Assembly: GCA_016841745.1 (NCBI GenBank)
Contig: JAENYO010000004.1
Coordinates: 82,026-146,025, forward strand
Direction of reading: 5' to 3'
Origin: Acetomicrobium hydrogeniformans
Lineage (GTDB): Bacteria; Synergistota; Synergistia; Synergistales; JAFGMB01
DNA: 64,000 nucleotides
Below are positions 1 to 64,000 of the stretch, piece after piece. The notes below the pieces were generated by a model, which was given only the letters and a program-made list of their open reading frames with translations, was not told where the DNA came from and made no database searches. Numbering within the stretch: position 1 is the first letter of the stretch; each line of letters opens with the position of its first letter. The translations under genes and the position numbers were made by a program.

Positions 1-975
1 TATGGCATGGGCGGCGCATATCTTCACACATTCCCCGCACCCTATGCATTTGTTCGGGTCCTGTACGGGGCGGGATATCATGGTATTTCCAAAGAATTTA
101 AGGAAGCCGGGCAGCACGTGAAGGCTGTCGAGACGGGGTATATCCACTCCTTCAATTACGGAGAGGGGATCCAGATCTCCCCTGTAAAGCACTTCTTTGA
201 GGTCGGTCTGGCCTATATTTCTGCGTTTTGCCTCCCGGTAAAGGGGGAAGTCCTCCAGGGGCACACCGAGTATTCTGCAGATGGAGCAGTCCAGGGCTAC
301 GGCATCTGTTGAAGCAGCCAGGATCCCGAAGTTGCGGGGGTATCCGCTTCCGGGTCCGTGTCCTTCCATTCCCCAGATCCCGTCGAGAATTGTGATGACT
401 GGCCTTATAGCCTGGTATATGTCCAGATGAAGGGATGCAAAGATGTCCCTGTCCAGGCCCACCTTGTAGTGCCACTCCGCCTTTCTCTGGGCAACGACTG
501 TTCCGAAAAGGTTCTTTACTCCCAGGGTGAGAAGCATCTGGGCATGGGTCTTGAGCTTGGGAATGTTTATTACTTTATCTGCCTCAAGGACCTTTGAGGA
601 TATCTCTATGTTTTTAAACCTTGCATTTTCATTTCCGGGTACAGGTACCGGGCTGTCCAGCTCCATTACGGGTATACCCAGTTCCTCTCCTGTTTCAGCT
701 ATGCCTGAGGCTTTAGCAACCTGCGGAAATGGCTCTATTCCAGGACTGTCACCTATAAAAGGCTTTGCGCCGCAGTCGAGTACCATGCGGGCAATGATCC
801 TTACCACCATGGGATCGGTGGTTATTCTTTTTGCGACAGGCCTGGCCGACAGCATGTTCGGTTTGAGGAGAACCCTGTCTCCGGGTCTGATAAGGGAATC
901 CATCCCTCCAAGTTCCTGGAGAAGTTTTTCCATGGAGACTTCAAGTTCCTTTTCGGAGTAAGTTCTCTGCGACAT
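1..975 (-). CDS. DUF362-domain protein with ferredoxin-type CxxCxxC motif (C-terminus runs off the window)
   Basis: This gene is absent from the supplied ORF track because it is edge-truncated. My own minus-strand translation starts at the ATG at 975-973: MSQRTYSEKELEVSMEKLLQELGGMDSLIRPGDRVLLKPNMLSA...NIPKLKTHAQMLLTLGVKNLFG...ILDGIWGMEGHGPGSG...NKCIGCGECVKICAAHAI. The frame is open for all 325 codons down to position 1. The KPN, KLKTH and MEGxGPxxG motifs fit DUF362. Confidence 0.8.
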   Translation of the reverse strand, partial: MSQRTYSEKELEVSMEKLLQELGGMDSLIRPGDRVLLKPNMLSARPVAKRITTDPMVVRIIARMVLDCGAKPFIGDSPGIEPFPQVAKASGIAETGEELGIPVMELDSPVPVPGNENARFKNIEISSKVLEADKVINIPKLKTHAQMLLTLGVKNLFGTVVAQRKAEWHYKVGLDRDIFASLHLDIYQAIRPVITILDGIWGMEGHGPGSGYPRNFGILAASTDAVALDCSICRILGVPLEDFPLYREAKRRNIGQTDLKEVLYRGDLDPLSVIEGVDIPRLDSLHVLPGFLKFFGNTMISRPVQDPNKCIGCGECVKICAAHAI

Positions 976-1091
976 CAGTGCTACTGTGGACAAAGGGTAT
1001 CCCTCCTCTATGGCCTTATTCTATACCAGGTCATACCGGCACTCCAGCTTTTATGTTATTCTAATTCCGGACTTTAAATGGTATTGCATGA

Positions 1092-1649
1092 ATGGATAAA
1101 TACAGGTGTCCCGATGGAGAGGGGGGTAGGACTGTGACTTCGGATGAGCGTAGAGTTTCCATAATGGAGCTGTTGAAAACAAGGGGCAGGTGCATGAAGG
1201 GGATAGAGCTTGCAGAGATCTTCAATGTGAGCAGGCAGGTCATTGTTCAAGATATCGCTGTTCTTCGAGCTTCGGGCGAGGCTATAATCGCCACCCCAAC
1301 GGGCTACTTTGTTACTCCTCCCAGGGAGAGCGTTTCTCTCAGAAAGACCATTGTAACGAAACATGAAGGGGTGGATTCCATTGAAGAGGAACTTGTCACC
1401 ATAGTGGACAATGGAGGAAAGATCCTCGATGTGATAGTGGAGCACCCAGTCTACGGAGAGATAAGGGGAAACCTCATGGTGGGCACCAGGTACGATGTGG
1501 AGCAGTTCATGAAGAAGGTAAGGGAAGACAGGGCAGAACCACTTTCATCCCTCACGGAGGGACTGCATCTTCACACCATTGAAGTTCCCGATGAGGAAAC
1601 CTATGAACGTATTCTCCGGGAACTGAAAAAAAGAAACTACTTGATATAA
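1092..1649 (+). CDS. niaR: NiaR-type (HTH + 3H domain) niacin-responsive transcriptional repressor
   Basis: The N-terminus has an HTH (ERRVSIMELLKTRGRCMKGIELAEIFNVSRQVIVQDIAVLRASG). The C-terminus has a 3H-type domain (VEHPVYGEIRGNL...GLHLHTIE). The true start is probably the GTG near 1134, behind GGAGAGGGGGG. Confidence 0.8.
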   Translation: MDKYRCPDGEGGRTVTSDERRVSIMELLKTRGRCMKGIELAEIFNVSRQVIVQDIAVLRASGEAIIATPTGYFVTPPRESVSLRKTIVTKHEGVDSIEEELVTIVDNGGKILDVIVEHPVYGEIRGNLMVGTRYDVEQFMKKVREDRAEPLSSLTEGLHLHTIEVPDEETYERILRELKKRNYLI

Positions 1650-1728
1650 AACTCATAGACTGGTATATTTTTTTAACTGTTGGTGACAAGACAGCTGTAA
1701 AGTCATTTATATTTCCGAGGAGGTCCTC

Positions 1729-2751
1729 ATGACAGGCAAAACAGTAAAGTCCTTTGAAATCCAGGATTATGTAGTAAAGGTTCTGAATGGAATGGCCCTT
1801 GGCCTTTTTTCTTCGCTTATCATCGGCCTGATAATAAAACAGATAGCAAATTACACCGGTTTCGAGATGGCTGCTTCCTTTGGCCAGGTTGCCCAGTACA
1901 TGATGGGTCCTGCCATTGGTGCCGGTGTTGCCTACAGCGTGGGTGCTTCACCCCTGGGGATATTCGCTTCCATAATCACGGGAGCCATCGGAGCGGGTAC
2001 CATAGGTCTTGGTGGAGGTGCACCCACTCTCCATATTGGTGAGCCCATGGGGGCCCTTATCGCTTCTCTTACGGGAGCCGAGATCTCAAAGCTTATTCGG
2101 GGGAGGACCAAGGTGGATATAGTCCTGGTGCCAGCGGGAACAATTCTCGCAGGGGGATTGGCCGGCGTATATGCCGGGCCGTGGATAGCGGATCTCATGT
2201 ATTTCCTGGGAAACGTCATAAACATGGCCACCAGGCTCCACCCACTGCCCATGGGTATCCTTGTTTCGGTGATGATGGGGATGATCCTCACCCTTCCTAT
2301 AAGCAGTGCGGCCCTGGCTATTTCCCTTGGACTGAGCGGTCTGGCCGCCGGTGCGGCCACGGTGGGGTGTTCATGCCAGATGATCGGTTTTGCCGTTCAG
2401 AGCTATCGTGAAAATGGGCCGGGAGGTCTTATATCCCAGGGCCTTGGCACTTCCATGATCCAGATCCCGAATATAGTTAAAAATCCCTGGATATGGGTGC
2501 CCCCGACCCTGAGTTCCGCCATACTCGGGCCCTTTGCCACCCTGCTTTTCAGGATGGAGAACAACAAGATAGGGGCGGGAATGGGCACCAGCGGACTGGT
2601 GGGGCAGTTCGGTACCCTTGCCGTTATGGGTTCAAAGGCCTGGACGGGTATTATCCTTCTTCATTTCGTCCTCCCCGCCCTTCTCACCCTGTTCTTTTCC
2701 GAGTATATGAGGAAAAAGGGATTGATCAAGGCGGGGGATCTGTCTTTATAG
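1729..2751 (+). CDS. Polytopic membrane protein, PTS-EIIC-like (EIIC_2-type) putative transporter
   Basis: 340 aa, Gly/Ala-rich, about 9-10 predicted TM segments (LNGMALGLFSSLIIGLIIKQI...). There is an AGGAGG RBS before the ATG. It lies directly downstream of niaR. Confidence 0.6.
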   Translation: MTGKTVKSFEIQDYVVKVLNGMALGLFSSLIIGLIIKQIANYTGFEMAASFGQVAQYMMGPAIGAGVAYSVGASPLGIFASIITGAIGAGTIGLGGGAPTLHIGEPMGALIASLTGAEISKLIRGRTKVDIVLVPAGTILAGGLAGVYAGPWIADLMYFLGNVINMATRLHPLPMGILVSVMMGMILTLPISSAALAISLGLSGLAAGAATVGCSCQMIGFAVQSYRENGPGGLISQGLGTSMIQIPNIVKNPWIWVPPTLSSAILGPFATLLFRMENNKIGAGMGTSGLVGQFGTLAVMGSKAWTGIILLHFVLPALLTLFFSEYMRKKGLIKAGDLSL

Positions 2752-4326
2752 GATGGAGGGCCATCCCTCCAGTTTTCCGTAGCTTACGGTGCCGCCCACC
2801 ATGGTGAGGAGCGGTTTTACATACCTTAATGTATGGGGGGGTGCGGCTGTTATATCCCTGTCGAGAATTACAAGGTCGGCAGCATAGCCCTTCTTCAGCA
2901 TACCGAAGCGGGAGGAAAGGCCAATGGCCTTCCATGGGTTGGAGGTGAAGAGGGGCAGCGTTTCCTCCAGAGTGAGTTTCTGGTCCGGTTTCCATCCTCC
3001 CTCGGGAGATCCCGTTTCATCTGTCCTGTTGAGGGCTGCCCAGATCCCCCGAAAGGGGTCCGTCGATTCCACGGGGGCATCGCTCGATCCGGTGAGTAGA
3101 AGTCCTGCTTTTATAAGGTCCTTCCAGGCGTAGGCCCAGGGTTCCCTTTCCATCCCCAGTCTCTGGCCGGCTATGGAGATATCGCTGGGTACAAAACCGG
3201 GTTGTATGTCGCATATGGCCTGCAGTTTTTTTAGAGCCTCCATCTGCCCGGGGCGGCATATCTGCACATGGACGATCCTGTGGCGAAGGTTGGAAGTGCT
3301 CTGGGGACCATGGGCATAGGCATATCCCAATCCTTCAATAAACTGGTCAATGGCAGCATCTCCAATGGCATGTACCTGGACCTGAATATTTCTCGAGTGC
3401 ATTTCCAGCATACGTTCCCGGACCTCTTCGGCAGTATGGTTGAGGACCCCCATGTTACCGGGCTGATCCTCATAGGGCAGGGTAAGGGCGGCGGTCCTTC
3501 CTCCCAGGGAGCCGTCAAGGAACATCTTGTAACCTCCGTAGCGGATCCAGTCGTCTCCATCCCCGCTCTCTAAGCCCGGTTCGGGCAGGTCATCAGTGTA
3601 ATAGATCACTCTCAGGGGGAGTTTCTCTTCTTCTTTCAGTTTCCGGTATATATCCATATCTTCCTCAAGCCCGTAGGAAGTGCATCCGCATGTGTGGACG
3701 CAGGTCAGACCCTGGGATGCCATTTTCAGGCATGTGCGGTGCAGGGCATCTTTCATTCTGGAGGGATTGTACATCTGAAGCTGCATCTGTTCGGTTATCT
3801 TTGACGCCTGATCTTCATAAAGGACATCTATATTAGCAGGAAGGCCGACCTTTTTAAGAGCAAGAGAGTTGGCCACATGGATATGGGCACAGACCCTTAC
3901 CAGCACCACTGGGTTATCCAGGTTCAGTCCGTCGAGATCCTGCCTTGTGGGAAGCCTTTTTTCGGGCCAGGAAGAGTCATCGAACCTCACTCCATATATC
4001 CATTCCCCGGGGTTGAGGCGGGATGCTTTTTCTCTTATGATCTCCAGCATTTCCTTCAGGGACGATGCTTCATTCAACGAAAGGGCCTCCATCTGTTTTG
4101 CCACGGAAGCAAGGTGGAGGTGGGAATCTGTGAGCCCCGGGATAAGGGTGTTTCCTTCCAGATCGATCTTCAGGGCTCCTGCAGCTCCCGGATGACAATT
4201 CACTTCATCGGAACTGCCGATGCAGGCTATCCTGTTTTCCGAGATGATCATGGATCCCGCAAGAGGGGCTTCAGGGTTTCCTGTAAGAATGGTCCCGCCG
4301 GAGATAAGAAGATCTTTATAATACAT
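2746..4326 (-). CDS. Amidohydrolase-3 family metal-dependent hydrolase (YtcJ-like)
   Basis: 526 aa. The N-terminal beta-sandwich is followed by the LIPGLTDSHLHL metal motif, with VQVHAIGD and GSSDAP motifs downstream. It is divergent from the IclR gene. Confidence 0.85.
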   Translation of the reverse strand: MYYKDLLISGGTILTGNPEAPLAGSMIISENRIACIGSSDEVNCHPGAAGALKIDLEGNTLIPGLTDSHLHLASVAKQMEALSLNEASSLKEMLEIIREKASRLNPGEWIYGVRFDDSSWPEKRLPTRQDLDGLNLDNPVVLVRVCAHIHVANSLALKKVGLPANIDVLYEDQASKITEQMQLQMYNPSRMKDALHRTCLKMASQGLTCVHTCGCTSYGLEEDMDIYRKLKEEEKLPLRVIYYTDDLPEPGLESGDGDDWIRYGGYKMFLDGSLGGRTAALTLPYEDQPGNMGVLNHTAEEVRERMLEMHSRNIQVQVHAIGDAAIDQFIEGLGYAYAHGPQSTSNLRHRIVHVQICRPGQMEALKKLQAICDIQPGFVPSDISIAGQRLGMEREPWAYAWKDLIKAGLLLTGSSDAPVESTDPFRGIWAALNRTDETGSPEGGWKPDQKLTLEETLPLFTSNPWKAIGLSSRFGMLKKGYAADLVILDRDITAAPPHTLRYVKPLLTMVGGTVSYGKLEGWPSIL

Positions 4327-4467
4327 TGGAGTTCCCCCTTCAGGGTTTCGTGAAGATCAGTCTGGATAAACCGGATCTTTGCAGTTTGTCTCTATTTATA
4401 GTATACCTAATGGTGATTTCTTTACAATTTACGCTGCTATTTACGCTGCAGCAGGGGAGGTCATGAT

Positions 4468-5220
4468 TTGTCGAGTGTTAACAAGGCCCTTCAGATATTG
4501 AGGAAACTTGGAGAACCGCCCTACGAGTATTCCCTTACAGAGCTTTCTGGAGAACTGGGTTTGTCCAGGAGTAACCTTTTCAAGATCCTCAGGGACCTGG
4601 AAAACAATTTTTTTGTTATCAAGGCCCCTTCTTCGAAAAAATACCATCTTGGTCCCATAAATCTCAGGCTTGGAAGGGTTTACAGCAGGCTTGTGGGGTT
4701 TAACGAGATCGCAAAGCCGGTTCTGAAAAATCTTTGCGAAATAATCGGCGAGACCGTATATACCTGTATCTGGGAGGGAGACAGGGTAGTGGTCCTGGAC
4801 AAGGAAACCTGCCAGGGGAGCCTCTACGACAAGAATGATTTTATCGGTAAAAGCCTTCCCGTAAACTGCGGATCTTCCGGAAAACTGTTATTTGCATACA
4901 GGGAACCCGAAAAAATACCCCTTCTTATCAGGAATTTACCACTGCAGAAAAGGACTGAAAACACCCTTATGGATGTGGATCAGCTCCTCAAGGAGTACGC
5001 CGATATAAGGAAAAAGGGCTATTCCTTCGAGGATGAGACCTTCGACAGGGGAGTTATCGGGCTGTCTGTTCCCATTTTTTCCAAGAACGGTGAAGTTACC
5101 TTCTGTCTTTCCATGAATGCGGAGAAAACGGAGAAAAATCTTGACAGGGTACCCTTCTGGCTGCGAAACCTTCAGACCGCTGCCGAAAATATCTCCTATC
5201 ATCTACAGTTCAGATACTGA
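4468..5220 (+). CDS. IclR-family transcriptional regulator
   Basis: 250 aa with a wHTH (LTELSGELGLSRSNLFKILRDLENNFFV) and an IclR effector domain. The start is TTG, 7 nt after GGGGAGG. Confidence 0.85.
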   Translation: MSSVNKALQILRKLGEPPYEYSLTELSGELGLSRSNLFKILRDLENNFFVIKAPSSKKYHLGPINLRLGRVYSRLVGFNEIAKPVLKNLCEIIGETVYTCIWEGDRVVVLDKETCQGSLYDKNDFIGKSLPVNCGSSGKLLFAYREPEKIPLLIRNLPLQKRTENTLMDVDQLLKEYADIRKKGYSFEDETFDRGVIGLSVPIFSKNGEVTFCLSMNAEKTEKNLDRVPFWLRNLQTAAENISYHLQFRY

Positions 5221-5283
5221 GTATTCTTAATCTTCCATGGTTCAGCAGGGGAGTGTACCCGGACAGTAAAAAACTGCCGTAAG

Positions 5284-5340
5284 TTTTCCATATAGGAAAA
5301 AGGTTTTTTTACTTGACAAAAAGTGTCTATATATTAAGAT
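5284..5340 (+). promoter_or_regulatory. Candidate kamA promoter (TTGACA-16-TAAGAT) preceded by inverted repeat TTTTCC-ATATA-GGAAAA
   Basis: The inverted repeat is at 5284-5300. TTGACA is at 5313-5318 and TAAGAT at 5335-5340. The element sits between the IclR gene and kamA. Confidence 0.4.
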
Positions 5341-5403
5341 AATTCTGATAAGATGGAATTATCCTGGAGAAATTCTATTTTATTTTAACAAGGGGAGGAA
5401 AGT

Positions 5404-6681
5404 ATGATGCAGAAATATCGAGACAGGCGGTCAGTACCCATGTGGAAGGATGTTTCAGATGAAGACTGGAACAGCTGGAAATGGCAGATAGCCAACAGGA
5501 TAACCTCTGTGGAGAAACTAAGGCAGGTTATCAATATTTCAGATGAAGAGGCAGCGGTCATCGATAAAAGCCTGAACAGGCTCCGTATGGCCATAACTCC
5601 CTATTACGCTTCCCTCATGGATCCCGATGATCCGACCTGTCCTGTGCGTATGCAGGCTGTCCCGACGGTATCAGAAACTCATATAGCGGATTCGGACATT
5701 TGCGATCCCCTACACGAGGATGTGGATTCTCCCGTTCCAGGATTGACCCATCGTTATCCCGACAGGGGCCTTCTCCTTGTTACGGACCAGTGCTCCATGT
5801 ACTGCAGGCACTGTACCAGGAGGAGACATGCGGGAGAAACCGACAGGGCCTATTCACAGGAACAGATAGCTAAATGCATTGAATATGTGAAAAATACTCC
5901 CACATTCCGTGATGTTCTCCTTTCAGGAGGAGATCCATTCACCATTGATGAAGACCTTCTTGAATGGACCATTGCAGAGCTTTCGGCCATTCCCCATGTT
6001 GATTTTGTCCGTATAGGGACAAGGACTCCCGTGGTGTGTCCCCAGAGAGTGACGAAGAAGCTGTGCAGCATGCTTAAAAAATATCATCCCCTATGGATCA
6101 ATGTCCATTTCAACCATCCCAAGGAAATAACTCCGGAATCCACAAGGGCATGCAATATGCTGGCAGATGCAGGTGTGCCCCTCGGGAACCAGTCTGTTCT
6201 TCTTAAAGGCGTAAACGACTGTCCCCTCATCTTCAGGGAACTGAATCAGCAGCTGCTGAAAATAAGGGTAAGACCCTACTACATTTACCAGTGTGACCTT
6301 TCCGAGGGAATTGAGCATTTCAGGACTTCCATCGGCAAGGGTATCGAGATAATCGAGTTCCTCAGGGGCCATACCTCCGGCCTTGCTGTACCTTATTTCA
6401 TAGTGGATGCTCCAGGCGGCGGCGGCAAGATCCCCGTAATGCCCAACTACATCGTGTCCAGATCCGACAGGACGGTCCTTCTCAGGAATTACGAGGGTGT
6501 CATTACCACCTACAAGGAGCCGGAGGATAACCTGAGCAGGCCTGAAGAACTTTATCATCACGAAGAATATGTGGAGCGCCAGAAGGCTCTGTCCAACGAG
6601 GGACTGATCAAACTCTTCAATGGCCAGGAACTTTCCCTTGAACCATCCCATCTCGACCGGCACGAAAGGAACAAAAAATAA
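5404..6681 (+). CDS. kamA: L-lysine 2,3-aminomutase (radical SAM, PLP)
   Basis: 425 aa, near-collinear with my recollection of clostridial KamA. Shared motifs include WNSWKWQIANRI, LRMAITPYY, PLHEDVDSPVPGLTHRYPDR, the CSMYCRHCTRRR radical-SAM cluster motif, RPYYIYQCDLSEGIEHFRT and VDAPGGGGK. Confidence 0.95.
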   Translation: MMQKYRDRRSVPMWKDVSDEDWNSWKWQIANRITSVEKLRQVINISDEEAAVIDKSLNRLRMAITPYYASLMDPDDPTCPVRMQAVPTVSETHIADSDICDPLHEDVDSPVPGLTHRYPDRGLLLVTDQCSMYCRHCTRRRHAGETDRAYSQEQIAKCIEYVKNTPTFRDVLLSGGDPFTIDEDLLEWTIAELSAIPHVDFVRIGTRTPVVCPQRVTKKLCSMLKKYHPLWINVHFNHPKEITPESTRACNMLADAGVPLGNQSVLLKGVNDCPLIFRELNQQLLKIRVRPYYIYQCDLSEGIEHFRTSIGKGIEIIEFLRGHTSGLAVPYFIVDAPGGGGKIPVMPNYIVSRSDRTVLLRNYEGVITTYKEPEDNLSRPEELYHHEEYVERQKALSNEGLIKLFNGQELSLEPSHLDRHERNKK

Positions 6682-6691
6682 AGCATAAGAG

Positions 6692-7945
6692 GTGGATTAT
6701 CCGTTAAGGGAGGAAGCTTTGAAGGATCCCACAGGGAAAATAGCTGAGACATGCATCAGCCGGGAAAGGGTAATATCCCTTCTTGGTGACCTTGTGAAGA
6801 TACGGAGTCCCTACTTTTCCGAAAAGGACATAATGGATTTCACTCATAGCTGGCTTGAAGCCAGGGGAATTCCTGTCCATTTCCACCACTTTCACGAAAA
6901 GAAGATATGCGATTTCAGGGGAACAAACGTGATAGGGTCCATCGAAGGTGATTCGGTGGGCCCCACGGTTCTTCTCAACGGACATCTCGATACGGTAAAG
7001 CTCTGTGACGGATGGACCAGGGACCCCTACGGATGCGAGATGGAGGGGGACCGCATGTATGGTCTAGGCACCTGTGATATGAAGTCAGGCTGTGCCGCCC
7101 TTATGCTCGCCATTGAAGCCTTCCTTTGCAATACTGAAAATTTCTCAGGAAAGATAGTCTACAGTTTTGTCTGTGATGAAGAGGGACCCTTCGGCCTTGG
7201 GACGGATGCCCTCATCCTCGATGGCATAATTAACGATTCCATGGATGTCGCTGTAATAACCGAGCCCAGCAGTTCCTTTGCCCATGATCCCTATCCCAGC
7301 CTCAGTCTCGGAGCCAGGGGCGGCTGGAATTACAGGGTTCATGTCAGAGGCAGGTCATCCCACGGAGCTCAGCCGGAACTCGGAATAAATGCCATAAGCG
7401 AGGCTGCCAGGATCCTTCTGGAACTTGAAAAGACAGAACTTCCCATCCATGAAAAACTTGGTCCCGGATCCATATGCTGTATCGATTTTGAGGGAGGAGG
7501 AGCAGCTCTTTCCGTTCCGGATACGGCCTCCTTTTCAGTGTTCAGACATGTTACGGTTGGAGAGGACAAGGAAAACATCCTGGCTGAGGTTCAGGATGCA
7601 GTAAGAAGAGCCCATATACAGGGCCAGGCTTCCATCAGTTTCCGGGAAGCCCCCCACCCCCAATGTGACGGATTCCCTGCCTATGTTGTTCCCGAAGAAA
7701 ATCCCTTCGTACACATCATGAAAGAGTCCATTAAATCCACAACAGGAAAACTACCGGTCATTGATTATTTCAGCAGTGTTGGAGATTTCTGTTACACAGG
7801 AGGACGTCTTCATATTCCTACCCTGGTAACCGGACCCCAGGGGGGGAACTTCCATTCTGCTGATGAATACGTAAATATAAGTACCGTTGAGTCGACAGCA
7901 AAGGTCGTACTGGAGTTTCTGACCCGGACTTTGAGTGCCCGGTAA
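6692..7945 (+). CDS. M20-family metallo-deacylase/peptidase (ArgE/DapE/YodQ-like)
   Basis: It has the NGHLDTV and GLGTCDMKSG motifs and a dimerisation domain. The likely true start is TTG at 6719, 6 nt after AAGGGAGG. Confidence 0.85.
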   Translation: MDYPLREEALKDPTGKIAETCISRERVISLLGDLVKIRSPYFSEKDIMDFTHSWLEARGIPVHFHHFHEKKICDFRGTNVIGSIEGDSVGPTVLLNGHLDTVKLCDGWTRDPYGCEMEGDRMYGLGTCDMKSGCAALMLAIEAFLCNTENFSGKIVYSFVCDEEGPFGLGTDALILDGIINDSMDVAVITEPSSSFAHDPYPSLSLGARGGWNYRVHVRGRSSHGAQPELGINAISEAARILLELEKTELPIHEKLGPGSICCIDFEGGGAALSVPDTASFSVFRHVTVGEDKENILAEVQDAVRRAHIQGQASISFREAPHPQCDGFPAYVVPEENPFVHIMKESIKSTTGKLPVIDYFSSVGDFCYTGGRLHIPTLVTGPQGGNFHSADEYVNISTVESTAKVVLEFLTRTLSAR

Positions 7946-8106
7946 ACTCTCGGAAAGGAGAGGAACAGGATCACAGAGGGGACGGACATCCTGGTCTTTC
8001 GGGCTGTGTGGTGCGTTGCTTGAGTGTTGTTGTGTTTCCCTTTTACGGTTTTCCAGGGTATTGAAGGGAAGACAGGTAAAGGGACTGGAAAGGAGGAGAA
8101 GAGATC

Positions 8107-9597
8107 GTGAAGCTTCATCTGCTTGATGTCATCGTCGTTATCCTCTACTTTATTTCCCTTATCTCTATAGGATACTACATCATGAAACAGGCTACGGTAA
8201 ATAAGGAGAATGAGTCCTTCCTCGCTGCAGACAGGAATATGGGACTCATCAGGACCACCGGTTCTTCTGCCGCAACGGATCTTGGCGGAGGTTTCAGTAT
8301 TGCCATGGGAGGGCTCGGTTTCAGCATGGGGATCTCAGGATCCTGGCTTATAGGCGTTTCCGGACTAAGTGCCGTGCTGGCAGGTCTTTTTCTAGCCCCG
8401 AAGCTCAAACGCTGGTCGGACAAGGTCATGGGGCTCACTACGGGTGACCTTTTTGAATCCCGTTTTGACAAAAAAACAGGTCTGGTGGCGGCCCTGCTAA
8501 TAGGTCTTGCATGGTGGACCTTTGTGGGAGGACAGGTAATAGCCGGGGCAAAACTGGTTTCCGGTACTATCGGGCTAAGCGTGTCCACTACCATAATGAT
8601 AGCCGGGGCGATAATACTGGCCTATACTTCCATGGGCGGTCTGAAGGCTGTTATCACCCTCGATGTTTATCAGCTTGTAGTCCTTTTTACAGGAGTTATC
8701 TTTATCCTTGTGCCAATAGGTTTATCAAAGGTGGGCGGCCCCACTGCACTTTTCGAACAGCTGAGGGCAAACCCGGATACAGCGGGTCTTACAGAATGGG
8801 GAGCCGTGGGATGGAAGACGGCCATCGGCTGGTTCCTTTCCATCTTCCCGGTCTGGTTCATCTCCATAGCCACGTTCCAGAGGGTTATAGCAGCCAAGGA
8901 TGTGAAGACTGCAAAATGGGGCATCTTCCTTACAGGTTTTCCCATTGAATGGCCCCTTTTCGCAATAGGAATGACCCTGGTAGGGCTTCTGGCCCATTTG
9001 CTTGTTCCGGGGTTACAGGACGCAGAACTTGCTACCCCCACAATGATAGTTACCCTCCTTCCCGTGGGTCTGGCGGGTCTTGTAGTTGCTGCTTACATGG
9101 CTGCTGTCCTTTCAACGGCCGACTCCTGCCTGATGGGTTCAGTTGCTATTTTCACGAATGATATTTACAGAAAACGGATGAACCCCAAGGCCACCGACAA
9201 ACAGCTTATGAGGGTAAACAGGCTTGCTGTCCTTATCATGGGTGCATTTGCCATCGGTCTGGCCTACAAGATACCCAGGGTCATAGACCTGGTTATGTAT
9301 GCCTACACCTTCGGTGCAGGCGGATTATTCTTCCCCATGCTTGCTCTTCTGTTCTGGAGGAGGGCTACGGCCACTGGTGCTTTCTGGAGCATCCTTCTTG
9401 GGGGAGGTTCTTCACTTGTATGGTCCCTGATGGGCGATCCAGGCGGATTCTCCGGTTCCTATATCGGCTGGGCGGTATCTTTCATTGCCATTGTGGGCAT
9501 ATCCCTTATGACAGAGCATAGCCCGGATGAGCAGGTGGAACTCTTTTTTGAGGAAGATAAGGTGAGCGTAAGGACACAGAAAGGCGCTGCCGATTGA
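8107..9597 (+). CDS. Sodium:solute symporter family (SSF) transporter
   Basis: 496 aa with about 13 TM segments and SSF-like N-terminal organisation. The GTG start follows an AGGAGG. Confidence 0.8.
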   Translation: MKLHLLDVIVVILYFISLISIGYYIMKQATVNKENESFLAADRNMGLIRTTGSSAATDLGGGFSIAMGGLGFSMGISGSWLIGVSGLSAVLAGLFLAPKLKRWSDKVMGLTTGDLFESRFDKKTGLVAALLIGLAWWTFVGGQVIAGAKLVSGTIGLSVSTTIMIAGAIILAYTSMGGLKAVITLDVYQLVVLFTGVIFILVPIGLSKVGGPTALFEQLRANPDTAGLTEWGAVGWKTAIGWFLSIFPVWFISIATFQRVIAAKDVKTAKWGIFLTGFPIEWPLFAIGMTLVGLLAHLLVPGLQDAELATPTMIVTLLPVGLAGLVVAAYMAAVLSTADSCLMGSVAIFTNDIYRKRMNPKATDKQLMRVNRLAVLIMGAFAIGLAYKIPRVIDLVMYAYTFGAGGLFFPMLALLFWRRATATGAFWSILLGGGSSLVWSLMGDPGGFSGSYIGWAVSFIAIVGISLMTEHSPDEQVELFFEEDKVSVRTQKGAAD

Positions 9598-9620
9598 TAT
9601 CCAATAAAGGTGTGTGATCT

Positions 9621-9650
9621 AAAGGCTGCTTCCATAAGGGAGCAGCCTTT
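9621..9650. terminator. Bidirectional hairpin between convergent genes
   Basis: AAAGGCTGCT-tccataaggg-AGCAGCCTTT gives a perfect 10-bp stem, extendable, flanked by A and T runs. Confidence 0.7.
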
Positions 9651-9693
9651 GTAAATTGTTTTCTCTGCTGGAGCATTTACTATTGCCATGAGA

Positions 9694-12600
9694 CTATTCC
9701 TTTGGAAACAGGTTTTTCAGGATGCCTTCGAGGAACTGTTCCTTAAGCTGCTCACCCGTTTCATCGTCTTTTTTACTGCCCCCTGGACCGACGGGGAAAT
9801 TAAGCCTGATGGTGATCTGGTTGTTGTTTATCTTTTGTCTGTCCTTTTCCGAGTCTTCCATTTGCAGAAGATCCTGCAGGTATTCCTGCCCCCCTTCAAC
9901 TTTCAGATTCTTTATCTCGGGAGAGGCCCTGTTTCCTCCTATTTCAAAGTTTATGGTCCGAAAGTCCTTTCGTTTAATTCCAGTAAGGCTTCCAAGAATA
10001 TCTTTGACCAGGTCTCCCTGGGAGAGAACAGTTTTTAATGCGATCTGGAGGGTCCCCATAAAGGCATTGAAAGCCTGGATATTTACCTCTGCAGATCCCT
10101 TTAGATCGAGATCTCCGTCGTACTGGATGTTTCCATCCACCTCTATCTGCCGGTAGAGAGGGTATTTCCGGGGAGCTTCCACCCGGCTTCCTCCGAGGAT
10201 GGTAAGGCCGAACCCGTCTGCGAGGAAGTTGCTTCTCAGCTTCTGAAACCTGATCCTCTCTTCCCCTGCTGTAGCGGCGGCGGCCTTTATGGCCGGAATT
10301 CCTCCTATATCCCCTTCCCGTATTTCAAGAACACCGTATCCGAAAAAGCCGTAGGGGTTGAAGCCCCTTCCCTTGAATTTAACATCAAAAAAGGTTTTTC
10401 CCGTCAATTTCTGCGAAAGGGCGGGGATGGATTCTGTCGCCTTGCCCAGATCCAGGTCTACTCCCTTAAGGGACATATGCCATGCCAGATCGTCAAGGTC
10501 AATTCCCATGTCTCCGGATACTGTCCCTTCGAAACTTTTTATTTTCATTCCCTTTATCTCTGCTTTGTTTGCGGTTATGTCCAGGGGGATATCCATGCTT
10601 TCCAGGGGAAAGTCCTGAATAAGCAGAGCCCGGGAACTGATATTTCCTTCGCCGTTCAATTTACCCTTCGTAAAATTTCCCTGGATCTGCATGTCTATAT
10701 TGCCGGAAATATCGACAGAGCATGCTTCTTCCTCTCTGGGAAGAAGATAGGCCAGGTCCAGATCACTGCCTACAAGGTTGAAATAGATATCTGTCCCTTT
10801 CTCCAGGAGCATGAGGGACATGCCTCCCGTAAGAAGACCTTCTCCCACTTTTACATTGAGACTGGTTATGTCTATTTTTTTTCTTGAGGCGCTTCCCCTG
10901 AGATCTATGGATCTCAGCACAGCACAGCCGGAAGAGACAAGGGGAGATAATGCCTGGAAGGAAATCTTTGGGTCGGAGGGTGATCCCTTTATGGTGATGG
11001 TTCCTTCTGTAGTTCCCTTTGTAACAGGAAGGCCTGTAAAGGGGAGATCCTCCAGTTCCAGGTTTTTGAAAGATGCCTTGAGGTCAAGAAGGGGGGAGGG
11101 TGCAGTAATGATCTTGCCAGCGGCAGTAAATTCCCCATCAAGAATGGATGTGCTGATGTCCCGTATGATCAGGTCAGGAGCCTTCCATGAAATGTTGGCA
11201 TTTACATCCTGCAGGACCATATCGCTTATTGTGGCGAGGGGAGTGGATATCTCGAGGAGAGGTTCTTCCTGCCCCTTTATGGAAGCCTTTGCCTCGATGG
11301 TTTCGGCCTTTACAAGGTCTCCCATTCTAAACTGCCTGCCCTGTAAAGTTCCTTCAATGAGGAGGTTCTTGAGTGGTCCTCTGATAGAAGCCTTCAGGTC
11401 TGCCTTTCCTTTTAGATCTTCCGGCGGTGATGGGACCAGACGGGCGGCCCTTTCAAGATCCAGGTTTTTTCCGGAGATCCCGAGATCCAGAACGGGAGAA
11501 GTGAATATGGACAGGATCTTTCCGCTTCCGGTTAATTCTCCTCCCAGCATTTTTGCATATAGCCTGTCCAGGTTCATGGTACCCTTTGCGACCGAAAAGA
11601 AAATGCTGAAATCATCAAAGGGTTCCTTCCTGATACTGAATTTCCTGGATGAAAGGGAACCCTTTATTGCGGGATCCTTTATATTTCCTCTGAGTTCAAG
11701 GGATAATGCCATTGAACCCTCAGGTTCGAGCGCAGAGAGTGACGGAGCCATCCTTGGGAGAATTGCGAGGTCAATGACCGGGGCTTTGAGGCTGAACTCC
11801 ATGGCGGGTTCTTTCGACAGGTCCAAAGTCCCCCCGGCCTGTGCCTCTGTTCCTGACCATGAGAGGGATGAATCCAGAAGGATCTTCTTTCCTTCCAGAA
11901 GGATATTGAGTTTCATGGAATCGAATTTCTGTCCCGAAATAGAGAAACCTCCTGAAGCGAGGTCCATTCTTCCCGTTAACCATGGAAGTTTCCCAGATAC
12001 ATCCAGCTGGAGGTTGTCTATCCTGCCATTCATTTCGGGGATGGCCATTTTCAGTTCTGATGCCTTTGACAGGTCCAGGTCCCTGCCTTGTGCCTTTATC
12101 TTCAGTTCTCCCTCTGTGTTTATGGAAAGGTCCCCTTCGATCCTGCTTCCCAGGATCTCATTAACCATCTCATCAATTTTGAAGGCATTCTGTGCAAAGG
12201 ACCATCGGCCGGATATGGAACCGATCGACTTTCCTCCTATTTCTCCTCCTGCCAGGGAAAATGTCCCTCCTGCCTCGGGTTCGGCCGGAGTGCCCTTTCC
12301 ATAGAGGGTGGAACTGAAGATCCCCTTTGCGTCCATAAATCTTTCATCCAGGCTGCTAAGGCCGGACAGGTCCAGACTCTCCACAGTTCCGGTTATATCC
12401 ATTAGGGGACTTATGTCACCCGAAAGGACGATGCGTCCCTCCTTACCCAGGTCGAACATGCCTTTGGCGAGATGGATCCTGTCTCCCATTTCAAGAATTG
12501 TTTCGATTTTCCATGGCAGGGTGTCGACTCTGCCGGACAGGTCCAGATCTACTGTTTCTGAGCTATATAATATTCTCCCCCTGTCAGCAAGGATCTGATG

Positions 12601-13077
12601 GCCGGGGATCCTGACGTCGAAACTCTCTAATTCAATGGGCAGGGGAGGGATAGGCAGTTTTTTACCGGATGGTTCCGATCTCAAAAGGGCCAGCTTTGCG
12701 GGATCCTTTATGTCTATCATGGAGCCGGAAATACCTATCTTTTCGACGGGGTCCCAGGTGAAAACTTTAAGCAGATCCAGATCGACCTCTATTGTCTGGA
12801 TGGAGGCACTGAAGATATCATCAGAGGCCAGGTAAAGACCCTCTATACGATAACCCTGCCAGGGGTTGCCGGTTACCCTTTCGATATTTCCCTCAAAACC
12901 GGCTGAAATCAGACCTTTCACAATGGCCTTATGTATCATTCCGGTTGCCATATCCCTGTTCTTCAAGAAAGGAATAAGGCCAAGGGATAGAAGAAGGAGG
13001 AAGAGCAGTAAATATTTAAAGATCCTCCAAAGGGGAAACTTCTTTTTTTCAGGTTGATTCTTTTTTGTTTCAGCCAT
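9694..13077 (-). CDS. AsmA/TamB-like giant envelope protein (N-terminal anchor, long beta-rich repeat body)
   Basis: 1127 aa. The N-terminus is KKKFPLWRIFKYLLLFLLLLSLGLIPFL, a signal anchor. The body consists of repetitive segments of the type G.L.L.G.. D.. I.G. Confidence 0.6.
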   Translation of the reverse strand: MAETKKNQPEKKKFPLWRIFKYLLLFLLLLSLGLIPFLKNRDMATGMIHKAIVKGLISAGFEGNIERVTGNPWQGYRIEGLYLASDDIFSASIQTIEVDLDLLKVFTWDPVEKIGISGSMIDIKDPAKLALLRSEPSGKKLPIPPLPIELESFDVRIPGHQILADRGRILYSSETVDLDLSGRVDTLPWKIETILEMGDRIHLAKGMFDLGKEGRIVLSGDISPLMDITGTVESLDLSGLSSLDERFMDAKGIFSSTLYGKGTPAEPEAGGTFSLAGGEIGGKSIGSISGRWSFAQNAFKIDEMVNEILGSRIEGDLSINTEGELKIKAQGRDLDLSKASELKMAIPEMNGRIDNLQLDVSGKLPWLTGRMDLASGGFSISGQKFDSMKLNILLEGKKILLDSSLSWSGTEAQAGGTLDLSKEPAMEFSLKAPVIDLAILPRMAPSLSALEPEGSMALSLELRGNIKDPAIKGSLSSRKFSIRKEPFDDFSIFFSVAKGTMNLDRLYAKMLGGELTGSGKILSIFTSPVLDLGISGKNLDLERAARLVPSPPEDLKGKADLKASIRGPLKNLLIEGTLQGRQFRMGDLVKAETIEAKASIKGQEEPLLEISTPLATISDMVLQDVNANISWKAPDLIIRDISTSILDGEFTAAGKIITAPSPLLDLKASFKNLELEDLPFTGLPVTKGTTEGTITIKGSPSDPKISFQALSPLVSSGCAVLRSIDLRGSASRKKIDITSLNVKVGEGLLTGGMSLMLLEKGTDIYFNLVGSDLDLAYLLPREEEACSVDISGNIDMQIQGNFTKGKLNGEGNISSRALLIQDFPLESMDIPLDITANKAEIKGMKIKSFEGTVSGDMGIDLDDLAWHMSLKGVDLDLGKATESIPALSQKLTGKTFFDVKFKGRGFNPYGFFGYGVLEIREGDIGGIPAIKAAAATAGEERIRFQKLRSNFLADGFGLTILGGSRVEAPRKYPLYRQIEVDGNIQYDGDLDLKGSAEVNIQAFNAFMGTLQIALKTVLSQGDLVKDILGSLTGIKRKDFRTINFEIGGNRASPEIKNLKVEGGQEYLQDLLQMEDSEKDRQKINNNQITIRLNFPVGPGGSKKDDETGEQLKEQFLEGILKNLFPKE

Positions 13078-13265
13078 ATTAAGCCCCTTAAGACCATTTA
13101 ATAATCTGTTTAAAGTGGTACAGTCTATAATATTATACCTTACTATTTTGGCTAATTAGTCAATGGCAGCTGAAAGTTCTCTTGAACCCTGTGAGTTTTA
13201 TTACATAACAGGTATAATTACCTTGAATCTTTTATTCCATTCCAGTAGCAGAGAGAGGTGTTTCC

Positions 13266-14102
13266 ATGAGCCAGCAGTTCAGTATATGGCCCCTGTTATT
13301 TATTTTTTTTATTATCTATCCCCAGGTAACCCAGTGGATCTTGAGGTATAGAAGAGTTACAGCTTTGAGAACTTGTGAAAAGAACAGGGGAAGCAGGATC
13401 ATAACCCTTATCCACAGGCAGGAAAGTGTGGGATTCCTGGGTATGTTTTCCCGGAATTACATAAACATCGAAGATTCAGAAGAGGTTCTCAGGGCTATCC
13501 GGATGACCTCCGATGACACCCCCATTGACCTGATAATCCATACACCCGGCGGACTTCTCCTTGCAGCAGAACAGATCGCCAAGGCCCTGAATGACCATCC
13601 TGCAAAGGTTACTGTAGTTGTCCCCCATTATGCCATGTCAGGGGGAACCCTTATTGCCCTTGCTGCAGACGAGATCCTCATGGACAAACATGCCGTTCTT
13701 GGACCGGTGGATCCCCAGATAGGCCAGTTCCCTGCCGTTTCCCTTCTAAAGGTGGTTGAGGAAAAGCCTATTGCAGAAATTGATGACGAGACCCTTATCC
13801 TTGCTGATGTGGGAAGAAAGGCTATTGTTCAGACAAACAAATTCGTCTTTGACCTCCTGGTAGATAATATGGATGAGAATAAGTCCAGGGAAATTGCCAC
13901 CAAGCTTACCGAGGGCCGCTGGACCCATGATTATCCCATCACCCCCGAAGAGGCAAAAGAGATAGGCCTTCCCATCAATACGGAACTGGATGGACACATA
14001 TGTAACATAATGAGCCTTTATCCCCAGTCGGGGAAGGGCAGACCTTCCGTACAGTATATTCCCATGCCCTATCCCAAGGTTCCGGGTACAAAGGGGAACT
14101 GA
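13266..14102 (+). CDS. SDH-family ClpP-fold serine protease (membrane-anchored)
   Basis: It has an N-terminal TM segment, then RGSRIITLIHRQE and IDLIIHTPGGLLLAAEQIAKAL...HYAMSGGTLIALAADEILM. Confidence 0.8.
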   Translation: MSQQFSIWPLLFIFFIIYPQVTQWILRYRRVTALRTCEKNRGSRIITLIHRQESVGFLGMFSRNYINIEDSEEVLRAIRMTSDDTPIDLIIHTPGGLLLAAEQIAKALNDHPAKVTVVVPHYAMSGGTLIALAADEILMDKHAVLGPVDPQIGQFPAVSLLKVVEEKPIAEIDDETLILADVGRKAIVQTNKFVFDLLVDNMDENKSREIATKLTEGRWTHDYPITPEEAKEIGLPINTELDGHICNIMSLYPQSGKGRPSVQYIPMPYPKVPGTKGN

Positions 14103-14175
14103 AGATCTGCAGGAAATGTAGAGTAGAGTATCTGCCCGGTCTTGTCTTTGTTTTCTTCAGAAGAATGATTTCAGA

Positions 14176-14207
14176 AGAGGGTTCCGGACAGTTTCGGAGC
14201 CCTCTTT
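14176..14207 (+). terminator. Hairpin after the protease gene
   Basis: AGAGGGtTCCG-gacagttt-CGGAgCCCTCT followed by TTT. Confidence 0.45.
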
Positions 14208-14238
14208 AAGTTTACAGGGAGAGGAGTAGATATACCGG

Positions 14239-15543
14239 ATGTCATGGTCCAGGCGATTTGCTCCAGATGTTTTAAATCTTAAAAAAGTTCGAGCTCATCA
14301 TCTCCTTCGGGCGATGAAACATAGAAACTACAGGATATTCTTTATGGGAGAGGTCGTCTCTCTGAGCGGTCTGTGGATGCAGAGAGTTGCCATGAGCTGG
14401 CTTGTCTACAGATTGACCGATTCTGCATTCATGCTGGGAGCTGTGGATTTTGTGGGCCAGATCCCGGTTTTTTTTCTTGGTATGTTCGCAGGGGTCGTTC
14501 TTGAGAAGATGGATCTGAAAAAGGTGATATTTTTGTGCCAGGGACTGAGTATGGTCCATGCCTTTGTCCTGGCATTTCTTACCCTCACAGGACGGGTGGA
14601 ATACTGGCATATAATTATCCTCAGTTCCATGCTGGGGGTGGTAAATGCCTTTGAAATTCCTGCTCGGCAGGCCTTTGTGGTCCATCTGGTGGATAAGAGC
14701 GAAGATCTCGGTAATGCCATTGCCCTGAATTCTTCTCTTTTCAATGTGGCCAGACTTCTCGGTCCTTCACTGGGAGGACTTATCATCGCGGCATTTGGAG
14801 AGGGTATATGTTTTGTTATAAACGGATTGAGTTATTTTGCCACCCTTGCTGCCCTTATGATAATGAAACTGAGGGAATGCAGGGGAGATCGTGACGGACC
14901 TCCCCGCAGGGTCATTGAGGGGCTCAGGGAAGGGCTGGTTTATGTAAAAGGATTTTCTCCCATACGTAATACCCTTATGGCCCTGGTCGTGATAAGTTTT
15001 GCCGGTATACCCTATCTTGTACTTTTACCCGTTTTTGCGAGGGAGATACTCAGCGGCGGTCCCCAGACCCTGGGGTTTCTAATGGCCGCAAGCGGCATCG
15101 GAGCCCTTGCCGGTTCTATCGGTCTGGCCCTGAGAAGGTCTCCTGTGGGACTTGGAAAGATAATGGCCTTTTCCATGTCCTTTTTCGGCATTTCAGTATC
15201 CCTTTTTTCCCTTTCCAGGTCACTGACACTGTCCATGTTTCTCATGGTCTTTGTGGGACTTTTCATGGTATCCTCCATGGTTTCATGCAACACTTTCATC
15301 CAGACCCTTGTGGATGATAACAAGAGGAGCAGGGTGATGAGCCTCTATATAGTTTCCATTCTCGGAATTGCTCCCATTGGAAGCCTTAACGCAGGTTGGC
15401 TGGCCTCCATGTTCGGTGCTCCCCTTACCCTGGCGGGCGGGGGTGTGGTCTGTGTCGCCATGGGTATTATTTTGTGGAAACAGCACCCGGGAATGTGGGA
15501 GGCGGCCCTGCCGGTCTACCGCAGGAAGAACATGGTGAAATGA
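14239..15543 (+). CDS. MFS transporter (MFS_3 / EntS-like)
   Basis: 434 aa with 12 TM segments. The N-terminal HRNYRIFFMGEVVSLSGLWMQRVAMSWLVY is typical of this subfamily. The start may be internal, at MKHRNY. Confidence 0.8.
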   Translation: MSWSRRFAPDVLNLKKVRAHHLLRAMKHRNYRIFFMGEVVSLSGLWMQRVAMSWLVYRLTDSAFMLGAVDFVGQIPVFFLGMFAGVVLEKMDLKKVIFLCQGLSMVHAFVLAFLTLTGRVEYWHIIILSSMLGVVNAFEIPARQAFVVHLVDKSEDLGNAIALNSSLFNVARLLGPSLGGLIIAAFGEGICFVINGLSYFATLAALMIMKLRECRGDRDGPPRRVIEGLREGLVYVKGFSPIRNTLMALVVISFAGIPYLVLLPVFAREILSGGPQTLGFLMAASGIGALAGSIGLALRRSPVGLGKIMAFSMSFFGISVSLFSLSRSLTLSMFLMVFVGLFMVSSMVSCNTFIQTLVDDNKRSRVMSLYIVSILGIAPIGSLNAGWLASMFGAPLTLAGGGVVCVAMGIILWKQHPGMWEAALPVYRRKNMVK

Positions 15544-15550
15544 TAAAAAG

Positions 15551-15595
15551 CTGTTTTACCGCTAAGGCGCAAAGTACGCAAATCCGCCAAAAACC
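15551..15595 (+). repeat. Copy 1 of an intergenic element: CTGTTTTACCGC followed by three 9-nt units (AGGCGCAAA GTACGCAAA TCCGCCAAA)
   Basis: Read directly from the sequence. The 12-nt leader is identical to the one at 15729. Confidence 0.7.
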
Positions 15596-15728
15596 ACTGA
15601 ATAAACCGGGGACGGGCGGACGCTTCGCGGGTCTAGGAGATTAAGAAATAGGCCACTTTGTCGGCTGCGCAAAATGGTCACCCTATTTTGCACGATAAAA
15701 GATAAAAACAATACCAAAACCGGAAAAC

Positions 15729-15770
15729 CTGTTTTACCGCAGAGAGCGCAGAGGACGCAGAGGAAGGCAT
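15729..15770 (+). repeat. Copy 2 of the same element: CTGTTTTACCGC followed by 9-nt units (GAGCGCAGA GGACGCAGA GGAAGGCAT)
   Basis: Read directly from the sequence. It is in the same orientation as copy 1, 178 bp downstream. Confidence 0.7.
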
Positions 15771-15977
15771 AAACCTTTGGGGCAGGTTGAGGTTCGTTAA
15801 GTTTGCTCAAAATGGTGCGTTATGGAAAAAAGATGATTAAGGTTATATTATTAACAGTAAGAAGGATAAACTTCCTTAGTTTCAGATCTATTAACCTTCA
15901 AATAACTTGAGACTTTTCATCTGTGCCCCGGGCAAAAAGGGGGTTACTCATATTTTCATACGGAGAGAAGGATAGGG

Positions 15978-18098
15978 ATGTTTACATCGGGCCGCAGGTT
16001 TTCCCTTTATCTTTTTTTACTGGTAATGATCTTTCTTTCGTCTTCCCTTCTTCTGGTTTACCGGCCCCTTCAGGTAGAGCTGAAGATGAGCCTGGAGCAG
16101 AATTTCGCAGGTAAGGCAGACAATTCCCTCATAATCCTGGACAACTCCATCCAGGATTTCATCCAGAATGCCAAGACCCTTTCAAGCAGGACGGCTATCC
16201 GTCAGAAGGCCTATTCCTTCATCAGGGGAGAGGCATCTCTTGAAGATCTTGTTTCTTTTTCTCTTCCAAGATGGATAGAAGGTGTGGAGACTCTCAAGGG
16301 TGCTGTCTTTGCCACCAGGCGTATTGCCGGTAACGAGATAGCAAACTACGGAGAAAGACCCCCATCCCTGCCTTCTATGTCCACGAAATGCCGGGAGACA
16401 CTTGTTGAATATTTACGTTACGGCGGCAGAACAGGTGTCAGTGTCTGCACTCCCATTTACGAAGAGGATGATCTTCTCGGTTATGACCTGGTCCTCTTCG
16501 ATCTTTCTTCTGTTCTGGAGAGGATCCGGAAAGACAATATCCATTATCGTCTGATCCTCAAGGACGAACCTGTTTATGAAGATGCTCTTCAGCACCTGGG
16601 CAGTATGGTTGCAGAAAATGACCGGGATGAGGAGGTTATAGCCTTTTACAGGGCGGTGACCGGATCCGGACTTCTACTCAGGGCTTCCATACCGGGTGCG
16701 GAACTTTACAGTTACAGCAGGGCCCTTGCTCGAAAGTTCACCCTCTGGTTCGCTGCTTTTACGGTCCTCCTGACCCTTGGGCTGACCTTCCTTGTCCAGA
16801 AAAGGAATATGGGGCAGATAAGGATGATGAAGGACCTCCAGGTAAAGTTGTCCGAGAACGAAGCCCGGTTCCGGCTCCTTTTTGACAAAGGGTCCGATGC
16901 CATCCTTGTGAACCATATTTCCCAGGATGGCGAGGTGAGCACCTTCATAGAGGCAAACGACATTGCCTGCCAGTTCCTTGGCTATACACGGGAAGAGCTG
17001 CTTGAACTGACTCCACTCAATGTCCTTGTTCCTGAATATGAAAATACTGTTGCCATAATAAGGGAAAAACTGATGCTTAATGGAATGGCCCTGGCTGAAA
17101 TAACTGCCCTTGCCAAGAACGGAAAGAGAATACCCGGAGAGATAAATGCTCATCTATTCAACCTTAACGGCAAACCAACGGTCCTTTCCATAATCAGGGA
17201 TATTACAGAACGAAAGTCTTCGGAAAAAACGCTGAGAGATAGTGAGCGGCGCTATGCAAGCCTTTTTCATGAAAATGAGGCAGTTATGCTTCTTGTGGAT
17301 CCTGAAACAGGTCTTATCCGGGATGCTAACCCGGCCGCCTGTTCATTCTATGACTATGACTATGATGATCTCATCGGATTCAGATTCTCTGATATAACAC
17401 CTGGTACAGATAGTTCTGACCCTTCCGATCAGCTGAACCAGGTAAATCTGGGGACAAAAAAGCATTTTTATCTTGAAAATATGACGTCATCGGGAATAGT
17501 GCATAATGTTGAGATCTACAGTACAAAGCTTTTCTTTGATAACAGGTCTGTTCTTCTTCTTATGGTCCATGATATTTCTGAAAAAGTAAGGGCTGAGGAA
17601 AGGGCGAAAAGGCTGAATGATGAACTTCTGGCAATTTCCACCACAGATAAGCTGACGGGAGTAAACAACAGAAGGCATCTGGAAGAGATACTTCAATGGG
17701 AACTGAACAAATCAAGACGCTATGGTGATAACCTGTCACTGATAATGTTCGACCTTGACGGATTCAAGGCAGTCAATGATCGTTACGGACACTCCAGGGG
17801 AGACGAAGTCCTGAAGCAGATCGCCAGGAAATGTGTCTCCAATCTGAGGAGTTCCGACTTCTTCGGCAGATGGGGAGGGGATGAATTCCTGGTGATTACA
17901 CCTGTTTCGGAGGATAGTGCTTTATTTCTTGCGAAAAAACTGCTTATCATCATGAAGGAATCAGACCTTGGTGTTACGGCGAGTATGGGTGTAACTGGTT
18001 TCCACCAGGGAGACTCTTTAAGTTCCCTTCTTGAGAGGGCCGACAAGTCCATGTATGCTGCAAAGCAGCAGGGAGGAGACAGATATATCCTTTCCTGA
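15978..18098 (+). CDS. Membrane sensor diguanylate cyclase (periplasmic domain, 2 PAS, GGDEF)
   Basis: 706 aa. It has an N-terminal TM segment, a second TM near residue 255, PAS regions and RSSDFFGRWGGDEF (RxxD I-site plus GGDEF). Confidence 0.85.
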   Translation: MFTSGRRFSLYLFLLVMIFLSSSLLLVYRPLQVELKMSLEQNFAGKADNSLIILDNSIQDFIQNAKTLSSRTAIRQKAYSFIRGEASLEDLVSFSLPRWIEGVETLKGAVFATRRIAGNEIANYGERPPSLPSMSTKCRETLVEYLRYGGRTGVSVCTPIYEEDDLLGYDLVLFDLSSVLERIRKDNIHYRLILKDEPVYEDALQHLGSMVAENDRDEEVIAFYRAVTGSGLLLRASIPGAELYSYSRALARKFTLWFAAFTVLLTLGLTFLVQKRNMGQIRMMKDLQVKLSENEARFRLLFDKGSDAILVNHISQDGEVSTFIEANDIACQFLGYTREELLELTPLNVLVPEYENTVAIIREKLMLNGMALAEITALAKNGKRIPGEINAHLFNLNGKPTVLSIIRDITERKSSEKTLRDSERRYASLFHENEAVMLLVDPETGLIRDANPAACSFYDYDYDDLIGFRFSDITPGTDSSDPSDQLNQVNLGTKKHFYLENMTSSGIVHNVEIYSTKLFFDNRSVLLLMVHDISEKVRAEERAKRLNDELLAISTTDKLTGVNNRRHLEEILQWELNKSRRYGDNLSLIMFDLDGFKAVNDRYGHSRGDEVLKQIARKCVSNLRSSDFFGRWGGDEFLVITPVSEDSALFLAKKLLIIMKESDLGVTASMGVTGFHQGDSLSSLLERADKSMYAAKQQGGDRYILS

Positions 18099-18233
18099 TA
18101 GTGTGCCCCTCAGGATGATTTATATATAAAGTTTCTCGGGACCTTCTTGTTTCCACGGGTCCCAATTCTTTTAGTTCTTAAGACCTATATGTTTTAGTGC
18201 CATTGATATCTGTACTATGGTTCACAGGGGACT

Positions 18234-19988
18234 ATGCTCCCTATTCAGAATATCTATACTTTTAGCTGTGATAGAAATAAATTTATTCTGGAGGGACACA
18301 TGGAATCTGATATTAAGTTTTCCGTAAACGAAGTGGAGAAACAGGAAGGTAATATTTCCGTTACTCAACGTTTACTTATAGAGACTCTTCTAAATAACCT
18401 GCATGATGGTGTGAGGGTAATGGATCGAGAACTCAACGTTATCAGGGTAAACCAGGTGTCCATGAAAAAACACGGTTTATCTGAAGTTCCCGAGAAAGAA
18501 AAATGTTACAGGATCTTCAAAGGCAGAAGTGGTCCTTGTCAGGGATGTCCCTGTATTGTCAGTCTGGAGAAGGGGATCATGGAGAGAAGTATCATGGAGT
18601 GTAACAGTGTAAATGGTCCTACGCTGAATGAAGTTTCTTCTTTTCCAATTGTGGAAGAAGATGGCTCCATATGGGGCGTCATTGAAATTGCAAAGGACAT
18701 TACCGAACAGAAAACACTCCAGGACAAGCTCAAAAAGGAAAAGGAAAAATACAAGGAGCTTTTTGATAACAGCGATAATGCCATTTTCATCCAGATCCTG
18801 AAAGAGGGAAATCTTTCAGAGGAGCTCATGGAAGTGAACAGAATGGCCTGTGAACGTTATGGATACACAAGGGATGAGTTCCTGGCTATGTCGGCTATGG
18901 ACATAGCCATCCCTGAATACCACCCGCTGTTAAAGGAGATGCTAAGTAAAGTCTGGTCAGGTCAGAAGGTAGTGGAACAGCTCTATCACAGGAAACGAAA
19001 CGGTGAGGTTTTTCCTGTGGAGGTTGAAATAAGACCTTATGACCTGGAGGGCAGTGCCGGGATCATCTTCTTTGCCAGGGATATTTCAGGTAAATTTGAG
19101 ACGCGGGATGCTCTCGAGAGCATGGAGAGGCTTTATGCGAATCTTTTTCGGAATAATCACGCTGTAATGCTTGTTATCGATCCTGAAAAGGGAGATCTTA
19201 AAGATGCGAATCCAGCGGCCTGCCGTTACTACGGCTATTCACGGAAAGAAATGCTCCGGTTGAAAGGATGGGATCTCAATGCCCTTTCCGAAAAGGATCA
19301 GCAGGAGGCTATGAGCAAGGCCAAGTCTGGAGAGCAGGAGTTCTTTCAGTTCAAGCACAGGCTGAGCAATGGAGAAACAAGGGATGTTGAGGTCTATACA
19401 GGGCCCATAGAAATGGATGGGAAAAAATACCTTTATTCCATAGTTCATGATATTACAGAAAGAATACTGGCTGAAGAAGCTGCCCACAGGCTCACTACGG
19501 AACTTCTCAAGGCTTCCAGAAAGGATAAACTTACGGGTATTTTCAACAGGGCCTATTTTGAAGAAACCCTTATGCGGGAGATAGATAAGGCCAGGAGATA
19601 CCAGACATGTCTTTCCCTCATAATGTTCGATCTCGACAATTACAAGGAGATAAATGATTCCCTGGGTCACATGGCAGGAGATATGGTCCTTAAAAGGGTT
19701 GCCGAGTCAGTAAATACAAATGTTCGAAAGTCGGATTACCTTGTCAGGTGGGGAGGGGACGAATTCATGATCCTTACTCCCATGAGGCTGCCCAGTGCCT
19801 TGAAACTTGCCGAGAAACTCAGGGGCGTAATTGAAAAACTGGATTGTGGAGTGACTGCCAGTTTCGGAACGGCGGAATTCAGTCGGGAAGATACCATAGA
19901 TCAGCTAACCAGAAGGGTCGACAGAGCCCTTTACCAGGCCAAGGCAAAGGGAAAAAATACTATATCAACCTATGAAGAACCTCTCTGA
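18234..19988 (+). CDS. Cytoplasmic multi-PAS diguanylate cyclase (GGDEF)
   Basis: 584 aa. It carries RKSDYLVRWGGDEF. The C-terminal PAS-GGDEF half is paralogous to the preceding gene. An alternative start is ATG 18300, behind GGAGGG. Confidence 0.85.
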   Translation: MLPIQNIYTFSCDRNKFILEGHMESDIKFSVNEVEKQEGNISVTQRLLIETLLNNLHDGVRVMDRELNVIRVNQVSMKKHGLSEVPEKEKCYRIFKGRSGPCQGCPCIVSLEKGIMERSIMECNSVNGPTLNEVSSFPIVEEDGSIWGVIEIAKDITEQKTLQDKLKKEKEKYKELFDNSDNAIFIQILKEGNLSEELMEVNRMACERYGYTRDEFLAMSAMDIAIPEYHPLLKEMLSKVWSGQKVVEQLYHRKRNGEVFPVEVEIRPYDLEGSAGIIFFARDISGKFETRDALESMERLYANLFRNNHAVMLVIDPEKGDLKDANPAACRYYGYSRKEMLRLKGWDLNALSEKDQQEAMSKAKSGEQEFFQFKHRLSNGETRDVEVYTGPIEMDGKKYLYSIVHDITERILAEEAAHRLTTELLKASRKDKLTGIFNRAYFEETLMREIDKARRYQTCLSLIMFDLDNYKEINDSLGHMAGDMVLKRVAESVNTNVRKSDYLVRWGGDEFMILTPMRLPSALKLAEKLRGVIEKLDCGVTASFGTAEFSREDTIDQLTRRVDRALYQAKAKGKNTISTYEEPL

Positions 19989-20014
19989 TCCACGGGAATT
20001 CATACTCCTGTTTG

Positions 20015-21229
20015 TCATGCGAGACTGCCTGCAAAGTTCATCCATTTCTTGAGGGATTTAGTCACCAGGAAGTTTTCCCGGACATGCTGATAGGCTCTTT
20101 CTCCCATCTGACACCTTGTATCTACACATGATAGAAGGGTGCATATATGCTGGGCTGCTTCAACGTAGGACTTGACTCTGTAACCGTTATACTCGTGATC
20201 TATCTGAAGGCGGATCCCTCCAGTATCTCCACCGATGACGGGTTTTCTCTTCCACAATGCCTCTGACACTGTCAGGCCGAAGCCTTCCCGGAGAGATTTC
20301 TGCAGGACCACGGTGGCCGCCCTCTGAAGGGCATTTATGGTCAGGTGTGCATCCGGTGGGAGAAGGAGAATGTGGATGTCTTCATCTCCGCCAGACTCCC
20401 TGTAGACTTCCTCCAGCACCTTCTGACCTTCGGGGTCGTCATCGGCGCCACCTCCAGCCAGAACCAGCTGAACATCGGGGAATTCCTTTTTTACAAGTCT
20501 ATAGGCACGTATAACTCCTATGGGATCTTTGAAGTAGTCGTAACGGGATACCTGCAGCATGACAGGTCTGCAGACGTCTATGTCGAAATCGCGGCAGACC
20601 CTTGCTACAAGCAGGATATCCATCAGAGCGTTTTTAGGGCTCAGTGGATCTATGGAAGGACAGATAATCTTCTGGTGGTGGGGCATGGGTTTCAGGAATT
20701 CTTCCATGGAAAAAACGCTGGCATCGTATCCCTCGACCCATCCGCTTACAAAATCCCACACTTCGGGATGGGGGGTAGCCGCATCAATATGACAACGCCA
20801 GATCCATTTCCCCTTCCGGTTATCACAGAAATGCAGGAGTGATGCCGGCTGAGGATCGTGAATGATAACCAGGTCAGCGTTCTCAAGCTTGTTTTTCAAC
20901 CTCTCTGCATTCTGGCGGCCGGTCTCCTCGAAGTTATTCTTCATAAGAGGTGTGAATTCGACGGGGTTACCCTGAAGGCCGTTATGTATGGTCTTGGTGG
21001 CATGGTAAAATTCCTGGTTCCCTTCCATTACCTCCCAGGAGCATTTCATACCAAGTTCATTCATGAGGGGAACAAAACTATTCAGAAGTTCTGCTACACC
21101 TCCGCCCTGTTTTGTTGAATTTACATGGACTATTTCCTTCCCTCTGAAGGGGCTGGCCAGGTCATAGAGTTCCTGGACCTCTTTTTCTCCTACTATTGAC
21201 CCGTACCTGGAAAGAAGATGGGACTGCAT
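20015..21229 (-). CDS. GT4 glycosyltransferase, TreT-like (trehalose glycosyltransferring synthase family)
   Basis: 404 aa. The N-terminus (IVHVNSTKQGGGVAELLNSFVPLMNELGMKCSWEVMEGNQEFYHATKTIHNGLQG) matches the TreT signature as I recall it. The C-terminal half is a GT1/GT4-type domain. Confidence 0.7.
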   Translation of the reverse strand: MQSHLLSRYGSIVGEKEVQELYDLASPFRGKEIVHVNSTKQGGGVAELLNSFVPLMNELGMKCSWEVMEGNQEFYHATKTIHNGLQGNPVEFTPLMKNNFEETGRQNAERLKNKLENADLVIIHDPQPASLLHFCDNRKGKWIWRCHIDAATPHPEVWDFVSGWVEGYDASVFSMEEFLKPMPHHQKIICPSIDPLSPKNALMDILLVARVCRDFDIDVCRPVMLQVSRYDYFKDPIGVIRAYRLVKKEFPDVQLVLAGGGADDDPEGQKVLEEVYRESGGDEDIHILLLPPDAHLTINALQRAATVVLQKSLREGFGLTVSEALWKRKPVIGGDTGGIRLQIDHEYNGYRVKSYVEAAQHICTLLSCVDTRCQMGERAYQHVRENFLVTKSLKKWMNFAGSLA

Positions 21230-21409
21230 CTGATCACGTCCTGTTCAAAATTATTTTTAGATGGATGCGTTGTGAAGATCGTGAGAACAGCAGGTCACGC
21301 TATATGGTCCAATGTTCTGGAACGATACCAGATGTGGGTATCTAACACCCTGGGAGGGTGTCTGTCAATAGGGGTAAATTAACCAGGGAAAGTATTCTGT
21401 CGATTTTTT

Positions 21410-23593
21410 TCAATTGCCTATGATAACAATTCCAAGATGGCCGTCAACTGTAAGCCTTTTTCCCGTCGAGATTATATCCACGGCGCCGGGTATTCCCGTA
21501 ACACAGGGGAGGCCGTATTCCCTTGCGATTATGGCTCCATGAATGAGCATGCCCCCCCTTCTTTCCACTATGGCCGAGGCAAGGGGAACTACGAAGGTCA
21601 TGTTGGGTTCTATGGCATCACAGACAAGTATCTCCCCTTTTTTAAATTCAAAGAGATCCCCATCGTGACGGATCACCCGGGCTGTTCCTGTTGCTATCCC
21701 GGGACTGGCGGGCTGTCCCTTCACCTGTCTTACCCTTATCTCCACGGCAGACGTAATTTCCGGAACCGTATCCTGGCCTGGATCCGGGGAAGGAGGCATG
21801 TAGTCCGGATCATCGAGGGCTCTGGCCACATCTCCTGCTTCCCTGTAAAGATCAGGATCCTTTCGGTTCATCTTCTGAATCCTTCTTTTACCTTCTGAAG
21901 AAGCTCTTTCGACCTCGACCTTAATTCTTGCAAGGTATATGTTGTCGTTATCTCTCAGTTTCCAGCTGGCCCTTCCAAGTTCCAGAAGATCCTGTGCCAG
22001 AAGTCTTTCCTTTCCCTGGAAACTGGCAAGATACCTGTCCTTCATATTCGAGGTCTTTTTTCCCTTCTCCTCATGTGAGGAAGGCGGAGAATCTGCCATC
22101 TCAAGGATGAGCTGAATGATCCTTCCGGATATGAGATCAGGCTCTGATGAGCCCGGTATGGTTTCGTAGGCAGTTACAAATCCCTGGACCTTTGCCAGAA
22201 AGGGGGCCGGGATATCAAGACCCTTACCCAGTTTTTCCCTGAGGGGCCCGTCCCTTCGTATCTCCTCTGCCAGATCTTCCAGAACTGTATTTCGGGCGAT
22301 ACTTGTCATTTCGGTACCTACAAGCAGGTCTACGAACTCGTAGGGGTCCTTAGGGGTCATCCTGTCGTTGTAAAACTGGCCGAAGAGCCTGGCCCCATGA
22401 GCAAAGGGAATGAAATCATCCCAGTAGACCTTTTCCCATTTTTCCAACACTGAAAGACGGTCTGTTATTTCCCGGGACAATTCATTATCTGTAAGGGGGA
22501 TAAGGTCCATTTTCTTGAACTTCAGTGCATCTTCATCCATCGCTGGAAGGAGAGTTGTTTCTATCCTTTCCCGAAGTCCCTTGAGATTATCCAGGCTTCT
22601 GGTGAGGGAAAGATACCAGGATCTCCTGTCTTCTCCAGCCTTGCCTATGGTTGTGACAGGCCTTGACTGAAGAAGGTAGGTCCTGTTTCCTCTTATGGTC
22701 CATTCCATGTCCTGGGGTGCAAGGAAAATATCCTCCACTCTCATTCCCAGTTTTAAAAGTTTTTCTGCTTCCTGGTCGGAAAGGGGGGGTGTCTTCGACC
22801 TCTCGTCATCAAGAGTCATTATCATGGTTCCATCTGTAGAGGGGATGACTATCCTGTCTCTCTGAGATGGAGGTGTATGGGATATGGTTTTGCCTGTTTC
22901 TCTCAGGAAGAACCATCTGTCAGGTTCAACCGTTCCATCCACAAAACCCTGGTTAAGCCCCCATACTGCCTCAAGTATGGAATTATGGCTGTTGTCTGGA
23001 GCTTCGGTAAATGCGACTCCGGACCTCTCTCCTTTTATGATCTCCTGTATAACCACAGCCATAGTGCTTTTATGTACATCAAGGCCGAGTTCCCTGCGGT
23101 AAAGGATGGCCCCGTCGGACCAGAGGGAAGCCCATACCCTCCGTACTGCAGCGATTATGTCCCTCCTGCCCCTGACATTGACTACTGATTCATGTAGACC
23201 TGCAAAGGAAGTGGCTGCAGAGTCTTCAGAGGGGGCGGAAGAACGGACAACAGTTGGAGATGTTCCGAAATAATAAAGGATATTTTTCTCCAGAAGTGAT
23301 GCTATCTCTGGAGGCATTTTCATTCTGAGGAAATGGTTCCTTATCCTCAGAGAAACATCCCAGATCTCCTCCCATCGCATCTCCTCGAAGGACTTTCTGT
23401 TAAGTTCCAGCTGGACTATGTCCTCAAGACCTGTCTGATGGATAAAAAGCCTGTAGACTTCAGATGTGATGCATATACCTTCAGGTACATTTATCCCTTC
23501 CTGAAGGAGTCTTGATAAAGCCCATGCCTTGCCGCCAGCCAGGGGACGATCTCCCGCTGTTATCTCAGCAAGGGGAATTATCATTTTCATCAT
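21410..23593 (-). CDS. PEP-utilising-enzyme family phosphotransferase: N-terminal PPDK_N ATP-grasp, central helical region, C-terminal swivel phospho-His domain; no PEP/pyruvate TIM barrel
   Basis: 727 aa. The N-terminus reads RPLAGGKAWALSRLLQEGINVPEGICIT. The C-terminus reads GTARVIRHDGDLFEFKKGEILVCD...ERRGGMLIHGAIIAREYGLPCVTG, a swivel-His motif. Confidence 0.8.
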   Translation of the reverse strand: MMKMIIPLAEITAGDRPLAGGKAWALSRLLQEGINVPEGICITSEVYRLFIHQTGLEDIVQLELNRKSFEEMRWEEIWDVSLRIRNHFLRMKMPPEIASLLEKNILYYFGTSPTVVRSSAPSEDSAATSFAGLHESVVNVRGRRDIIAAVRRVWASLWSDGAILYRRELGLDVHKSTMAVVIQEIIKGERSGVAFTEAPDNSHNSILEAVWGLNQGFVDGTVEPDRWFFLRETGKTISHTPPSQRDRIVIPSTDGTMIMTLDDERSKTPPLSDQEAEKLLKLGMRVEDIFLAPQDMEWTIRGNRTYLLQSRPVTTIGKAGEDRRSWYLSLTRSLDNLKGLRERIETTLLPAMDEDALKFKKMDLIPLTDNELSREITDRLSVLEKWEKVYWDDFIPFAHGARLFGQFYNDRMTPKDPYEFVDLLVGTEMTSIARNTVLEDLAEEIRRDGPLREKLGKGLDIPAPFLAKVQGFVTAYETIPGSSEPDLISGRIIQLILEMADSPPSSHEEKGKKTSNMKDRYLASFQGKERLLAQDLLELGRASWKLRDNDNIYLARIKVEVERASSEGKRRIQKMNRKDPDLYREAGDVARALDDPDYMPPSPDPGQDTVPEITSAVEIRVRQVKGQPASPGIATGTARVIRHDGDLFEFKKGEILVCDAIEPNMTFVVPLASAIVERRGGMLIHGAIIAREYGLPCVTGIPGAVDIISTGKRLTVDGHLGIVIIGN

Positions 23594-24047
23594 GAAAGAT
23601 CACTTCCCTGACGTTCTGGAAATGGCTCACAAGGATATACCTGTGTACATGGATCTTTATGGTGGCGGTGGTGGGGGAAGAGAGAAAGTCTTCCAGATAG
23701 GGATGCCTTGCTGTCATAAGGGAAAGGGCCAGATCCTTTTCTTCTTCCCCGAGTTCCTCTGATCTTCCGATGACAGTGACAGCCTTTGCCTGAAAAAGGT
23801 CGTCAACCCTGTTCGTTCTATTATCAACAAGCATGGATACCATGTTGTGGGAACTTATATTGGAATATTTTCTTGTGGCCCTGGTGGTAGCAAAAAATAT
23901 GTGTCTCAGATCATCTGAAAAAGTGTAAGAAACGATATTGGTATAGGGTCCCATTTCTCCTTCGGTTGCCAGTACGGCAAGTTTCTGTCTTTCCAGTAGA
24001 GCCGCTATTTCCTTTATTATGGGTCCGGTCTGACATCCATCTCCCAT
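23565..24047 (-). CDS. Pyridoxamine 5'-phosphate oxidase-like FMN-binding split-barrel protein
   Basis: 160 aa (LAVLATEGEMGPYTNIVSYTFSDDLRHIFFATTRATRKYSNI). Its end overlaps the downstream phosphotransferase start by 29 nt. Confidence 0.7.
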   Translation of the reverse strand: MGDGCQTGPIIKEIAALLERQKLAVLATEGEMGPYTNIVSYTFSDDLRHIFFATTRATRKYSNISSHNMVSMLVDNRTNRVDDLFQAKAVTVIGRSEELGEEEKDLALSLMTARHPYLEDFLSSPTTATIKIHVHRYILVSHFQNVREVIFHDENDNSPC

Positions 24048-24238
24048 GGGATCGCCTCCTTCTGCATCTCTCTTATGAGATCAGCTTACCACATTTACGC
24101 TGATAAGTTAAAATGATAAAAATTAAAGAATATCATAAAAAATAGAAGCTAGAAGGAGTAAATGTGAACTTTAGGAGGTTATCGGTATTTAAAGCAGTGT
24201 CTTTAACCGGGTGTTCTCCAGAGCGATAAGGTAGATAG

Positions 24239-24289
24239 TTGACATGAATAGAAATGGGTCATATCATTCAATTAATTGGTAAGGCCAAT
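24239..24289 (+). promoter_or_regulatory. Candidate promoter (TTGACA-17-TATCAT) and palindromic operator ATTGG-TAAGG-CCAAT upstream of the GntR gene
   Basis: TTGACA is at 24239-24244 and TATCAT at 24262-24267. The palindrome is at 24275-24289, followed by a related GTCCAACAGACCAAT. Confidence 0.4.
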
Positions 24290-24331
24290 AGTCCAACAGA
24301 CCAATAAAGTCTTGCAGACAGGTGTAGAAAA

Positions 24332-25048
24332 ATGCCAATGTTTGAGAGAGTGAATAAAAAGACCATATGCGAACAGGTAATAGACCAGATCAAAAACAGT
24401 ATAACCGCAGGTGATCTGACCCCAGGGGAAAAACTTCCCTCCGAACGGGCCCTTGCAGATTTTTTTTCAGTGAGCAGGGCAACTGTCAGAGAAGCCCTTA
24501 GAGCCCTTCAGTACATGGGGATCCTGGAGATACGAATGAACGACGGTGCATACCTCATGCAAGATATAAACCTCCTTTCGGACCAGGTGAAAACTTCTTA
24601 TCTGTTGAAACAGTTCACCCTCATGGAACTGCTTGAGGCTCGAAAATTTCTCGAAGTTGCCATTGTGTCCCTGGCAGCGGAACGTGCATCGCCGGAACAG
24701 ATCCGATACCTTGAAAAGATCTACAATGAAGAGGTTAAACACCAGGGGGACAGGAAAAAATTCATTAAGGCTGATGTCACTTTTCACATGGCCCTTGCCG
24801 ATGCATGCCAGAACAGTTTTTTTCGAAAAATGATCGAGCCGGTGCGGGAACTGCTGGAAGAATCGAACGAGGGTCAGTACGAAAAGATCAGGCAGATAGA
24901 GATAACCCTGGATTACCATCGGCGGATCCTTGAGGCAGTAAAGAATGGAGACCCTGAAAAGGCATCAGGGATCATGGGAAAACATCTTGAAAATATAGTC
25001 AGGACTACCAGCGAAGTCTACAGAAACAAACTTGCCCGGGAAAGGTAA
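24332..25048 (+). CDS. GntR-family regulator, FadR/FCD subfamily
   Basis: 238 aa with a wHTH (LPSERALADFFSVSRATVREALRALQYMGILE) and a helical FCD effector domain. Confidence 0.85.
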   Translation: MPMFERVNKKTICEQVIDQIKNSITAGDLTPGEKLPSERALADFFSVSRATVREALRALQYMGILEIRMNDGAYLMQDINLLSDQVKTSYLLKQFTLMELLEARKFLEVAIVSLAAERASPEQIRYLEKIYNEEVKHQGDRKKFIKADVTFHMALADACQNSFFRKMIEPVRELLEESNEGQYEKIRQIEITLDYHRRILEAVKNGDPEKASGIMGKHLENIVRTTSEVYRNKLARER

Positions 25049-25098
25049 AACTGCAATATGAGATCATTTTCCCGAGTTCCATATTTTGAAAAGAAGGG

Positions 25099-26589
25099 GT
25101 GAAAATATTGACTGTTTCCTTGATTGACAAAACAAAAGGGTATCTTACCCTGAAGATAATCAAACGGATCGCGGACAGGATCCGAAGAGGAGAATCAGGG
25201 GAAGTGGCGGATCTCTTTGAATCACTGGCAAAGATAGCTCCGGCGAAATATCACAGGGAAAGTTTTAAACTTCTTGCCGGAAAGATCAGAAATGACGATC
25301 CCTTCGCACAGCCCTTCCTCAGAATGATCAGGGAGCTCAGTCCCCATTGTCTGCAGAAGTTTATGCAGAACGTATTTGTGAACTTCATGGTCATGGGAAG
25401 GGGGATCAGGGACAGAAAGTCCCGAGAGCTGGGAGTTCATCTTCCGAACTTTATGGTCATAAGCCCTACCATGAAGTGCAATCTGCACTGTAAGGGCTGT
25501 TATGCTGCCGAATATGACCAGAACCAGGACCTTCCCTATGAGGTCTTCGACAGGCTCCTTGGGGAAGGGAAATCCCTCGGAATGTATTTTTATACTTTAA
25601 GCGGGGGGGAAGTCCTTCTTTACCCACGAATCTTTGAACTCCTGGAGAAACACAATGACTGTTACTTCCAGTTCTATACCAACGGGACCCTTTTGACTGA
25701 GGAGATCGTGGACCGTCTTGCTGAACTGGGCAACGTAGCACCCATGATCTCCATTGAGGGAACTAAGGAACATACAGATTCCAGGAGGGGTCCTGGTGTA
25801 TATGAAAAAATGATAAGTGCCTATTCCCTGATGAAGGAAAGGGGAATGGTCTACGGTTTCAGTACCACCTTTACCAATGCCAATGCCGAATATATCACCA
25901 GTGATGGTTTCATTTCCCGAATGATAGATTTTGGATGCACCTTCGGCTGGATCTTCCAGTACATCCCCATTGGTGCGAAACCTGATCTTTCATACATGGC
26001 ATCTCCTCTCCAGCGTAATCAGCTGAGAGAGAAGGTTGCGGGCTGGAGAGAGAGCAAGGACTATCCCATCCTCTTTGGAGATTTCTGGAATGATGGTCCA
26101 TACGTGGATGGATGCATGGCTGGAGGAAGAAGATACTGGCATGTCATTCACAGCGGAATGGTTGAACCCTGTGTCTTCGTTCCCTTTGCAGTGGATAACG
26201 TAAAGGAAAAGAGTATCGCCGAAATAGCGGCCAGTCCCTTTTTTAAAGCCATTCGTGAATCCCAGCCCTACGATGATGACGATCTTCTCCGTCCATGCAT
26301 GATCATAGATCATCCGGAAGTATTGAGAGACCTTGTCCGAAAATATGGAGCCAGACCCTGTCACCCCGGTCTTGAGGCAATGCTTGAGGGAAAAGTGGCA
26401 GAGGGTCTCGACAGGTATGCTGAGAAACTTAAGGCGATTTACGATCCTGTATGGGATGAAAGCTGGAGAGCCAGGTACTGGAAAAGTCTTGAAAGGGAGG
26501 AAGATTCCTATACCCTTGAAAAGGCGAGAAAACATTTTCCCGCAACATGTGAAGGCTGCAGTCGCCAATGGGCCGGTTGCAATAAATAA
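25099..26589 (+). CDS. Radical SAM enzyme with C-terminal SPASM/twitch-like Cys motifs; function unknown
   Basis: 496 aa. It has the CNLHCKGCYA (CxxxCxxC) motif, YTLSGGEVLL and FYTNGTLL. The later CMAGGRRYWHVIHSGMVEPCVFVPF resembles the CxAG...G.v.PC auxiliary-cluster motif. The tail has extra Cys residues (CEGCSRQWAGC). Confidence 0.8.
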   Translation: MKILTVSLIDKTKGYLTLKIIKRIADRIRRGESGEVADLFESLAKIAPAKYHRESFKLLAGKIRNDDPFAQPFLRMIRELSPHCLQKFMQNVFVNFMVMGRGIRDRKSRELGVHLPNFMVISPTMKCNLHCKGCYAAEYDQNQDLPYEVFDRLLGEGKSLGMYFYTLSGGEVLLYPRIFELLEKHNDCYFQFYTNGTLLTEEIVDRLAELGNVAPMISIEGTKEHTDSRRGPGVYEKMISAYSLMKERGMVYGFSTTFTNANAEYITSDGFISRMIDFGCTFGWIFQYIPIGAKPDLSYMASPLQRNQLREKVAGWRESKDYPILFGDFWNDGPYVDGCMAGGRRYWHVIHSGMVEPCVFVPFAVDNVKEKSIAEIAASPFFKAIRESQPYDDDDLLRPCMIIDHPEVLRDLVRKYGARPCHPGLEAMLEGKVAEGLDRYAEKLKAIYDPVWDESWRARYWKSLEREEDSYTLEKARKHFPATCEGCSRQWAGCNK

Positions 26590-26610
26590 TTCAGTATATG
26601 AAGATAGTCA

Positions 26611-26642
26611 GGGGTATGTCCTCCCGGGGCATACCTTTTTTT
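26611..26642 (+). terminator. Intrinsic terminator after the radical SAM gene
   Basis: GGGGTATG-tcctcccgggg-CATACCtt followed by T7. Confidence 0.6.
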
Positions 26643-26752
26643 AATGGAGAGAATTGTCTGACTGTTGTTATGAAGTGTTTTCTGCTATGCTTTTACAAAT
26701 TTCCAGCATCGTACCAGGAGATAAAACTGCTTTTTACAAGGGAGGTACTTCC

Positions 26753-27982
26753 ATGGTGAGAGTCGAAAGAATAAGAAAAGATCTGGAATTTCTGGCCGGG
26801 ATAACGTCAACCCCGGGAGAAGGTGTTACGAGGCTTGCTTTCAGTGCTGAAGAGACTCGGGCAAGGGAATATCTGCGGAAAGAGATGGAGGCCGCAGGTC
26901 TTGAAATATATCAGGATAATGCCGGCAATCTTTTCGGAAGAAGGGAAGGCACTCTGAAGGATGCCCCTGTGGTCATGTTCGGTTCCCACATAGATTCAGT
27001 TGTCAACGGAGGTGCTTTTGACGGTCCAGCCGGTGTTATTTCGGCCCTGGAAGCCTTAAGGGTTATAAATGAAGAGGGCATGGAAACTGTCAATCCCCTG
27101 GAAATGGTCGTGATGACGGAGGAAGAGGGAGGCCGTTTTGGCTCAGGGGTCTGGGGAAGCAGGGCTATGGCAGGTATTGTTTCTGAAGATGAAATATATA
27201 AGGGAACCGATTCCCTGGGAATAACAAAGGCTGAAGCTATGGAATCCTTTGGACTCGATCCTGCATCAGTTGGTAAGGCCAGGCGGGAGCAAGGCAGCAT
27301 AAAGGCTTTTCTGGAATTACATATAGAGCAGGGGCCAGTTCTGGAACAGAATGGCTGTGACGCAGGTATAGTCGAGTCTATTGTGGGGATAAGGACTTTC
27401 TTTGTAACGGTAAAAGGTAAGGCAGATCACGCCGGAACCACCCCTATGGATTTCAGAAGGGATGCTCTGGTCGGAGCGAGCAGGGTGATCTCCGAGATCG
27501 ACGCCATAGCCCGAAGGGCCGGTAAGGGAACAGTGGCCACGGTGGGAATGGTGAATGTCAGGCCGGGGGCCTTTAACATTGTCCCGGAGGAAGTGCAGTT
27601 CAGCATAGATCTTCGTGACAGTTCCGAGCCGGTTATTGAAGCTGCCGCTTCTGAAATAAAAAAATACCTTGAGGAGCAGTGCTCTTCCCGGGGACTTGCT
27701 TTTTCATGGGAAGAACGTCTTTCTATCTCTCCCGTCAGGATAGATCCCGGGATAATGTCCATATTCCAGGAGGTTGCAGCAGAAAAGAATATTTCCACCC
27801 ATGTAATGCCGAGCGGTGCGGGCCATGATGCCATGGTGATGGCCAGGGTGGCGCCGGTTGGAATGATATTTGTTCCAAGCAGGAATGGTAAAAGTCACTG
27901 TCCTGAAGAGTGGACCGATTATGATCAGGTCGCCAGGGGTGCGGAAATGATCCTTGGAGCGGTAATAAGGCTTGCAGATTAA
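26753..27982 (+). CDS. M20-family N-carbamoyl-amino-acid / beta-ureidopropionase / allantoate amidohydrolase-type hydrolase
   Basis: The start is ATG 26753, 7 nt after GGGAGG (the track ORF starts earlier, at 26654). MVRVERIRKDLEFLAGITSTPGEGVTRLAFS, GSHIDSVVNGGAFDGPAGV and EEEGGRFG are typical of the AmaB/HyuC/AllC clade. Confidence 0.8.
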   Translation: MVRVERIRKDLEFLAGITSTPGEGVTRLAFSAEETRAREYLRKEMEAAGLEIYQDNAGNLFGRREGTLKDAPVVMFGSHIDSVVNGGAFDGPAGVISALEALRVINEEGMETVNPLEMVVMTEEEGGRFGSGVWGSRAMAGIVSEDEIYKGTDSLGITKAEAMESFGLDPASVGKARREQGSIKAFLELHIEQGPVLEQNGCDAGIVESIVGIRTFFVTVKGKADHAGTTPMDFRRDALVGASRVISEIDAIARRAGKGTVATVGMVNVRPGAFNIVPEEVQFSIDLRDSSEPVIEAAASEIKKYLEEQCSSRGLAFSWEERLSISPVRIDPGIMSIFQEVAAEKNISTHVMPSGAGHDAMVMARVAPVGMIFVPSRNGKSHCPEEWTDYDQVARGAEMILGAVIRLAD

Positions 27983-28001
27983 TATTTAATTCTTCAATGT
28001 A

Positions 28002-28050
28002 AAAGGCAAAGAAGCAGGGAGGTATGTCTTTCCTGTCTCTTTGCCTTTTT
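28002..28050 (+). terminator. Intrinsic terminator
   Basis: AAAGGCAAAGA...TCTTTGCCTTT followed by TTT. Confidence 0.6.
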
Positions 28051-28299
28051 TCCGGGGAGTCAAAGCTGTTATTATCCTTCAGGTGATTCCCTATCCTTTC
28101 CCGGATGGATCCCTCCCTCTTTTTTGCCTGGGTCCGGAGGTTCTTCTTTGAGTATTCCTGTTATAAATTGCAGGTATTATGAAAAATATTACAGGGATAT
28201 TGTATTATTGTTACGCGCGGAAGAACAAATAATTCAGGTTTCTCTGTTATCAGACAGTTTATAGCTATTGAGATCATCATATCCGGGGAGGTCTTTCAG

Positions 28300-28470
28300 A
28301 TGGAATTCTTTGCTGACAATATAGCACCCATTATCCTTTACCTATGCGCCGCAATTATGTTTTTTATGGGACTGAGGCGATTTAGATATGGTCAGCCCGT
28401 GAAGGGACTCGCAAATATTGCCCTGGCAGGAGTTATGGCCATAATGGGCTGGTACTTTGGCGGGATGTAG
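28300..28470 (+). CDS. Unlisted 56-aa two-TM membrane protein
   Basis: It falls below the ORF-track size cut-off. A GGGGAGG RBS lies 9 nt upstream of the ATG. The product is MEFFADNIAPIILYLCAAIMFFMGLRRFRYGQPVKGLANIALAGVMAIMGWYFGGM. A strong terminator follows. Confidence 0.55.
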   Translation: MEFFADNIAPIILYLCAAIMFFMGLRRFRYGQPVKGLANIALAGVMAIMGWYFGGM

Positions 28471-28489
28471 GGAAAGAGCATTCTGATTT

Positions 28490-28515
28490 AAAACCCGGCA
28501 TAAGCCGGGTTTTTC
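28490..28515 (+). terminator. Intrinsic terminator
   Basis: AAAACCCGGC-ataa-GCCGGGTTTT followed by TC. Confidence 0.75.
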
Positions 28516-28657
28516 TTTAAGGTATTTACTTCATCTAGATGACCTGCTAGTATAATCAAGTAGATTCTATTCTCATTTTTCCTCTCTTCCAGAATTATCC
28601 CGGATTTACAGTTATTTATTTTCGAACCATAACAGTTCTATAAAGGAGGTTGAAAAT

Positions 28658-29671
28658 ATGGTTGATCTGAAAACCAGTTATATGGGTATTGAACTGGATA
28701 ATCCCTTTGTTGTCGGAGCATGTGAAATGACTTCTCACGTTGAAACCCTTAAAAAGATCGAAGAAGCCGGGGCAGGTGCTATCGTGTTGAAGTCCCTTTT
28801 TGAGGAGCAGATCCAGCTTGAAAGACTTCAACTGGATGATTCTCTTACTGAATATGACGAAAGACATGCAGAAATGACAGGGATCCATCCACGTATGGAA
28901 CACTCAGGACCGGAAGAACACCTTTACTGGGTCAAAAAGAGCAGGGAGATAGTTGATATACCTTTAATTGCGAGCCTCAATGCCGTGAACAGGGAAATCT
29001 GGGTGGAATATGCCAAACTTCTTGAGAAGACCGGCGTAGACGGGCTGGAACTTAATTTCTATTCCAGTCCCACTGATCCGGACAGGGATGGTGCCCAGAT
29101 AGAGAAGGAGCAGATCGAGACCCTTTGCGAGATAAGGGAAAAAATATCTATCCCTGTGAGTGTAAAACTCAGTCCCTTTTATGCAAATCCCGTTAATTTG
29201 ATATCAAAGATGGATCTGGCAGGAGCCGGAGCCTTCGTTTTATTCAACCGTTTCTTCCAGCCAGACCTTGATATCGACAGGGAAGTCAATCTTCTGAACT
29301 TCGATCTGAGCTGCGAGGGAGATTACAAACTTCCATTGAGATTTACAGGACTTCTTTACGGGCAGATCCAGGGTGATATCTGTGCCAGCGGAGGAATATA
29401 TTCGGGCAGGGATGCGGCCAAGCTGATAATGGCAGGTGCTTCCTGCGTTCAGCTGGTAAGCGCCCTTTACAAGAGTAAACTTGAGCATTTAAGGTTTATC
29501 AGGAGGGAACTTATCAAATGGATGGAGGGTAAGAACCTTGACTCTCTTCAGGAATTCCGCGGAAGAATGAGCAAGAAGAACTTGTCCGACCCCTTCGCAT
29601 ATGAGCGGGCCCAGTACGTGGGAATGCTCATGAAACCCGACACTATAATTAAGCAGTTCCCCCAGTATTAG
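28658..29671 (+). CDS. Dihydroorotate-dehydrogenase-like FMN TIM-barrel protein (class-1-sized, no Fe-S extension)
   Basis: 337 aa. Matches include YMGIELDNPFVVGACEMT, GAGAIVLKS, LELNFYSSP (Ser where class 1 DHODs have the catalytic Cys) and ICASGGIYSGRDAAKLIMAGASCVQL. There is an AAGGAGG RBS. Confidence 0.75.
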   Translation: MVDLKTSYMGIELDNPFVVGACEMTSHVETLKKIEEAGAGAIVLKSLFEEQIQLERLQLDDSLTEYDERHAEMTGIHPRMEHSGPEEHLYWVKKSREIVDIPLIASLNAVNREIWVEYAKLLEKTGVDGLELNFYSSPTDPDRDGAQIEKEQIETLCEIREKISIPVSVKLSPFYANPVNLISKMDLAGAGAFVLFNRFFQPDLDIDREVNLLNFDLSCEGDYKLPLRFTGLLYGQIQGDICASGGIYSGRDAAKLIMAGASCVQLVSALYKSKLEHLRFIRRELIKWMEGKNLDSLQEFRGRMSKKNLSDPFAYERAQYVGMLMKPDTIIKQFPQY

Positions 29672-29683
29672 GTTCTGCAAGTG

Positions 29684-29709
29684 AGCCGCCCGAAAAGGGC
29701 GGCTTTTTT
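29684..29709 (+). terminator. Intrinsic terminator
   Basis: AGCCGCCC-gaaaa-GGGCGGCT followed by TTTTT. Confidence 0.8.
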
Positions 29710-29823
29710 CATATGTTGAGATTTAACTTTCCGCTTTCTGTAAAGTTATGTTAAAATACGGCGAATTTAATTGTAACTGGTAAAGTTTTTCATTAGAACT
29801 TTCAACAAGAGGTGATCGTTGCT

Positions 29824-30210
29824 ATGTTCCTCAATATGTTCAAGGGTAAGATCCATAGAGCTACCGTTACCCAGGCTGAGCTTGACTATGTGGGTAGCAT
29901 TACAATAGATAAACTTCTTCTGGATGCAGCGGGTATCCTTCCCGGAGAAAAAGTCCAGATCGTCAATGTGAATAACGGTGCCCGACTTGAGACCTACGCC
30001 ATAGAGGGCCCGGAGGGCAGCGGGATAGTCTGTCTCAACGGAGCGGCCGCAAGGTCTGTGCAGGTGGGAGACAGGGTGATAATAATTTCCTACTGCTGGA
30101 TTTCGGAGCAAGAGACGGCAAGTTTTGAGGCCAGGGTGGTATTCGTGGATGATAACAACAGGATAATGGATCAGTCTTCAAGTGAGATCCACGGCGAGAT
30201 CAGAAAATGA
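29824..30210 (+). CDS. panD: Aspartate 1-decarboxylase proenzyme
   Basis: [29 protein letters not shown] contains the G-S self-processing site. The ATG at 29824 follows AGAGGTG. The track start at 29812 is a GTG extension. Confidence 0.95.
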
Positions 30211-30215
30211 ATGAT

Positions 30216-30257
30216 AAATTGCAGGGGGATCCTTTTTTCTGGATCCCCCTGCAATTT
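30216..30257 (+). terminator. Perfect 17-bp hairpin after panD
   Basis: AAATTGCAGGGGGATCC-ttttttct-GGATCCCCCTGCAATTT. Confidence 0.6.
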
Positions 30258-30332
30258 ATGGAACAGGGATAAACGAATTATGACAAAGTGCTGAATTATA
30301 GAACTATTGATCCCAACTGGAGGTGTTTTCCT

Positions 30333-31181
30333 TTGTTTGTATCAGCAACAGTAGAAGGAGCAAGGCAGTTTCTTTCAGATCATGCCCAGGGACGTCCCCC
30401 TGGACTGGTCCCGACAATGGGTTTTCTCCATGAGGGACATCTATCCCTTGTACGAAAATGCCGCAGCCAGAATGAAATTACGGCTGTTTCAATATTTGTG
30501 AATCCCATCCAGTTTGGTCCGGGAGAGGACCTGGAGGCCTATCCGAGGGATATGGAAAGGGATCTTGCCCTTCTGGATTCCGAAGGAGCTGACCTGGTCT
30601 TTGCACCCTCTCCTGGAGAAATGTACCCGGAGAACTTTTCAGTCCACGTGGAAGAGAATGACCTCAGCAGAGTCCTTTGCGGAGCCTCAAGGCCGGGACA
30701 TTTCAGGGGAGTCTGTACGGTGGTAGCTAAGCTCTTCAATATAGTGAGACCAGGGAAAGCCTATTTTGGTCAGAAAGACTACCAGCAGGTCCAGGTAATT
30801 AAACGCATGGTCAGAGACCTGGACATGCCTGTGGAGATAGTAACATGTCCCATTGTACGGGAAGAAGATGGGCTTGCCATGAGCAGCCGTAATCTTTACC
30901 TTACCCCGGAGCAGAGAAAGTCTGCTCTTCTCCTGAACCGTTCCCTGGCCATGGCAGAAGAGATGGTGAGAAAGGGAGAGATCTCATCTGACAAGATCAT
31001 GGGTGCTGTAAGTGAAAAAATATCTTCAGATCCGGCACTGTCAATAGATTACGTTTCCCTCAAGGATGCCGGGAATCTCAGGGACCTTGAGAACATGGAC
31101 AGGAAAGCCGTTCTTGCCCTTGCTGTAAGGGTGGGAAAGGCTAGACTCATAGACAATATAATTCTGGATCCAGGTGTTTGA
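30333..31181 (+). CDS. panC: Pantoate--beta-alanine ligase
   Basis: LVPTMGFLHEGHLSLV (HIGH-type motif), FVNPIQFGPGEDL, RPGHFRGVCTVVAKLFNIV and YFGQKDYQQ all fit PanC. The probable start is TTG 30333, 7 nt after GGAGGTG. The track ORF starts at 30288. Confidence 0.95.
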   Translation: MFVSATVEGARQFLSDHAQGRPPGLVPTMGFLHEGHLSLVRKCRSQNEITAVSIFVNPIQFGPGEDLEAYPRDMERDLALLDSEGADLVFAPSPGEMYPENFSVHVEENDLSRVLCGASRPGHFRGVCTVVAKLFNIVRPGKAYFGQKDYQQVQVIKRMVRDLDMPVEIVTCPIVREEDGLAMSSRNLYLTPEQRKSALLLNRSLAMAEEMVRKGEISSDKIMGAVSEKISSDPALSIDYVSLKDAGNLRDLENMDRKAVLALAVRVGKARLIDNIILDPGV

Positions 31182-31256
31182 CAGGGTCCTCCATGTAATA
31201 AATAAGGGGAAGGCCCGAAGGCGGGATCTTCCCCTTGTTTTTGAGTTCAAGGTGGT

Positions 31257-32084
31257 CTATTTCTTATCCGGTTCTATCTTGTCATCTATTTTTCTGTCCT
31301 CTGTTTTCCGTGGTTCGGCCTTTTCAGGGCTGAAGGCTTTTTTCTTTTCCCTGATCTGGCCTGATATGAACCTCTTTACCATATAAAGAAGTCTCGCCAC
31401 TTCGAGGTAAACCCAGCCGACTGTGACCATTATTCCCAGTACTGCCGTCCATTCTGCCCTTTTGCGGGTGCCCATATCTTCTCTTTCTCTGATGAACTCC
31501 ATGTCGCTTACAAGATTGATGGATCCAACTACCACTATGGCCAGGCAGATGGCCATACCTATGGGACTGATAAACCTGAGTATATTGATAGAGAAGATGC
31601 CCATAATGAATTTAAGGACATAAAAAATAATTATGGAACCGGCGGCAAGGGTAAATATGCGAAAAAAACGGTTTCCTGCAGTCAGGAAATCGAAGCGGTA
31701 CATCAACAGAAGGAGGAGGGCGGCAATGTAGGTAAGGGTGACAGCATTCAATACGACCCCTGGATAGAAGAATTCCACCAGGGCTGAAACTCCTCCTACA
31801 GTAAGGCCTTCCAGGATCATGAAAAGCGGGACTGTAACGACAGAGATCTCCGGTACGCGGAAGGAAACATAAAATCCTGCAAGACCTCCGCCCATCGCGA
31901 TAATCGTGGGCAGAATTATTCCTTTCCCTGCGTAATAACCTGTCCACATATATGCTGTGGATATTACAAGTATGAACAGGCATATCAGGGCTTTATTGAC
32001 CACATTTCTGACTTTGAGGGGTGCGGATCCTGTTGATTTTGCCGTGACTTCAAAGCCTTCGTTTTTCCAGACTGGATTAGCCAT
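31257..32084 (-). CDS. Bax-inhibitor-1-like (BI-1 like, SNPV/ANPV N-terminus type) membrane protein with a charged C-terminal tail
   Basis: 275 aa with 7 TM segments. The N-terminus is MANPVWKNEGF and the C-terminal 40 aa are Lys/Glu-rich. Confidence 0.65.
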   Translation of the reverse strand: MANPVWKNEGFEVTAKSTGSAPLKVRNVVNKALICLFILVISTAYMWTGYYAGKGIILPTIIAMGGGLAGFYVSFRVPEISVVTVPLFMILEGLTVGGVSALVEFFYPGVVLNAVTLTYIAALLLLLMYRFDFLTAGNRFFRIFTLAAGSIIIFYVLKFIMGIFSINILRFISPIGMAICLAIVVVGSINLVSDMEFIREREDMGTRKRAEWTAVLGIMVTVGWVYLEVARLLYMVKRFISGQIREKKKAFSPEKAEPRKTEDRKIDDKIEPDKK

Positions 32085-32266
32085 TGTTCAAGCCTCCTTG
32101 AGGAGCATAAGATCTTGAGTGGATCAGTAAGTTTTCTTTTGTCTATATGATACGATAAAGCGAATAGGATGTCATTGGAAAACGTCCTGTTTTGTCATGT
32201 TTCATCTGTCTTGAGGAATCAGATCCTTAACAGGGAGTACTGCCATAATATATAAGGGGGGATTTC

Positions 32267-32860
32267 ATGAGAAACGTCGGTATATGGGTTTTCGACAACA
32301 TGGAACTTCTTGATCTTGCAGGACCCTATGAGGTTTTTTCCATAAGGATAGACAAGGAGGAAGAACCTCTGTTCAATGTTTTTACCCTATCCTGGAATGG
32401 TGAGGCCATAAATACCGCTAACGGTCTGAAAGTTTTTCCCGACCATTCCTTCCGGGATCACCCCCATATAGATATTCTTATCCTTCCGGGGGGCAGGGGA
32501 ACCCGTAAAGAAGTTAATAATGAGAATGTATTGAACTGGGTCTCGGCGTGCCATAAGGAAAGCGAGATAACCATTTCAGTATGTACAGGCTCCTTTATCC
32601 TTGGCAGACTGGGTCTCCTTGACGGACTGGAATGTACCACCCATCACAGTGTCACGGATCTCTTCAGGGAGATAGCCCCCAAAGCAGAAATTGTCAGGGG
32701 CAGGCGGTTCGTGGATAACGGAAAGATCCTTACAGCAGCCGGAATATCGGCAGGTATAGACCTTTCCTTACATGTGGTGGCAAGGCTGCATGGCCAGGAT
32801 GAGGCGGACAGAAGGGCCGTACATATGGAATACGGGAACTGGGAGAGTAAGGACATTTAG
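32267..32860 (+). CDS. DJ-1/PfpI family protein
   Basis: 197 aa with ILILPGG and the nucleophile elbow ISVCTGSFILGRLGLLDG. Confidence 0.85.
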   Translation: MRNVGIWVFDNMELLDLAGPYEVFSIRIDKEEEPLFNVFTLSWNGEAINTANGLKVFPDHSFRDHPHIDILILPGGRGTRKEVNNENVLNWVSACHKESEITISVCTGSFILGRLGLLDGLECTTHHSVTDLFREIAPKAEIVRGRRFVDNGKILTAAGISAGIDLSLHVVARLHGQDEADRRAVHMEYGNWESKDI

Positions 32861-32976
32861 CCTGATCTGCCCGGGGGATATGGGGCGCAGCCATTTGCCT
32901 TGAAGAATTGTTCCCGAAAGCTTAGAAATTGAAAAACAAAGGTTCCTTGAAAAGATATTGTCGCAGGAGGATTACA

Positions 32977-33288
32977 ATGATGAGAATACGAAAGGGGATT
33001 CTCCTCCAGGATCCCCGTTTTGCGATCGCCAATAGAGAAGCCCTTTATACCCTGGTTCTGGCGTTCCTGTATTTTGCATGGTGGTACCTGACCGCCTATG
33101 GACTGGGTTCCAGTCCAGTTGAAGAGTATTCCTATATTGCAGGTTTCCCTTCATGGTTTTTTCTCAGCTGTATAGCCGGTTTTATTGTTTTTTCGATCCT
33201 CGCTTTACTTATGGTGGTTTTCCTTTTTCGGGATATGCCCCTTGAGAAGCCAGCCGGAGATGGAAAGGGAAGAATGGACCATGACTGA
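32977..33288 (+). CDS. yhdT: YhdT-like small membrane protein (DUF997), partner of PanF
   Basis: The ATG at 32977 lies 6 nt after GCAGGAGG. It has 2 TM segments (ALYTLVLAFLYFAWWYL...). Its stop overlaps the panF start. Confidence 0.75.
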   Translation: MMRIRKGILLQDPRFAIANREALYTLVLAFLYFAWWYLTAYGLGSSPVEEYSYIAGFPSWFFLSCIAGFIVFSILALLMVVFLFRDMPLEKPAGDGKGRMDHD

Positions 33289-34753
33289 TTACCGGGTTGT
33301 AGCTCCGCTGTTCATATATCTTGCCCTGGTTTACCTTATGGCCTTTTACAGTAACCGGGTTCTTTCCAGAACCGGCAATTTCCTGGAAGAATATTTTATC
33401 GGAAGCAGGGGTATGGGCGGTTTTGTGCTAGCTATGACACTGGTGGCAACTTACACCAGTGCGAGCAGTTTTGTGGGAGGGCCAGGGGTTGCATATAAGA
33501 TGGGCCTCGGGTGGATCCTCCTTGCAATGATACAGCTTCCAGCAGCATGGCTTACTCTTGGCGTTCTGGGAAAAAAATTTGCCATCGTAGCGAGAAGGAT
33601 AAATGCCGTTACCATTAATGATATCCTTCATGAAAGGTACCGGAGCCGGGCTGTTGTTATCTTCGGATCCCTGAGCCTCCTCGTTTTCTTTATTGCGGCA
33701 ATGGTCGCGCAGTTTATCGGAGGGGCAAGGCTCTTTGAAGGTGTAACGGGACTTTCATATAATACGGGACTGATCATTTTTGCTGTCACAGTGATAATCT
33801 ATACCACCATTGGCGGTTTCAGGGCTGTAGCGCTTACTGATGCGGTCCAGGGCTGTGTTATGATGGTGGGGACCTTCGCCCTGCTCTTAGGTATAATAAA
33901 GATCGGCGGAGGGGTGAGCAATATCGTAACCGATCTCAAGGCTATCGATCCTGCCCTGGTGACGCCCTTCGGACCCAAGGATTTTATTTCCAGACCCTTC
34001 ATCCTATCCTTCTGGATACTTGTCTGTTTTGGAGTTATCGGACTGCCCCATACGGCGGTCCGATGTTTTGGATATCGTGACAGCAGATCAATGCATATGG
34101 CCATAGTTCTGGGTACGGTAGTGGTGGGTTTCCTGATGCTGGGGATGCACTTATGCGGTGCCTTTGGCAGGGCCATAATTCCAGACCTTACAGTAGGAGA
34201 CAGGATAATGCCGGCCCTCATACTCAAGGTTCTTCCACCTTATATGGCCGGAGTATTCCTGGCCGGGCCCCTGGCAGCTATCATGTCTACCATAGATTCT
34301 CAGCTCATCCTTGCTTCGGCCACCATTGTAAAGGACCTTTATCTGAATTACATAAATCCTGGAGCCGGAAAAAAGGGAAATGAGACTTCCAGGATCCATC
34401 GGCTGAGTTTCTGGACTACTGCCATAGTGGGTATTATCGTCTTTGCTGCCTCCTTTAATCCCCCCGACCTCATCGTATGGATAAATCTTTTTGCTTTTGG
34501 CGGAATGCAGGCAGCCTTTTTATGGCCCCTTGTGCTGGGGCTGTACTGGAAAGGAGCAAATGCAGCCGGGGCTCTTGCTTCCATGACAGGGGGAGTAGCA
34601 TCCTATTTTTACCTTGTCATTTATGTTAAAAGGTTATGGGGTATGCATGTGATCGTTCCCACACTGCTCATAGCTCTTGTTCTTTTCCTTATCTTCAGCA
34701 TTGCCACAGAGGAACCTGAAGATGACGTTATCCGGATATTCTGGGGGGAGTAA
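33281..34753 (+). CDS. panF: Sodium/pantothenate symporter (SSF)
   Basis: The start MTDYRVVAPLFIYLALVYLMAFYSNR overlaps the yhdT stop (ATGACTGA arrangement). It is about 490 aa and has an SSF fold. The yhdT-panF pairing is as in E. coli. Confidence 0.8.
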   Translation: MTDYRVVAPLFIYLALVYLMAFYSNRVLSRTGNFLEEYFIGSRGMGGFVLAMTLVATYTSASSFVGGPGVAYKMGLGWILLAMIQLPAAWLTLGVLGKKFAIVARRINAVTINDILHERYRSRAVVIFGSLSLLVFFIAAMVAQFIGGARLFEGVTGLSYNTGLIIFAVTVIIYTTIGGFRAVALTDAVQGCVMMVGTFALLLGIIKIGGGVSNIVTDLKAIDPALVTPFGPKDFISRPFILSFWILVCFGVIGLPHTAVRCFGYRDSRSMHMAIVLGTVVVGFLMLGMHLCGAFGRAIIPDLTVGDRIMPALILKVLPPYMAGVFLAGPLAAIMSTIDSQLILASATIVKDLYLNYINPGAGKKGNETSRIHRLSFWTTAIVGIIVFAASFNPPDLIVWINLFAFGGMQAAFLWPLVLGLYWKGANAAGALASMTGGVASYFYLVIYVKRLWGMHVIVPTLLIALVLFLIFSIATEEPEDDVIRIFWGE

Positions 34754-34758
34754 ATAAT

Positions 34759-35688
34759 ATGCCTGTCGATAGTATTCTCGCCAATCCCGTTTTTTTCAGA
34801 CATGTTCTTGAGGAGTTATACGATGGTGTATATATCGTGGATACTTCGAGAAAGATCCTCTTCTGGAACAAGGGTGCTGAAAGGATAACGGGATATACTT
34901 CAGAAAAAGTTCTGGGAAAATGCTGTGCGGATAATATCCTTATGCATGTGGATAACAGGGGAAAAAAACTCTGTCTGGAAGGATGTCCCCTTCATGAGAC
35001 ATTAAAGGATGGACTTGACAGGGAAGTATCTGTATTCCTCCATCACAGTGATGGGTACAGGGTTCCCGTTCTGGTAAGAATTTCTCCTCTCCGTGACAGC
35101 GAAGGAAGGATCATTGGTGCGGTGGAGGTGTTCAGCGATAACACCAAACTGGACAGATCCATGAGGACGATCCGGAAACTGGAAAAGGAAGCCTTTAGAG
35201 ATCCACTTACATCAGTCATGAACAGAAGGTATGGCCATACCTTCATTTCTCTTAAACTCCATGAAATGAAATCCCTTGAGCTGTCTCCACTGGGCCTTCT
35301 TTTCCTGGATATTGATCATTTTAAAAAATTTAATGATTTATACGGCCATCAGGTGGGAGATAATGTTCTTGTAATGGTGGCGGCTACTCTGAAAAACATC
35401 CTGAGGTCGGAAGATCTGGTGTGTCGATGGGGTGGAGAAGAATTTGTAATTGCCCTTCCTGAATCTTCGCTTTCCATGCTGGAGAATGTCGCAGAGAGGA
35501 TAAGGATACTGGTCGAATCTTCTATCTTTACTGAAAATATGGATAGTATGAGGGTTACCGTTTCCATCGGCGGATCTCTGGGAAGGGTCGATGATAGCGC
35601 AGATACCCTCATTAATCGTTCAGATCAGATGATGTACAGAAGTAAGCAGGCCGGGAGAAACATGGTTACTATTGAAGGGGTTTCCTGA
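34759..35688 (+). CDS. PAS-GGDEF diguanylate cyclase
   Basis: 309 aa with a PAS domain carrying CC-x16-C-x3-C, and RSEDLVCRWGGEEF (I-site plus GGEEF). Confidence 0.85.
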   Translation: MPVDSILANPVFFRHVLEELYDGVYIVDTSRKILFWNKGAERITGYTSEKVLGKCCADNILMHVDNRGKKLCLEGCPLHETLKDGLDREVSVFLHHSDGYRVPVLVRISPLRDSEGRIIGAVEVFSDNTKLDRSMRTIRKLEKEAFRDPLTSVMNRRYGHTFISLKLHEMKSLELSPLGLLFLDIDHFKKFNDLYGHQVGDNVLVMVAATLKNILRSEDLVCRWGGEEFVIALPESSLSMLENVAERIRILVESSIFTENMDSMRVTVSIGGSLGRVDDSADTLINRSDQMMYRSKQAGRNMVTIEGVS

Positions 35689-35771
35689 ATCTTGAGCCGG
35701 CAATTAATCTTATGACCAGTTTCTTCTGAAAGCCTCTTTTTTACTGCCGTAAATACGGGAGATGATCCGAT

Positions 35772-36647
35772 ATGAAGGACGAAGGACATGGAGAAAGTGA
35801 AAAAAGGATCTTCAGGATCACGTTGAGGATAGTATTTTTTTATATTCTTATTGCCGGGGGATGGATATTTTTTTCCGATACCCTTATTGAACATCTTGCA
35901 AAATCTCCGGAGCAGCTTTCGAGATTCCAGACCTACAAGGGCTTGTTATTTGTCATCGTGAGCGGCATTCTCCTTTTTTTCTACATCTATGGCGAACTGA
36001 AAGGGCGTTCTATTATAGAAAAAAGATATGAAAATGAGGTTCGTCTCAATTATGAAAGAATGGCAAAAACCCTTGACAGTGCTATAAGGTCCATAAGCAA
36101 GATCCTTGAAACCAAAGATCCCTACACCCAGGGTCACCAGGAGAGAGTGACCCTGCTCGCTGTTGCCATAGCAGGGAAAATGGGTCTTTCAGAAGATGAG
36201 ACTGAATGTCTGAGGATAAGCTCCATGATACATGACATCGGTAAGATCAGCCTTCCCTCCGATCTCCTGACAAAACCTGGTGATCTGTCTGAGCTTGAAT
36301 ACAGGATGATACAGACTCATCCAAAGATGGGGAAGGATATAGTAGACGAGATAGATTTTCCATGTCCGGTAGCCGAGATCATTTCCCAGCATCATGAAAG
36401 GATGGATGGTTCCGGTTATCCTTACGGGCTTAAGGGTGAGAAAATACATCTCTGTTCGAGGATAATAGCAGTAGCTGATGTAGTTGAGACCATGTCTTCC
36501 AATCGCCCCTACAGGGCCGCAGTAGGACTTGATGAAGCTCTTGAAGCTATAAGTAAGGACAGTGAAAGACTGTTTGACCCCCATGTAGTGGAAGCCTGTA
36601 TTGATGTTTTCAGGGAAGATGGGTTTTCTTTTGGAGATAATACTTGA
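35772..36647 (+). CDS. Membrane-anchored HD-GYP c-di-GMP phosphodiesterase
   Basis: It has 2 N-terminal TM segments, HDIGK, and HHERMDGSGYPYGL. Confidence 0.85.
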   Translation: MKDEGHGESEKRIFRITLRIVFFYILIAGGWIFFSDTLIEHLAKSPEQLSRFQTYKGLLFVIVSGILLFFYIYGELKGRSIIEKRYENEVRLNYERMAKTLDSAIRSISKILETKDPYTQGHQERVTLLAVAIAGKMGLSEDETECLRISSMIHDIGKISLPSDLLTKPGDLSELEYRMIQTHPKMGKDIVDEIDFPCPVAEIISQHHERMDGSGYPYGLKGEKIHLCSRIIAVADVVETMSSNRPYRAAVGLDEALEAISKDSERLFDPHVVEACIDVFREDGFSFGDNT

Positions 36648-36687
36648 AGCAGATCATGGCTGAAAGGATATTTTCCATGTTTTCACA

Positions 36688-36725
36688 TTAAGGTATGGCC
36701 GGGAATCTTCCCGGCCATACCTTAA
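36688..36725. terminator. Bidirectional terminator hairpin
   Basis: TTAAGGTATGGCCGGGAA-tc-TTCCCGGCCATACCTTAA, between convergent genes. Confidence 0.75.
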
Positions 36726-36734
36726 TCATGTCTT

Positions 36735-37448
36735 TTACTTTGTATATTTCTTGAGCCTGGCCAGGTTCTTTGAAATCCTGCTCCAGTAAACAGATGCCGA
36801 GCCTCCGTAATAACGCCCAAGAGCCTTCTCCGGTGTGCCATAGGCTTTAAGATACCGGGAAACAAGAAGAGTTCCTGCTGCTATTCCCTTCATCGGATCG
36901 TGAAGGTCTTCTTCATAAGAAATCCCGTTTGCCTGAAGCAGTGCTTCATGAACCCGCCATGTAACCTGCATAACCCCTGCGGAACCATGTCCGCTCTTCG
37001 CCTCGGGGTCAAAATGACTCTCAGTATTGGCAACAGCTATAACAAGATCAATGGGTACTTCGTATTTTGTACTGTAGTGGATGAAGGCAACGGCCTCCTG
37101 AATGGCAGTAAGGTCGTCGATCCTGCTGTTCTGTTTCTGGATATATTGCGAGATCAGTTCCGCCTGGTCCTGGATATCCAGTGCAAGTTCGTACATTCCG
37201 GAAAATGCCTGGAGGGGACCTGTATCCAGATTTCTGCCGAGGGATTTTATCATAGAGGGCATTTCCTGGACCAGAGCCATTGCCGTGGAGTCGGGATCCA
37301 CTATGAGTTTATGAGAATTTTCTTTATCATTCCCCAACCCGCTGACAGCAAGACATGGGAGTATGGCGTTTGTTATGAAAAATGCAGATACTGAAAGCAG
37401 AAGGAGGGCGAAGATCGTGCAGGTCGCTTTTCTATGCAATTTGATCAT
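36735..37448 (-). CDS. Lytic transglycosylase (SLT domain) with signal peptide
   Basis: TESHFDPEAKSGHGSAGVMQV contains the catalytic Glu motif. The N-terminus is hydrophobic. Confidence 0.8.
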   Translation of the reverse strand: MIKLHRKATCTIFALLLLSVSAFFITNAILPCLAVSGLGNDKENSHKLIVDPDSTAMALVQEMPSMIKSLGRNLDTGPLQAFSGMYELALDIQDQAELISQYIQKQNSRIDDLTAIQEAVAFIHYSTKYEVPIDLVIAVANTESHFDPEAKSGHGSAGVMQVTWRVHEALLQANGISYEEDLHDPMKGIAAGTLLVSRYLKAYGTPEKALGRYYGGSASVYWSRISKNLARLKKYTK

Positions 37449-37750
37449 CCTCCTCGTTCTTTCTTTACTTTTATTCGGCGTAAAAATTAACCATGAATGA
37501 AAGTGAGGTCATTATAAAGCATAAATTGAAAAAAACAAGACCCTATTGTCCTGAGTTTTTGGAATAGACACAACAATACAGACTTTATAACTCACTATGA
37601 GAGTAAAATACGTAGAATTACCGAGATGTGCTAGAACATACTAACCAAATATCAATAGAAAGTAAAGATGTGCTGAAAAGATGATCCTGATAGCTTCAAG
37701 GAAGTGTCTTTTCGTATTTGAGATATAATAATTACAGCTGAATTCAAGGA

Positions 37751-38494
37751 ATGGGGAAAGCTGATATGACTGAAATAGATGTAGTCCTTTCACCGGCAGA
37801 AAAGCTTCCCGAAATGGATACGTGGCTTGTCGTTGATATACTAAGGGCCACCAGCAACATAGTTCACTTTTTTCACCAGGGAGGCAGACTTATGATACCT
37901 GTTGAAGAAGTTGATCAGGCCCGCCGTATCCGGGAAACATACGGAGATGAGTGGCTTCTCATGGGAGAAAGGGATGCCCTTCCTCCGGAAGGTTTTGATA
38001 TGGGGAATTCTCCTCTTGAATATTCGAAGGATACCCTGCAGGAGAAACCCTTTGCTGTGATCACGACAACTAATGGCACGAAGGCTCTGATAAGGGCCAG
38101 GGAACAGGAAGTCCCCGTTTATGCAGCCTGTGCTAGAAATGCATCTGCCGCCGTTGAAAGAGCCCTGAATACAGGTGAGAAGATAGGCTTTCTCTGTGCA
38201 GGAAGGCTGGGCAGGGTGGCCCTGGATGATGTTATCTGCTGCGGACTAATGGTAGAGATAATAAGAAGGATCCGGAATGATGCAGTCATGTCTGATGGGG
38301 CAGTTATGGCACTGGAGCTATGGGAAAGCTGTTTTGGCAATCTCAGGAGGGGGGTAGAGCAGGCCGGTCATTGCAGCCTTCTCTATGATATGGGCATGGA
38401 AAAGGACATTGCCTTCTGTTGTGAAACAGATCAGACAGAGATCGTTCCCAGGCTGTCATCCTGGGAACAGTATCCTGCTTTTATGAATTACTGA
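37751..38494 (+). CDS. comB: 2-phosphosulfolactate phosphatase family protein
   Basis: VVDILRATSNI, GERDALPPEGFDMGNSPLEY and TTTNGTKAL all fit the family. Confidence 0.8.
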   Translation: MGKADMTEIDVVLSPAEKLPEMDTWLVVDILRATSNIVHFFHQGGRLMIPVEEVDQARRIRETYGDEWLLMGERDALPPEGFDMGNSPLEYSKDTLQEKPFAVITTTNGTKALIRAREQEVPVYAACARNASAAVERALNTGEKIGFLCAGRLGRVALDDVICCGLMVEIIRRIRNDAVMSDGAVMALELWESCFGNLRRGVEQAGHCSLLYDMGMEKDIAFCCETDQTEIVPRLSSWEQYPAFMNY

Positions 38495-38553
38495 TCCCCC
38501 TGATTTCTGTTTTGAGGGAAGTCTCCCGGACTTCCCTGTCAGCAGGCCCCTTT

Positions 38554-39552
38554 TCAGCCTCCGGGCGGATATGTTATGGCGACCCTGTGTCCGATCTTTG
38601 CAAAAAAGTCAAAGTGTGAATCCTCTTTCATCGGGTGGTTTTCTATAGCTTCCATACTCATGGACCAGATGTCCATGGGATTGGCGGGACCTGTGAGCTC
38701 TTCTGCCAGAGGACTGAATGTCTCATAAAATCGTATTGCTTCCTCTTCAGTTTCAGTTATGTACATAAGGGCATTCAGATTTCCCTGCTCGTGAATGTCT
38801 ATATCGAAGTTGCCCGGGAGGATAAGGTGCCTGTAGTAGAGAAGGAAAAGATGGAATTTCCCTATATCTTGGAAGAGCTGCAAGGGGTCATCATAAAATT
38901 CTTTTCTGACAAAATTCATATAGAAACGATCGGCATGCAGGAGTTTTAATGTGTCCGATGCCGGAGCTACCTTGTGCATATAGTGCACGAAGTCACAATA
39001 ATGAAGGAAAAGCACGTCGATCTCAAGAGATCCTGCTTCCATGCCCCTTTCAACCATCCATCCTTTTATCTCCTGAATGGAGGGGTGACGATCTGTTTGC
39101 CTGTTCTGGGGGAAGGTTTCCCTGATTTCCTTGATGATAGCCATCTCGTTGTATAGCCATCGGGGTTTCTTTGAAGGACTGATGGAGCAGATATCTCCGT
39201 TTTTTAACCCCGGGTAATAGGATAAACGTTGTCCCACATGGAAATTCTTCACGCCCCATCTCCCCACAAAGGATCTGTTCAGTAGCAGGGAAAGCCTGCA
39301 TTTCAGAAGTTCTTTTCCATGATCTTCGGCTGGATCTGCCGGGGTGGCATCATAATAGTATTCCCTGGCTATTTCAGTGAAAGCGTTTCTTCCTGCCGGG
39401 GTCAGAGAATAGGTCCCATTCTCTTTGACCAGAAGTTCTCTTCCCTTCAGGTCCTGCAGGAAAGTCGGGTTTTCTCCAGCCAGATCAACGAGTTCCTCAT
39501 TCCAGCAGGGATAGCCTTTGCTGAAAAGCAGTAAAACATTTTCCCGAGACAT
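38554..39552 (-). CDS. Hypothetical protein, no family recognised (possible N-terminal wHTH)
   Basis: About 332 aa. The ATG at 39552 lies 8 nt after GGAGGAG (the track start at 39561 is a GTG). Codon usage looks coding. I recognise no motif. Confidence 0.6.
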   Translation of the reverse strand: MSRENVLLLFSKGYPCWNEELVDLAGENPTFLQDLKGRELLVKENGTYSLTPAGRNAFTEIAREYYYDATPADPAEDHGKELLKCRLSLLLNRSFVGRWGVKNFHVGQRLSYYPGLKNGDICSISPSKKPRWLYNEMAIIKEIRETFPQNRQTDRHPSIQEIKGWMVERGMEAGSLEIDVLFLHYCDFVHYMHKVAPASDTLKLLHADRFYMNFVRKEFYDDPLQLFQDIGKFHLFLLYYRHLILPGNFDIDIHEQGNLNALMYITETEEEAIRFYETFSPLAEELTGPANPMDIWSMSMEAIENHPMKEDSHFDFFAKIGHRVAITYPPGG

Positions 39553-39714
39553 TCTCAACACTCCTCCGATCCATCTTATTCTTAAGGTTTATCAAGTCTC
39601 TTTCCAGACTATATGTAAGGAGTAGATCTGTCACTATATCTATTGCACAAAAATGATATTTGATCCAATATTCTCCTTTATTGCGGTAAAACCGGCTTAC
39701 CTCGCTCAGCTGTT

Positions 39715-40959
39715 TCAGGATTCCTCTTTTTCATGGAGTCCTGGACCAATGAATTTTTCCAGTCGAAGAGCAAGATACAGTTTCAGGGTGTCCCGGTAAT
39801 TCTTGATTTCTATGTTTCCTATCCTTTTGATCTTTTCCAATCTGTAGTTAAGTGTGTTTCTGTGAATGTGAAGTTCCCGGGCTGCGCTTACCAGAGAAAA
39901 GTTGCTTTCACACCATGTCAGGAAGGTCTGTCTGAGCTCTTCCCAGTCGTTCTGCTGTCTGAAAGCAGCCACGTTTCTCTGGATAAAACGATTTCTCAGG
40001 GCAGGCTGAAGAGATGCCAGGAGTTCTTCAATCCTGTAATCCTGAATATTGTATATACCTGGACCCTGGTTATATTTTTTACCAAGCTGTAAAGCCCGCC
40101 AGGCTTCCTGGTATGAATTGGATAATTCTTCCAGATTCCCGGCCATGGAGCCTATACCGATGGCTGCATTAAGATTCATCTTTGCCAGATCTTCCAGTAT
40201 CTGGCTGCAGGAAGAGGCGGTGTATCTGTAGATCGACCGCTCTCGTCCTGATGGGCTGTTTCCCACGGAATGAAGGATAAAATACTTGTTATTTCCTGTC
40301 ATTACGGAAATATCTGCCGGATCGGGAAAGGCCAGGCGTATCTTTTTCAGGATCTCATTCTTGGTCTTCTGTATAAGGAGTTCAGGGGTTTCTGTTCTGT
40401 CTTCCGAGCAGTCTTTTCGTATTTTTCTGGCATATCTCGCGAACTGGTAGAGATCGACAGCGATGGGGATATAGTGAAATGAAGGGTCAAATCCGAATTC
40501 CCTTGCCCTGGATAAAAGCATTCTACGATCCGATATACCGGAAATGTAATGGGAGATATCGTGAATTATTGTCTGCAGAGTCTCCTCCCTGTTTGTAGCG
40601 TATTCCTGAAGTTCTCTTTCGCGAAGAAGGATCTCAATCTGTTTCTTTACTATAAGCGCGAAGGGTTTTACGTTTACAGGTTTGCCGGTTATGGCCATAG
40701 AACCTACAACTTTACCGGTCATGGACTGAATAGGGTAAGTTACTCCAGGCAGGGTTCCCCTGAATTTCTGTGCTTCTGTTTCGTTAACAGCAGCACCCCG
40801 GTTATACCTGATCACATCAAGGGACTGCTCATGAAGGGAACCGAGTCTAAGGAGGTTGCTAGCTCCTATTATTATCCCTTCCGTATCTGTGATGATCACA
40901 TCATATCCTATAACTTCAGCTGTTGATCCAGCGATCTCGGCAGCCCACTTTGTAAGCAT
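39715..40959 (-). CDS. CdaR/PucR-family regulator (diacid-recognition-like N-domain, C-terminal PucR HTH)
   Basis: 414 aa. The N-terminus reads VIGYDVIITDTEGIIIGASN and the C-terminus reads AARELHIHRNTLNYRLEKIKRI. It is divergent from grdE. Confidence 0.8.
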   Translation of the reverse strand: MLTKWAAEIAGSTAEVIGYDVIITDTEGIIIGASNLLRLGSLHEQSLDVIRYNRGAAVNETEAQKFRGTLPGVTYPIQSMTGKVVGSMAITGKPVNVKPFALIVKKQIEILLRERELQEYATNREETLQTIIHDISHYISGISDRRMLLSRAREFGFDPSFHYIPIAVDLYQFARYARKIRKDCSEDRTETPELLIQKTKNEILKKIRLAFPDPADISVMTGNNKYFILHSVGNSPSGRERSIYRYTASSCSQILEDLAKMNLNAAIGIGSMAGNLEELSNSYQEAWRALQLGKKYNQGPGIYNIQDYRIEELLASLQPALRNRFIQRNVAAFRQQNDWEELRQTFLTWCESNFSLVSAARELHIHRNTLNYRLEKIKRIGNIEIKNYRDTLKLYLALRLEKFIGPGLHEKEES

Positions 40960-41252
40960 TACCTGCCTCCTCTATGTTTTGCCCCCGGTTCTTCATGGTA
41001 AGGGCCATCATCTGATAGTCCCCGAACGTTTTAACAGGGACTCTTATCTGAAGCTTTTCCTGAAAACAAAAGAGGTGTTTGTCTTATTTGTACTATCTGC
41101 ACTAAAAAACACTTCCATGGTACTTTAAATACCATATGATTCGTACGATGTAAATGAGGTTACATCTTCTTATAATTTTTACGTTGGAAAGAGTCTGTTA
41201 AGGGGATATTCATATCCTGTCCCTGAAATATGTAAAAGAAGGAGGCTTCAAT

Positions 41253-42539
41253 ATGAGGTTGGAACTTCATAATGCTTTAGTGAAGGAGATTCAGTGGGGT
41301 GAAAAGACCTCCCTGAAGGATAATGTCCTTTATGTCAACAGGGAAGAAGCCATCGAAGTTGTTGCGGCAGATGAAAATTTTGCTGATGTACAGCTTGAGC
41401 TGGCCCGTCCCGGGGAAAGTGTCAGGATAATACCTGTCAAGGATGTAGTGGAACCAAGGATCAAGCTGGAAGGAGGGACTTCTTTCTTTCCAGGTTTCTG
41501 TGCTCCCATGGAACCGGTAGGCGAGGGTGTAACCTTTGTTCTCAAGGGTGCTTCTGTAATTACCTGCGGTCCCATAGTAGCCTTCCAGGAAGGTTTTATT
41601 GACATGAGCGGTCCCGCCAGTCCCTATAATCCCTTTTCAGAGACCTTTAATGTCGTAATAGTAGCAGAACCTGTTGCAGATCTTGAAAAACATGCCTACG
41701 AGAGATCCCTCAGGGAAGCAGGGCTGAAACTTTCCGTTTACCTTGCTGACCAGTGCAAGGGGACAAAAGCCGATAACGTCGAGGTCTTCGACAAGGGTTC
41801 CATAGTTGAGGAAAACAATAAATACCCGGACCTCCCCAAGATAACCTATTTCTGCATGTCCATTACCCAGGGGCTTCTCCACGATACTTTCCTCTACGGA
41901 GCTGACATGAAGTCCATAGTTCCCACTCTGGTCCATCCCAATGAGATACTTGACGGAGCAATGGTCTCAGGAAACTGCGTTTCCGCCTGTGACAAGAATA
42001 CAACCTTCCATCATGTGAACGATCCTATCGTTCTTGAGCTCTACAAACGTCATGGCAAGGAGATTAATTTCATTGGTGTTATTCCAACTCTTGAAAGCAC
42101 AGTGCTGGCTGGCAAGGAGAGAACCACCTGGATGAATGCCAATCTGGCCAGACAGCTCGGAGCAGATGGTGTAGTTATTTCGGAAGAAGGCTATGGCAAT
42201 CCGGATACCGACCTTTGCATGAATGCCAAGAAGTGTGAAGACTGGGGCATTAAAACTGTAGTTATTTCAGATGAGGCAGCAGGAGTTGATGGTTCCAGCC
42301 AGGGTCTTGCAGATGCGACACCTGAAATGGACGGTTTTGTTTCAGCCGGAAATGTTAATGAGATGATAGAAGTTCCGGCCATGGATAAGATCATAGGATT
42401 CCCGGAAGCCATCGCTTATCTCTCCGGAGGAGCGTCGGACAGTCTGCGTGAGGATGGTTCCATGTATGTTGAACTCCAGTCGATCATTGGTTCCACCAAT
42501 GAGCTGGGATTCAGCAAACTAGGCTGCGAATGGGTCTAG
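41253..42539 (+). CDS. grdE: Glycine/sarcosine/betaine-type reductase component B proprotein (alpha/beta, pyruvoyl-forming)
   Basis: 428 aa. The N-terminus is MRLELHNALVKEIQWGEKTSLKDNVLYVN. An Asn-Cys dipeptide at residues 241-242 (TGC at 41976-41978) sits in the expected self-cleavage position. There is an AAGGAGG RBS. Confidence 0.85.
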   Translation: MRLELHNALVKEIQWGEKTSLKDNVLYVNREEAIEVVAADENFADVQLELARPGESVRIIPVKDVVEPRIKLEGGTSFFPGFCAPMEPVGEGVTFVLKGASVITCGPIVAFQEGFIDMSGPASPYNPFSETFNVVIVAEPVADLEKHAYERSLREAGLKLSVYLADQCKGTKADNVEVFDKGSIVEENNKYPDLPKITYFCMSITQGLLHDTFLYGADMKSIVPTLVHPNEILDGAMVSGNCVSACDKNTTFHHVNDPIVLELYKRHGKEINFIGVIPTLESTVLAGKERTTWMNANLARQLGADGVVISEEGYGNPDTDLCMNAKKCEDWGIKTVVISDEAAGVDGSSQGLADATPEMDGFVSAGNVNEMIEVPAMDKIIGFPEAIAYLSGGASDSLREDGSMYVELQSIIGSTNELGFSKLGCEWV

Positions 42540-42561
42540 TTGAGGTTAAGGAGGTAGAAAA

Positions 42562-43872
42562 ATGACCTACAGGGTTGTTCATTATATAAATCAGTTTTAT
42601 GCAGGAATGGGTGGAGAAGATACAGCCCATGTACCCCCATCATCCCGGGATGGGATAGTGGGTCCCGGCCTTCAGCTTCAGAACCTGCTTCAGGGAGAGG
42701 CAGAAGTCATAGGTACGGTTATCTGCGGTGACAGTTATTACGGTGAAAATATGGAAAAAGCCCAGGCTGAGTGTATTGAAATGATAAAGGCTTTCAAGCC
42801 TGATATGCTTATTGCCGGTCCTGGTTTCAATGCCGGACGTTATGGCGTTGCCTGCGGTGATATCTGTGCAGCTGCGGGAGAAATGCTTGGAATCCCTACA
42901 GTTACAGCCCTTTATGGGGAAAATCCCGGTGTCGAAATGTACCATAAAAAAACATACATTGTCGAAACCAGTGACAGCGCCAGGGGTATGAGAGATGCCC
43001 TGTCCAGAATGGTGACTCTAGCTTTGAAACTGCTGAAAAAAGAGAAACTCGGTACTGCCCGCTTTGAAGGCTATATCCACAGAGGTATCCGTAAAAGCTT
43101 TTTCCATGAAAAGTCGGGGGCAGAAAGAGGAGTTGATATGCTTCTCAAGAAGATCCGGGGAGAAGCTTTTGAAACAGAACTTGAAATGCCGGTATTCAAA
43201 AAGATAGATCCGGCAGCTCCCATAGCAGACCTGAGTAAGGTTACTATTGCCCTTTGTACTTCCGGCGGTATTGTTCCCTTTGGTAATCCTGATCACATAA
43301 GGGTTTCCTCTGCTGAAAAATTCGGCAAATACAATATTTCCGAACTCAAAGACCTTACATCGGAAAATTATGAGTCCATCCATGGAGGTTATGACAGGGT
43401 TTATGCGAACGATAACCCCGATGTAGTCCTTCCCCTTGATATTATGCGAGAGATGGAAAAAGAAGGGGTTTTCGCCAAACTTCATGATTTCGTTTACTGT
43501 ACTACCGGAACCGGTACAGCAGTAGCCAATGCCGAAGGTTTCGGCCAGGCCATCGGCAAGGAACTGAAAGAGGCTGGTGTTGATGCCGTCATTCTGACAT
43601 CCACCTGAGGTACCTGTACTCGATGCGGTGCATCGATGGTTCGGGAAATAGAGAAAGAAGCAGGTATCCCTGTAGTCCAGATAGCAACAATAGTACCTAT
43701 AATGCTCACAGTTGGAGCTAACAGGATAGTTCCCGGTGTAGCTATTCCTCATCCGGTAGGAGATCCTGAATCAGGACCCGAAGGAGACAGGAAGAAGAGA
43801 AGAGAGCTCCTTCAGAGGGCTTTCAAGGCCATGTCTACAGAAATAAAGGAACAGACCATATTTAAAGACTAA
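42562..43872 (+). CDS. grdB: Reductase component B selenoprotein subunit; in-frame UGA (43606-43608) read as selenocysteine
   Basis: Track ORFs 42562..43608 and 43636..43872 are in the same frame. The junction reads ILTST-U-GTCTRCGASMVREIEKEAGIPVV, which is the UxxCxxC selenoprotein B motif. A hairpin starts 12 nt downstream of the UGA. Confidence 0.9.
43620..43636 (+). promoter_or_regulatory. Candidate SECIS hairpin for grdB
   Basis: UCGAUGC-GGU-GCAUCGA forms a perfect 7-bp stem with GGU at the apex. It starts 12 nt after the UGA. Confidence 0.65.
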
Positions 43873-43943
43873 AACAGGTTTCAGGGACAGAATCTACTTT
43901 TCTGTCCCTTTACGAATGAATTCAATTGAAAGGGGGTGCACAA

Positions 43944-44420
43944 ATGGGCAAATTAACAGGGAAAAAACTGCTTCTCCTGGGAGAAAGAGACGGAGTTCCA
44001 GGGCCAGCTATGGAAGCGTGTCTTAAAGACACAGGAGCAGAGATAGTATTTTCAGTTACGGAATGTTTTGTCTGAACTGCGGCAGGTGCTATGGATTTGC
44101 AGAATCAGCAGAGAATCAAGGATGCAGGCGATAAATATGGCAAAGAGAACCTGGTAGTTGTACTTGGTTCTTCAGATGCCGAGGGTGCCGAGATCTATGC
44201 TGAAACCGTTGCAAACGGAGATCCGACTTTTGCAGGTCCACTGGCCGGAGTCCAGTTGGGACTCGCCGTATATGACATTTTTGAAGATGAAATTCGCAAC
44301 GAAGCTGATGAAACCGCGTGGGAAGAGAATATCTCCATGATGGAGATGGTTCTGGATACTGACGGTCTCTGTGCAGCAGTCAAATCAATGAGAGAAGAGT
44401 TCAGTCAATTTTCTATCTAA
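43944..44420 (+). CDS. grdA: Selenoprotein A of glycine-type reductases; in-frame UGA (44073-44075) read as selenocysteine
   Basis: The ATG at 43944 follows AAGGGGGTG. The product begins [62 protein letters not shown]..., which contains the CxxU motif. The track lists only the post-UGA part (44091..44420). Confidence 0.92.
44077..44102 (+). promoter_or_regulatory. Candidate SECIS stem-loop for grdA
   Basis: CUGCGG...UUGCAG forms the lower stem (including G-U pairs), with a short upper stem and a GGUGCUA apical loop. It was folded by eye only. Confidence 0.4.
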
Positions 44421-44444
44421 AGGTTTCCCCCCTTTGGATATTCC

Positions 44445-44467
44445 GGGCGGGGCTTTCTGCCCCGTCC
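44445..44467 (+). other. GC-rich intercistronic stem-loop between grdA and grdX, with no U-tract
   Basis: GGGCGGGGC-uuucu-GCCCCGUCC forms 9 bp, one of them a G-U pair. It is followed by ACCGGAUAAAAAUG. Confidence 0.5.
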
Positions 44468-44507
44468 ACCGGATAAAAATGTATGTGTCTGAAGGAAGTG
44501 TTCACAG

Positions 44508-44852
44508 TTGAAAGTTATAAGCAACAATCCTTTTGTTCTGAAGAAGATAGAAGATAATCATCCCGTCAGCGGAAATCCCCTGGACGTGCTTCTGGAAGTC
44601 AGGAAGTTTCTTGAATCGGGTCATAAACTTGTGACTATGCCTTTGCCTGCAAACCAGAGGCTTTTCATGAATCCCTACAGATCCATCCTTGTAGATAAAC
44701 CTTCAAAGGACATGGATATGAAGGGACTGGTTCTTCTGGAAAAAGCAGTGGAGAGATTCCGCTCACAGGTTTTTTATGATGATCAGGGAGCAGATGGAGA
44801 TTTTGCTCTTATGGACCTGGAACAGGTCATGATCTCCATGAAGATGGTATGA
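44508..44852 (+). CDS. grdX: GrdX-family protein
   Basis: 114 aa. MKVISNNPFVLKKIED...VTMPLPANQRL resembles small GrdX proteins encoded in grd operons. The start is TTG, behind GAAGGAAG. Confidence 0.65.
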   Translation: MKVISNNPFVLKKIEDNHPVSGNPLDVLLEVRKFLESGHKLVTMPLPANQRLFMNPYRSILVDKPSKDMDMKGLVLLEKAVERFRSQVFYDDQGADGDFALMDLEQVMISMKMV

Positions 44853-44923
44853 TCTCAGAAAACCTTTTTACTGATCACATATTTCAGACCATGATCAGGT
44901 CATCTTTACAGGAGGTCAATAAC

Positions 44924-46447
44924 ATGAGGTTATCTTCAATTCTTGCACCGACAACCAGGAATAATCCGGCAAAAGTAAAGGATCAGCGACTTATAAGGCT
45001 TGTAAAGGCCGGATATGCTGTTTATGACAATTCTGCTGAAGAAATACTGCTCACTCCTTTGGGCATGGGGTTACTCGCGCAGGTTTCAGGAAAATTAAAA
45101 GAAACCTTCGAAAACAGAGGTGCTCAGGAAATATCGGGTAACCATAATGAAGCTGCATTCGCTTTGATGGTAAGGGTACTGAAAACACAAGATCAGCTTC
45201 CGCTGATCCTTATGGAGGAAAAGAACCGGAATATCCAGCTTACAGCTTTTTCCGCTGTGGAAGACAATGTTTCGACACAAATGGAAACTTGTCTTCAGAC
45301 CTGCCGGGAAGCTTTGCTTTCCCGGGGTATGAGGATCTTCTCATTGAAAGAGGTCATTTCCAGCGGAGAGAGGATCGCTATGGTTGTAGAAGGAGATAAA
45401 AAGGCCCTTGGATCAAGGGACGGTCTTGTCTGCCCGTCATGTGGATGGAAGGGGTTCACCTCTTCTCCCATGGGCAAAAACACCGTCTCTCATGGAGGAA
45501 AAGAAGAACTTGAAGAAATATATACTCCGGGAGCTACAACCATTGTTGAACTATGCAGGCAGCTGGATCTGCCCCCTTCTCAGACATTAAAGACCATGTT
45601 CTATGCGATGGATAATGGAACCGGTCAGCTTGTGGTTGCTCTGATGAGAGGGGACAGGGATATTTCCCTTGAGAAGCTTTCTTTTTACCTTGGAGGGGTA
45701 AAACTCAGGAGAGCAACTGAGAACGAGCTGAAAGATGCCATAGGGGAAGTCGCCGGATTCTGTGGTCCCATAGGACTGCCGGAAGAAATAACAGTAGTAG
45801 CAGATGAAAGCGTTGAGGGTGCAATAAACCTGGCAGCAGGTGCCAACAAACCGGATTTCCATTTCAGAGGTGCATGCTGGGAAAGGGATTTCAAAGCCGA
45901 TATGGTGCGCGATATAGCCGCCTTCGGAAAGGATACCCCCTGTCCTTCCTGTGGAGAAATGATGGATAAGGGCTATTTTACAGAGCTAGGTGCTTTCTAT
46001 TTTACAAGACATCTTTCTGAAGACTATCCTTCTTTAAATTACATCAATGAAAACAGGGAAAAATGCTATCCCAAGGTATGGAGGGGAACCATAGATCTGG
46101 AACAGTTATTGCTCTCCGTCATGGGTTATGGTTCTGACAATCTGGCCGGGTGGTCTGCCTTTGACATTCATCTTATCGCTGCTCTTTCCAGGGAAGATGC
46201 TCTTTTTGCTGAAGTTGAGGACTTATACGATCGTCTTTCATCAAAAAACTTAAGAGTGCTCTTTGATGATCGGGATAAAAAGATAAACTCGAAACTGGAT
46301 GATTCCGTAGAAATGGGAATCCCTGTAAAAGTTCTGGCTGGAAAGGATACTTCAGGTGGTATGGAACTGGAAGTCTGGACCAGTGAAAGAGAGGGTATTA
46401 TCTTAAGCCCCGAAGACCTGGAAAAACATCTGTTCACTTTCAAATAG
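44924..46447 (+). CDS. Prolyl-tRNA-synthetase paralog retaining the INS/YbaK-type editing domain and anticodon-binding domain, with degenerate class II catalytic motifs
   Basis: The ATG at 44924 lies 8 nt after AGGAGG. An alternative start is ATG 44849, overlapping the grdX stop. MRLSSILAPTTRNNPAKVKDQRLIRLVKAGY aligns to the bacterial ProRS N-terminus. The INS region reads TLKTMFY...LVVALMRGDRDISLEKL...GFCGPIG...AAGANKPDFHF. The C-terminal part, LRVLFDDRDKKINSKLDDSVEMGIPVKVLAG, is an anticodon-binding domain. The motif 2 (FRDE...R) and motif 3 (GxGxGxxR) positions are not conserved. Confidence 0.75.
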   Translation: MRLSSILAPTTRNNPAKVKDQRLIRLVKAGYAVYDNSAEEILLTPLGMGLLAQVSGKLKETFENRGAQEISGNHNEAAFALMVRVLKTQDQLPLILMEEKNRNIQLTAFSAVEDNVSTQMETCLQTCREALLSRGMRIFSLKEVISSGERIAMVVEGDKKALGSRDGLVCPSCGWKGFTSSPMGKNTVSHGGKEELEEIYTPGATTIVELCRQLDLPPSQTLKTMFYAMDNGTGQLVVALMRGDRDISLEKLSFYLGGVKLRRATENELKDAIGEVAGFCGPIGLPEEITVVADESVEGAINLAAGANKPDFHFRGACWERDFKADMVRDIAAFGKDTPCPSCGEMMDKGYFTELGAFYFTRHLSEDYPSLNYINENREKCYPKVWRGTIDLEQLLLSVMGYGSDNLAGWSAFDIHLIAALSREDALFAEVEDLYDRLSSKNLRVLFDDRDKKINSKLDDSVEMGIPVKVLAGKDTSGGMELEVWTSEREGIILSPEDLEKHLFTFK

Positions 46448-46565
46448 CTGTATCTTTTTCAACTTGAATTCACAGTATTCTTTTCTGTACTGAAAGTGAA
46501 AAATTTCATTCTGGTTCTCTTCGAAGGTTGATGGTTGAACAACAGAACTGAAGGGAGAGAAATAC

Positions 46566-47927
46566 ATGGAACAGAAACGAGAAAGTTGGGGTAGCCGCTT
46601 TGGCTTTATTATGGCAACAGCTGGTTTTGCAATAGGACTTGGGAATATATGGAGATTTCCCTACATGGTAGGAACCAATGGAGGCGGAGCCTTTCTGGTT
46701 GTTTACCTGGCCATCTGTTTTACTATATGCGTACCTCTTTTTATCGCAGAGATCAGTCTTGGGAGAAAGACACGGCTCAATCCCATTCAGGGAATGCAGA
46801 AACTGACCCGCAAAGGCAGTCCCTGGGTAATGATCGGCTGGATAGGAGCCATCGCATGTGTTCTTCTGATGTCCTATTACCTGATGGTCATTGGCTGGAT
46901 GGCAGCATATTTTGTCAAGGCTCTTACAGGGGTCTTTGCAGGAGCAACACCCGAACAGACAAGTGTTATGTATGACACTTTTGTTTCTGACCCGCTACAG
47001 GTGGGTGCTTATACTCTTGGAGTTGTTGTGGTACTTGGTGTTATCGTTACCCGGGGTCTCAAAGACGGAGTCGAGAAGGCCTGTAAATGGATGCTTCCAG
47101 CTCTTATGATAATGCTCCTTATTCTGGCAGCAAAATCTCTCATGATGTCTCCCCAGGTTGAAGGTGCGGCAGGTGCTATGGCCGGCCTCAAATGGTATGT
47201 AACCCCTGATTTCTCAAAGATAAATGGCGGTGTGGTCCTTGCAGCACTGGGTCAGGCCTTCTTCTCAATCGGCATTGGTATAGCATGTGCCTTTGTATAC
47301 GGCAGCTATCTTGCTCCCGATTCAGATCTTCCCGCAGATGCTACAATTGTTATCGCCCTTGATACGGGAATTGCTGTTGTAGCAGGACTGGTTATCTTTC
47401 CGGCCCTCTTCTGCTTTGGAATGGATCCCCAGGCTGGTCCCGGTCTTCTTTTCAAGACCATGCCTGTTATTTTCGGCCAGCTTCCTGGTGGAAGTATTTT
47501 TGCCTCCATGTTTTTCTTCCTTGTGGTTCTGGCAGGTCTCACATCCGGTATGGGCTACCTTGAAGCTCCAGCAGCGACCTTTTCCGAGCTTTTCGGGATC
47601 AGCAGGAAAAAGTCAGTATGGGGTATTCTTGCCATTATGTATATCCTCGGTATTCCTTCCATTCTTTCACAGGGTCCATGGAGTCATATACTGATCTTTG
47701 GAAGGAATTTCTTTGACCTTGCAGACTACATATCCGGCAATGTCATGATGCCGGTGGATGCCCTTCTCATTGCCATTTACACTGCCTTTGTGTGGAAGTT
47801 TGCCAACTTCAAAGATGATAGCAACGTGGGAGCAAAGACCTTCAGGATCGCCAATTCATGGAAGCCCTTTGTTGTCGCTGTTGTTCCTGTGGCCGTTTTG
47901 ATAATCATGATAACAGCCATTTTTTAA
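46566..47927 (+). CDS. Neurotransmitter:sodium symporter (NSS/SNF) family transporter
   Basis: GFIMATAGFAIGLGNIWRFPYMVGTNGGGAFLVVYL is the NSS signature. 453 aa. Confidence 0.9.
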   Translation: MEQKRESWGSRFGFIMATAGFAIGLGNIWRFPYMVGTNGGGAFLVVYLAICFTICVPLFIAEISLGRKTRLNPIQGMQKLTRKGSPWVMIGWIGAIACVLLMSYYLMVIGWMAAYFVKALTGVFAGATPEQTSVMYDTFVSDPLQVGAYTLGVVVVLGVIVTRGLKDGVEKACKWMLPALMIMLLILAAKSLMMSPQVEGAAGAMAGLKWYVTPDFSKINGGVVLAALGQAFFSIGIGIACAFVYGSYLAPDSDLPADATIVIALDTGIAVVAGLVIFPALFCFGMDPQAGPGLLFKTMPVIFGQLPGGSIFASMFFFLVVLAGLTSGMGYLEAPAATFSELFGISRKKSVWGILAIMYILGIPSILSQGPWSHILIFGRNFFDLADYISGNVMMPVDALLIAIYTAFVWKFANFKDDSNVGAKTFRIANSWKPFVVAVVPVAVLIIMITAIF

Positions 47928-47966
47928 GTTTACTTGAGCATTTCCTCTTATCTTATCTACGCCATG

Positions 47967-48007
47967 GAGAATGGAGGACGCCTGCAGGCGTCCTCCATTC
48001 TCTTTTT
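47967..48007 (+). terminator. Intrinsic terminator closing the grd-NSS transcription unit
   Basis: GAGAATGGAGGACGCC-tgca-GGCGTCCTCCATTCTC followed by TTTTT. Confidence 0.85.
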
Positions 48008-48098
48008 CTGAACTTTTATAATGCTGTTTGAAAAAAAGGTTATCCATGACTATACTGGAGATGAAAGGACTATTTAAGGCACTCCCATATCCTTTCGG

Positions 48099-48353
48099 AT
48101 GGAGATGATCGACTTGAAGATATTTCTCCTGACTTTTCCTGTAGGTGCCATGTTCGGCCTGATACTGGTAAAGATCATATATCGACGGACATATCTTGAA
48201 AAACTTCGAAAGAAAGACCCTTATGCCCTTGCAGCTTTTGGAGCAGTCGGATATTTCCTTTTCCTGGAAGGGATCCTGTTCTTCTGTAATTCCCTTCAGG
48301 CGGGCCTGGGATACCTGGCTGGATTGTGTCTTTTCAATGTTGTCGAGAGATGA
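48099..48353 (+). CDS. Small membrane protein (about 84 aa), hypothetical
   Basis: It has 2-3 hydrophobic segments. The RBS is weak. Confidence 0.45.
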   Translation: MEMIDLKIFLLTFPVGAMFGLILVKIIYRRTYLEKLRKKDPYALAAFGAVGYFLFLEGILFFCNSLQAGLGYLAGLCLFNVVER

Positions 48354-48451
48354 AAGGTCCTATTAATATCTGTTCAGCTGTTCAGGCTGGATCCTGCAAA
48401 CCTTTATTTTGAGGCAGATCCTTCCCACACATTCTTTGAGGAGAGGTTATT

Positions 48452-49600
48452 TTGACCAATACCCTTTTTAAGCTCTTTGCCGGGAACTATGCTATTTTCG
48501 GTTTTTCTACCATTTTCTTCTTTTTCGCACCCTACCTTAGCTTTCATAGTTTCCCTCCCCACCTTACGGGCTGGGTGATAGGAGCATTCTATGCTTCTTC
48601 GACGCTGGTCAAACCCTTTGCAGGAATGCTTATGGAGAATCTAGGTGTCAGAAGATCCTTGATAATAGCCGGCTTTCTTGGTTTGTCCAGCGGTATTGGC
48701 CTAATAGTGGCACCCATGGCCTTTTTACCTCTCTTTTCCCTTAGGCTTGTTATGGGGCTTTCCTTCGGCATATTCATGGTAGGTCTTACGGCATACCAGA
48801 ATATTATGGTTCCCGATTCAGAACGGGGCACCTCCTTTGCAGTGACAACCATAGGCAGCATCTGTCCCATGTTTACCCTTATGCCTGTGTGCGATATGCT
48901 TATCAGTTCGAATAATTTTGGGATTTACCTGCTCTTACCTGCTTTTATGGGTGGAATATGTACATTTCTTGCATTTTCTCTGGATAAAGTGAGTGGAGTA
49001 AGGGGTGCGGAGGATCGTGCATGGGGGAGTTATAGTGATCTTTTCAGGGAAGCGCCACTGGGACGACTTGCCTTGACAGTCGTTTTCTTTGCCTTTGTCG
49101 ATGCCTCTGTTATCTACATCTCCAGCCTGGCTTTTTATCAGGGGTTAAGTCCTTCTTTTTTTATGGTAGCTTTAGCAGGAGGAGCCATTTTTATCAGAAT
49201 GGCGGGTCGGAACTATTTCAACAGGACTCCCAGGATCCTTATTATGGGGCCATCTCTGTTTTGTATGGGAATAGCTCTTTTTATGGCTACAATTCTTAAA
49301 AACAATGTTTTTCTTGCCTTTACCGGTTTTATCTATGGTCTGGGAATGGGCTATGGCTTCCCGGCCCTTCTTTCTCTGGCAGGAGACCTGGTTCCCATTT
49401 ACCTGAGACCCAAGATAACCTCTTTTATCCTCTTTTTCATGGATCTGAGCTGGTTCCTCCTTCCCCTTTATATAGGTTATGTTTCCTCATTGGGAGGGAT
49501 AGTCCTTGCATATAGACTGATGGCCATAGCTTCCGTTATCCTTGCAAGTCTGATGCATCTTATATGGCTCAACTTCCACAGAAAGAAAGGGAGCTTATGA
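48452..49600 (+). CDS. MFS transporter
   Basis: 382 aa with about 12 TM segments. The TTG start follows GAGGAGAGG. Confidence 0.75.
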   Translation: MTNTLFKLFAGNYAIFGFSTIFFFFAPYLSFHSFPPHLTGWVIGAFYASSTLVKPFAGMLMENLGVRRSLIIAGFLGLSSGIGLIVAPMAFLPLFSLRLVMGLSFGIFMVGLTAYQNIMVPDSERGTSFAVTTIGSICPMFTLMPVCDMLISSNNFGIYLLLPAFMGGICTFLAFSLDKVSGVRGAEDRAWGSYSDLFREAPLGRLALTVVFFAFVDASVIYISSLAFYQGLSPSFFMVALAGGAIFIRMAGRNYFNRTPRILIMGPSLFCMGIALFMATILKNNVFLAFTGFIYGLGMGYGFPALLSLAGDLVPIYLRPKITSFILFFMDLSWFLLPLYIGYVSSLGGIVLAYRLMAIASVILASLMHLIWLNFHRKKGSL

Positions 49601-50472
49601 TACAGGAAAAAAAAGGTACCATATACGGAGTACTATGCTTAGGTGTATTGTGTATTTCCACTGGAGCCATCTTTGCACGGGTTGCAGATGCTCCACCCCT
49701 TGCCATTGCTGCATACCGGGTTGGAATTGCCGGGCTTCTGCTCCTGCCGGCGGCTTTATTCAAAAGGAAACAGGAATTTTTGTTACTTCAAAAAAAAGAC
49801 TGGATCCTGGGTATTGTTTCCGGCGCTTTTCTTGCCCTTCACTTTTTTACCTGGATAAGTTCCCTGGAAAAAACTACAGTGGCAACGAGTGTTGTCCTTG
49901 TGAACACAAGTCCAATCTGGGCGGCCATGATAGCCCCCCTTATGGGAGACAGGATCTCAAGATTGACCTTTGCAGGTATTTTTCTCAGTTTTTCAGGAGC
50001 TTCTGTCATCGGCTGGAATGACCTGCAGCTGGGAGGCGGAGCTTTCTATGGGGATATCCTTGCCATCCTGGGAGCACTTTTCCTGACCGGTTATCTCTTT
50101 GGAGGAAGAATTCTAAGAAGAAAACTCTCCCTTCTGGCCTATATCACCATCTGTTACTGTTCGGCGGGGGTGTTCCTCTGGATGGCAGTTCTGTTAACAG
50201 GTACCCGTTTTACCGGTTTTTCCGGAATGACCTGGTTGATGTTTCCAGCCATGGCTATTATTCCACAGATCCTTGGGCACAGCTCCTACAACTGGGCATT
50301 GAAGTACCTGAGTGCTCCCATGGTGGCTATCAGCCTCCTTGGTGAGCCTGTGGGAAGCACTCTTCTTGCCATGGTTTTCCTGGGGGAGGCTTTAACCTGT
50401 ACCACTGTCGCAGGGGCGCTGATGATAATGGCTGGTATCGTCCTCGCTGCAAGGGGTGAAATTAAGAATTGA
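49597..50472 (+). CDS. EamA/DMT-family transporter
   Basis: The ATG at 49597 overlaps the MFS stop (ATGA). It has 10 TM segments in two EamA repeats. Confidence 0.8.
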   Translation: MIQEKKGTIYGVLCLGVLCISTGAIFARVADAPPLAIAAYRVGIAGLLLLPAALFKRKQEFLLLQKKDWILGIVSGAFLALHFFTWISSLEKTTVATSVVLVNTSPIWAAMIAPLMGDRISRLTFAGIFLSFSGASVIGWNDLQLGGGAFYGDILAILGALFLTGYLFGGRILRRKLSLLAYITICYCSAGVFLWMAVLLTGTRFTGFSGMTWLMFPAMAIIPQILGHSSYNWALKYLSAPMVAISLLGEPVGSTLLAMVFLGEALTCTTVAGALMIMAGIVLAARGEIKN

Positions 50473-50500
50473 TGGATCCTGGCCCGGAATGAATTAAACA

Positions 50501-50535
50501 AGAGGGGAGGCGGTCTTCAAGGCCAATTCCCCTCT
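50501..50535. terminator. Bidirectional hairpin between convergent genes
   Basis: AGAGGGGA...TCCCCTCT with an inner GGC/GCC pairing. Confidence 0.5.
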
Positions 50536-50539
50536 GTTG

Positions 50540-51652
50540 TTACCAGTTTTCAGGGTTGAGGTTCTGAAGTTTATCCATTACGAAGGAGCCATCTTTTCTG
50601 ATAAGTACATCATCAAAATAGATATCTCCTCCTCCATAGTCATTTCTCTGTATAGATACAAGATCCCAATGGATGGCAGATCTGTTCCCGTTTGGTGCTT
50701 CTTCATAGCAGTTCCCTGGAGTGAGATGGAAGCTTCCGGCTATCTTTTCATCAAAAAGGGTATCTGTCATGGAGTGAAGGATCCTTGGATTTACACCCAG
50801 GGCAAATTCTCCGATATATCTAGCTCCCTTATCCGTATTCAGTATTTCATTAAGCCTGGTACTGTTGTTTGATGTGGCTTTTATGATCTTTCCGTTACTG
50901 AACTCAAAGGATATATTTTCATAAATGAAACCCTGGTATGCTGAAGGAGTGTTATATGTAAGAATACCATTAACCGAGTCCTTAACAGGGGCGGTAAAAA
51001 CCTCTCCGTCAGGTACGTTTATCTTGCCAAAACATGGTACAACGGGAATATCCTTTATGGAAAATGTCAGATCTGTGCCTGGTCCCTTTATCCGGACCTT
51101 ATCTGTCTTTTCCATGATATCCACAAGGGGTTTAAGATCATTCTCCATTTTCCTGTAATCCACAAGGCATGCGTCGAAGAAGAAATTCTCAAATTCTTCA
51201 GTACTCATTTTTGCCAGCTGAGCCATGGATCCATTGGGATAGCGAAGTACCACCCACCTGGTATTATTGACCCTTTCCCGACTATGGACAGGTTCGAGGT
51301 AGTATTTCTGAAAGACTGCCATTCCTGATGACGGAACATCCTTCAATTCACTCTGGTTTACGGTAGATCTCACTCCTATGTAGGCATCCATATCCTTCAT
51401 AAGGGCAAGGTCGTGTCTGGCCATTGTTCTGGCATGTTTTTCGTCCATTTTCATGAGCAGGGCTCTTTGTATAAGATTGTCCCTGATAGTAACGAAGGGT
51501 GTTCCTCCGGCCTTGTAGGCTTCTTCGACGAGAGCCTTTCCCAGGGGCTCGGCATCCCCAAAGATCTCTATGAGTATTTTTTCGCCCTTTTGGAGTTCTG
51601 TGCAGTAATTAATGAGCATTTCTGCCAGTTTTCTAACTCTGAGGTCTTCCAA
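50540..51652 (-). CDS. M29-family aminopeptidase (AmpS/PepS-like)
   Basis: 370 aa. The N-terminus is MEDLRVRKLAEMLINYCTELQKGEKILI and the C-terminal region has FLDEKI-like and HLTPG-type motifs. Confidence 0.85.
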   Translation of the reverse strand: MEDLRVRKLAEMLINYCTELQKGEKILIEIFGDAEPLGKALVEEAYKAGGTPFVTIRDNLIQRALLMKMDEKHARTMARHDLALMKDMDAYIGVRSTVNQSELKDVPSSGMAVFQKYYLEPVHSRERVNNTRWVVLRYPNGSMAQLAKMSTEEFENFFFDACLVDYRKMENDLKPLVDIMEKTDKVRIKGPGTDLTFSIKDIPVVPCFGKINVPDGEVFTAPVKDSVNGILTYNTPSAYQGFIYENISFEFSNGKIIKATSNNSTRLNEILNTDKGARYIGEFALGVNPRILHSMTDTLFDEKIAGSFHLTPGNCYEEAPNGNRSAIHWDLVSIQRNDYGGGDIYFDDVLIRKDGSFVMDKLQNLNPENW

Positions 51653-51728
51653 TTTTATCCCTCCATAAAAAAGGAAGAAAAGGGATATTCCCCTTTTCTT
51701 CCTGATCTTTGTTTTCGGGTTCTCTGTA

Positions 51729-54602
51729 TTAAGGGGTTATTTCCCTATCTACGGAGGCTGGCTCTCTATCCTTATCGGGATCTTCCTGAATAGAGGATAA
51801 AAGGGCCATCTTCTTTATCACTTTTTCCAGTTTTACCATTTCACTCCCGTAGGTTTCCCAGTCTGCATTTTTAAGGGCTTTCTGGGAGGATTCCCAGTAT
51901 CCCTGTGCCTGGGCAGCAAGCCTGGAAATATCTTCTTCTCCGGTATAGGCAGGGGAAGTAATAAATTCTGTGCCTTCTGTTCTTTCGGCGCCTGTCTGGT
52001 ATCGTTGTCCCATTAGTTTAACAAGGGCTTTATCGAGGGTTGTATCCCAGACAACCCTGCCTCCCGTAGAAACTATTACCCTCTTGAGTTCAGGCAGATC
52101 GCTGGTTTCAGCCCTCAGGTAAAGGGGCTGAACGTACAGAAGGGAGTTCTCGATAGGTATGACCAGGAGATGTCCCCTTATTACATCCGATCCTCTTTGG
52201 CTCCATAGAGAAAGCTGGGCGGAAATTTCCGGGTTCTGATCGGTCAGGGCTTCTATCTGGGATGGTCCATAGATAAGTTTCTGTTTCGGGAAACGATAGA
52301 CCAGGAGCTGGCCGTAATTCGCGCCATCAGATCTGCCAGCCATCCATGCTATCATGTTGTCCCTTCCCACGGGCATGAAGGGAGCAATAAGGATAAACTC
52401 TGCCTTTTCCTCTCCAGCGAGCCTCATTATCATGTAATAGGCATCAAGTCGATCCTGGCGATCTCCCTGGCTTATTACTTCCCAGACATCTTCCTTGTTG
52501 TAGAAGGTGTTGGGATCCGTCATGTGATAGGTCCTGTAGATCTCGCTCTGGACACTGAAGAGTCCCTTGGGATACCTCAGGTGATCCTTCATGATCGGAG
52601 GCATTTTTTCCAGGGGAGAAAAAAGTCCCGGAAAAATCTCTGACCATGTTTTTATCAGGGGGTCCGATTTATCCGCAATATAGAAATGCATATCACCATC
52701 ATAGGCGTCTACTGTTGCCTTGACGCTGTTGCGGATGTAGTTGATCCTGCCGTATTCTGTGGAATTATTCCCTGCGATGGGGACTGGTTCTGAATAGGGA
52801 TAACGATCGGAAATACTGTATGCATCCATTATCCAGACAAGTCTTCCGTTTATAACAGCCAGGTAGGGATCGCTGTCATACATAAGGAAGGGAGCGACGT
52901 GCTGCAGCCTTTCTCTTATGTTCATGTGGTACATTACCTTGCTTTCAGGGGTAAATACATTGGTGAAAAGGATCTTGGAATCGCCGAAACTGAGGGTAAA
53001 GAGGAGCCTTCTGAAAAGAGTGCCTATTGATACGCCTCCCTTTCCGGCATAGGTTGTCCGGGCATTCGATTCACCCATGGGATAGTCGAATTCCTTTACA
53101 GTGGTATTGACAAAAAGATATGTGCTGGCCTTTTCGCCGTAATAGATCTCCGGCCTGTTCAGTTCCAGCGGAACGGAGAGATTTGGTGGTATATCCTTTA
53201 CCCACAGGACGGGAAGACCGCTGGGGCTTACCTCGTTGACAGGGTTCATAACGATGCCGTATCCATGGGTGAATTCAAGGTGGGTATTAACCCATGTGGG
53301 ATTCTGAAGACCCTTCAGATCCAACTCCCTTGCTGCGAGAATGACTTGTCTATATTCATCTCCGAACTTGTACCTGTCGATATCAACATCGGGAAAATCA
53401 TAATAGGAACGGATCTCCTGGAGCTGCTTGTAGGTTCTTGTAAGAGGCCGATAGTCCCAAAGGCGGATGTTCTGGATGGTGTCAAAGTTACTGTTTATCT
53501 GTGCCACCTCTACCTGGTCATCGGGCACTATCATTTCTGTTTCCAGATCTGACAGTTTATAGGCATCGAGGGTCGCCTTTATATTATGTTCTATATAGGG
53601 CATTTCCTTGCCGAATTCATTAGGCAAAACAACATATTTCTGAACAAGTCCCGGATAGATGCCCCTGAGAACGACATTTGTCAAAACCAGAATAACCACC
53701 AGACCTACAGAAAATTTCCATGTCTTCTTGAGGAAAAGGCTTAAAAGAAGCAGGAGCGCCACCAGAAGGGTAAGGATGGTCATTACATTCAGAGCAAGAA
53801 GATCGGCGTGGATATCGGTGTAACTGGCCCCGAAAGCGACACCTCTCGGAGAGTAGAGGAGGTAATACCTCTGTATCCAGTAACCGGCCGCCCATAGAGA
53901 AATTATGGCAGAACCCACCAGGGTGAGATGGAACTGGAGTTTTCTGGGTACGGGAACCTTCCCCTGCTGTTGAAACTGTGGCATGAGGGCAAGGAAATAG
54001 ATCACTCCGCATCCGAGAAGACATAAGATCCCGACATTAAGAAGCCACCCCTGGAAGAAGGATAAGAAGGGAAGGCTGAATATATAAAAGCCCGCATCCT
54101 TTCCAAAGATAGGATCTGCATGATTGAAGGGAGATCTGTGCAGAAAGCGCAGGACCATTGCCCATTCTCCCCTTGTTGCAAGTCCGTTGGCTATTGCCAT
54201 TACAGCAGCAACTGCAAGGAGGGCTATAACAGGAAAACGCCTTCCTAAAAACTTCTGGAGATCTGTACTTGCCATTGTCAGGGCATTTTTGAAAGCTTTC
54301 CTGAAGTTGAACCAGTAAACCAGAAGAGCTGTAAGTCCGGCTGCTCCAAAAAGCACCCATTGAGGCAGAAGTTTCTTCCAGAAAACCTGTGATAGTCCTC
54401 TAGCCCTGTACCATAAAAGTTCTGTGTAAAAATCTGCAAATACGGGTAATATTACGATCACCGCAGCCATTATCAGCAGGATTATCCAGACCGGCCTGCT
54501 TATTTTGAAGGGGAACCTGGGTCTTGCAGGAAATTTTTCCCCTCCTTCACCATCATCGTTCTTGAACCATTCTTCATTAGGAAACCATTTATTTTTCATC
54601 AT
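51729..54602 (-). CDS. UPF0182-family large membrane protein
   Basis: 957 aa. It has an N-terminal block of about 7 TM segments (FADFYTELLWYRARG) followed by a large soluble domain. This is characteristic of COG1615/UPF0182. Confidence 0.8.
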   Translation of the reverse strand: MMKNKWFPNEEWFKNDDGEGGEKFPARPRFPFKISRPVWIILLIMAAVIVILPVFADFYTELLWYRARGLSQVFWKKLLPQWVLFGAAGLTALLVYWFNFRKAFKNALTMASTDLQKFLGRRFPVIALLAVAAVMAIANGLATRGEWAMVLRFLHRSPFNHADPIFGKDAGFYIFSLPFLSFFQGWLLNVGILCLLGCGVIYFLALMPQFQQQGKVPVPRKLQFHLTLVGSAIISLWAAGYWIQRYYLLYSPRGVAFGASYTDIHADLLALNVMTILTLLVALLLLLSLFLKKTWKFSVGLVVILVLTNVVLRGIYPGLVQKYVVLPNEFGKEMPYIEHNIKATLDAYKLSDLETEMIVPDDQVEVAQINSNFDTIQNIRLWDYRPLTRTYKQLQEIRSYYDFPDVDIDRYKFGDEYRQVILAARELDLKGLQNPTWVNTHLEFTHGYGIVMNPVNEVSPSGLPVLWVKDIPPNLSVPLELNRPEIYYGEKASTYLFVNTTVKEFDYPMGESNARTTYAGKGGVSIGTLFRRLLFTLSFGDSKILFTNVFTPESKVMYHMNIRERLQHVAPFLMYDSDPYLAVINGRLVWIMDAYSISDRYPYSEPVPIAGNNSTEYGRINYIRNSVKATVDAYDGDMHFYIADKSDPLIKTWSEIFPGLFSPLEKMPPIMKDHLRYPKGLFSVQSEIYRTYHMTDPNTFYNKEDVWEVISQGDRQDRLDAYYMIMRLAGEEKAEFILIAPFMPVGRDNMIAWMAGRSDGANYGQLLVYRFPKQKLIYGPSQIEALTDQNPEISAQLSLWSQRGSDVIRGHLLVIPIENSLLYVQPLYLRAETSDLPELKRVIVSTGGRVVWDTTLDKALVKLMGQRYQTGAERTEGTEFITSPAYTGEEDISRLAAQAQGYWESSQKALKNADWETYGSEMVKLEKVIKKMALLSSIQEDPDKDREPASVDREITP

Positions 54603-54712
54603 AATGCTATTTTATAGCACCTTCGTGATAAGTCAAAAATAATGATTATCGATGATGAAAGGAAAAGAAAACAATAAATTGGATTTTTGTCAGAAAATTT
54701 ATTCAAAAAACC

Positions 54713-54741
54713 TTGACAATGGATGTCAGGGGTTATACAAT
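54713..54741 (+). promoter_or_regulatory. Sigma70-like promoter TTGACA-17-TACAAT
   Basis: TTGACA is at 54713-54718 and TACAAT at 54736-54741. It lies about 45 nt upstream of the small ORF. Confidence 0.55.
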
Positions 54742-54783
54742 TCCCCCAATATTGAAAATATTTCCCCGAAGGAGGGATCTAAA

Positions 54784-54876
54784 GTGAAAATGAACAGTCT
54801 GCTTTCTATACTCAACCTAGTCCTAATAGTCGTTATTATTATCTGCGGGTCCCTCTCTGGGTCGGTCGGCAGTTAG
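54784..54876 (+). CDS. 30-codon hydrophobic peptide (VKMNSLLSILNLVLIVVIIICGSLSGSVGS)
   Basis: AGGAGGG lies 7 nt upstream of GTG 54784, and an ATG sits 2 codons later. It has a single TM-like helix plus a Gly/Ser tail, and is bracketed by its own promoter and terminator. Confidence 0.5.
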   Translation: MKMNSLLSILNLVLIVVIIICGSLSGSVGS

Positions 54877-54896
54877 TCTGCTGTACGAGTAGAGCC

Positions 54897-54937
54897 AGAG
54901 CCGGGATCCTTTAAAGGATTCCGGCTCTTTTTTTTTG
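54897..54937 (+). terminator. Intrinsic terminator
   Basis: AGAGCCGGGATCC-tttaaa-GGATTCCGGCTCT followed by T9. Confidence 0.85.
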
Positions 54938-54951
54938 CTGCAGGAGCATAC

Positions 54952-55179
54952 ATGCAATTTCAGAGTGTTGGAAACAGGGGAAAAGTGCTTTTGAGGAAGG
55001 AAACCATATTTCCGAAAGGGGAGATAATTATGAAATCCGAATGGAAACCCGCAGGCCGATTTAATCCGTCAAGATCTTTTGTTGAAGAATCTGATCCATC
55101 AAGAGATTCATATGAGCAGTTCGATTCCTTTGATCTTGGAAATGTTCGCTGGAGAGGGCCCTTTGAGGGCTATAGATAG
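54952..55179 (+). CDS. Hypothetical small hydrophilic protein (75 aa, or 49 aa from the internal ATG)
   Basis: An AGGAGC lies before ATG 54952 and a GGGGAG before ATG 55030. I recognise no homology. Confidence 0.3.
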   Translation: MQFQSVGNRGKVLLRKETIFPKGEIIMKSEWKPAGRFNPSRSFVEESDPSRDSYEQFDSFDLGNVRWRGPFEGYR

Positions 55180-55286
55180 GTTTTATCCTGATCCATTTTC
55201 TGCTAATCAAGTTGTGAACGGTCAATCCCCCAAATTTTGATCGTCTCCAGGAGAAAGAGAGGTTCTGCCCCGTTCCTCTCTTTCTC

Positions 55287-56462
55287 TTACTTTTTCAGGG
55301 GAGTTATTGCCCCTTTCAGATAATAGGGAAAGGGTATGAGAGGCAGGAGTGATACCCCTATCATGGTATGAGTTATCCCGAAAATATCCGCGGCAAACCC
55401 TATTAATACAACTGTCAGTCCACCGAGTCCCCAGCAGAGACCCATAATAAGGGAACTGGCCATACTTCTTGATCCGGGAGCCAGATCCTGGGCACATGCG
55501 ATTGTGAGGGGGTTGGTAGCTTCCAGAAGTCCGTTGCCCGCCATCAGAAGCAAGAGAGAAACAAAACCTCTGGTCATAACTGCCGGAATAAGAAAGAATG
55601 GAGCAGCACCTATACATATGAGGGTCAGTTTTGTCTTGTCCATATCCAGGGACAGTCTGCCCGCCGCCAGGGGCATAACTGCTGAAGAAAGAGTAATTGC
55701 AAAAAGGATGGATCCTATTTTTTCGATCCCTCCTCCCCTTGATGCGATAAGGAGGGGGAGGAGAAACTTGAATCCCTGTAGAGTTACATCTCTGGCATAG
55801 GACAGGGCCCATACCCGGCTGATCTTTCTCAGTACGGAATGAATGGCCTTGATCATATTCTTCTCCCGGGAATCGGGATGGTTCTCGGGATCCCTTATGA
55901 CAGGTACAAATCTGTAAAAGAGCAGGGCCATAATACATACGGGTATAATTGTAACTACGGGCATAAGTACCGTACCCAGTCCCTTATAGAGGGTAATGGC
56001 ATAGACAGGGCTTATGGTGAAGCCCAGCATTCCAGCAAGGGAAAAGAGCGAGAGGTTGAAAGCAAGCCCCTCTGTCCCTCCCAGATAGCCTATGGCTCCA
56101 TTGGCCTGAGGGTGAAAGGTGGCGCTTCCAAGCCCCCATAGGCCCACGAACATAAGGGCCAGGGGATAATTGGCTGCACCGGGCAGCAGAGATGCTCCGA
56201 GGGCTGTAACAAAAGGGCCTATGATGATCATGTATGAGCGGGATGTCCTGTCAGAAAAGTAGCCAAGTACCGGTTGTGCCAGGACGTGCATTATTCCCGG
56301 TATGGAAGACAGGAATCCTGCCTGGGTAAGGGATAGTCCCAGTCTTCCTACTATCGAAGGAAGGAAGACCGAAAGAAAGTTTCCGTGACTGTCGTTGATA
56401 AAATGTCCAAGAGAGACAAGAGCAATTTTGAAAAGGGGATCTTTGGATGTGATCTTTTTCAT
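55287..56462 (-). CDS. MFS transporter, Fsr (fosmidomycin-resistance)-like
   Basis: LGHFINDSHGNFLSVFLPSIVGRLGLSLTQAGFLSS is an Fsr-type N-terminus. 391 aa. Confidence 0.8.
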   Translation of the reverse strand: MKKITSKDPLFKIALVSLGHFINDSHGNFLSVFLPSIVGRLGLSLTQAGFLSSIPGIMHVLAQPVLGYFSDRTSRSYMIIIGPFVTALGASLLPGAANYPLALMFVGLWGLGSATFHPQANGAIGYLGGTEGLAFNLSLFSLAGMLGFTISPVYAITLYKGLGTVLMPVVTIIPVCIMALLFYRFVPVIRDPENHPDSREKNMIKAIHSVLRKISRVWALSYARDVTLQGFKFLLPLLIASRGGGIEKIGSILFAITLSSAVMPLAAGRLSLDMDKTKLTLICIGAAPFFLIPAVMTRGFVSLLLLMAGNGLLEATNPLTIACAQDLAPGSRSMASSLIMGLCWGLGGLTVVLIGFAADIFGITHTMIGVSLLPLIPFPYYLKGAITPLKK

Positions 56463-56471
56463 CTGTTCGAT

Positions 56472-57668
56472 CTATTCCTGATCCTGTTCAGAAGGGGAAG
56501 GTATTTCTCTCCACCTGGTGAGAAGTATTATCACTGATATGTAAGGTATAAAGATCACACAAAGCATGGTTGTCTTTATACTTGTGATGTCTGCTAATGC
56601 TCCTACTGGCGTCATCATCATTCCGCTTATGCCAAAGGATAGTCCCATGATAAGAGAACTTGCCATGCTTCTTGACTCCGGGGCCAGTTCCTGTGCTGTG
56701 GCTGCTGTTATTGGAAGGCTGCATCCTAACAGGGCAAAGCCTGCAGCAAGAAGGACCATGGAAAGGGTTCCTTCAACAAGAACTGAAGAAAGCAGTAGAA
56801 GAGGTGATATTCCCAGGGTGATCAGAAGTGTCGGCCGCTTCCCAATGGAGTCTGATATCCTGGCTACGATCATTGTGAGAACTGATCTTGAAAGGTTTAG
56901 AATGAAAAGGGTGGTTCCGATCCTGCCCAGTCCGCCTCCCTGAGAAGATATAAGAACCGGGATGAGGAACCGTATAGCCTGGGTTGTCAGATCTCTGCTA
57001 AAGGCGACTGTCCATACGGGCCATATTTTTTTAAAAACGCCCAGTGCAGTTTTGAAAAAACCTGTTGTATCGGGTTTACGTTTATCCGTGCCACCATGGA
57101 TGTCAGGAATATAGAAATAGTACAATAATGCCAGTATTGTCACCGGGATCATGCATACAACAGGCATGTATCCCAGACCTACCGTTTTAACCAGGGATAC
57201 GGCATAAAGTGAGCTAAGGGTAATGCCGAAGGCTCCCCCTACCTGGAAAAGGGAAATATTAAATGAAATATGTCCGGGAGAGGTTAAATATCCGACAGAG
57301 CCCAGACCCTGGGGATGGAATAGGGCGCTACCGATTCCCCAGAGTCCTACCACGAGGAAGGACACTGCATAGGTTGGAGAAAGAGGAAGCATTGAGGCTC
57401 CGAGAGCAGTTAGCATAGGGCCGAATATTATCATATAAGGTCTGGACTGCCTGTCGGAGAGATATCCGAGCATGGGCTGGAGGAAAACATGTATCAATCC
57501 GGGTAGAGAAGTAAGAACTCCGGCCTGGGTAAGGGAAAGTCCCAATTTCCCAATTATCGTAGGGAGGAAGGTTGGAAGGAAATTGCCATGGATATCATTG
57601 AGTAAATGTCCAATTGTCAGTAGGAATATCTTAAAGTAATTACCATTTGTCTTTTCTTTACTAATCAT
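56472..57668 (-). CDS. MFS transporter, Fsr-like (tandem paralog)
   Basis: IGHLLNDIHGNFLPTFLPTIIGKLGLSLTQAGVLTS. The start is taken at MISKEK (57668); the track ORF extends to 57725. Confidence 0.8.
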   Translation of the reverse strand: MISKEKTNGNYFKIFLLTIGHLLNDIHGNFLPTFLPTIIGKLGLSLTQAGVLTSLPGLIHVFLQPMLGYLSDRQSRPYMIIFGPMLTALGASMLPLSPTYAVSFLVVGLWGIGSALFHPQGLGSVGYLTSPGHISFNISLFQVGGAFGITLSSLYAVSLVKTVGLGYMPVVCMIPVTILALLYYFYIPDIHGGTDKRKPDTTGFFKTALGVFKKIWPVWTVAFSRDLTTQAIRFLIPVLISSQGGGLGRIGTTLFILNLSRSVLTMIVARISDSIGKRPTLLITLGISPLLLLSSVLVEGTLSMVLLAAGFALLGCSLPITAATAQELAPESRSMASSLIMGLSFGISGMMMTPVGALADITSIKTTMLCVIFIPYISVIILLTRWREIPSPSEQDQE

Positions 57669-57813
57669 GAATAGGACCTTTCTGTCGGGAAGTAGTGACA
57701 CAATTGAGTAGAATTGTAACACCATTTGGCTTTGTTATGATATCAAAATTAAAGAACTGAAAATGAGAGGACTATTACTTTACAATAATTCCAGAGAACT
57801 TGAGGTGTAGCAA

Positions 57814-58761
57814 ATGAAAGTTATAAGAAAATACTGGTTCCTTGTCGGGCTGGGGATCATTATCATGTTAACCATGATGGATCCCTCAGGTGTTTTCCCC
57901 GGACTCGGGGAGTGGCTGAAAAATCACAGGGGAGCCGATTCAGTTATATTCATAATGTTCCTGTTTTCCGGTTTTTCCCTGAACCTGAGCCAGGTTCGTG
58001 ACGGAATTCTTGACTACAAGGGAACATTACTGGCTTTGGCCCTGATATTTATTGTTTCTCCCATAGTGGCATGGTTTTTTTCATTTCTGCCTCTTCCCCT
58101 TGAGATAGCTGTAGGTCTTATCCTTGTCGCAGTGGTGCCTTCAACTCTTACAAGCGGAGTCGTAATGACTGGAAGCGCCGGTGGTAATATGGCCCATGCC
58201 CTTCTCATCACCATAATTGCCAATTCCATAGTAGTTTTTACTTTACCGCTGACTCTTCCCCTTCTGATGAATCTTTCAGGTGAGGCTGTTACTATTGATG
58301 GTGCCGCAATAATGATGAAGATGGCTCAGCTGGTGCTGTTTCCCCTTTTCCTTGGTATGACCCTTCAAAAGCCTTCAAGGCGGTTAATTGAAAGACTGCC
58401 CGTAAGCCTGTCTGTAATAAGCCAGTGCCTTATCTGGTGCCTTATCTGGATGGCCCTTTCCGGTTCCAGAGGGGCCATCATGGAGAATATCCCTCATGTG
58501 GGTATCGTTATCCTCCTATCCGTAGCTTTTCACGGTGTAATTCTTTTAATAGCATTTTCGCTGGTAAAAGTTCTTGGAATAAGGCGGGGAAAGATGGAGA
58601 GCATAATTTTCATGGGAGGACAGAAGACCCTTACCCTTGCCATTCTTCTGCAGGTAACTCTTTTCCCTCAATTGGGTATGGCCCTTGCCGTCTGTGTCAT
58701 ATACCACTTTGTCCATCTGACCATGGATGGTTATCTTGTCGGGTATCTACAGGAGAACTGA
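57814..58761 (+). CDS. Bile acid:sodium symporter (BASS/SBF-like, YfeH-type) family transporter
   Basis: 315 aa with about 9-10 TM segments. The N-terminus KYWFLVGLGIIIMLTMMDP is typical of SBF-like proteins. Confidence 0.7.
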   Translation: MKVIRKYWFLVGLGIIIMLTMMDPSGVFPGLGEWLKNHRGADSVIFIMFLFSGFSLNLSQVRDGILDYKGTLLALALIFIVSPIVAWFFSFLPLPLEIAVGLILVAVVPSTLTSGVVMTGSAGGNMAHALLITIIANSIVVFTLPLTLPLLMNLSGEAVTIDGAAIMMKMAQLVLFPLFLGMTLQKPSRRLIERLPVSLSVISQCLIWCLIWMALSGSRGAIMENIPHVGIVILLSVAFHGVILLIAFSLVKVLGIRRGKMESIIFMGGQKTLTLAILLQVTLFPQLGMALAVCVIYHFVHLTMDGYLVGYLQEN

Positions 58762-58884
58762 TCTTTTTCCCCTTTAGATGAACCTGAAAGGATCTTTTCT
58801 GAATAAAATCCAGGCTCCAAAGGGTCTCTATGGATGTATAATAAATCGCTACCCTGGTAAAAAGATATCAAGGGAGGGATTCCT

Positions 58885-59094
58885 GTGAAAATTTCAGCCA
58901 GAAACGTATTAAAGGGCAAAGTCAAACAGGTCAACCATGGTGCTGTCAATTCTGAAGTTGTGGTGGAGCTGGAAAAGGGTGTTGAAATAGTGTCCATTAT
59001 TACGAAGACTTCGGCAGAGAACCTGGGTCTTGCGGAAGGAAAAGAGATCAACGCTGTTATCAAGGCTTCCAACGTTATCATCGCATCAGACTGA
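58885..59094 (+). CDS. mop: Molybdate/tungstate-binding Mop (TOBE) protein
   Basis: 69 aa. MKISARNVLKGKVKQVNHGAVNSEVVVELEKGVEIVSIITKTSAENLGLAEGKEINAVIKASNVIIA is a canonical single TOBE domain. Confidence 0.9.
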   Translation: MKISARNVLKGKVKQVNHGAVNSEVVVELEKGVEIVSIITKTSAENLGLAEGKEINAVIKASNVIIASD

Positions 59095-59139
59095 GAGCAG
59101 GTATGTATCTTTCACCAGTCGGTTCAATCGTTTTTGAAG

Positions 59140-59181
59140 AAACTGCCGGGTCCGGTCTTCCGATTGGCCCCGGCAGTTTTT
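59140..59181. terminator. Bidirectional terminator
   Basis: AAACTGCCGGG...CCCGGCAGTTT followed by TT, between convergent mop and the lyase gene. Confidence 0.75.
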
Positions 59182-59186
59182 AAGGC

Positions 59187-60374
59187 TTATTTTGTCCTGA
59201 GTTTTAAAATGCTTTTTTCCAGCCGGACCAGGCCTTCTTCAAGAAGTTTCCTGGGGGTAGCGATGTTTATCCTGGCAAACCCTTCTCCTCCCGTCCCGAA
59301 CCAGTCTCCACCATCCAGTGCTATGCCTGCTTCATTGATGAAGAAATTCTGAAGTTCAGGGCCCGTCATGGAAAGGGTCCTGCAGTCGATCAAGGGGATG
59401 TAGGTTCCTTCAGGACGGACCAGGTTTATTTCCGGGATCTTTCTTTTCAGGAAGTCATCCATGAAGTTCAGGTTATCTTCCAGGTAAAGGAGAAGTTCTT
59501 CCAGCCATGGTTCGCCGAAATTGTAGGAGGCTTCGAGGGCCAGTGTTCCGAAGACATTTCCGCCGTTGATGTGAAGGAAATCAATAACCCTCTGGTAATT
59601 TTCCCTGATCCTCCGGTCCGGAATGATCACAACCGCGGTTTCAAGGCCTGCTATGTTGAAGGTTTTGCTTGGAGAGATACAGGTCATGGTTCTGCTGGCA
59701 AATTCTTCCGAGAGGCTGGCCAGGGGTACATGTTTCGATCCTTTAAAGACTATGTCAGAATGGATCTCGTCAGATACGATGAGGATATCGTTTTTAACAC
59801 ATATCCGGCCAAGTCGTTCCAACTCTTCCCCGGTCCAGACCCTTCCAACAGGATTATGGGGGCTGCATAGGAAGATCACCTTGACGGAGGGGTCGATCTT
59901 TTTTTCAAGATCGTCCAGATCCATGGAAAAATGTCCATTTTCGAAGATCAGGGGATTCTCCAGTATAGTCCGTCCTCTGCCGCCGATGACATCGAAAAAA
60001 GGATAATAGACTGGAGGCTGTATTATCACTTTGTCGCCGGGCTGGGTGAAGGCCAGCAAAGCCATGGAGAGGGCAGGCACTACGCCAGGGGAATGACATA
60101 GCCATTCCTTTTTTACTTCCCAGCCGTGTCTTTTTTTCATCCAGTTAATAACCGATTCATGATAGGGATCGAACCTGCCTGTATAACCGAATATACCGTG
60201 GTCAACTCTCTGACGAAGGACTTCTATAACTTCAGGGGGAGCCTTGAAATCCATATCCGCCACCCACATGGCGTGAAGGTCGGGGGCTCCGAATTTTTCT
60301 TCAACTCCATCCCATTTTTTACAGATCGTATTGCTTCTGTCGATTACTGTATCGAAATCATATCTGCGGGTCAT
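59187..60374 (-). CDS. PatB/MalY-type PLP-dependent C-S lyase (cystathionine beta-lyase family)
   Basis: MTRRYDFDTVIDRSNTICKKWDG and ISPSKTFNIAGL (PLP Lys). The ATG at 60374 lies 8 nt after GAGGAG. Confidence 0.85.
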   Translation of the reverse strand: MTRRYDFDTVIDRSNTICKKWDGVEEKFGAPDLHAMWVADMDFKAPPEVIEVLRQRVDHGIFGYTGRFDPYHESVINWMKKRHGWEVKKEWLCHSPGVVPALSMALLAFTQPGDKVIIQPPVYYPFFDVIGGRGRTILENPLIFENGHFSMDLDDLEKKIDPSVKVIFLCSPHNPVGRVWTGEELERLGRICVKNDILIVSDEIHSDIVFKGSKHVPLASLSEEFASRTMTCISPSKTFNIAGLETAVVIIPDRRIRENYQRVIDFLHINGGNVFGTLALEASYNFGEPWLEELLLYLEDNLNFMDDFLKRKIPEINLVRPEGTYIPLIDCRTLSMTGPELQNFFINEAGIALDGGDWFGTGGEGFARINIATPRKLLEEGLVRLEKSILKLRTK

Positions 60375-60641
60375 ACAAGTCACTCCTCATAATTATTTTT
60401 CATGAATACTTCAAGTAGCAGGAGAAGGATCAGCAACAGGTATTATCCTACCATTTAGCAGGGAGAATATGAAGTAATAACTCCAGACAGGCTGTTTGTT
60501 AAAACTTGAATACCAAACCTCCAGATATGAACGCAATTCACAAAGGGGGTGTGTAAATTATTTAAAGAACTCTTTACAATTCTGAAGTACAATATAAAGA
60601 GCTGTATAATGGGGAAATAATTGAGCAGGGAGTGATGGAAT

Positions 60642-62504
60642 ATGACGTTATGGAAGGGAAGACGAACCTGGGTAGATCTTTCCAGCGGTGATATCAGGAA
60701 TGAAGATCTTCCCGAAAGTTACGCCCGGAAATGGGGAGGTATGAGGGGCCTTGCCCTGCCCATCCTCATGGATAAACTTTCTCCGGAGACTGATCCCCTG
60801 GGATCTGACAATCCACTGATCATAGCCTGCGGACTTCTGAATGGGCTTCCATTTCATGGACTGAATCGTTACGGTGTATATGCCAGAAGTCCACTGACAG
60901 GTGCCTATGGTGAATCAGAGGCGGGAGGATTCTTCGGACCAGGTCTGAAGGGGCAGGGAATAGAAGCAATTGTAATGGAAGGACAGGCTGAAAAACCGGT
61001 ATATCTCTGGGTGGAAAATGGAAAGGTCGAGATCAGGGATGCCAGTCACCTATGGGGACTTGAGACTGGTCCTGCCATGGATATATTGAAGAAGGAGCAT
61101 GGGAAGATCACGGCAATAATGATAGGACCAGGGGGAGAGAATCTGGTACGTTATGCCTGTATCCTTAATGATCTTCATCATGCTAACGGCAGAACCGGTA
61201 TGGGTGCGGTCATGGGTTCAAAAAAGATCAAAGCGGTAGTATGTCCCTATCCAAAGGCGCAGGAACCCTGGGACAGGGAATTGCTGAAACAGATGCATGA
61301 AGCCTACAGGGGATGGAAGGAAATACCCTTTTACTGGGGACTGAGGGAATTCGGTACAACGGCCACCGTTGAGGGCAATAACGATTCCGGAATGCTTCCA
61401 ACAAGAAACTTCAGAGAAGGAGTTTTCGAAGGGGCCTCAAAGGTTGGCGGCAGGTATATGAATGAAAATATGCTCATAGACCGTTATGCCTGTTTCAGTT
61501 GTGCCGTCAGGTGCAAAAGAGTGGTCGAGGGAGGGAAGCATAATGTGGACCCCGCCTATGGTGGTCCTGAGTACGAGACAATAGGTGCTTTTGGCCCTCT
61601 CTGCGGAATAGATGATCTGGAAACCATAGCCAAGGCCCATGAACTCTGTAACCGCTTCGGACTGGACACCATTTCCACCGGGGCAACCGTTGCATGGCTT
61701 ATGGAATGTGTGGAGGAAGGCATTATGTCCCCTGAAGAGGCCGAAATAATGGGTTTTGGAGATGAAGAAGGTCTGCTCCCTCTCATAGAGAAGATATCAC
61801 GGCGGGAAGGGCTCGGAAACCTCCTTGCAGAGGGTGTGAAGAGGGCTTCCGAAAGGGTTGGCAAGGGAAGTGATCGTTTTGCCCTTCACGTAAAAGGGCA
61901 GGAACTTCCCCTTCATGATCCCAGGGGAAAGTACGGGCTTGCCCTGGCTTATGCCCTTGCCCCGGGTGGAGCCGATCATATGCAGTTTCCCCATGATCCT
62001 CTTTTTTCAAAAGAGGGATCCATTCCAATGGAAGCGGTTAAATGTCTTGGAGTTAACGAAGCTCTCTCTCCTCTCAGTCTTGACGAGAAAAAGACCCTTG
62101 CCGTGACCTATCTCTGGCTCAGCTGGAGCATGATGAATCACCTCGGGATGTGCTTCTTTGTGTTTGCTTCAAGGGGTTATTTCCCCCATACCCTGGTCCC
62201 GTCCCTTATGGAATCAGCTCTTGGGTGGAAAACATCACTCTGGGAACTTATGAAGATGGCTGAAAGGGGTCTGACCGCTACTCGATTAGTGAATCTCAGG
62301 CTTGGTTTAAGCGAAAAGGATGACATCCTGCCGGCCAGGCTCTTCGAACCGATTCCAGAAGGCCCACTGAAGGGGAAGAGCGTCCCGGAAGATGAATTCT
62401 GGAAAGCAAGGGAGCTTTATTACAGATTGCTGGGTTGGGACGAGGATGGTATCCCATCCGAAACAAAGATGATAGAGCTGGGTCTGAATACCGATAAAAT
62501 CTAA
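60642..62504 (+). CDS. Aldehyde:ferredoxin oxidoreductase family (tungstopterin) enzyme
   Basis: 620 aa. The N-terminal AFOR_N domain reads VDLSSGDIRNEDLPE...GGMRGLA. The Fe-S/pterin ligand region is DRYACFSCAVRCKR. Confidence 0.9.
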   Translation: MTLWKGRRTWVDLSSGDIRNEDLPESYARKWGGMRGLALPILMDKLSPETDPLGSDNPLIIACGLLNGLPFHGLNRYGVYARSPLTGAYGESEAGGFFGPGLKGQGIEAIVMEGQAEKPVYLWVENGKVEIRDASHLWGLETGPAMDILKKEHGKITAIMIGPGGENLVRYACILNDLHHANGRTGMGAVMGSKKIKAVVCPYPKAQEPWDRELLKQMHEAYRGWKEIPFYWGLREFGTTATVEGNNDSGMLPTRNFREGVFEGASKVGGRYMNENMLIDRYACFSCAVRCKRVVEGGKHNVDPAYGGPEYETIGAFGPLCGIDDLETIAKAHELCNRFGLDTISTGATVAWLMECVEEGIMSPEEAEIMGFGDEEGLLPLIEKISRREGLGNLLAEGVKRASERVGKGSDRFALHVKGQELPLHDPRGKYGLALAYALAPGGADHMQFPHDPLFSKEGSIPMEAVKCLGVNEALSPLSLDEKKTLAVTYLWLSWSMMNHLGMCFFVFASRGYFPHTLVPSLMESALGWKTSLWELMKMAERGLTATRLVNLRLGLSEKDDILPARLFEPIPEGPLKGKSVPEDEFWKARELYYRLLGWDEDGIPSETKMIELGLNTDKI

Positions 62505-62510
62505 AGTAAA

Positions 62511-62544
62511 GAAAAGCCGGCATCCTGACAAATGCCGGCTTTTC
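62511..62544. terminator. Bidirectional terminator
   Basis: GAAAAGCCGGCAT-cctgacaa-ATGCCGGCTTTTC, between convergent AOR and crcB. Confidence 0.8.
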
Positions 62545-62547
62545 TTA

Positions 62548-62922
62548 TCAGATGGTTTTAGCAACCTCTATACCTGCCACGGCAGCCACAATTCCGAGGA
62601 TCTGCCCAACCCCCATATAAAGAATGGCAGAAAGCCAGCTTGACGTTTTTATAAGGTTTAGAGTTTCAAAGGTCATGGTGGAAAAAGTAGTGAAGGAACC
62701 TACAAAACCTGTCAGAATAATAAAACTCACCGATCTTGGTACAAGGAATCTTTCTTCGGCAAGGGTCCAGAGCAGACCGAAAAGGAGACAGCCCAGAACG
62801 TTCACTGCCATGGTTCCCCAGGGAAATCCATTACCGGTCTGTCCGTGTATCCAGGAGCAGAGAGCATAATGGCTTAATGCCCCAAGACCTCCCGCTATAA
62901 CAAGCAATAATACTGTTTTCAT
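62548..62922 (-). CDS. crcB: Fluoride channel CrcB/FluC
   Basis: 124 aa with 4 TM segments. It has GTMAVNVLGCLLFG and GFVGSFTTFST, and sits behind a fluoride riboswitch. Confidence 0.9.
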   Translation of the reverse strand: MKTVLLLVIAGGLGALSHYALCSWIHGQTGNGFPWGTMAVNVLGCLLFGLLWTLAEERFLVPRSVSFIILTGFVGSFTTFSTMTFETLNLIKTSSWLSAILYMGVGQILGIVAAVAGIEVAKTI

Positions 62923-63004
62923 GTGGCGTTGACCTCTTGTGAACTTCCCCTGTCAGTTCAAGTGTACAAAAAAACTGCACCCAGGGGCTTTAGCTGAAGA
63001 TAGA

Positions 63005-63057
63005 AAGGCGTCATAAGCTCCTTTAATGCAGCGGTTCAAGGCGAACGCCATCGCCTG
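63005..63057 (-). promoter_or_regulatory. Fluoride riboswitch (crcB RNA motif)
   Basis: The minus-strand RNA is AGGCGAUGGCGUUCGCCUUGAACCGCUGCAUUAAAGGAGCUUAUGACGCCUUUC. It matches the conserved GGCGAUGG..UUCGCC..AACCGC....CUnAUGAnGCCU core. A U7 tract lies at 62961-62967, with a possible competing stem CUGCAUU/GGUGCAG. Confidence 0.85.
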
Positions 63058-63241
63058 TATTTACGATCAATTCAGCGCAGATTTTATCAAAGTGCGATCT
63101 CTTTGTAAATCCTTGTTTCCGATTATTCACAAATAGTTCAGTTACCATTTCTTCTGAAAAGACCAGGAGTGAAAAAGAATACATCTGCAGCCGGGAAATT
63201 CATGGATCTGAAAATCGCATGTTTTTTCTCTTGCCTAATTA

Positions 63242-63287
63242 ACACTATTTGTGGTACTCTTTGTATGTTAAACGCTACATGTTGTGT
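63242..63287 (+). promoter_or_regulatory. Candidate NrdR boxes overlapping a putative nrdJ promoter
   Basis: Box 2 (63272-63287, ACGCTACATGTTGTGT) matches 13 of 16 positions of the acaCwAtATaTwGtgt consensus as I recall it. Box 1 (63242-63257, ACACTATTTGTGGTAC) is weaker. Their starts are 30 bp apart. A TTGTAT-18-TGTAAT motif overlaps box 2. Confidence 0.4.
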
Positions 63288-63393
63288 AATGTTATTTTAC
63301 TTCGCAGATATCCCGTGCTTGACCTTTTGAGGTGTGGATATCTGTGTTTTGTTTCAGGGATCTGTATTTTAACAGAGGAGGGCCCACCCGTCG

Positions 63394-64000
63394 ATGAAAA
63401 AAACATACAGAGAACGTTTCTGCAGCAGTCTTGATATTAATGCCCTGGAAAACCCTTCTGCTCAGAGGTTATCAGAAAATGCAATGTGGCTTCTAAGTCA
63501 GCGTTACTTTCTTGACCGTTTCGACAAAGAGTATGGTGGTACAAGGAAAGAAAAGAGTTTTGAGGAATTCGCAAGACGTGTCTCAAGAATAATAGCAAGT
63601 GCAGAAAGCCTTTATCTTGATCTGGATGATACTTCCTCCTTATCGTGGATAGTCACCCTTGAAAAGAACATATTCAACGATATTCTGAACCGCCGTTTCC
63701 TTTTCAATTCACCATGTCTTTTCGGATCAGGAGCTGGTATGTCGGTTCAACCTGAGCTTGCAGAGATAATATACAAGTCTCCGGAAGATATGTCTTTTGA
63801 GGATTACAGAACCCTGATTTCCTCAAAAAGTCCCAACCAGCAGCTTTTTGCATGCTTTGTTATAGATGTACCAGACAGTATCGAGGGTATTTTTGATTCA
63901 GTTAAGGACGCCGCCACCATCAGCAAGTTCGGTGGGGGAGTAGGCGGAAATTTCGGCAAGCTGCGGGAAAAGGGTGCTGATATTGATCACGGGACCGGCG
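63394..64000 (+). CDS. nrdJ: Class II (adenosylcobalamin-dependent) ribonucleotide reductase, N-terminal part (runs off the window)
   Basis: This gene is not in the ORF track because it is edge-truncated. My translation is MKKTYRERF...LSENAMWLLSQRYFLDR...FEEFARRVSRIIAS...RRFLFNSPCLFGSGAG...LFACFVIDVPDSIEGIFDSVKDAATISKFGGGVGGNFGKLREKGA. These are hallmark RNR motifs. Confidence 0.85.
   Translation, partial: MKKTYRERFCSSLDINALENPSAQRLSENAMWLLSQRYFLDRFDKEYGGTRKEKSFEEFARRVSRIIASAESLYLDLDDTSSLSWIVTLEKNIFNDILNRRFLFNSPCLFGSGAGMSVQPELAEIIYKSPEDMSFEDYRTLISSKSPNQQLFACFVIDVPDSIEGIFDSVKDAATISKFGGGVGGNFGKLREKGADIDHGTG

Follow-up and report, generated by a model that had tools for sequence, protein, structure and literature searches.

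A relic bacterial-type prolyl-tRNA synthetase of Synergistota, probably kept as an anticodon-anchored trans-editing enzyme for Ala-tRNAPro

A gene within a selenoprotein reductase cluster of Acetomicrobium hydrogeniformans probably encodes a relic bacterial-type prolyl-tRNA synthetase (ProRS) that was kept as an Ala-tRNAPro trans-editing enzyme anchored by its anticodon-binding domain (ABD). We assign this reading a probability of about 0.65, as judged from the sequence of the gene, its relatives and its neighbours. The whole stretch of DNA analysed, called the window below, is 64,000 nucleotides long. The open reading frame at 44924-46447 on the forward strand gave a stop-free translation of 507 aa (pseudo-ProRS) and was divided as follows:

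44924..46447, + strand: pseudo-ProRS gene, comprising a degenerate class II core, the INS editing domain and the ABD
44924..45493, + strand: N-terminal part of the degenerate class II core, residues 1-190 (alignments); GPTHEE block and motif 2 deleted
45494..45898, + strand: INS (YbaK-like) editing domain, residues 191-325 (Pfam PF04073, 83.2 bits)
45899..46153, + strand: C-terminal part of the degenerate core, residues 326-410 (alignments); proline-binding loop and motif 3 replaced
46154..46447, + strand: class IIa ABD (VLFDDR ... GIP), residues 411-507, followed by the stop codon (Pfam PF03129, E 3.7e-8; alignments)

A Shine-Dalgarno sequence, AGGAGG, was located 8 nt 5' of the ATG at 44924. 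Initiation at an alternative ATG, at 44849, which shares the sequence ATGA with the overlapping grdX stop, would yield 532 aa. We favour the start at 44924 over that at 44849, because M1 then lines up with the conserved N-terminus of ProRS and most relatives lack the N-terminal extension of the longer form. Two CxxC pairs were observed in the core, C170/C173 in its N-terminal part and C340/C343 in its C-terminal part.

The sequence was checked against alignments with E. coli K-12 ProS and Chloroflexota ProRS. These confirmed the original prediction of a degenerate full-length ProRS paralog that has lost the GPTHEE block, motif 2 and motif 3. Pseudo-ProRS was collinear with bacterial-type ProRS over its whole length, and its N-terminus aligned, as had been proposed, with MRTSQ...LMLRAGMI. 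The block bearing GPTHEE, about 18 residues of motif 2 (FRDE.R.R.G..R..EF) and DTGSIGG were missing; the proline-binding loop RGIEVGHIF was replaced, and motif 3 (GCYGIGVTR) had become WRGTIDLEQ (WRGTIDLEQLL), with the Arg gone. None of the 55 full-length Synergistota family sequences compared, that of the window included, retained the GPTHEE block, motif 2, the proline loop or motif 3. With the NCBIfam models of bacterial-type ProRS the protein scored below the equivalog cutoffs (TIGR00409, 148.6 vs. 558 bits; PRK09194, 97.8 vs. 306.7 bits), and a Pfam search of the 507-aa protein detected no tRNA-synt_2b domain. Among the features of the ProRS class, motif 2, motif 3 and the proline-binding elements were thus lacking, while the INS position between motifs 2 and 3, the ABD and the fold were present.

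The INS and the anticodon-binding domain had been described as intact, and Pfam matches to both, together with invariant INS residues, bore this out. Residues 201-320 matched tRNA_edit (E 2e-23), with a score above the gathering score of 25.5 that places the protein in the INS trans-editing superfamily, and residues 418-488 matched HGTP_anticodon (E 4e-8). The YbaK equivalog model gave 34 bits vs. a cutoff of 153, and the INS, embedded in a 507-aa ProRS-shaped protein, is not a free-standing single domain. The INS residues of the window protein correspond to those of E. coli (Ec) ProRS as follows: K223 = K279, I207 = I263, L210 = L266, D294 = D350, and H313 = H369 (codons of K223 and H313 at 45590-45592 and 45860-45862, respectively). 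GFCGP and GAN (GAN306-308) were also kept. T257, I263, L266, T277, K279, RGD299-301, D350, GAN362-364, and H369 (Ec numbering) were invariant across E. coli ProRS, Chloroflexota ProRS and the family. Within the family, the catalytic lysine K223 (K279 in E. coli ProRS, K46 in YbaK) and the GxxxP loop (G278-P282) were invariant as well.

The AF2 model of pseudo-ProRS was confident (pLDDT 89.5, pTM 0.84), and its top Foldseek match in PDB was E. faecalis ProRS (2j3l), over the full length with a TMq of 0.82. The overall dN/dS of the family was 0.16–0.22, which indicates purifying selection. The values were lowest in the INS (0.09–0.18) and reached 0.17–0.48 in the core at residues 1-190, the core regions being constrained too. 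In addition, 39 columns were invariant across 30 family sequences reaching down to 29% identity. By these measures the gene is functional and not decaying.

A canonical proS had been expected elsewhere in the genome. None was present in the window, where a phmmer search of all ORFs with the Chloroflexota ProRS matched pseudo-ProRS alone; the expectation held at the level of the phylum, the genus Aminobacterium and the contigs of two loci, L047 and L049, where an archaeal/eukaryote-type enzyme was found. The gene at L047:14899-16365(-) was assigned to TIGR00408 proS_fam_I (536 bits vs. a cutoff of 437), and proteins closely homologous to it carry the name ProRS in Synergistaceae, Synergistales, Thermanaerovibrio, Synergistes, and Aminobacterium (P0214). 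By these assignments, which cover the phylum, one genus and two loci from a different clade, Synergistota use a ProRS of the archaeal/eukaryote type, without INS, as their housekeeping enzyme. Aminobacterium has both a pseudo-ProRS (P0034) and this ProRS (P0214) at the genus level, and the two coexist on the single contigs of L047 and L049. The family therefore shows the marks of an inactive aminoacyl-tRNA synthetase paralog, namely a fold that is kept, motifs that are lost and a working synthetase alongside, the last seen in that genus and on those two contigs.

A tRNAPro-directed trans-editing factor, as the original prediction proposed, is the reading that best fits these data, its activity being predicted from sequence. 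Pseudo-ProRS would have lost proline activation and tRNA charging and been kept as a stand-alone proofreader. Its ABD would dock tRNAPro via the anticodon, and the INS, as a predicted deacylase with predicted Ala specificity, would hydrolyse alanine wrongly joined to this tRNA; the degenerate class II core would be only a rigid scaffold that spaces the INS and the ABD correctly. Since the synthetase site is gone, editing could occur only in trans, on tRNA charged by the archaeal-type ProRS. An INS-bearing relic would have been retained because the working ProRS of Synergistota has no INS, and no Stickland link is needed for this. The INS has no tRNA recognition of its own and relies on the ABD of ProRS, which reads G35/G36 about 70 Å away (PMC3973320). 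In species with an INS-less ProRS, Ala-tRNAPro is handled by a trans-acting INS homologue (PMC3973320). No stand-alone INS homologues were found by jackhmmer in the flanks of the loci, a sample of about 20 kb per genome.

Pseudo-ProRS shares its domain order, fold, INS catalytic and pocket residues and ABD with bacterial-type ProRS (E. coli ProS; E. faecalis 2J3L); the latter edits in cis and has an active synthetase site, which pseudo-ProRS lacks. With ProXp-ala and PrdX, which are free-standing INS homologues, it shares the niche, an organism with INS-less ProRS, and the predicted substrate. ProXp-ala is a small single domain of about 160–170 aa, whereas pseudo-ProRS has 507 aa and an ABD. 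ProXp-ala reads G72/A73 of the acceptor stem (PMC3973320); pseudo-ProRS carries an ABD, and therefore anticodon reading is expected of it instead. The precedent of PrdX, invoked in the original prediction, is a loose one: PrdX is given as an Ala-tRNA deacylase in one paper (PMC4510536) and named among the genes of the prd cluster in another (PMC10564238). It is thus tied to a Stickland cluster, and the grd-linked pseudo-ProRS is likewise situated beside a reductase. YbaK, a Cys-tRNAPro deacylase without tRNA specificity of its own (PMC3973320), has the tRNA_edit fold and the catalytic Lys in common with pseudo-ProRS, which differs from it by the INS-type hydrophobic pocket and His.

Two other derivatives of synthetases that have lost aminoacylation are comparable. 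HisZ is a paralog with an aminoacyl-tRNA synthetase fold that exists alongside a working synthetase and has a metabolic role as the ATP-PRT regulator. Like pseudo-ProRS, it has kept the fold and lost charging; HisZ went to metabolism, while the domains retained in pseudo-ProRS are the tRNA-handling ones, and its role therefore points to translation. Streptomyces ProRSx, a protein of about 200 aa consisting of the ABD only, is encoded beside mistranslating tRNAProX genes and was interpreted as a product of inactivation (PMC10404621). It is also a derivative of bacterial-type ProRS without catalysis, but it keeps the ABD alone, whereas in pseudo-ProRS the INS and the core scaffold persist under selection together with the ABD.

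The pseudo-ProRS gene is part of a same-strand run in the order grdE-like, grdB-like (Sec), grdA (Sec), grdX, pseudo-ProRS and SNF transporter, with gaps of 22–119 nt. No tRNA genes were found in the window by ARAGORN. The neighbouring features are:

39715..40959, - strand: divergent CdaR/PucR-family regulator, whose place next to the grdE-like gene is conserved in the two grd-linked clades
41253..42539, + strand: GrdE/GrdG-like subunit of substrate-specific protein B (NCBIfam sarcosine_GrdG, 535 bits, cutoff of 780 not reached)
42562..43872, + strand: GrdB/GrdF-like selenoprotein B with an in-frame TGA (Sec) at 43606-43608 (TIGR01918 various_sel_PB, 467 bits)
43944..44420, + strand: selenoprotein A (GrdA) with TGA (Sec) at 44073-44075 (NF040748, 174 bits vs. 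a cutoff of 130)
44508..44852, + strand: GrdX family protein (NF038093, 74 bits vs. a cutoff of 40)
46566..47927, + strand: sodium-dependent SNF-family transporter, final gene of the run (NF037979, 140 bits)
47966..48003, + strand: terminator-like hairpin of 17 bp with 10 GC pairs, then a T-run; the sole strong one after the run from grdE to the SNF transporter gene

From this arrangement, pseudo-ProRS appears to be co-transcribed with grdX and the transporter gene. The GrdB/GrdF-like protein was under the glycine, sarcosine and betaine equivalog cutoffs. Fluoroacetate reductase, encoded by the far operon of Cloacibacillus, was weighed as a candidate for this reductase and discarded, with FarE at 197 bits vs. 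a cutoff of 675 and no ProRS-like gene in the far paper.

The same degenerate protein was found with an intact frame at about 55 Synergistota loci, spread across the phylum. Locus L075 was left out, since the match there was not one continuous ORF in the translated frame. In the genome scan, most loci outside Synergistota matched strict regular expressions for one or more canonical synthetase motifs and were treated as ordinary ProRS. The proposed tie to the reductase was upheld in part: the window gene is situated within a grd run, and linkage recurs in a subfamily, yet only 14 of the 58 Synergistota loci examined were adjacent to grd genes, in three gene orders. The other loci had unrelated contexts, namely dnaK-dnaJ-clpB, a GntR gene with a saccharopine-dehydrogenase-like gene, and sdaAB-ppiC. 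As most loci are in contexts of this kind, pseudo-ProRS would not be intrinsically a component of reductase operons; within the subfamily the linkage is nevertheless real and turns up in three different gene orders, and functional coupling there is therefore possible. Its probable effect, as we conjecture, would be to provide more proofreading when amino-acid fermentation skews the alanine/proline pools, with the same logic of operon linkage as for PrdX in clostridial proline-reductase clusters. In a short clade of the family (about 415 aa) the ABD was entirely missing, so that anchoring by this domain cannot hold for every member.

The grd-linked subfamily could instead be a specialised deacylase for tRNAPro carrying something other than alanine, whether glycine, the reductase substrate or a proline analogue that builds up while this substrate is used, such as hydroxyproline, sarcosine or some other secondary amine. 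The complete chromosome of a relative, OY762654.1, has two copies, one grd-linked (L010) and the other not (L029), and the grd-linked copy may therefore be specialised rather than general. Eight positions were fixed in all 13 grd-linked sequences and different in the others, four of them in the INS (T205, R263, V276, and F279, of which F279 is in the GxxxP loop). The neighbourhood is also consistent with such a role: the GrdE/GrdB pair is nearest to secondary-amine (sarcosine) reductases, although under every substrate-specific cutoff, an SNF transporter gene is present in the operon, and in clade B the grd cluster is divergent from the gene of the hydroxyproline dehydratase HypD (1191 bits vs. 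a cutoff of 1100) and its activase. However, the residues of Ala specificity, Ec I263, L266, K279, and H369, were all unchanged. By the genome scan, clade B genomes had one pseudo-ProRS copy each, which must also serve any general role, and monophyly of the grd-linked copies was unsupported (bootstrap of 9% on all columns and 71% on core columns only). On balance, we regard a specialised deacylase as unlikely.

Still less probable is an auxiliary or regulatory component within the reductase system, one which would sense, for example, tRNAPro charging or an amino acid to tune the expression or activity of the reductase and have no part in quality control. Adjacency to grdE/grdB at 14 loci in three arrangements and the apparent co-transcription with grdX and the transporter gene would be expected of such a component. 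About three quarters of the examined loci in unrelated contexts, the tightest constraint on the deacylase catalytic residues and the destroyed proline pocket of the core would not. The suggestion that the protein was recruited to bind an amino-acid-like ligand is unsupported, the proline pocket of the core being gone and the conserved residues being those of the deacylase site. A decaying, functionless remnant whose operon position is accidental would agree with the loss of every synthetase motif, but it is very improbable given an intact frame in about 55 species, dN/dS of 0.16–0.22, 39 invariant columns in 30 sequences and a confident AF2 fold. A divergent yet active prolyl-tRNA synthetase is hardly credible in spite of the whole-length collinearity and the ProRS fold, with motif 2 deleted, the motif 3 Arg, the proline-binding loop and the TxE segment gone, and a genuine family-I ProRS in the phylum.

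A second degenerate ProRS family, of 523 aa, was found in a different phylum, in Anaerolineae (P0056, P0241-P0359). Like the Synergistota pseudo-ProRS, its members have INS and ABD and no tRNA-synt_2b, with K279, H369 and the DDR motif intact. They too show degeneration of motif 2, of the proline loop and of motif 3, and the motif-3 remnant W..DL..LL is similar to that of Synergistota. They are less eroded, however, with motif 2 undeleted and the motif 3 Arg present, and no grd genes were found in the one context inspected. Monophyly of the Synergistota and Anaerolineae families had a bootstrap of 99.5% on all columns, 100% on degenerate core columns and 1% on INS and ABD columns; the grouping depends entirely on the degenerate core columns.

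A bolder reading, which we hold to be doubtful, joins these families and the reductase. The pseudo-ProRS of Synergistota and the Anaerolineae proteins would together make up a branch of the INS trans-editing superfamily that is guided by the anticodon and has so far gone unrecognised, and the grd-linked subfamily would be the dedicated fidelity factor of a new Stickland metabolism. The reductase may use proline or another secondary amine, and pseudo-ProRS would clear tRNAPro bearing the substrate, an analogue, or alanine when proline is drained.

Editing of Ala-tRNAPro, a textbook example of quality control in translation, is known in two forms, the cis-acting INS of ProRS and small free-standing INS homologues. 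If the relic acts as an ABD-anchored trans-editing enzyme, the pseudo-ProRS family would be a third form, in which the body of a synthetase serves only to present INS and ABD to tRNAPro. It would then amount to a natural experiment in tRNA recognition by INS and would confirm the biochemically established need of INS for the ABD in tRNA selection. The family would also be a record of synthetase displacement, in which charging passed to an acquired ProRS of the archaeal type while the resident enzyme lived on in a proofreading role. The recurrent place of the gene beside a selenoprotein reductase and HypD also offers a testable lead on that reductase. In literature searches the Synergistota and Anaerolineae families were undescribed, and only ProRSx and unrelated uses surfaced, absence there being no proof. 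Family members are labelled in public databases as 'prolyl-tRNA synthetase', 'YbaK/EbsC family protein' or 'hypothetical protein', and the first of these labels can mislead metabolic and essential-gene inference.

The pseudo-ProRS gene, which encodes a degenerate paralog of prolyl-tRNA synthetase (ProRS), was found at positions 44924-46447 (+) of the window and translated into 507 open codons, with AGGAGG located 8 nt upstream of the ATG at 44924. An alternative ATG at 44849, overlapping the grdX stop codon, could give a longer product; this start is unlikely because residue 1 matches the conserved ProRS N-terminus and the extension is absent in most relatives. Pfam detected the aminoacyl-tRNA editing domain (INS; PF04073, residues 201-320, E 2e-23) and the class IIa anticodon-binding domain (ABD; PF03129, residues 418-488, E 4e-8) but no class II core domain. 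NCBIfam ProRS equivalogs covered the protein only from approximately residue 190 on, with scores of 148.6 vs. a cutoff of 558 and 97.8 vs. 306.7 bits. The protein failed the defining tests of an active ProRS and passed the INS-superfamily domain tests, though it is not free-standing.

Alignment with E. coli K-12 ProS (L080) and Chloroflexota ProRS bore out all sequence statements of the original prediction, namely that the synthetase site is lost and the editing residues are kept. The GPTHEE-bearing block was absent, motif 2 was deleted, and the motif 3 region read WRGTIDLEQ; in addition, DTGSIGG was lost and the RGIEVGHIF proline loop was replaced. The INS residues I207, L210, K223, D294, and H313 correspond to the key E. 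coli residues. Invariant E. coli positions in the alignment were T257, P258, I263, L266, T277, K279, R299-G300-D301, K308, D350, G362-A363-N364, H369, R377, and D378.

The AlphaFold2 model, computed from an alignment of 30 family sequences, was confident (pLDDT 89.5, pTM 0.84). Its best PDB matches were full-length bacterial ProRS structures, e.g., E. faecalis 2j3l (E 6.5e-41, TMq 0.82, 19% identity); the eroded core therefore keeps a class II-like fold and, in the model, holds INS and ABD in place as in ProRS. Two CxxC pairs (C170/C173 and C340/C343) were invariant across the Synergistota family; both also occur in some Chloroflexota ProRS and are missing from E. coli ProS. They suggest a retained zinc site at the INS base.

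Protein search yielded 39 clusters that have tRNA_edit but lack tRNA-synt_2b (29-92% identity) from Synergistales, Synergistota, and Aminobacterium, labeled in databases as "YbaK/EbsC family protein", "hypothetical protein", or "prolyl-tRNA synthetase"; canonical ProRS appeared only from ~28% identity down. The scan of species-representative genomes added 49 loci, all within Synergistota; the taxa include Synergistaceae, Thermovirgaceae, Aminiphilus, Dethiosulfovibrio, and "Bacterium M3-1". None of the 55 full-length family sequences compared, the window included, had motif 2, the GPTHEE segment, the proline loop, or motif 3, and every one kept the catalytic Lys and His. Compared pairwise with relatives at 92%, 72%, and 63% identity, the window gene gave a dN/dS of 0.16-0.22 overall and <0.5 in every region, with the lowest values (0.09-0.18) in INS. 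These values indicate that the gene is functional and that the synthetase site was lost long ago.

The complete chromosome OY762654.1, the window's 92%-identical relative, carried two copies: L010 is grd-linked, whereas L029 (32% identity, likewise degenerate) is not. DAOTIQ01 also had two copies (L025, L041), both in the dnaK context, possibly because the MAG mixes strains. A clade of ~415-aa proteins from termite-gut Synergistaceae (L042-L056, e.g., L047:10001-11251) had no ABD. At several of its loci, HisZ-like and hisC ORFs were read by eye just upstream; HisZ is itself an aminoacyl-tRNA synthetase (aaRS) paralog.

Two loci of this clade (L047, L049) contained an archaeal/eukaryote-type ProRS gene 4-8 kb from the ABD-less pseudo-gene. 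Its product (480-490 aa) had RPTSET, an intact motif 2, and a C-terminal ...AKAY, and scored 536 bits with TIGR00408 proS_fam_I (cutoff 437). All close homologues (67-100% identity) had PF00587, PF03129, and PF09180; they are named proline--tRNA ligase in Synergistaceae, Synergistales, Thermanaerovibrio velox, Synergistes, and Aminobacterium. The latter genus had both the family-I ProRS (P0214) and pseudo-ProRS (P0034). The expected coexistence with a canonical proS is thus established at the genus level and on single contigs, and the protein is best described, at that resolution, as a pseudo-synthetase present alongside a working ProRS. The INS domain is absent from the family-I enzyme.

In the window, the following features surround pseudo-ProRS:

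39715-40959, divergent: CdaR-family regulator
41253-42539 (+): GrdE/GrdG-like protein, upstream of pseudo-ProRS
42562-43872 (+): GrdB/GrdF-like selenoprotein, TGA at 43606-43608
43944-44420 (+): GrdA, TGA at 44073-44075
44508-44852 (+): GrdX, directly upstream of pseudo-ProRS
46566-47927: SNF-family transporter, downstream of pseudo-ProRS
47966-48003: terminator-like hairpin 3' of the SNF gene, the only strong one of the region

For the GrdE-like and GrdB-like protein-B subunits (41253-43872), sarcosine models scored best; no equivalog cutoff for glycine, sarcosine, or betaine was reached, and the scores fell far short of FarE (fluoroacetate reductase). No grdC, grdD, or thioredoxin-system genes were found among the scanned larger ORFs of the window, a scan that small trxA-type genes would escape. 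A GC-rich hairpin without a T-run (ccgggcggggctttctgccccgtccaccgg) lies between grdA and grdX (44421-44507); unflagged by the terminator scan, it might function as an attenuator or mark a processing site.

Neighbors of all loci were compared by tblastn and clustering of flanking ORFs. Clade A (the window and relatives down to 46% identity; L004-L006, L010-L012) had the order comB-like, hypothetical gene, cdaR, grdE, grdB, grdA, grdX, pseudo-ProRS; L012 starts at pseudo-ProRS and was counted as grd-linked solely by shared downstream synteny. The 335-aa protein encoded between the comB-like phosphatase gene and the CdaR regulator (38554-39561 (-)), conserved in all clade A loci, had no NCBIfam match. 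Clade B (L008, L014, L015, L017, L022, L026; 36-40% identity) had cdaR, grdE, grdB, pseudo-ProRS, without grdA and grdX and in an otherwise different neighborhood; its GrdE and GrdB were ~70% identical to those of the window. On a Dethiosulfovibrio contig (L078), pseudo-ProRS was followed by grdA. The proposed tie to the reductase operon is partly supported, with grd adjacency in these three groups; the remaining clades had unrelated gene contexts. In Aminobacterium, the gene was flanked by serine dehydratase and PpiC isomerase; elsewhere it adjoined a GntR regulator and a saccharopine-dehydrogenase-like gene. In Thermovirgaceae, it preceded genes for a small protein, dnaK, dnaJ, and clpB. There (L025-L041, L045, L051; e.g., L040:10001-18165) it directly adjoined the small Gly/Pro-rich protein gene, and the dnaK, dnaJ-like, clpB synteny, with genes named by reading the sequences, was kept in ~17 species.

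In clade B, the CdaR gene was co-oriented with genes for a glycyl-radical enzyme and its activase (L008:639-3909 (-), also L014, L017, L022, and L026), all divergent from grdE-grdB-pseudoProRS. The enzyme passed the trans-4-hydroxy-L-proline dehydratase (HypD) equivalog (1191 bits vs. a cutoff of 1100). This neighborhood links clade B to proline metabolism and hints that the reductase is tied to proline or hydroxyproline catabolism.

Judged from sequence, the most economical reading is that pseudo-ProRS is a relic bacterial-type ProRS kept as an anticodon-anchored Ala-tRNAPro trans-editing enzyme. Organisms with an INS-less ProRS deal with Ala-tRNAPro through a trans-acting INS homologue; INS does not itself recognize tRNA and depends on the ProRS ABD, which reads G35/G36 ~70 Å away (PMC3973320). 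This dependence, together with a family-I ProRS devoid of INS, would explain the keeping of the whole scaffold and not of INS alone: the charging enzyme of the phylum lacks editing, which pseudo-ProRS would supply. The operon placement of the grd-linked subfamily resembles that of PrdX, an Ala-tRNA deacylase (PMC4510536) belonging to the prd cluster (PMC10564238). We conjecture that such placement would raise editing capacity when amino-acid reduction disturbs the Ala and Pro pools. The grd-linked paralog might possibly have a specialized substrate range. Eight positions, four of them in INS, were fixed in 13/13 grd-linked sequences and different elsewhere; the known specificity residues were the same in these sequences, and bootstrap support for one single grd-linked clade was weak.

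No description of such a pseudo-ProRS was found in the searched papers. The nearest case, the truncated Streptomyces ProRSx, differs in retaining the ABD only and was interpreted as inactivation (PMC10404621). The protein is of moderate to high interest for the aaRS-editing field, its functional role being a prediction. One match of the first protein search, P0056, proved to belong to a second, larger degenerate family (523 aa) in Anaerolineae, Chloroflexota (P0056, P0241-P0359; locus L081:10001-11587), with tRNA_edit and HGTP_anticodon and without tRNA-synt_2b. Motif 2, the proline loop, and motif 3 were degenerate, the INS Lys and His and the ABD were intact, and the motif 3 remnant W..DL..LL was similar to that of the Synergistota proteins; certain members are annotated as "proline--tRNA ligase" in some sources.

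Other window content (5404-6681, 15978-19988, 34759-35688, 60642-62504) comprised a lysine-2,3-aminomutase-like radical SAM enzyme, three PAS-GGDEF proteins, and a tungsten-type aldehyde:ferredoxin oxidoreductase, along with several M20 and M29 peptidases and amino-acid transporters, a predicted repertoire that fits an amino-acid-fermenting member of Synergistota.
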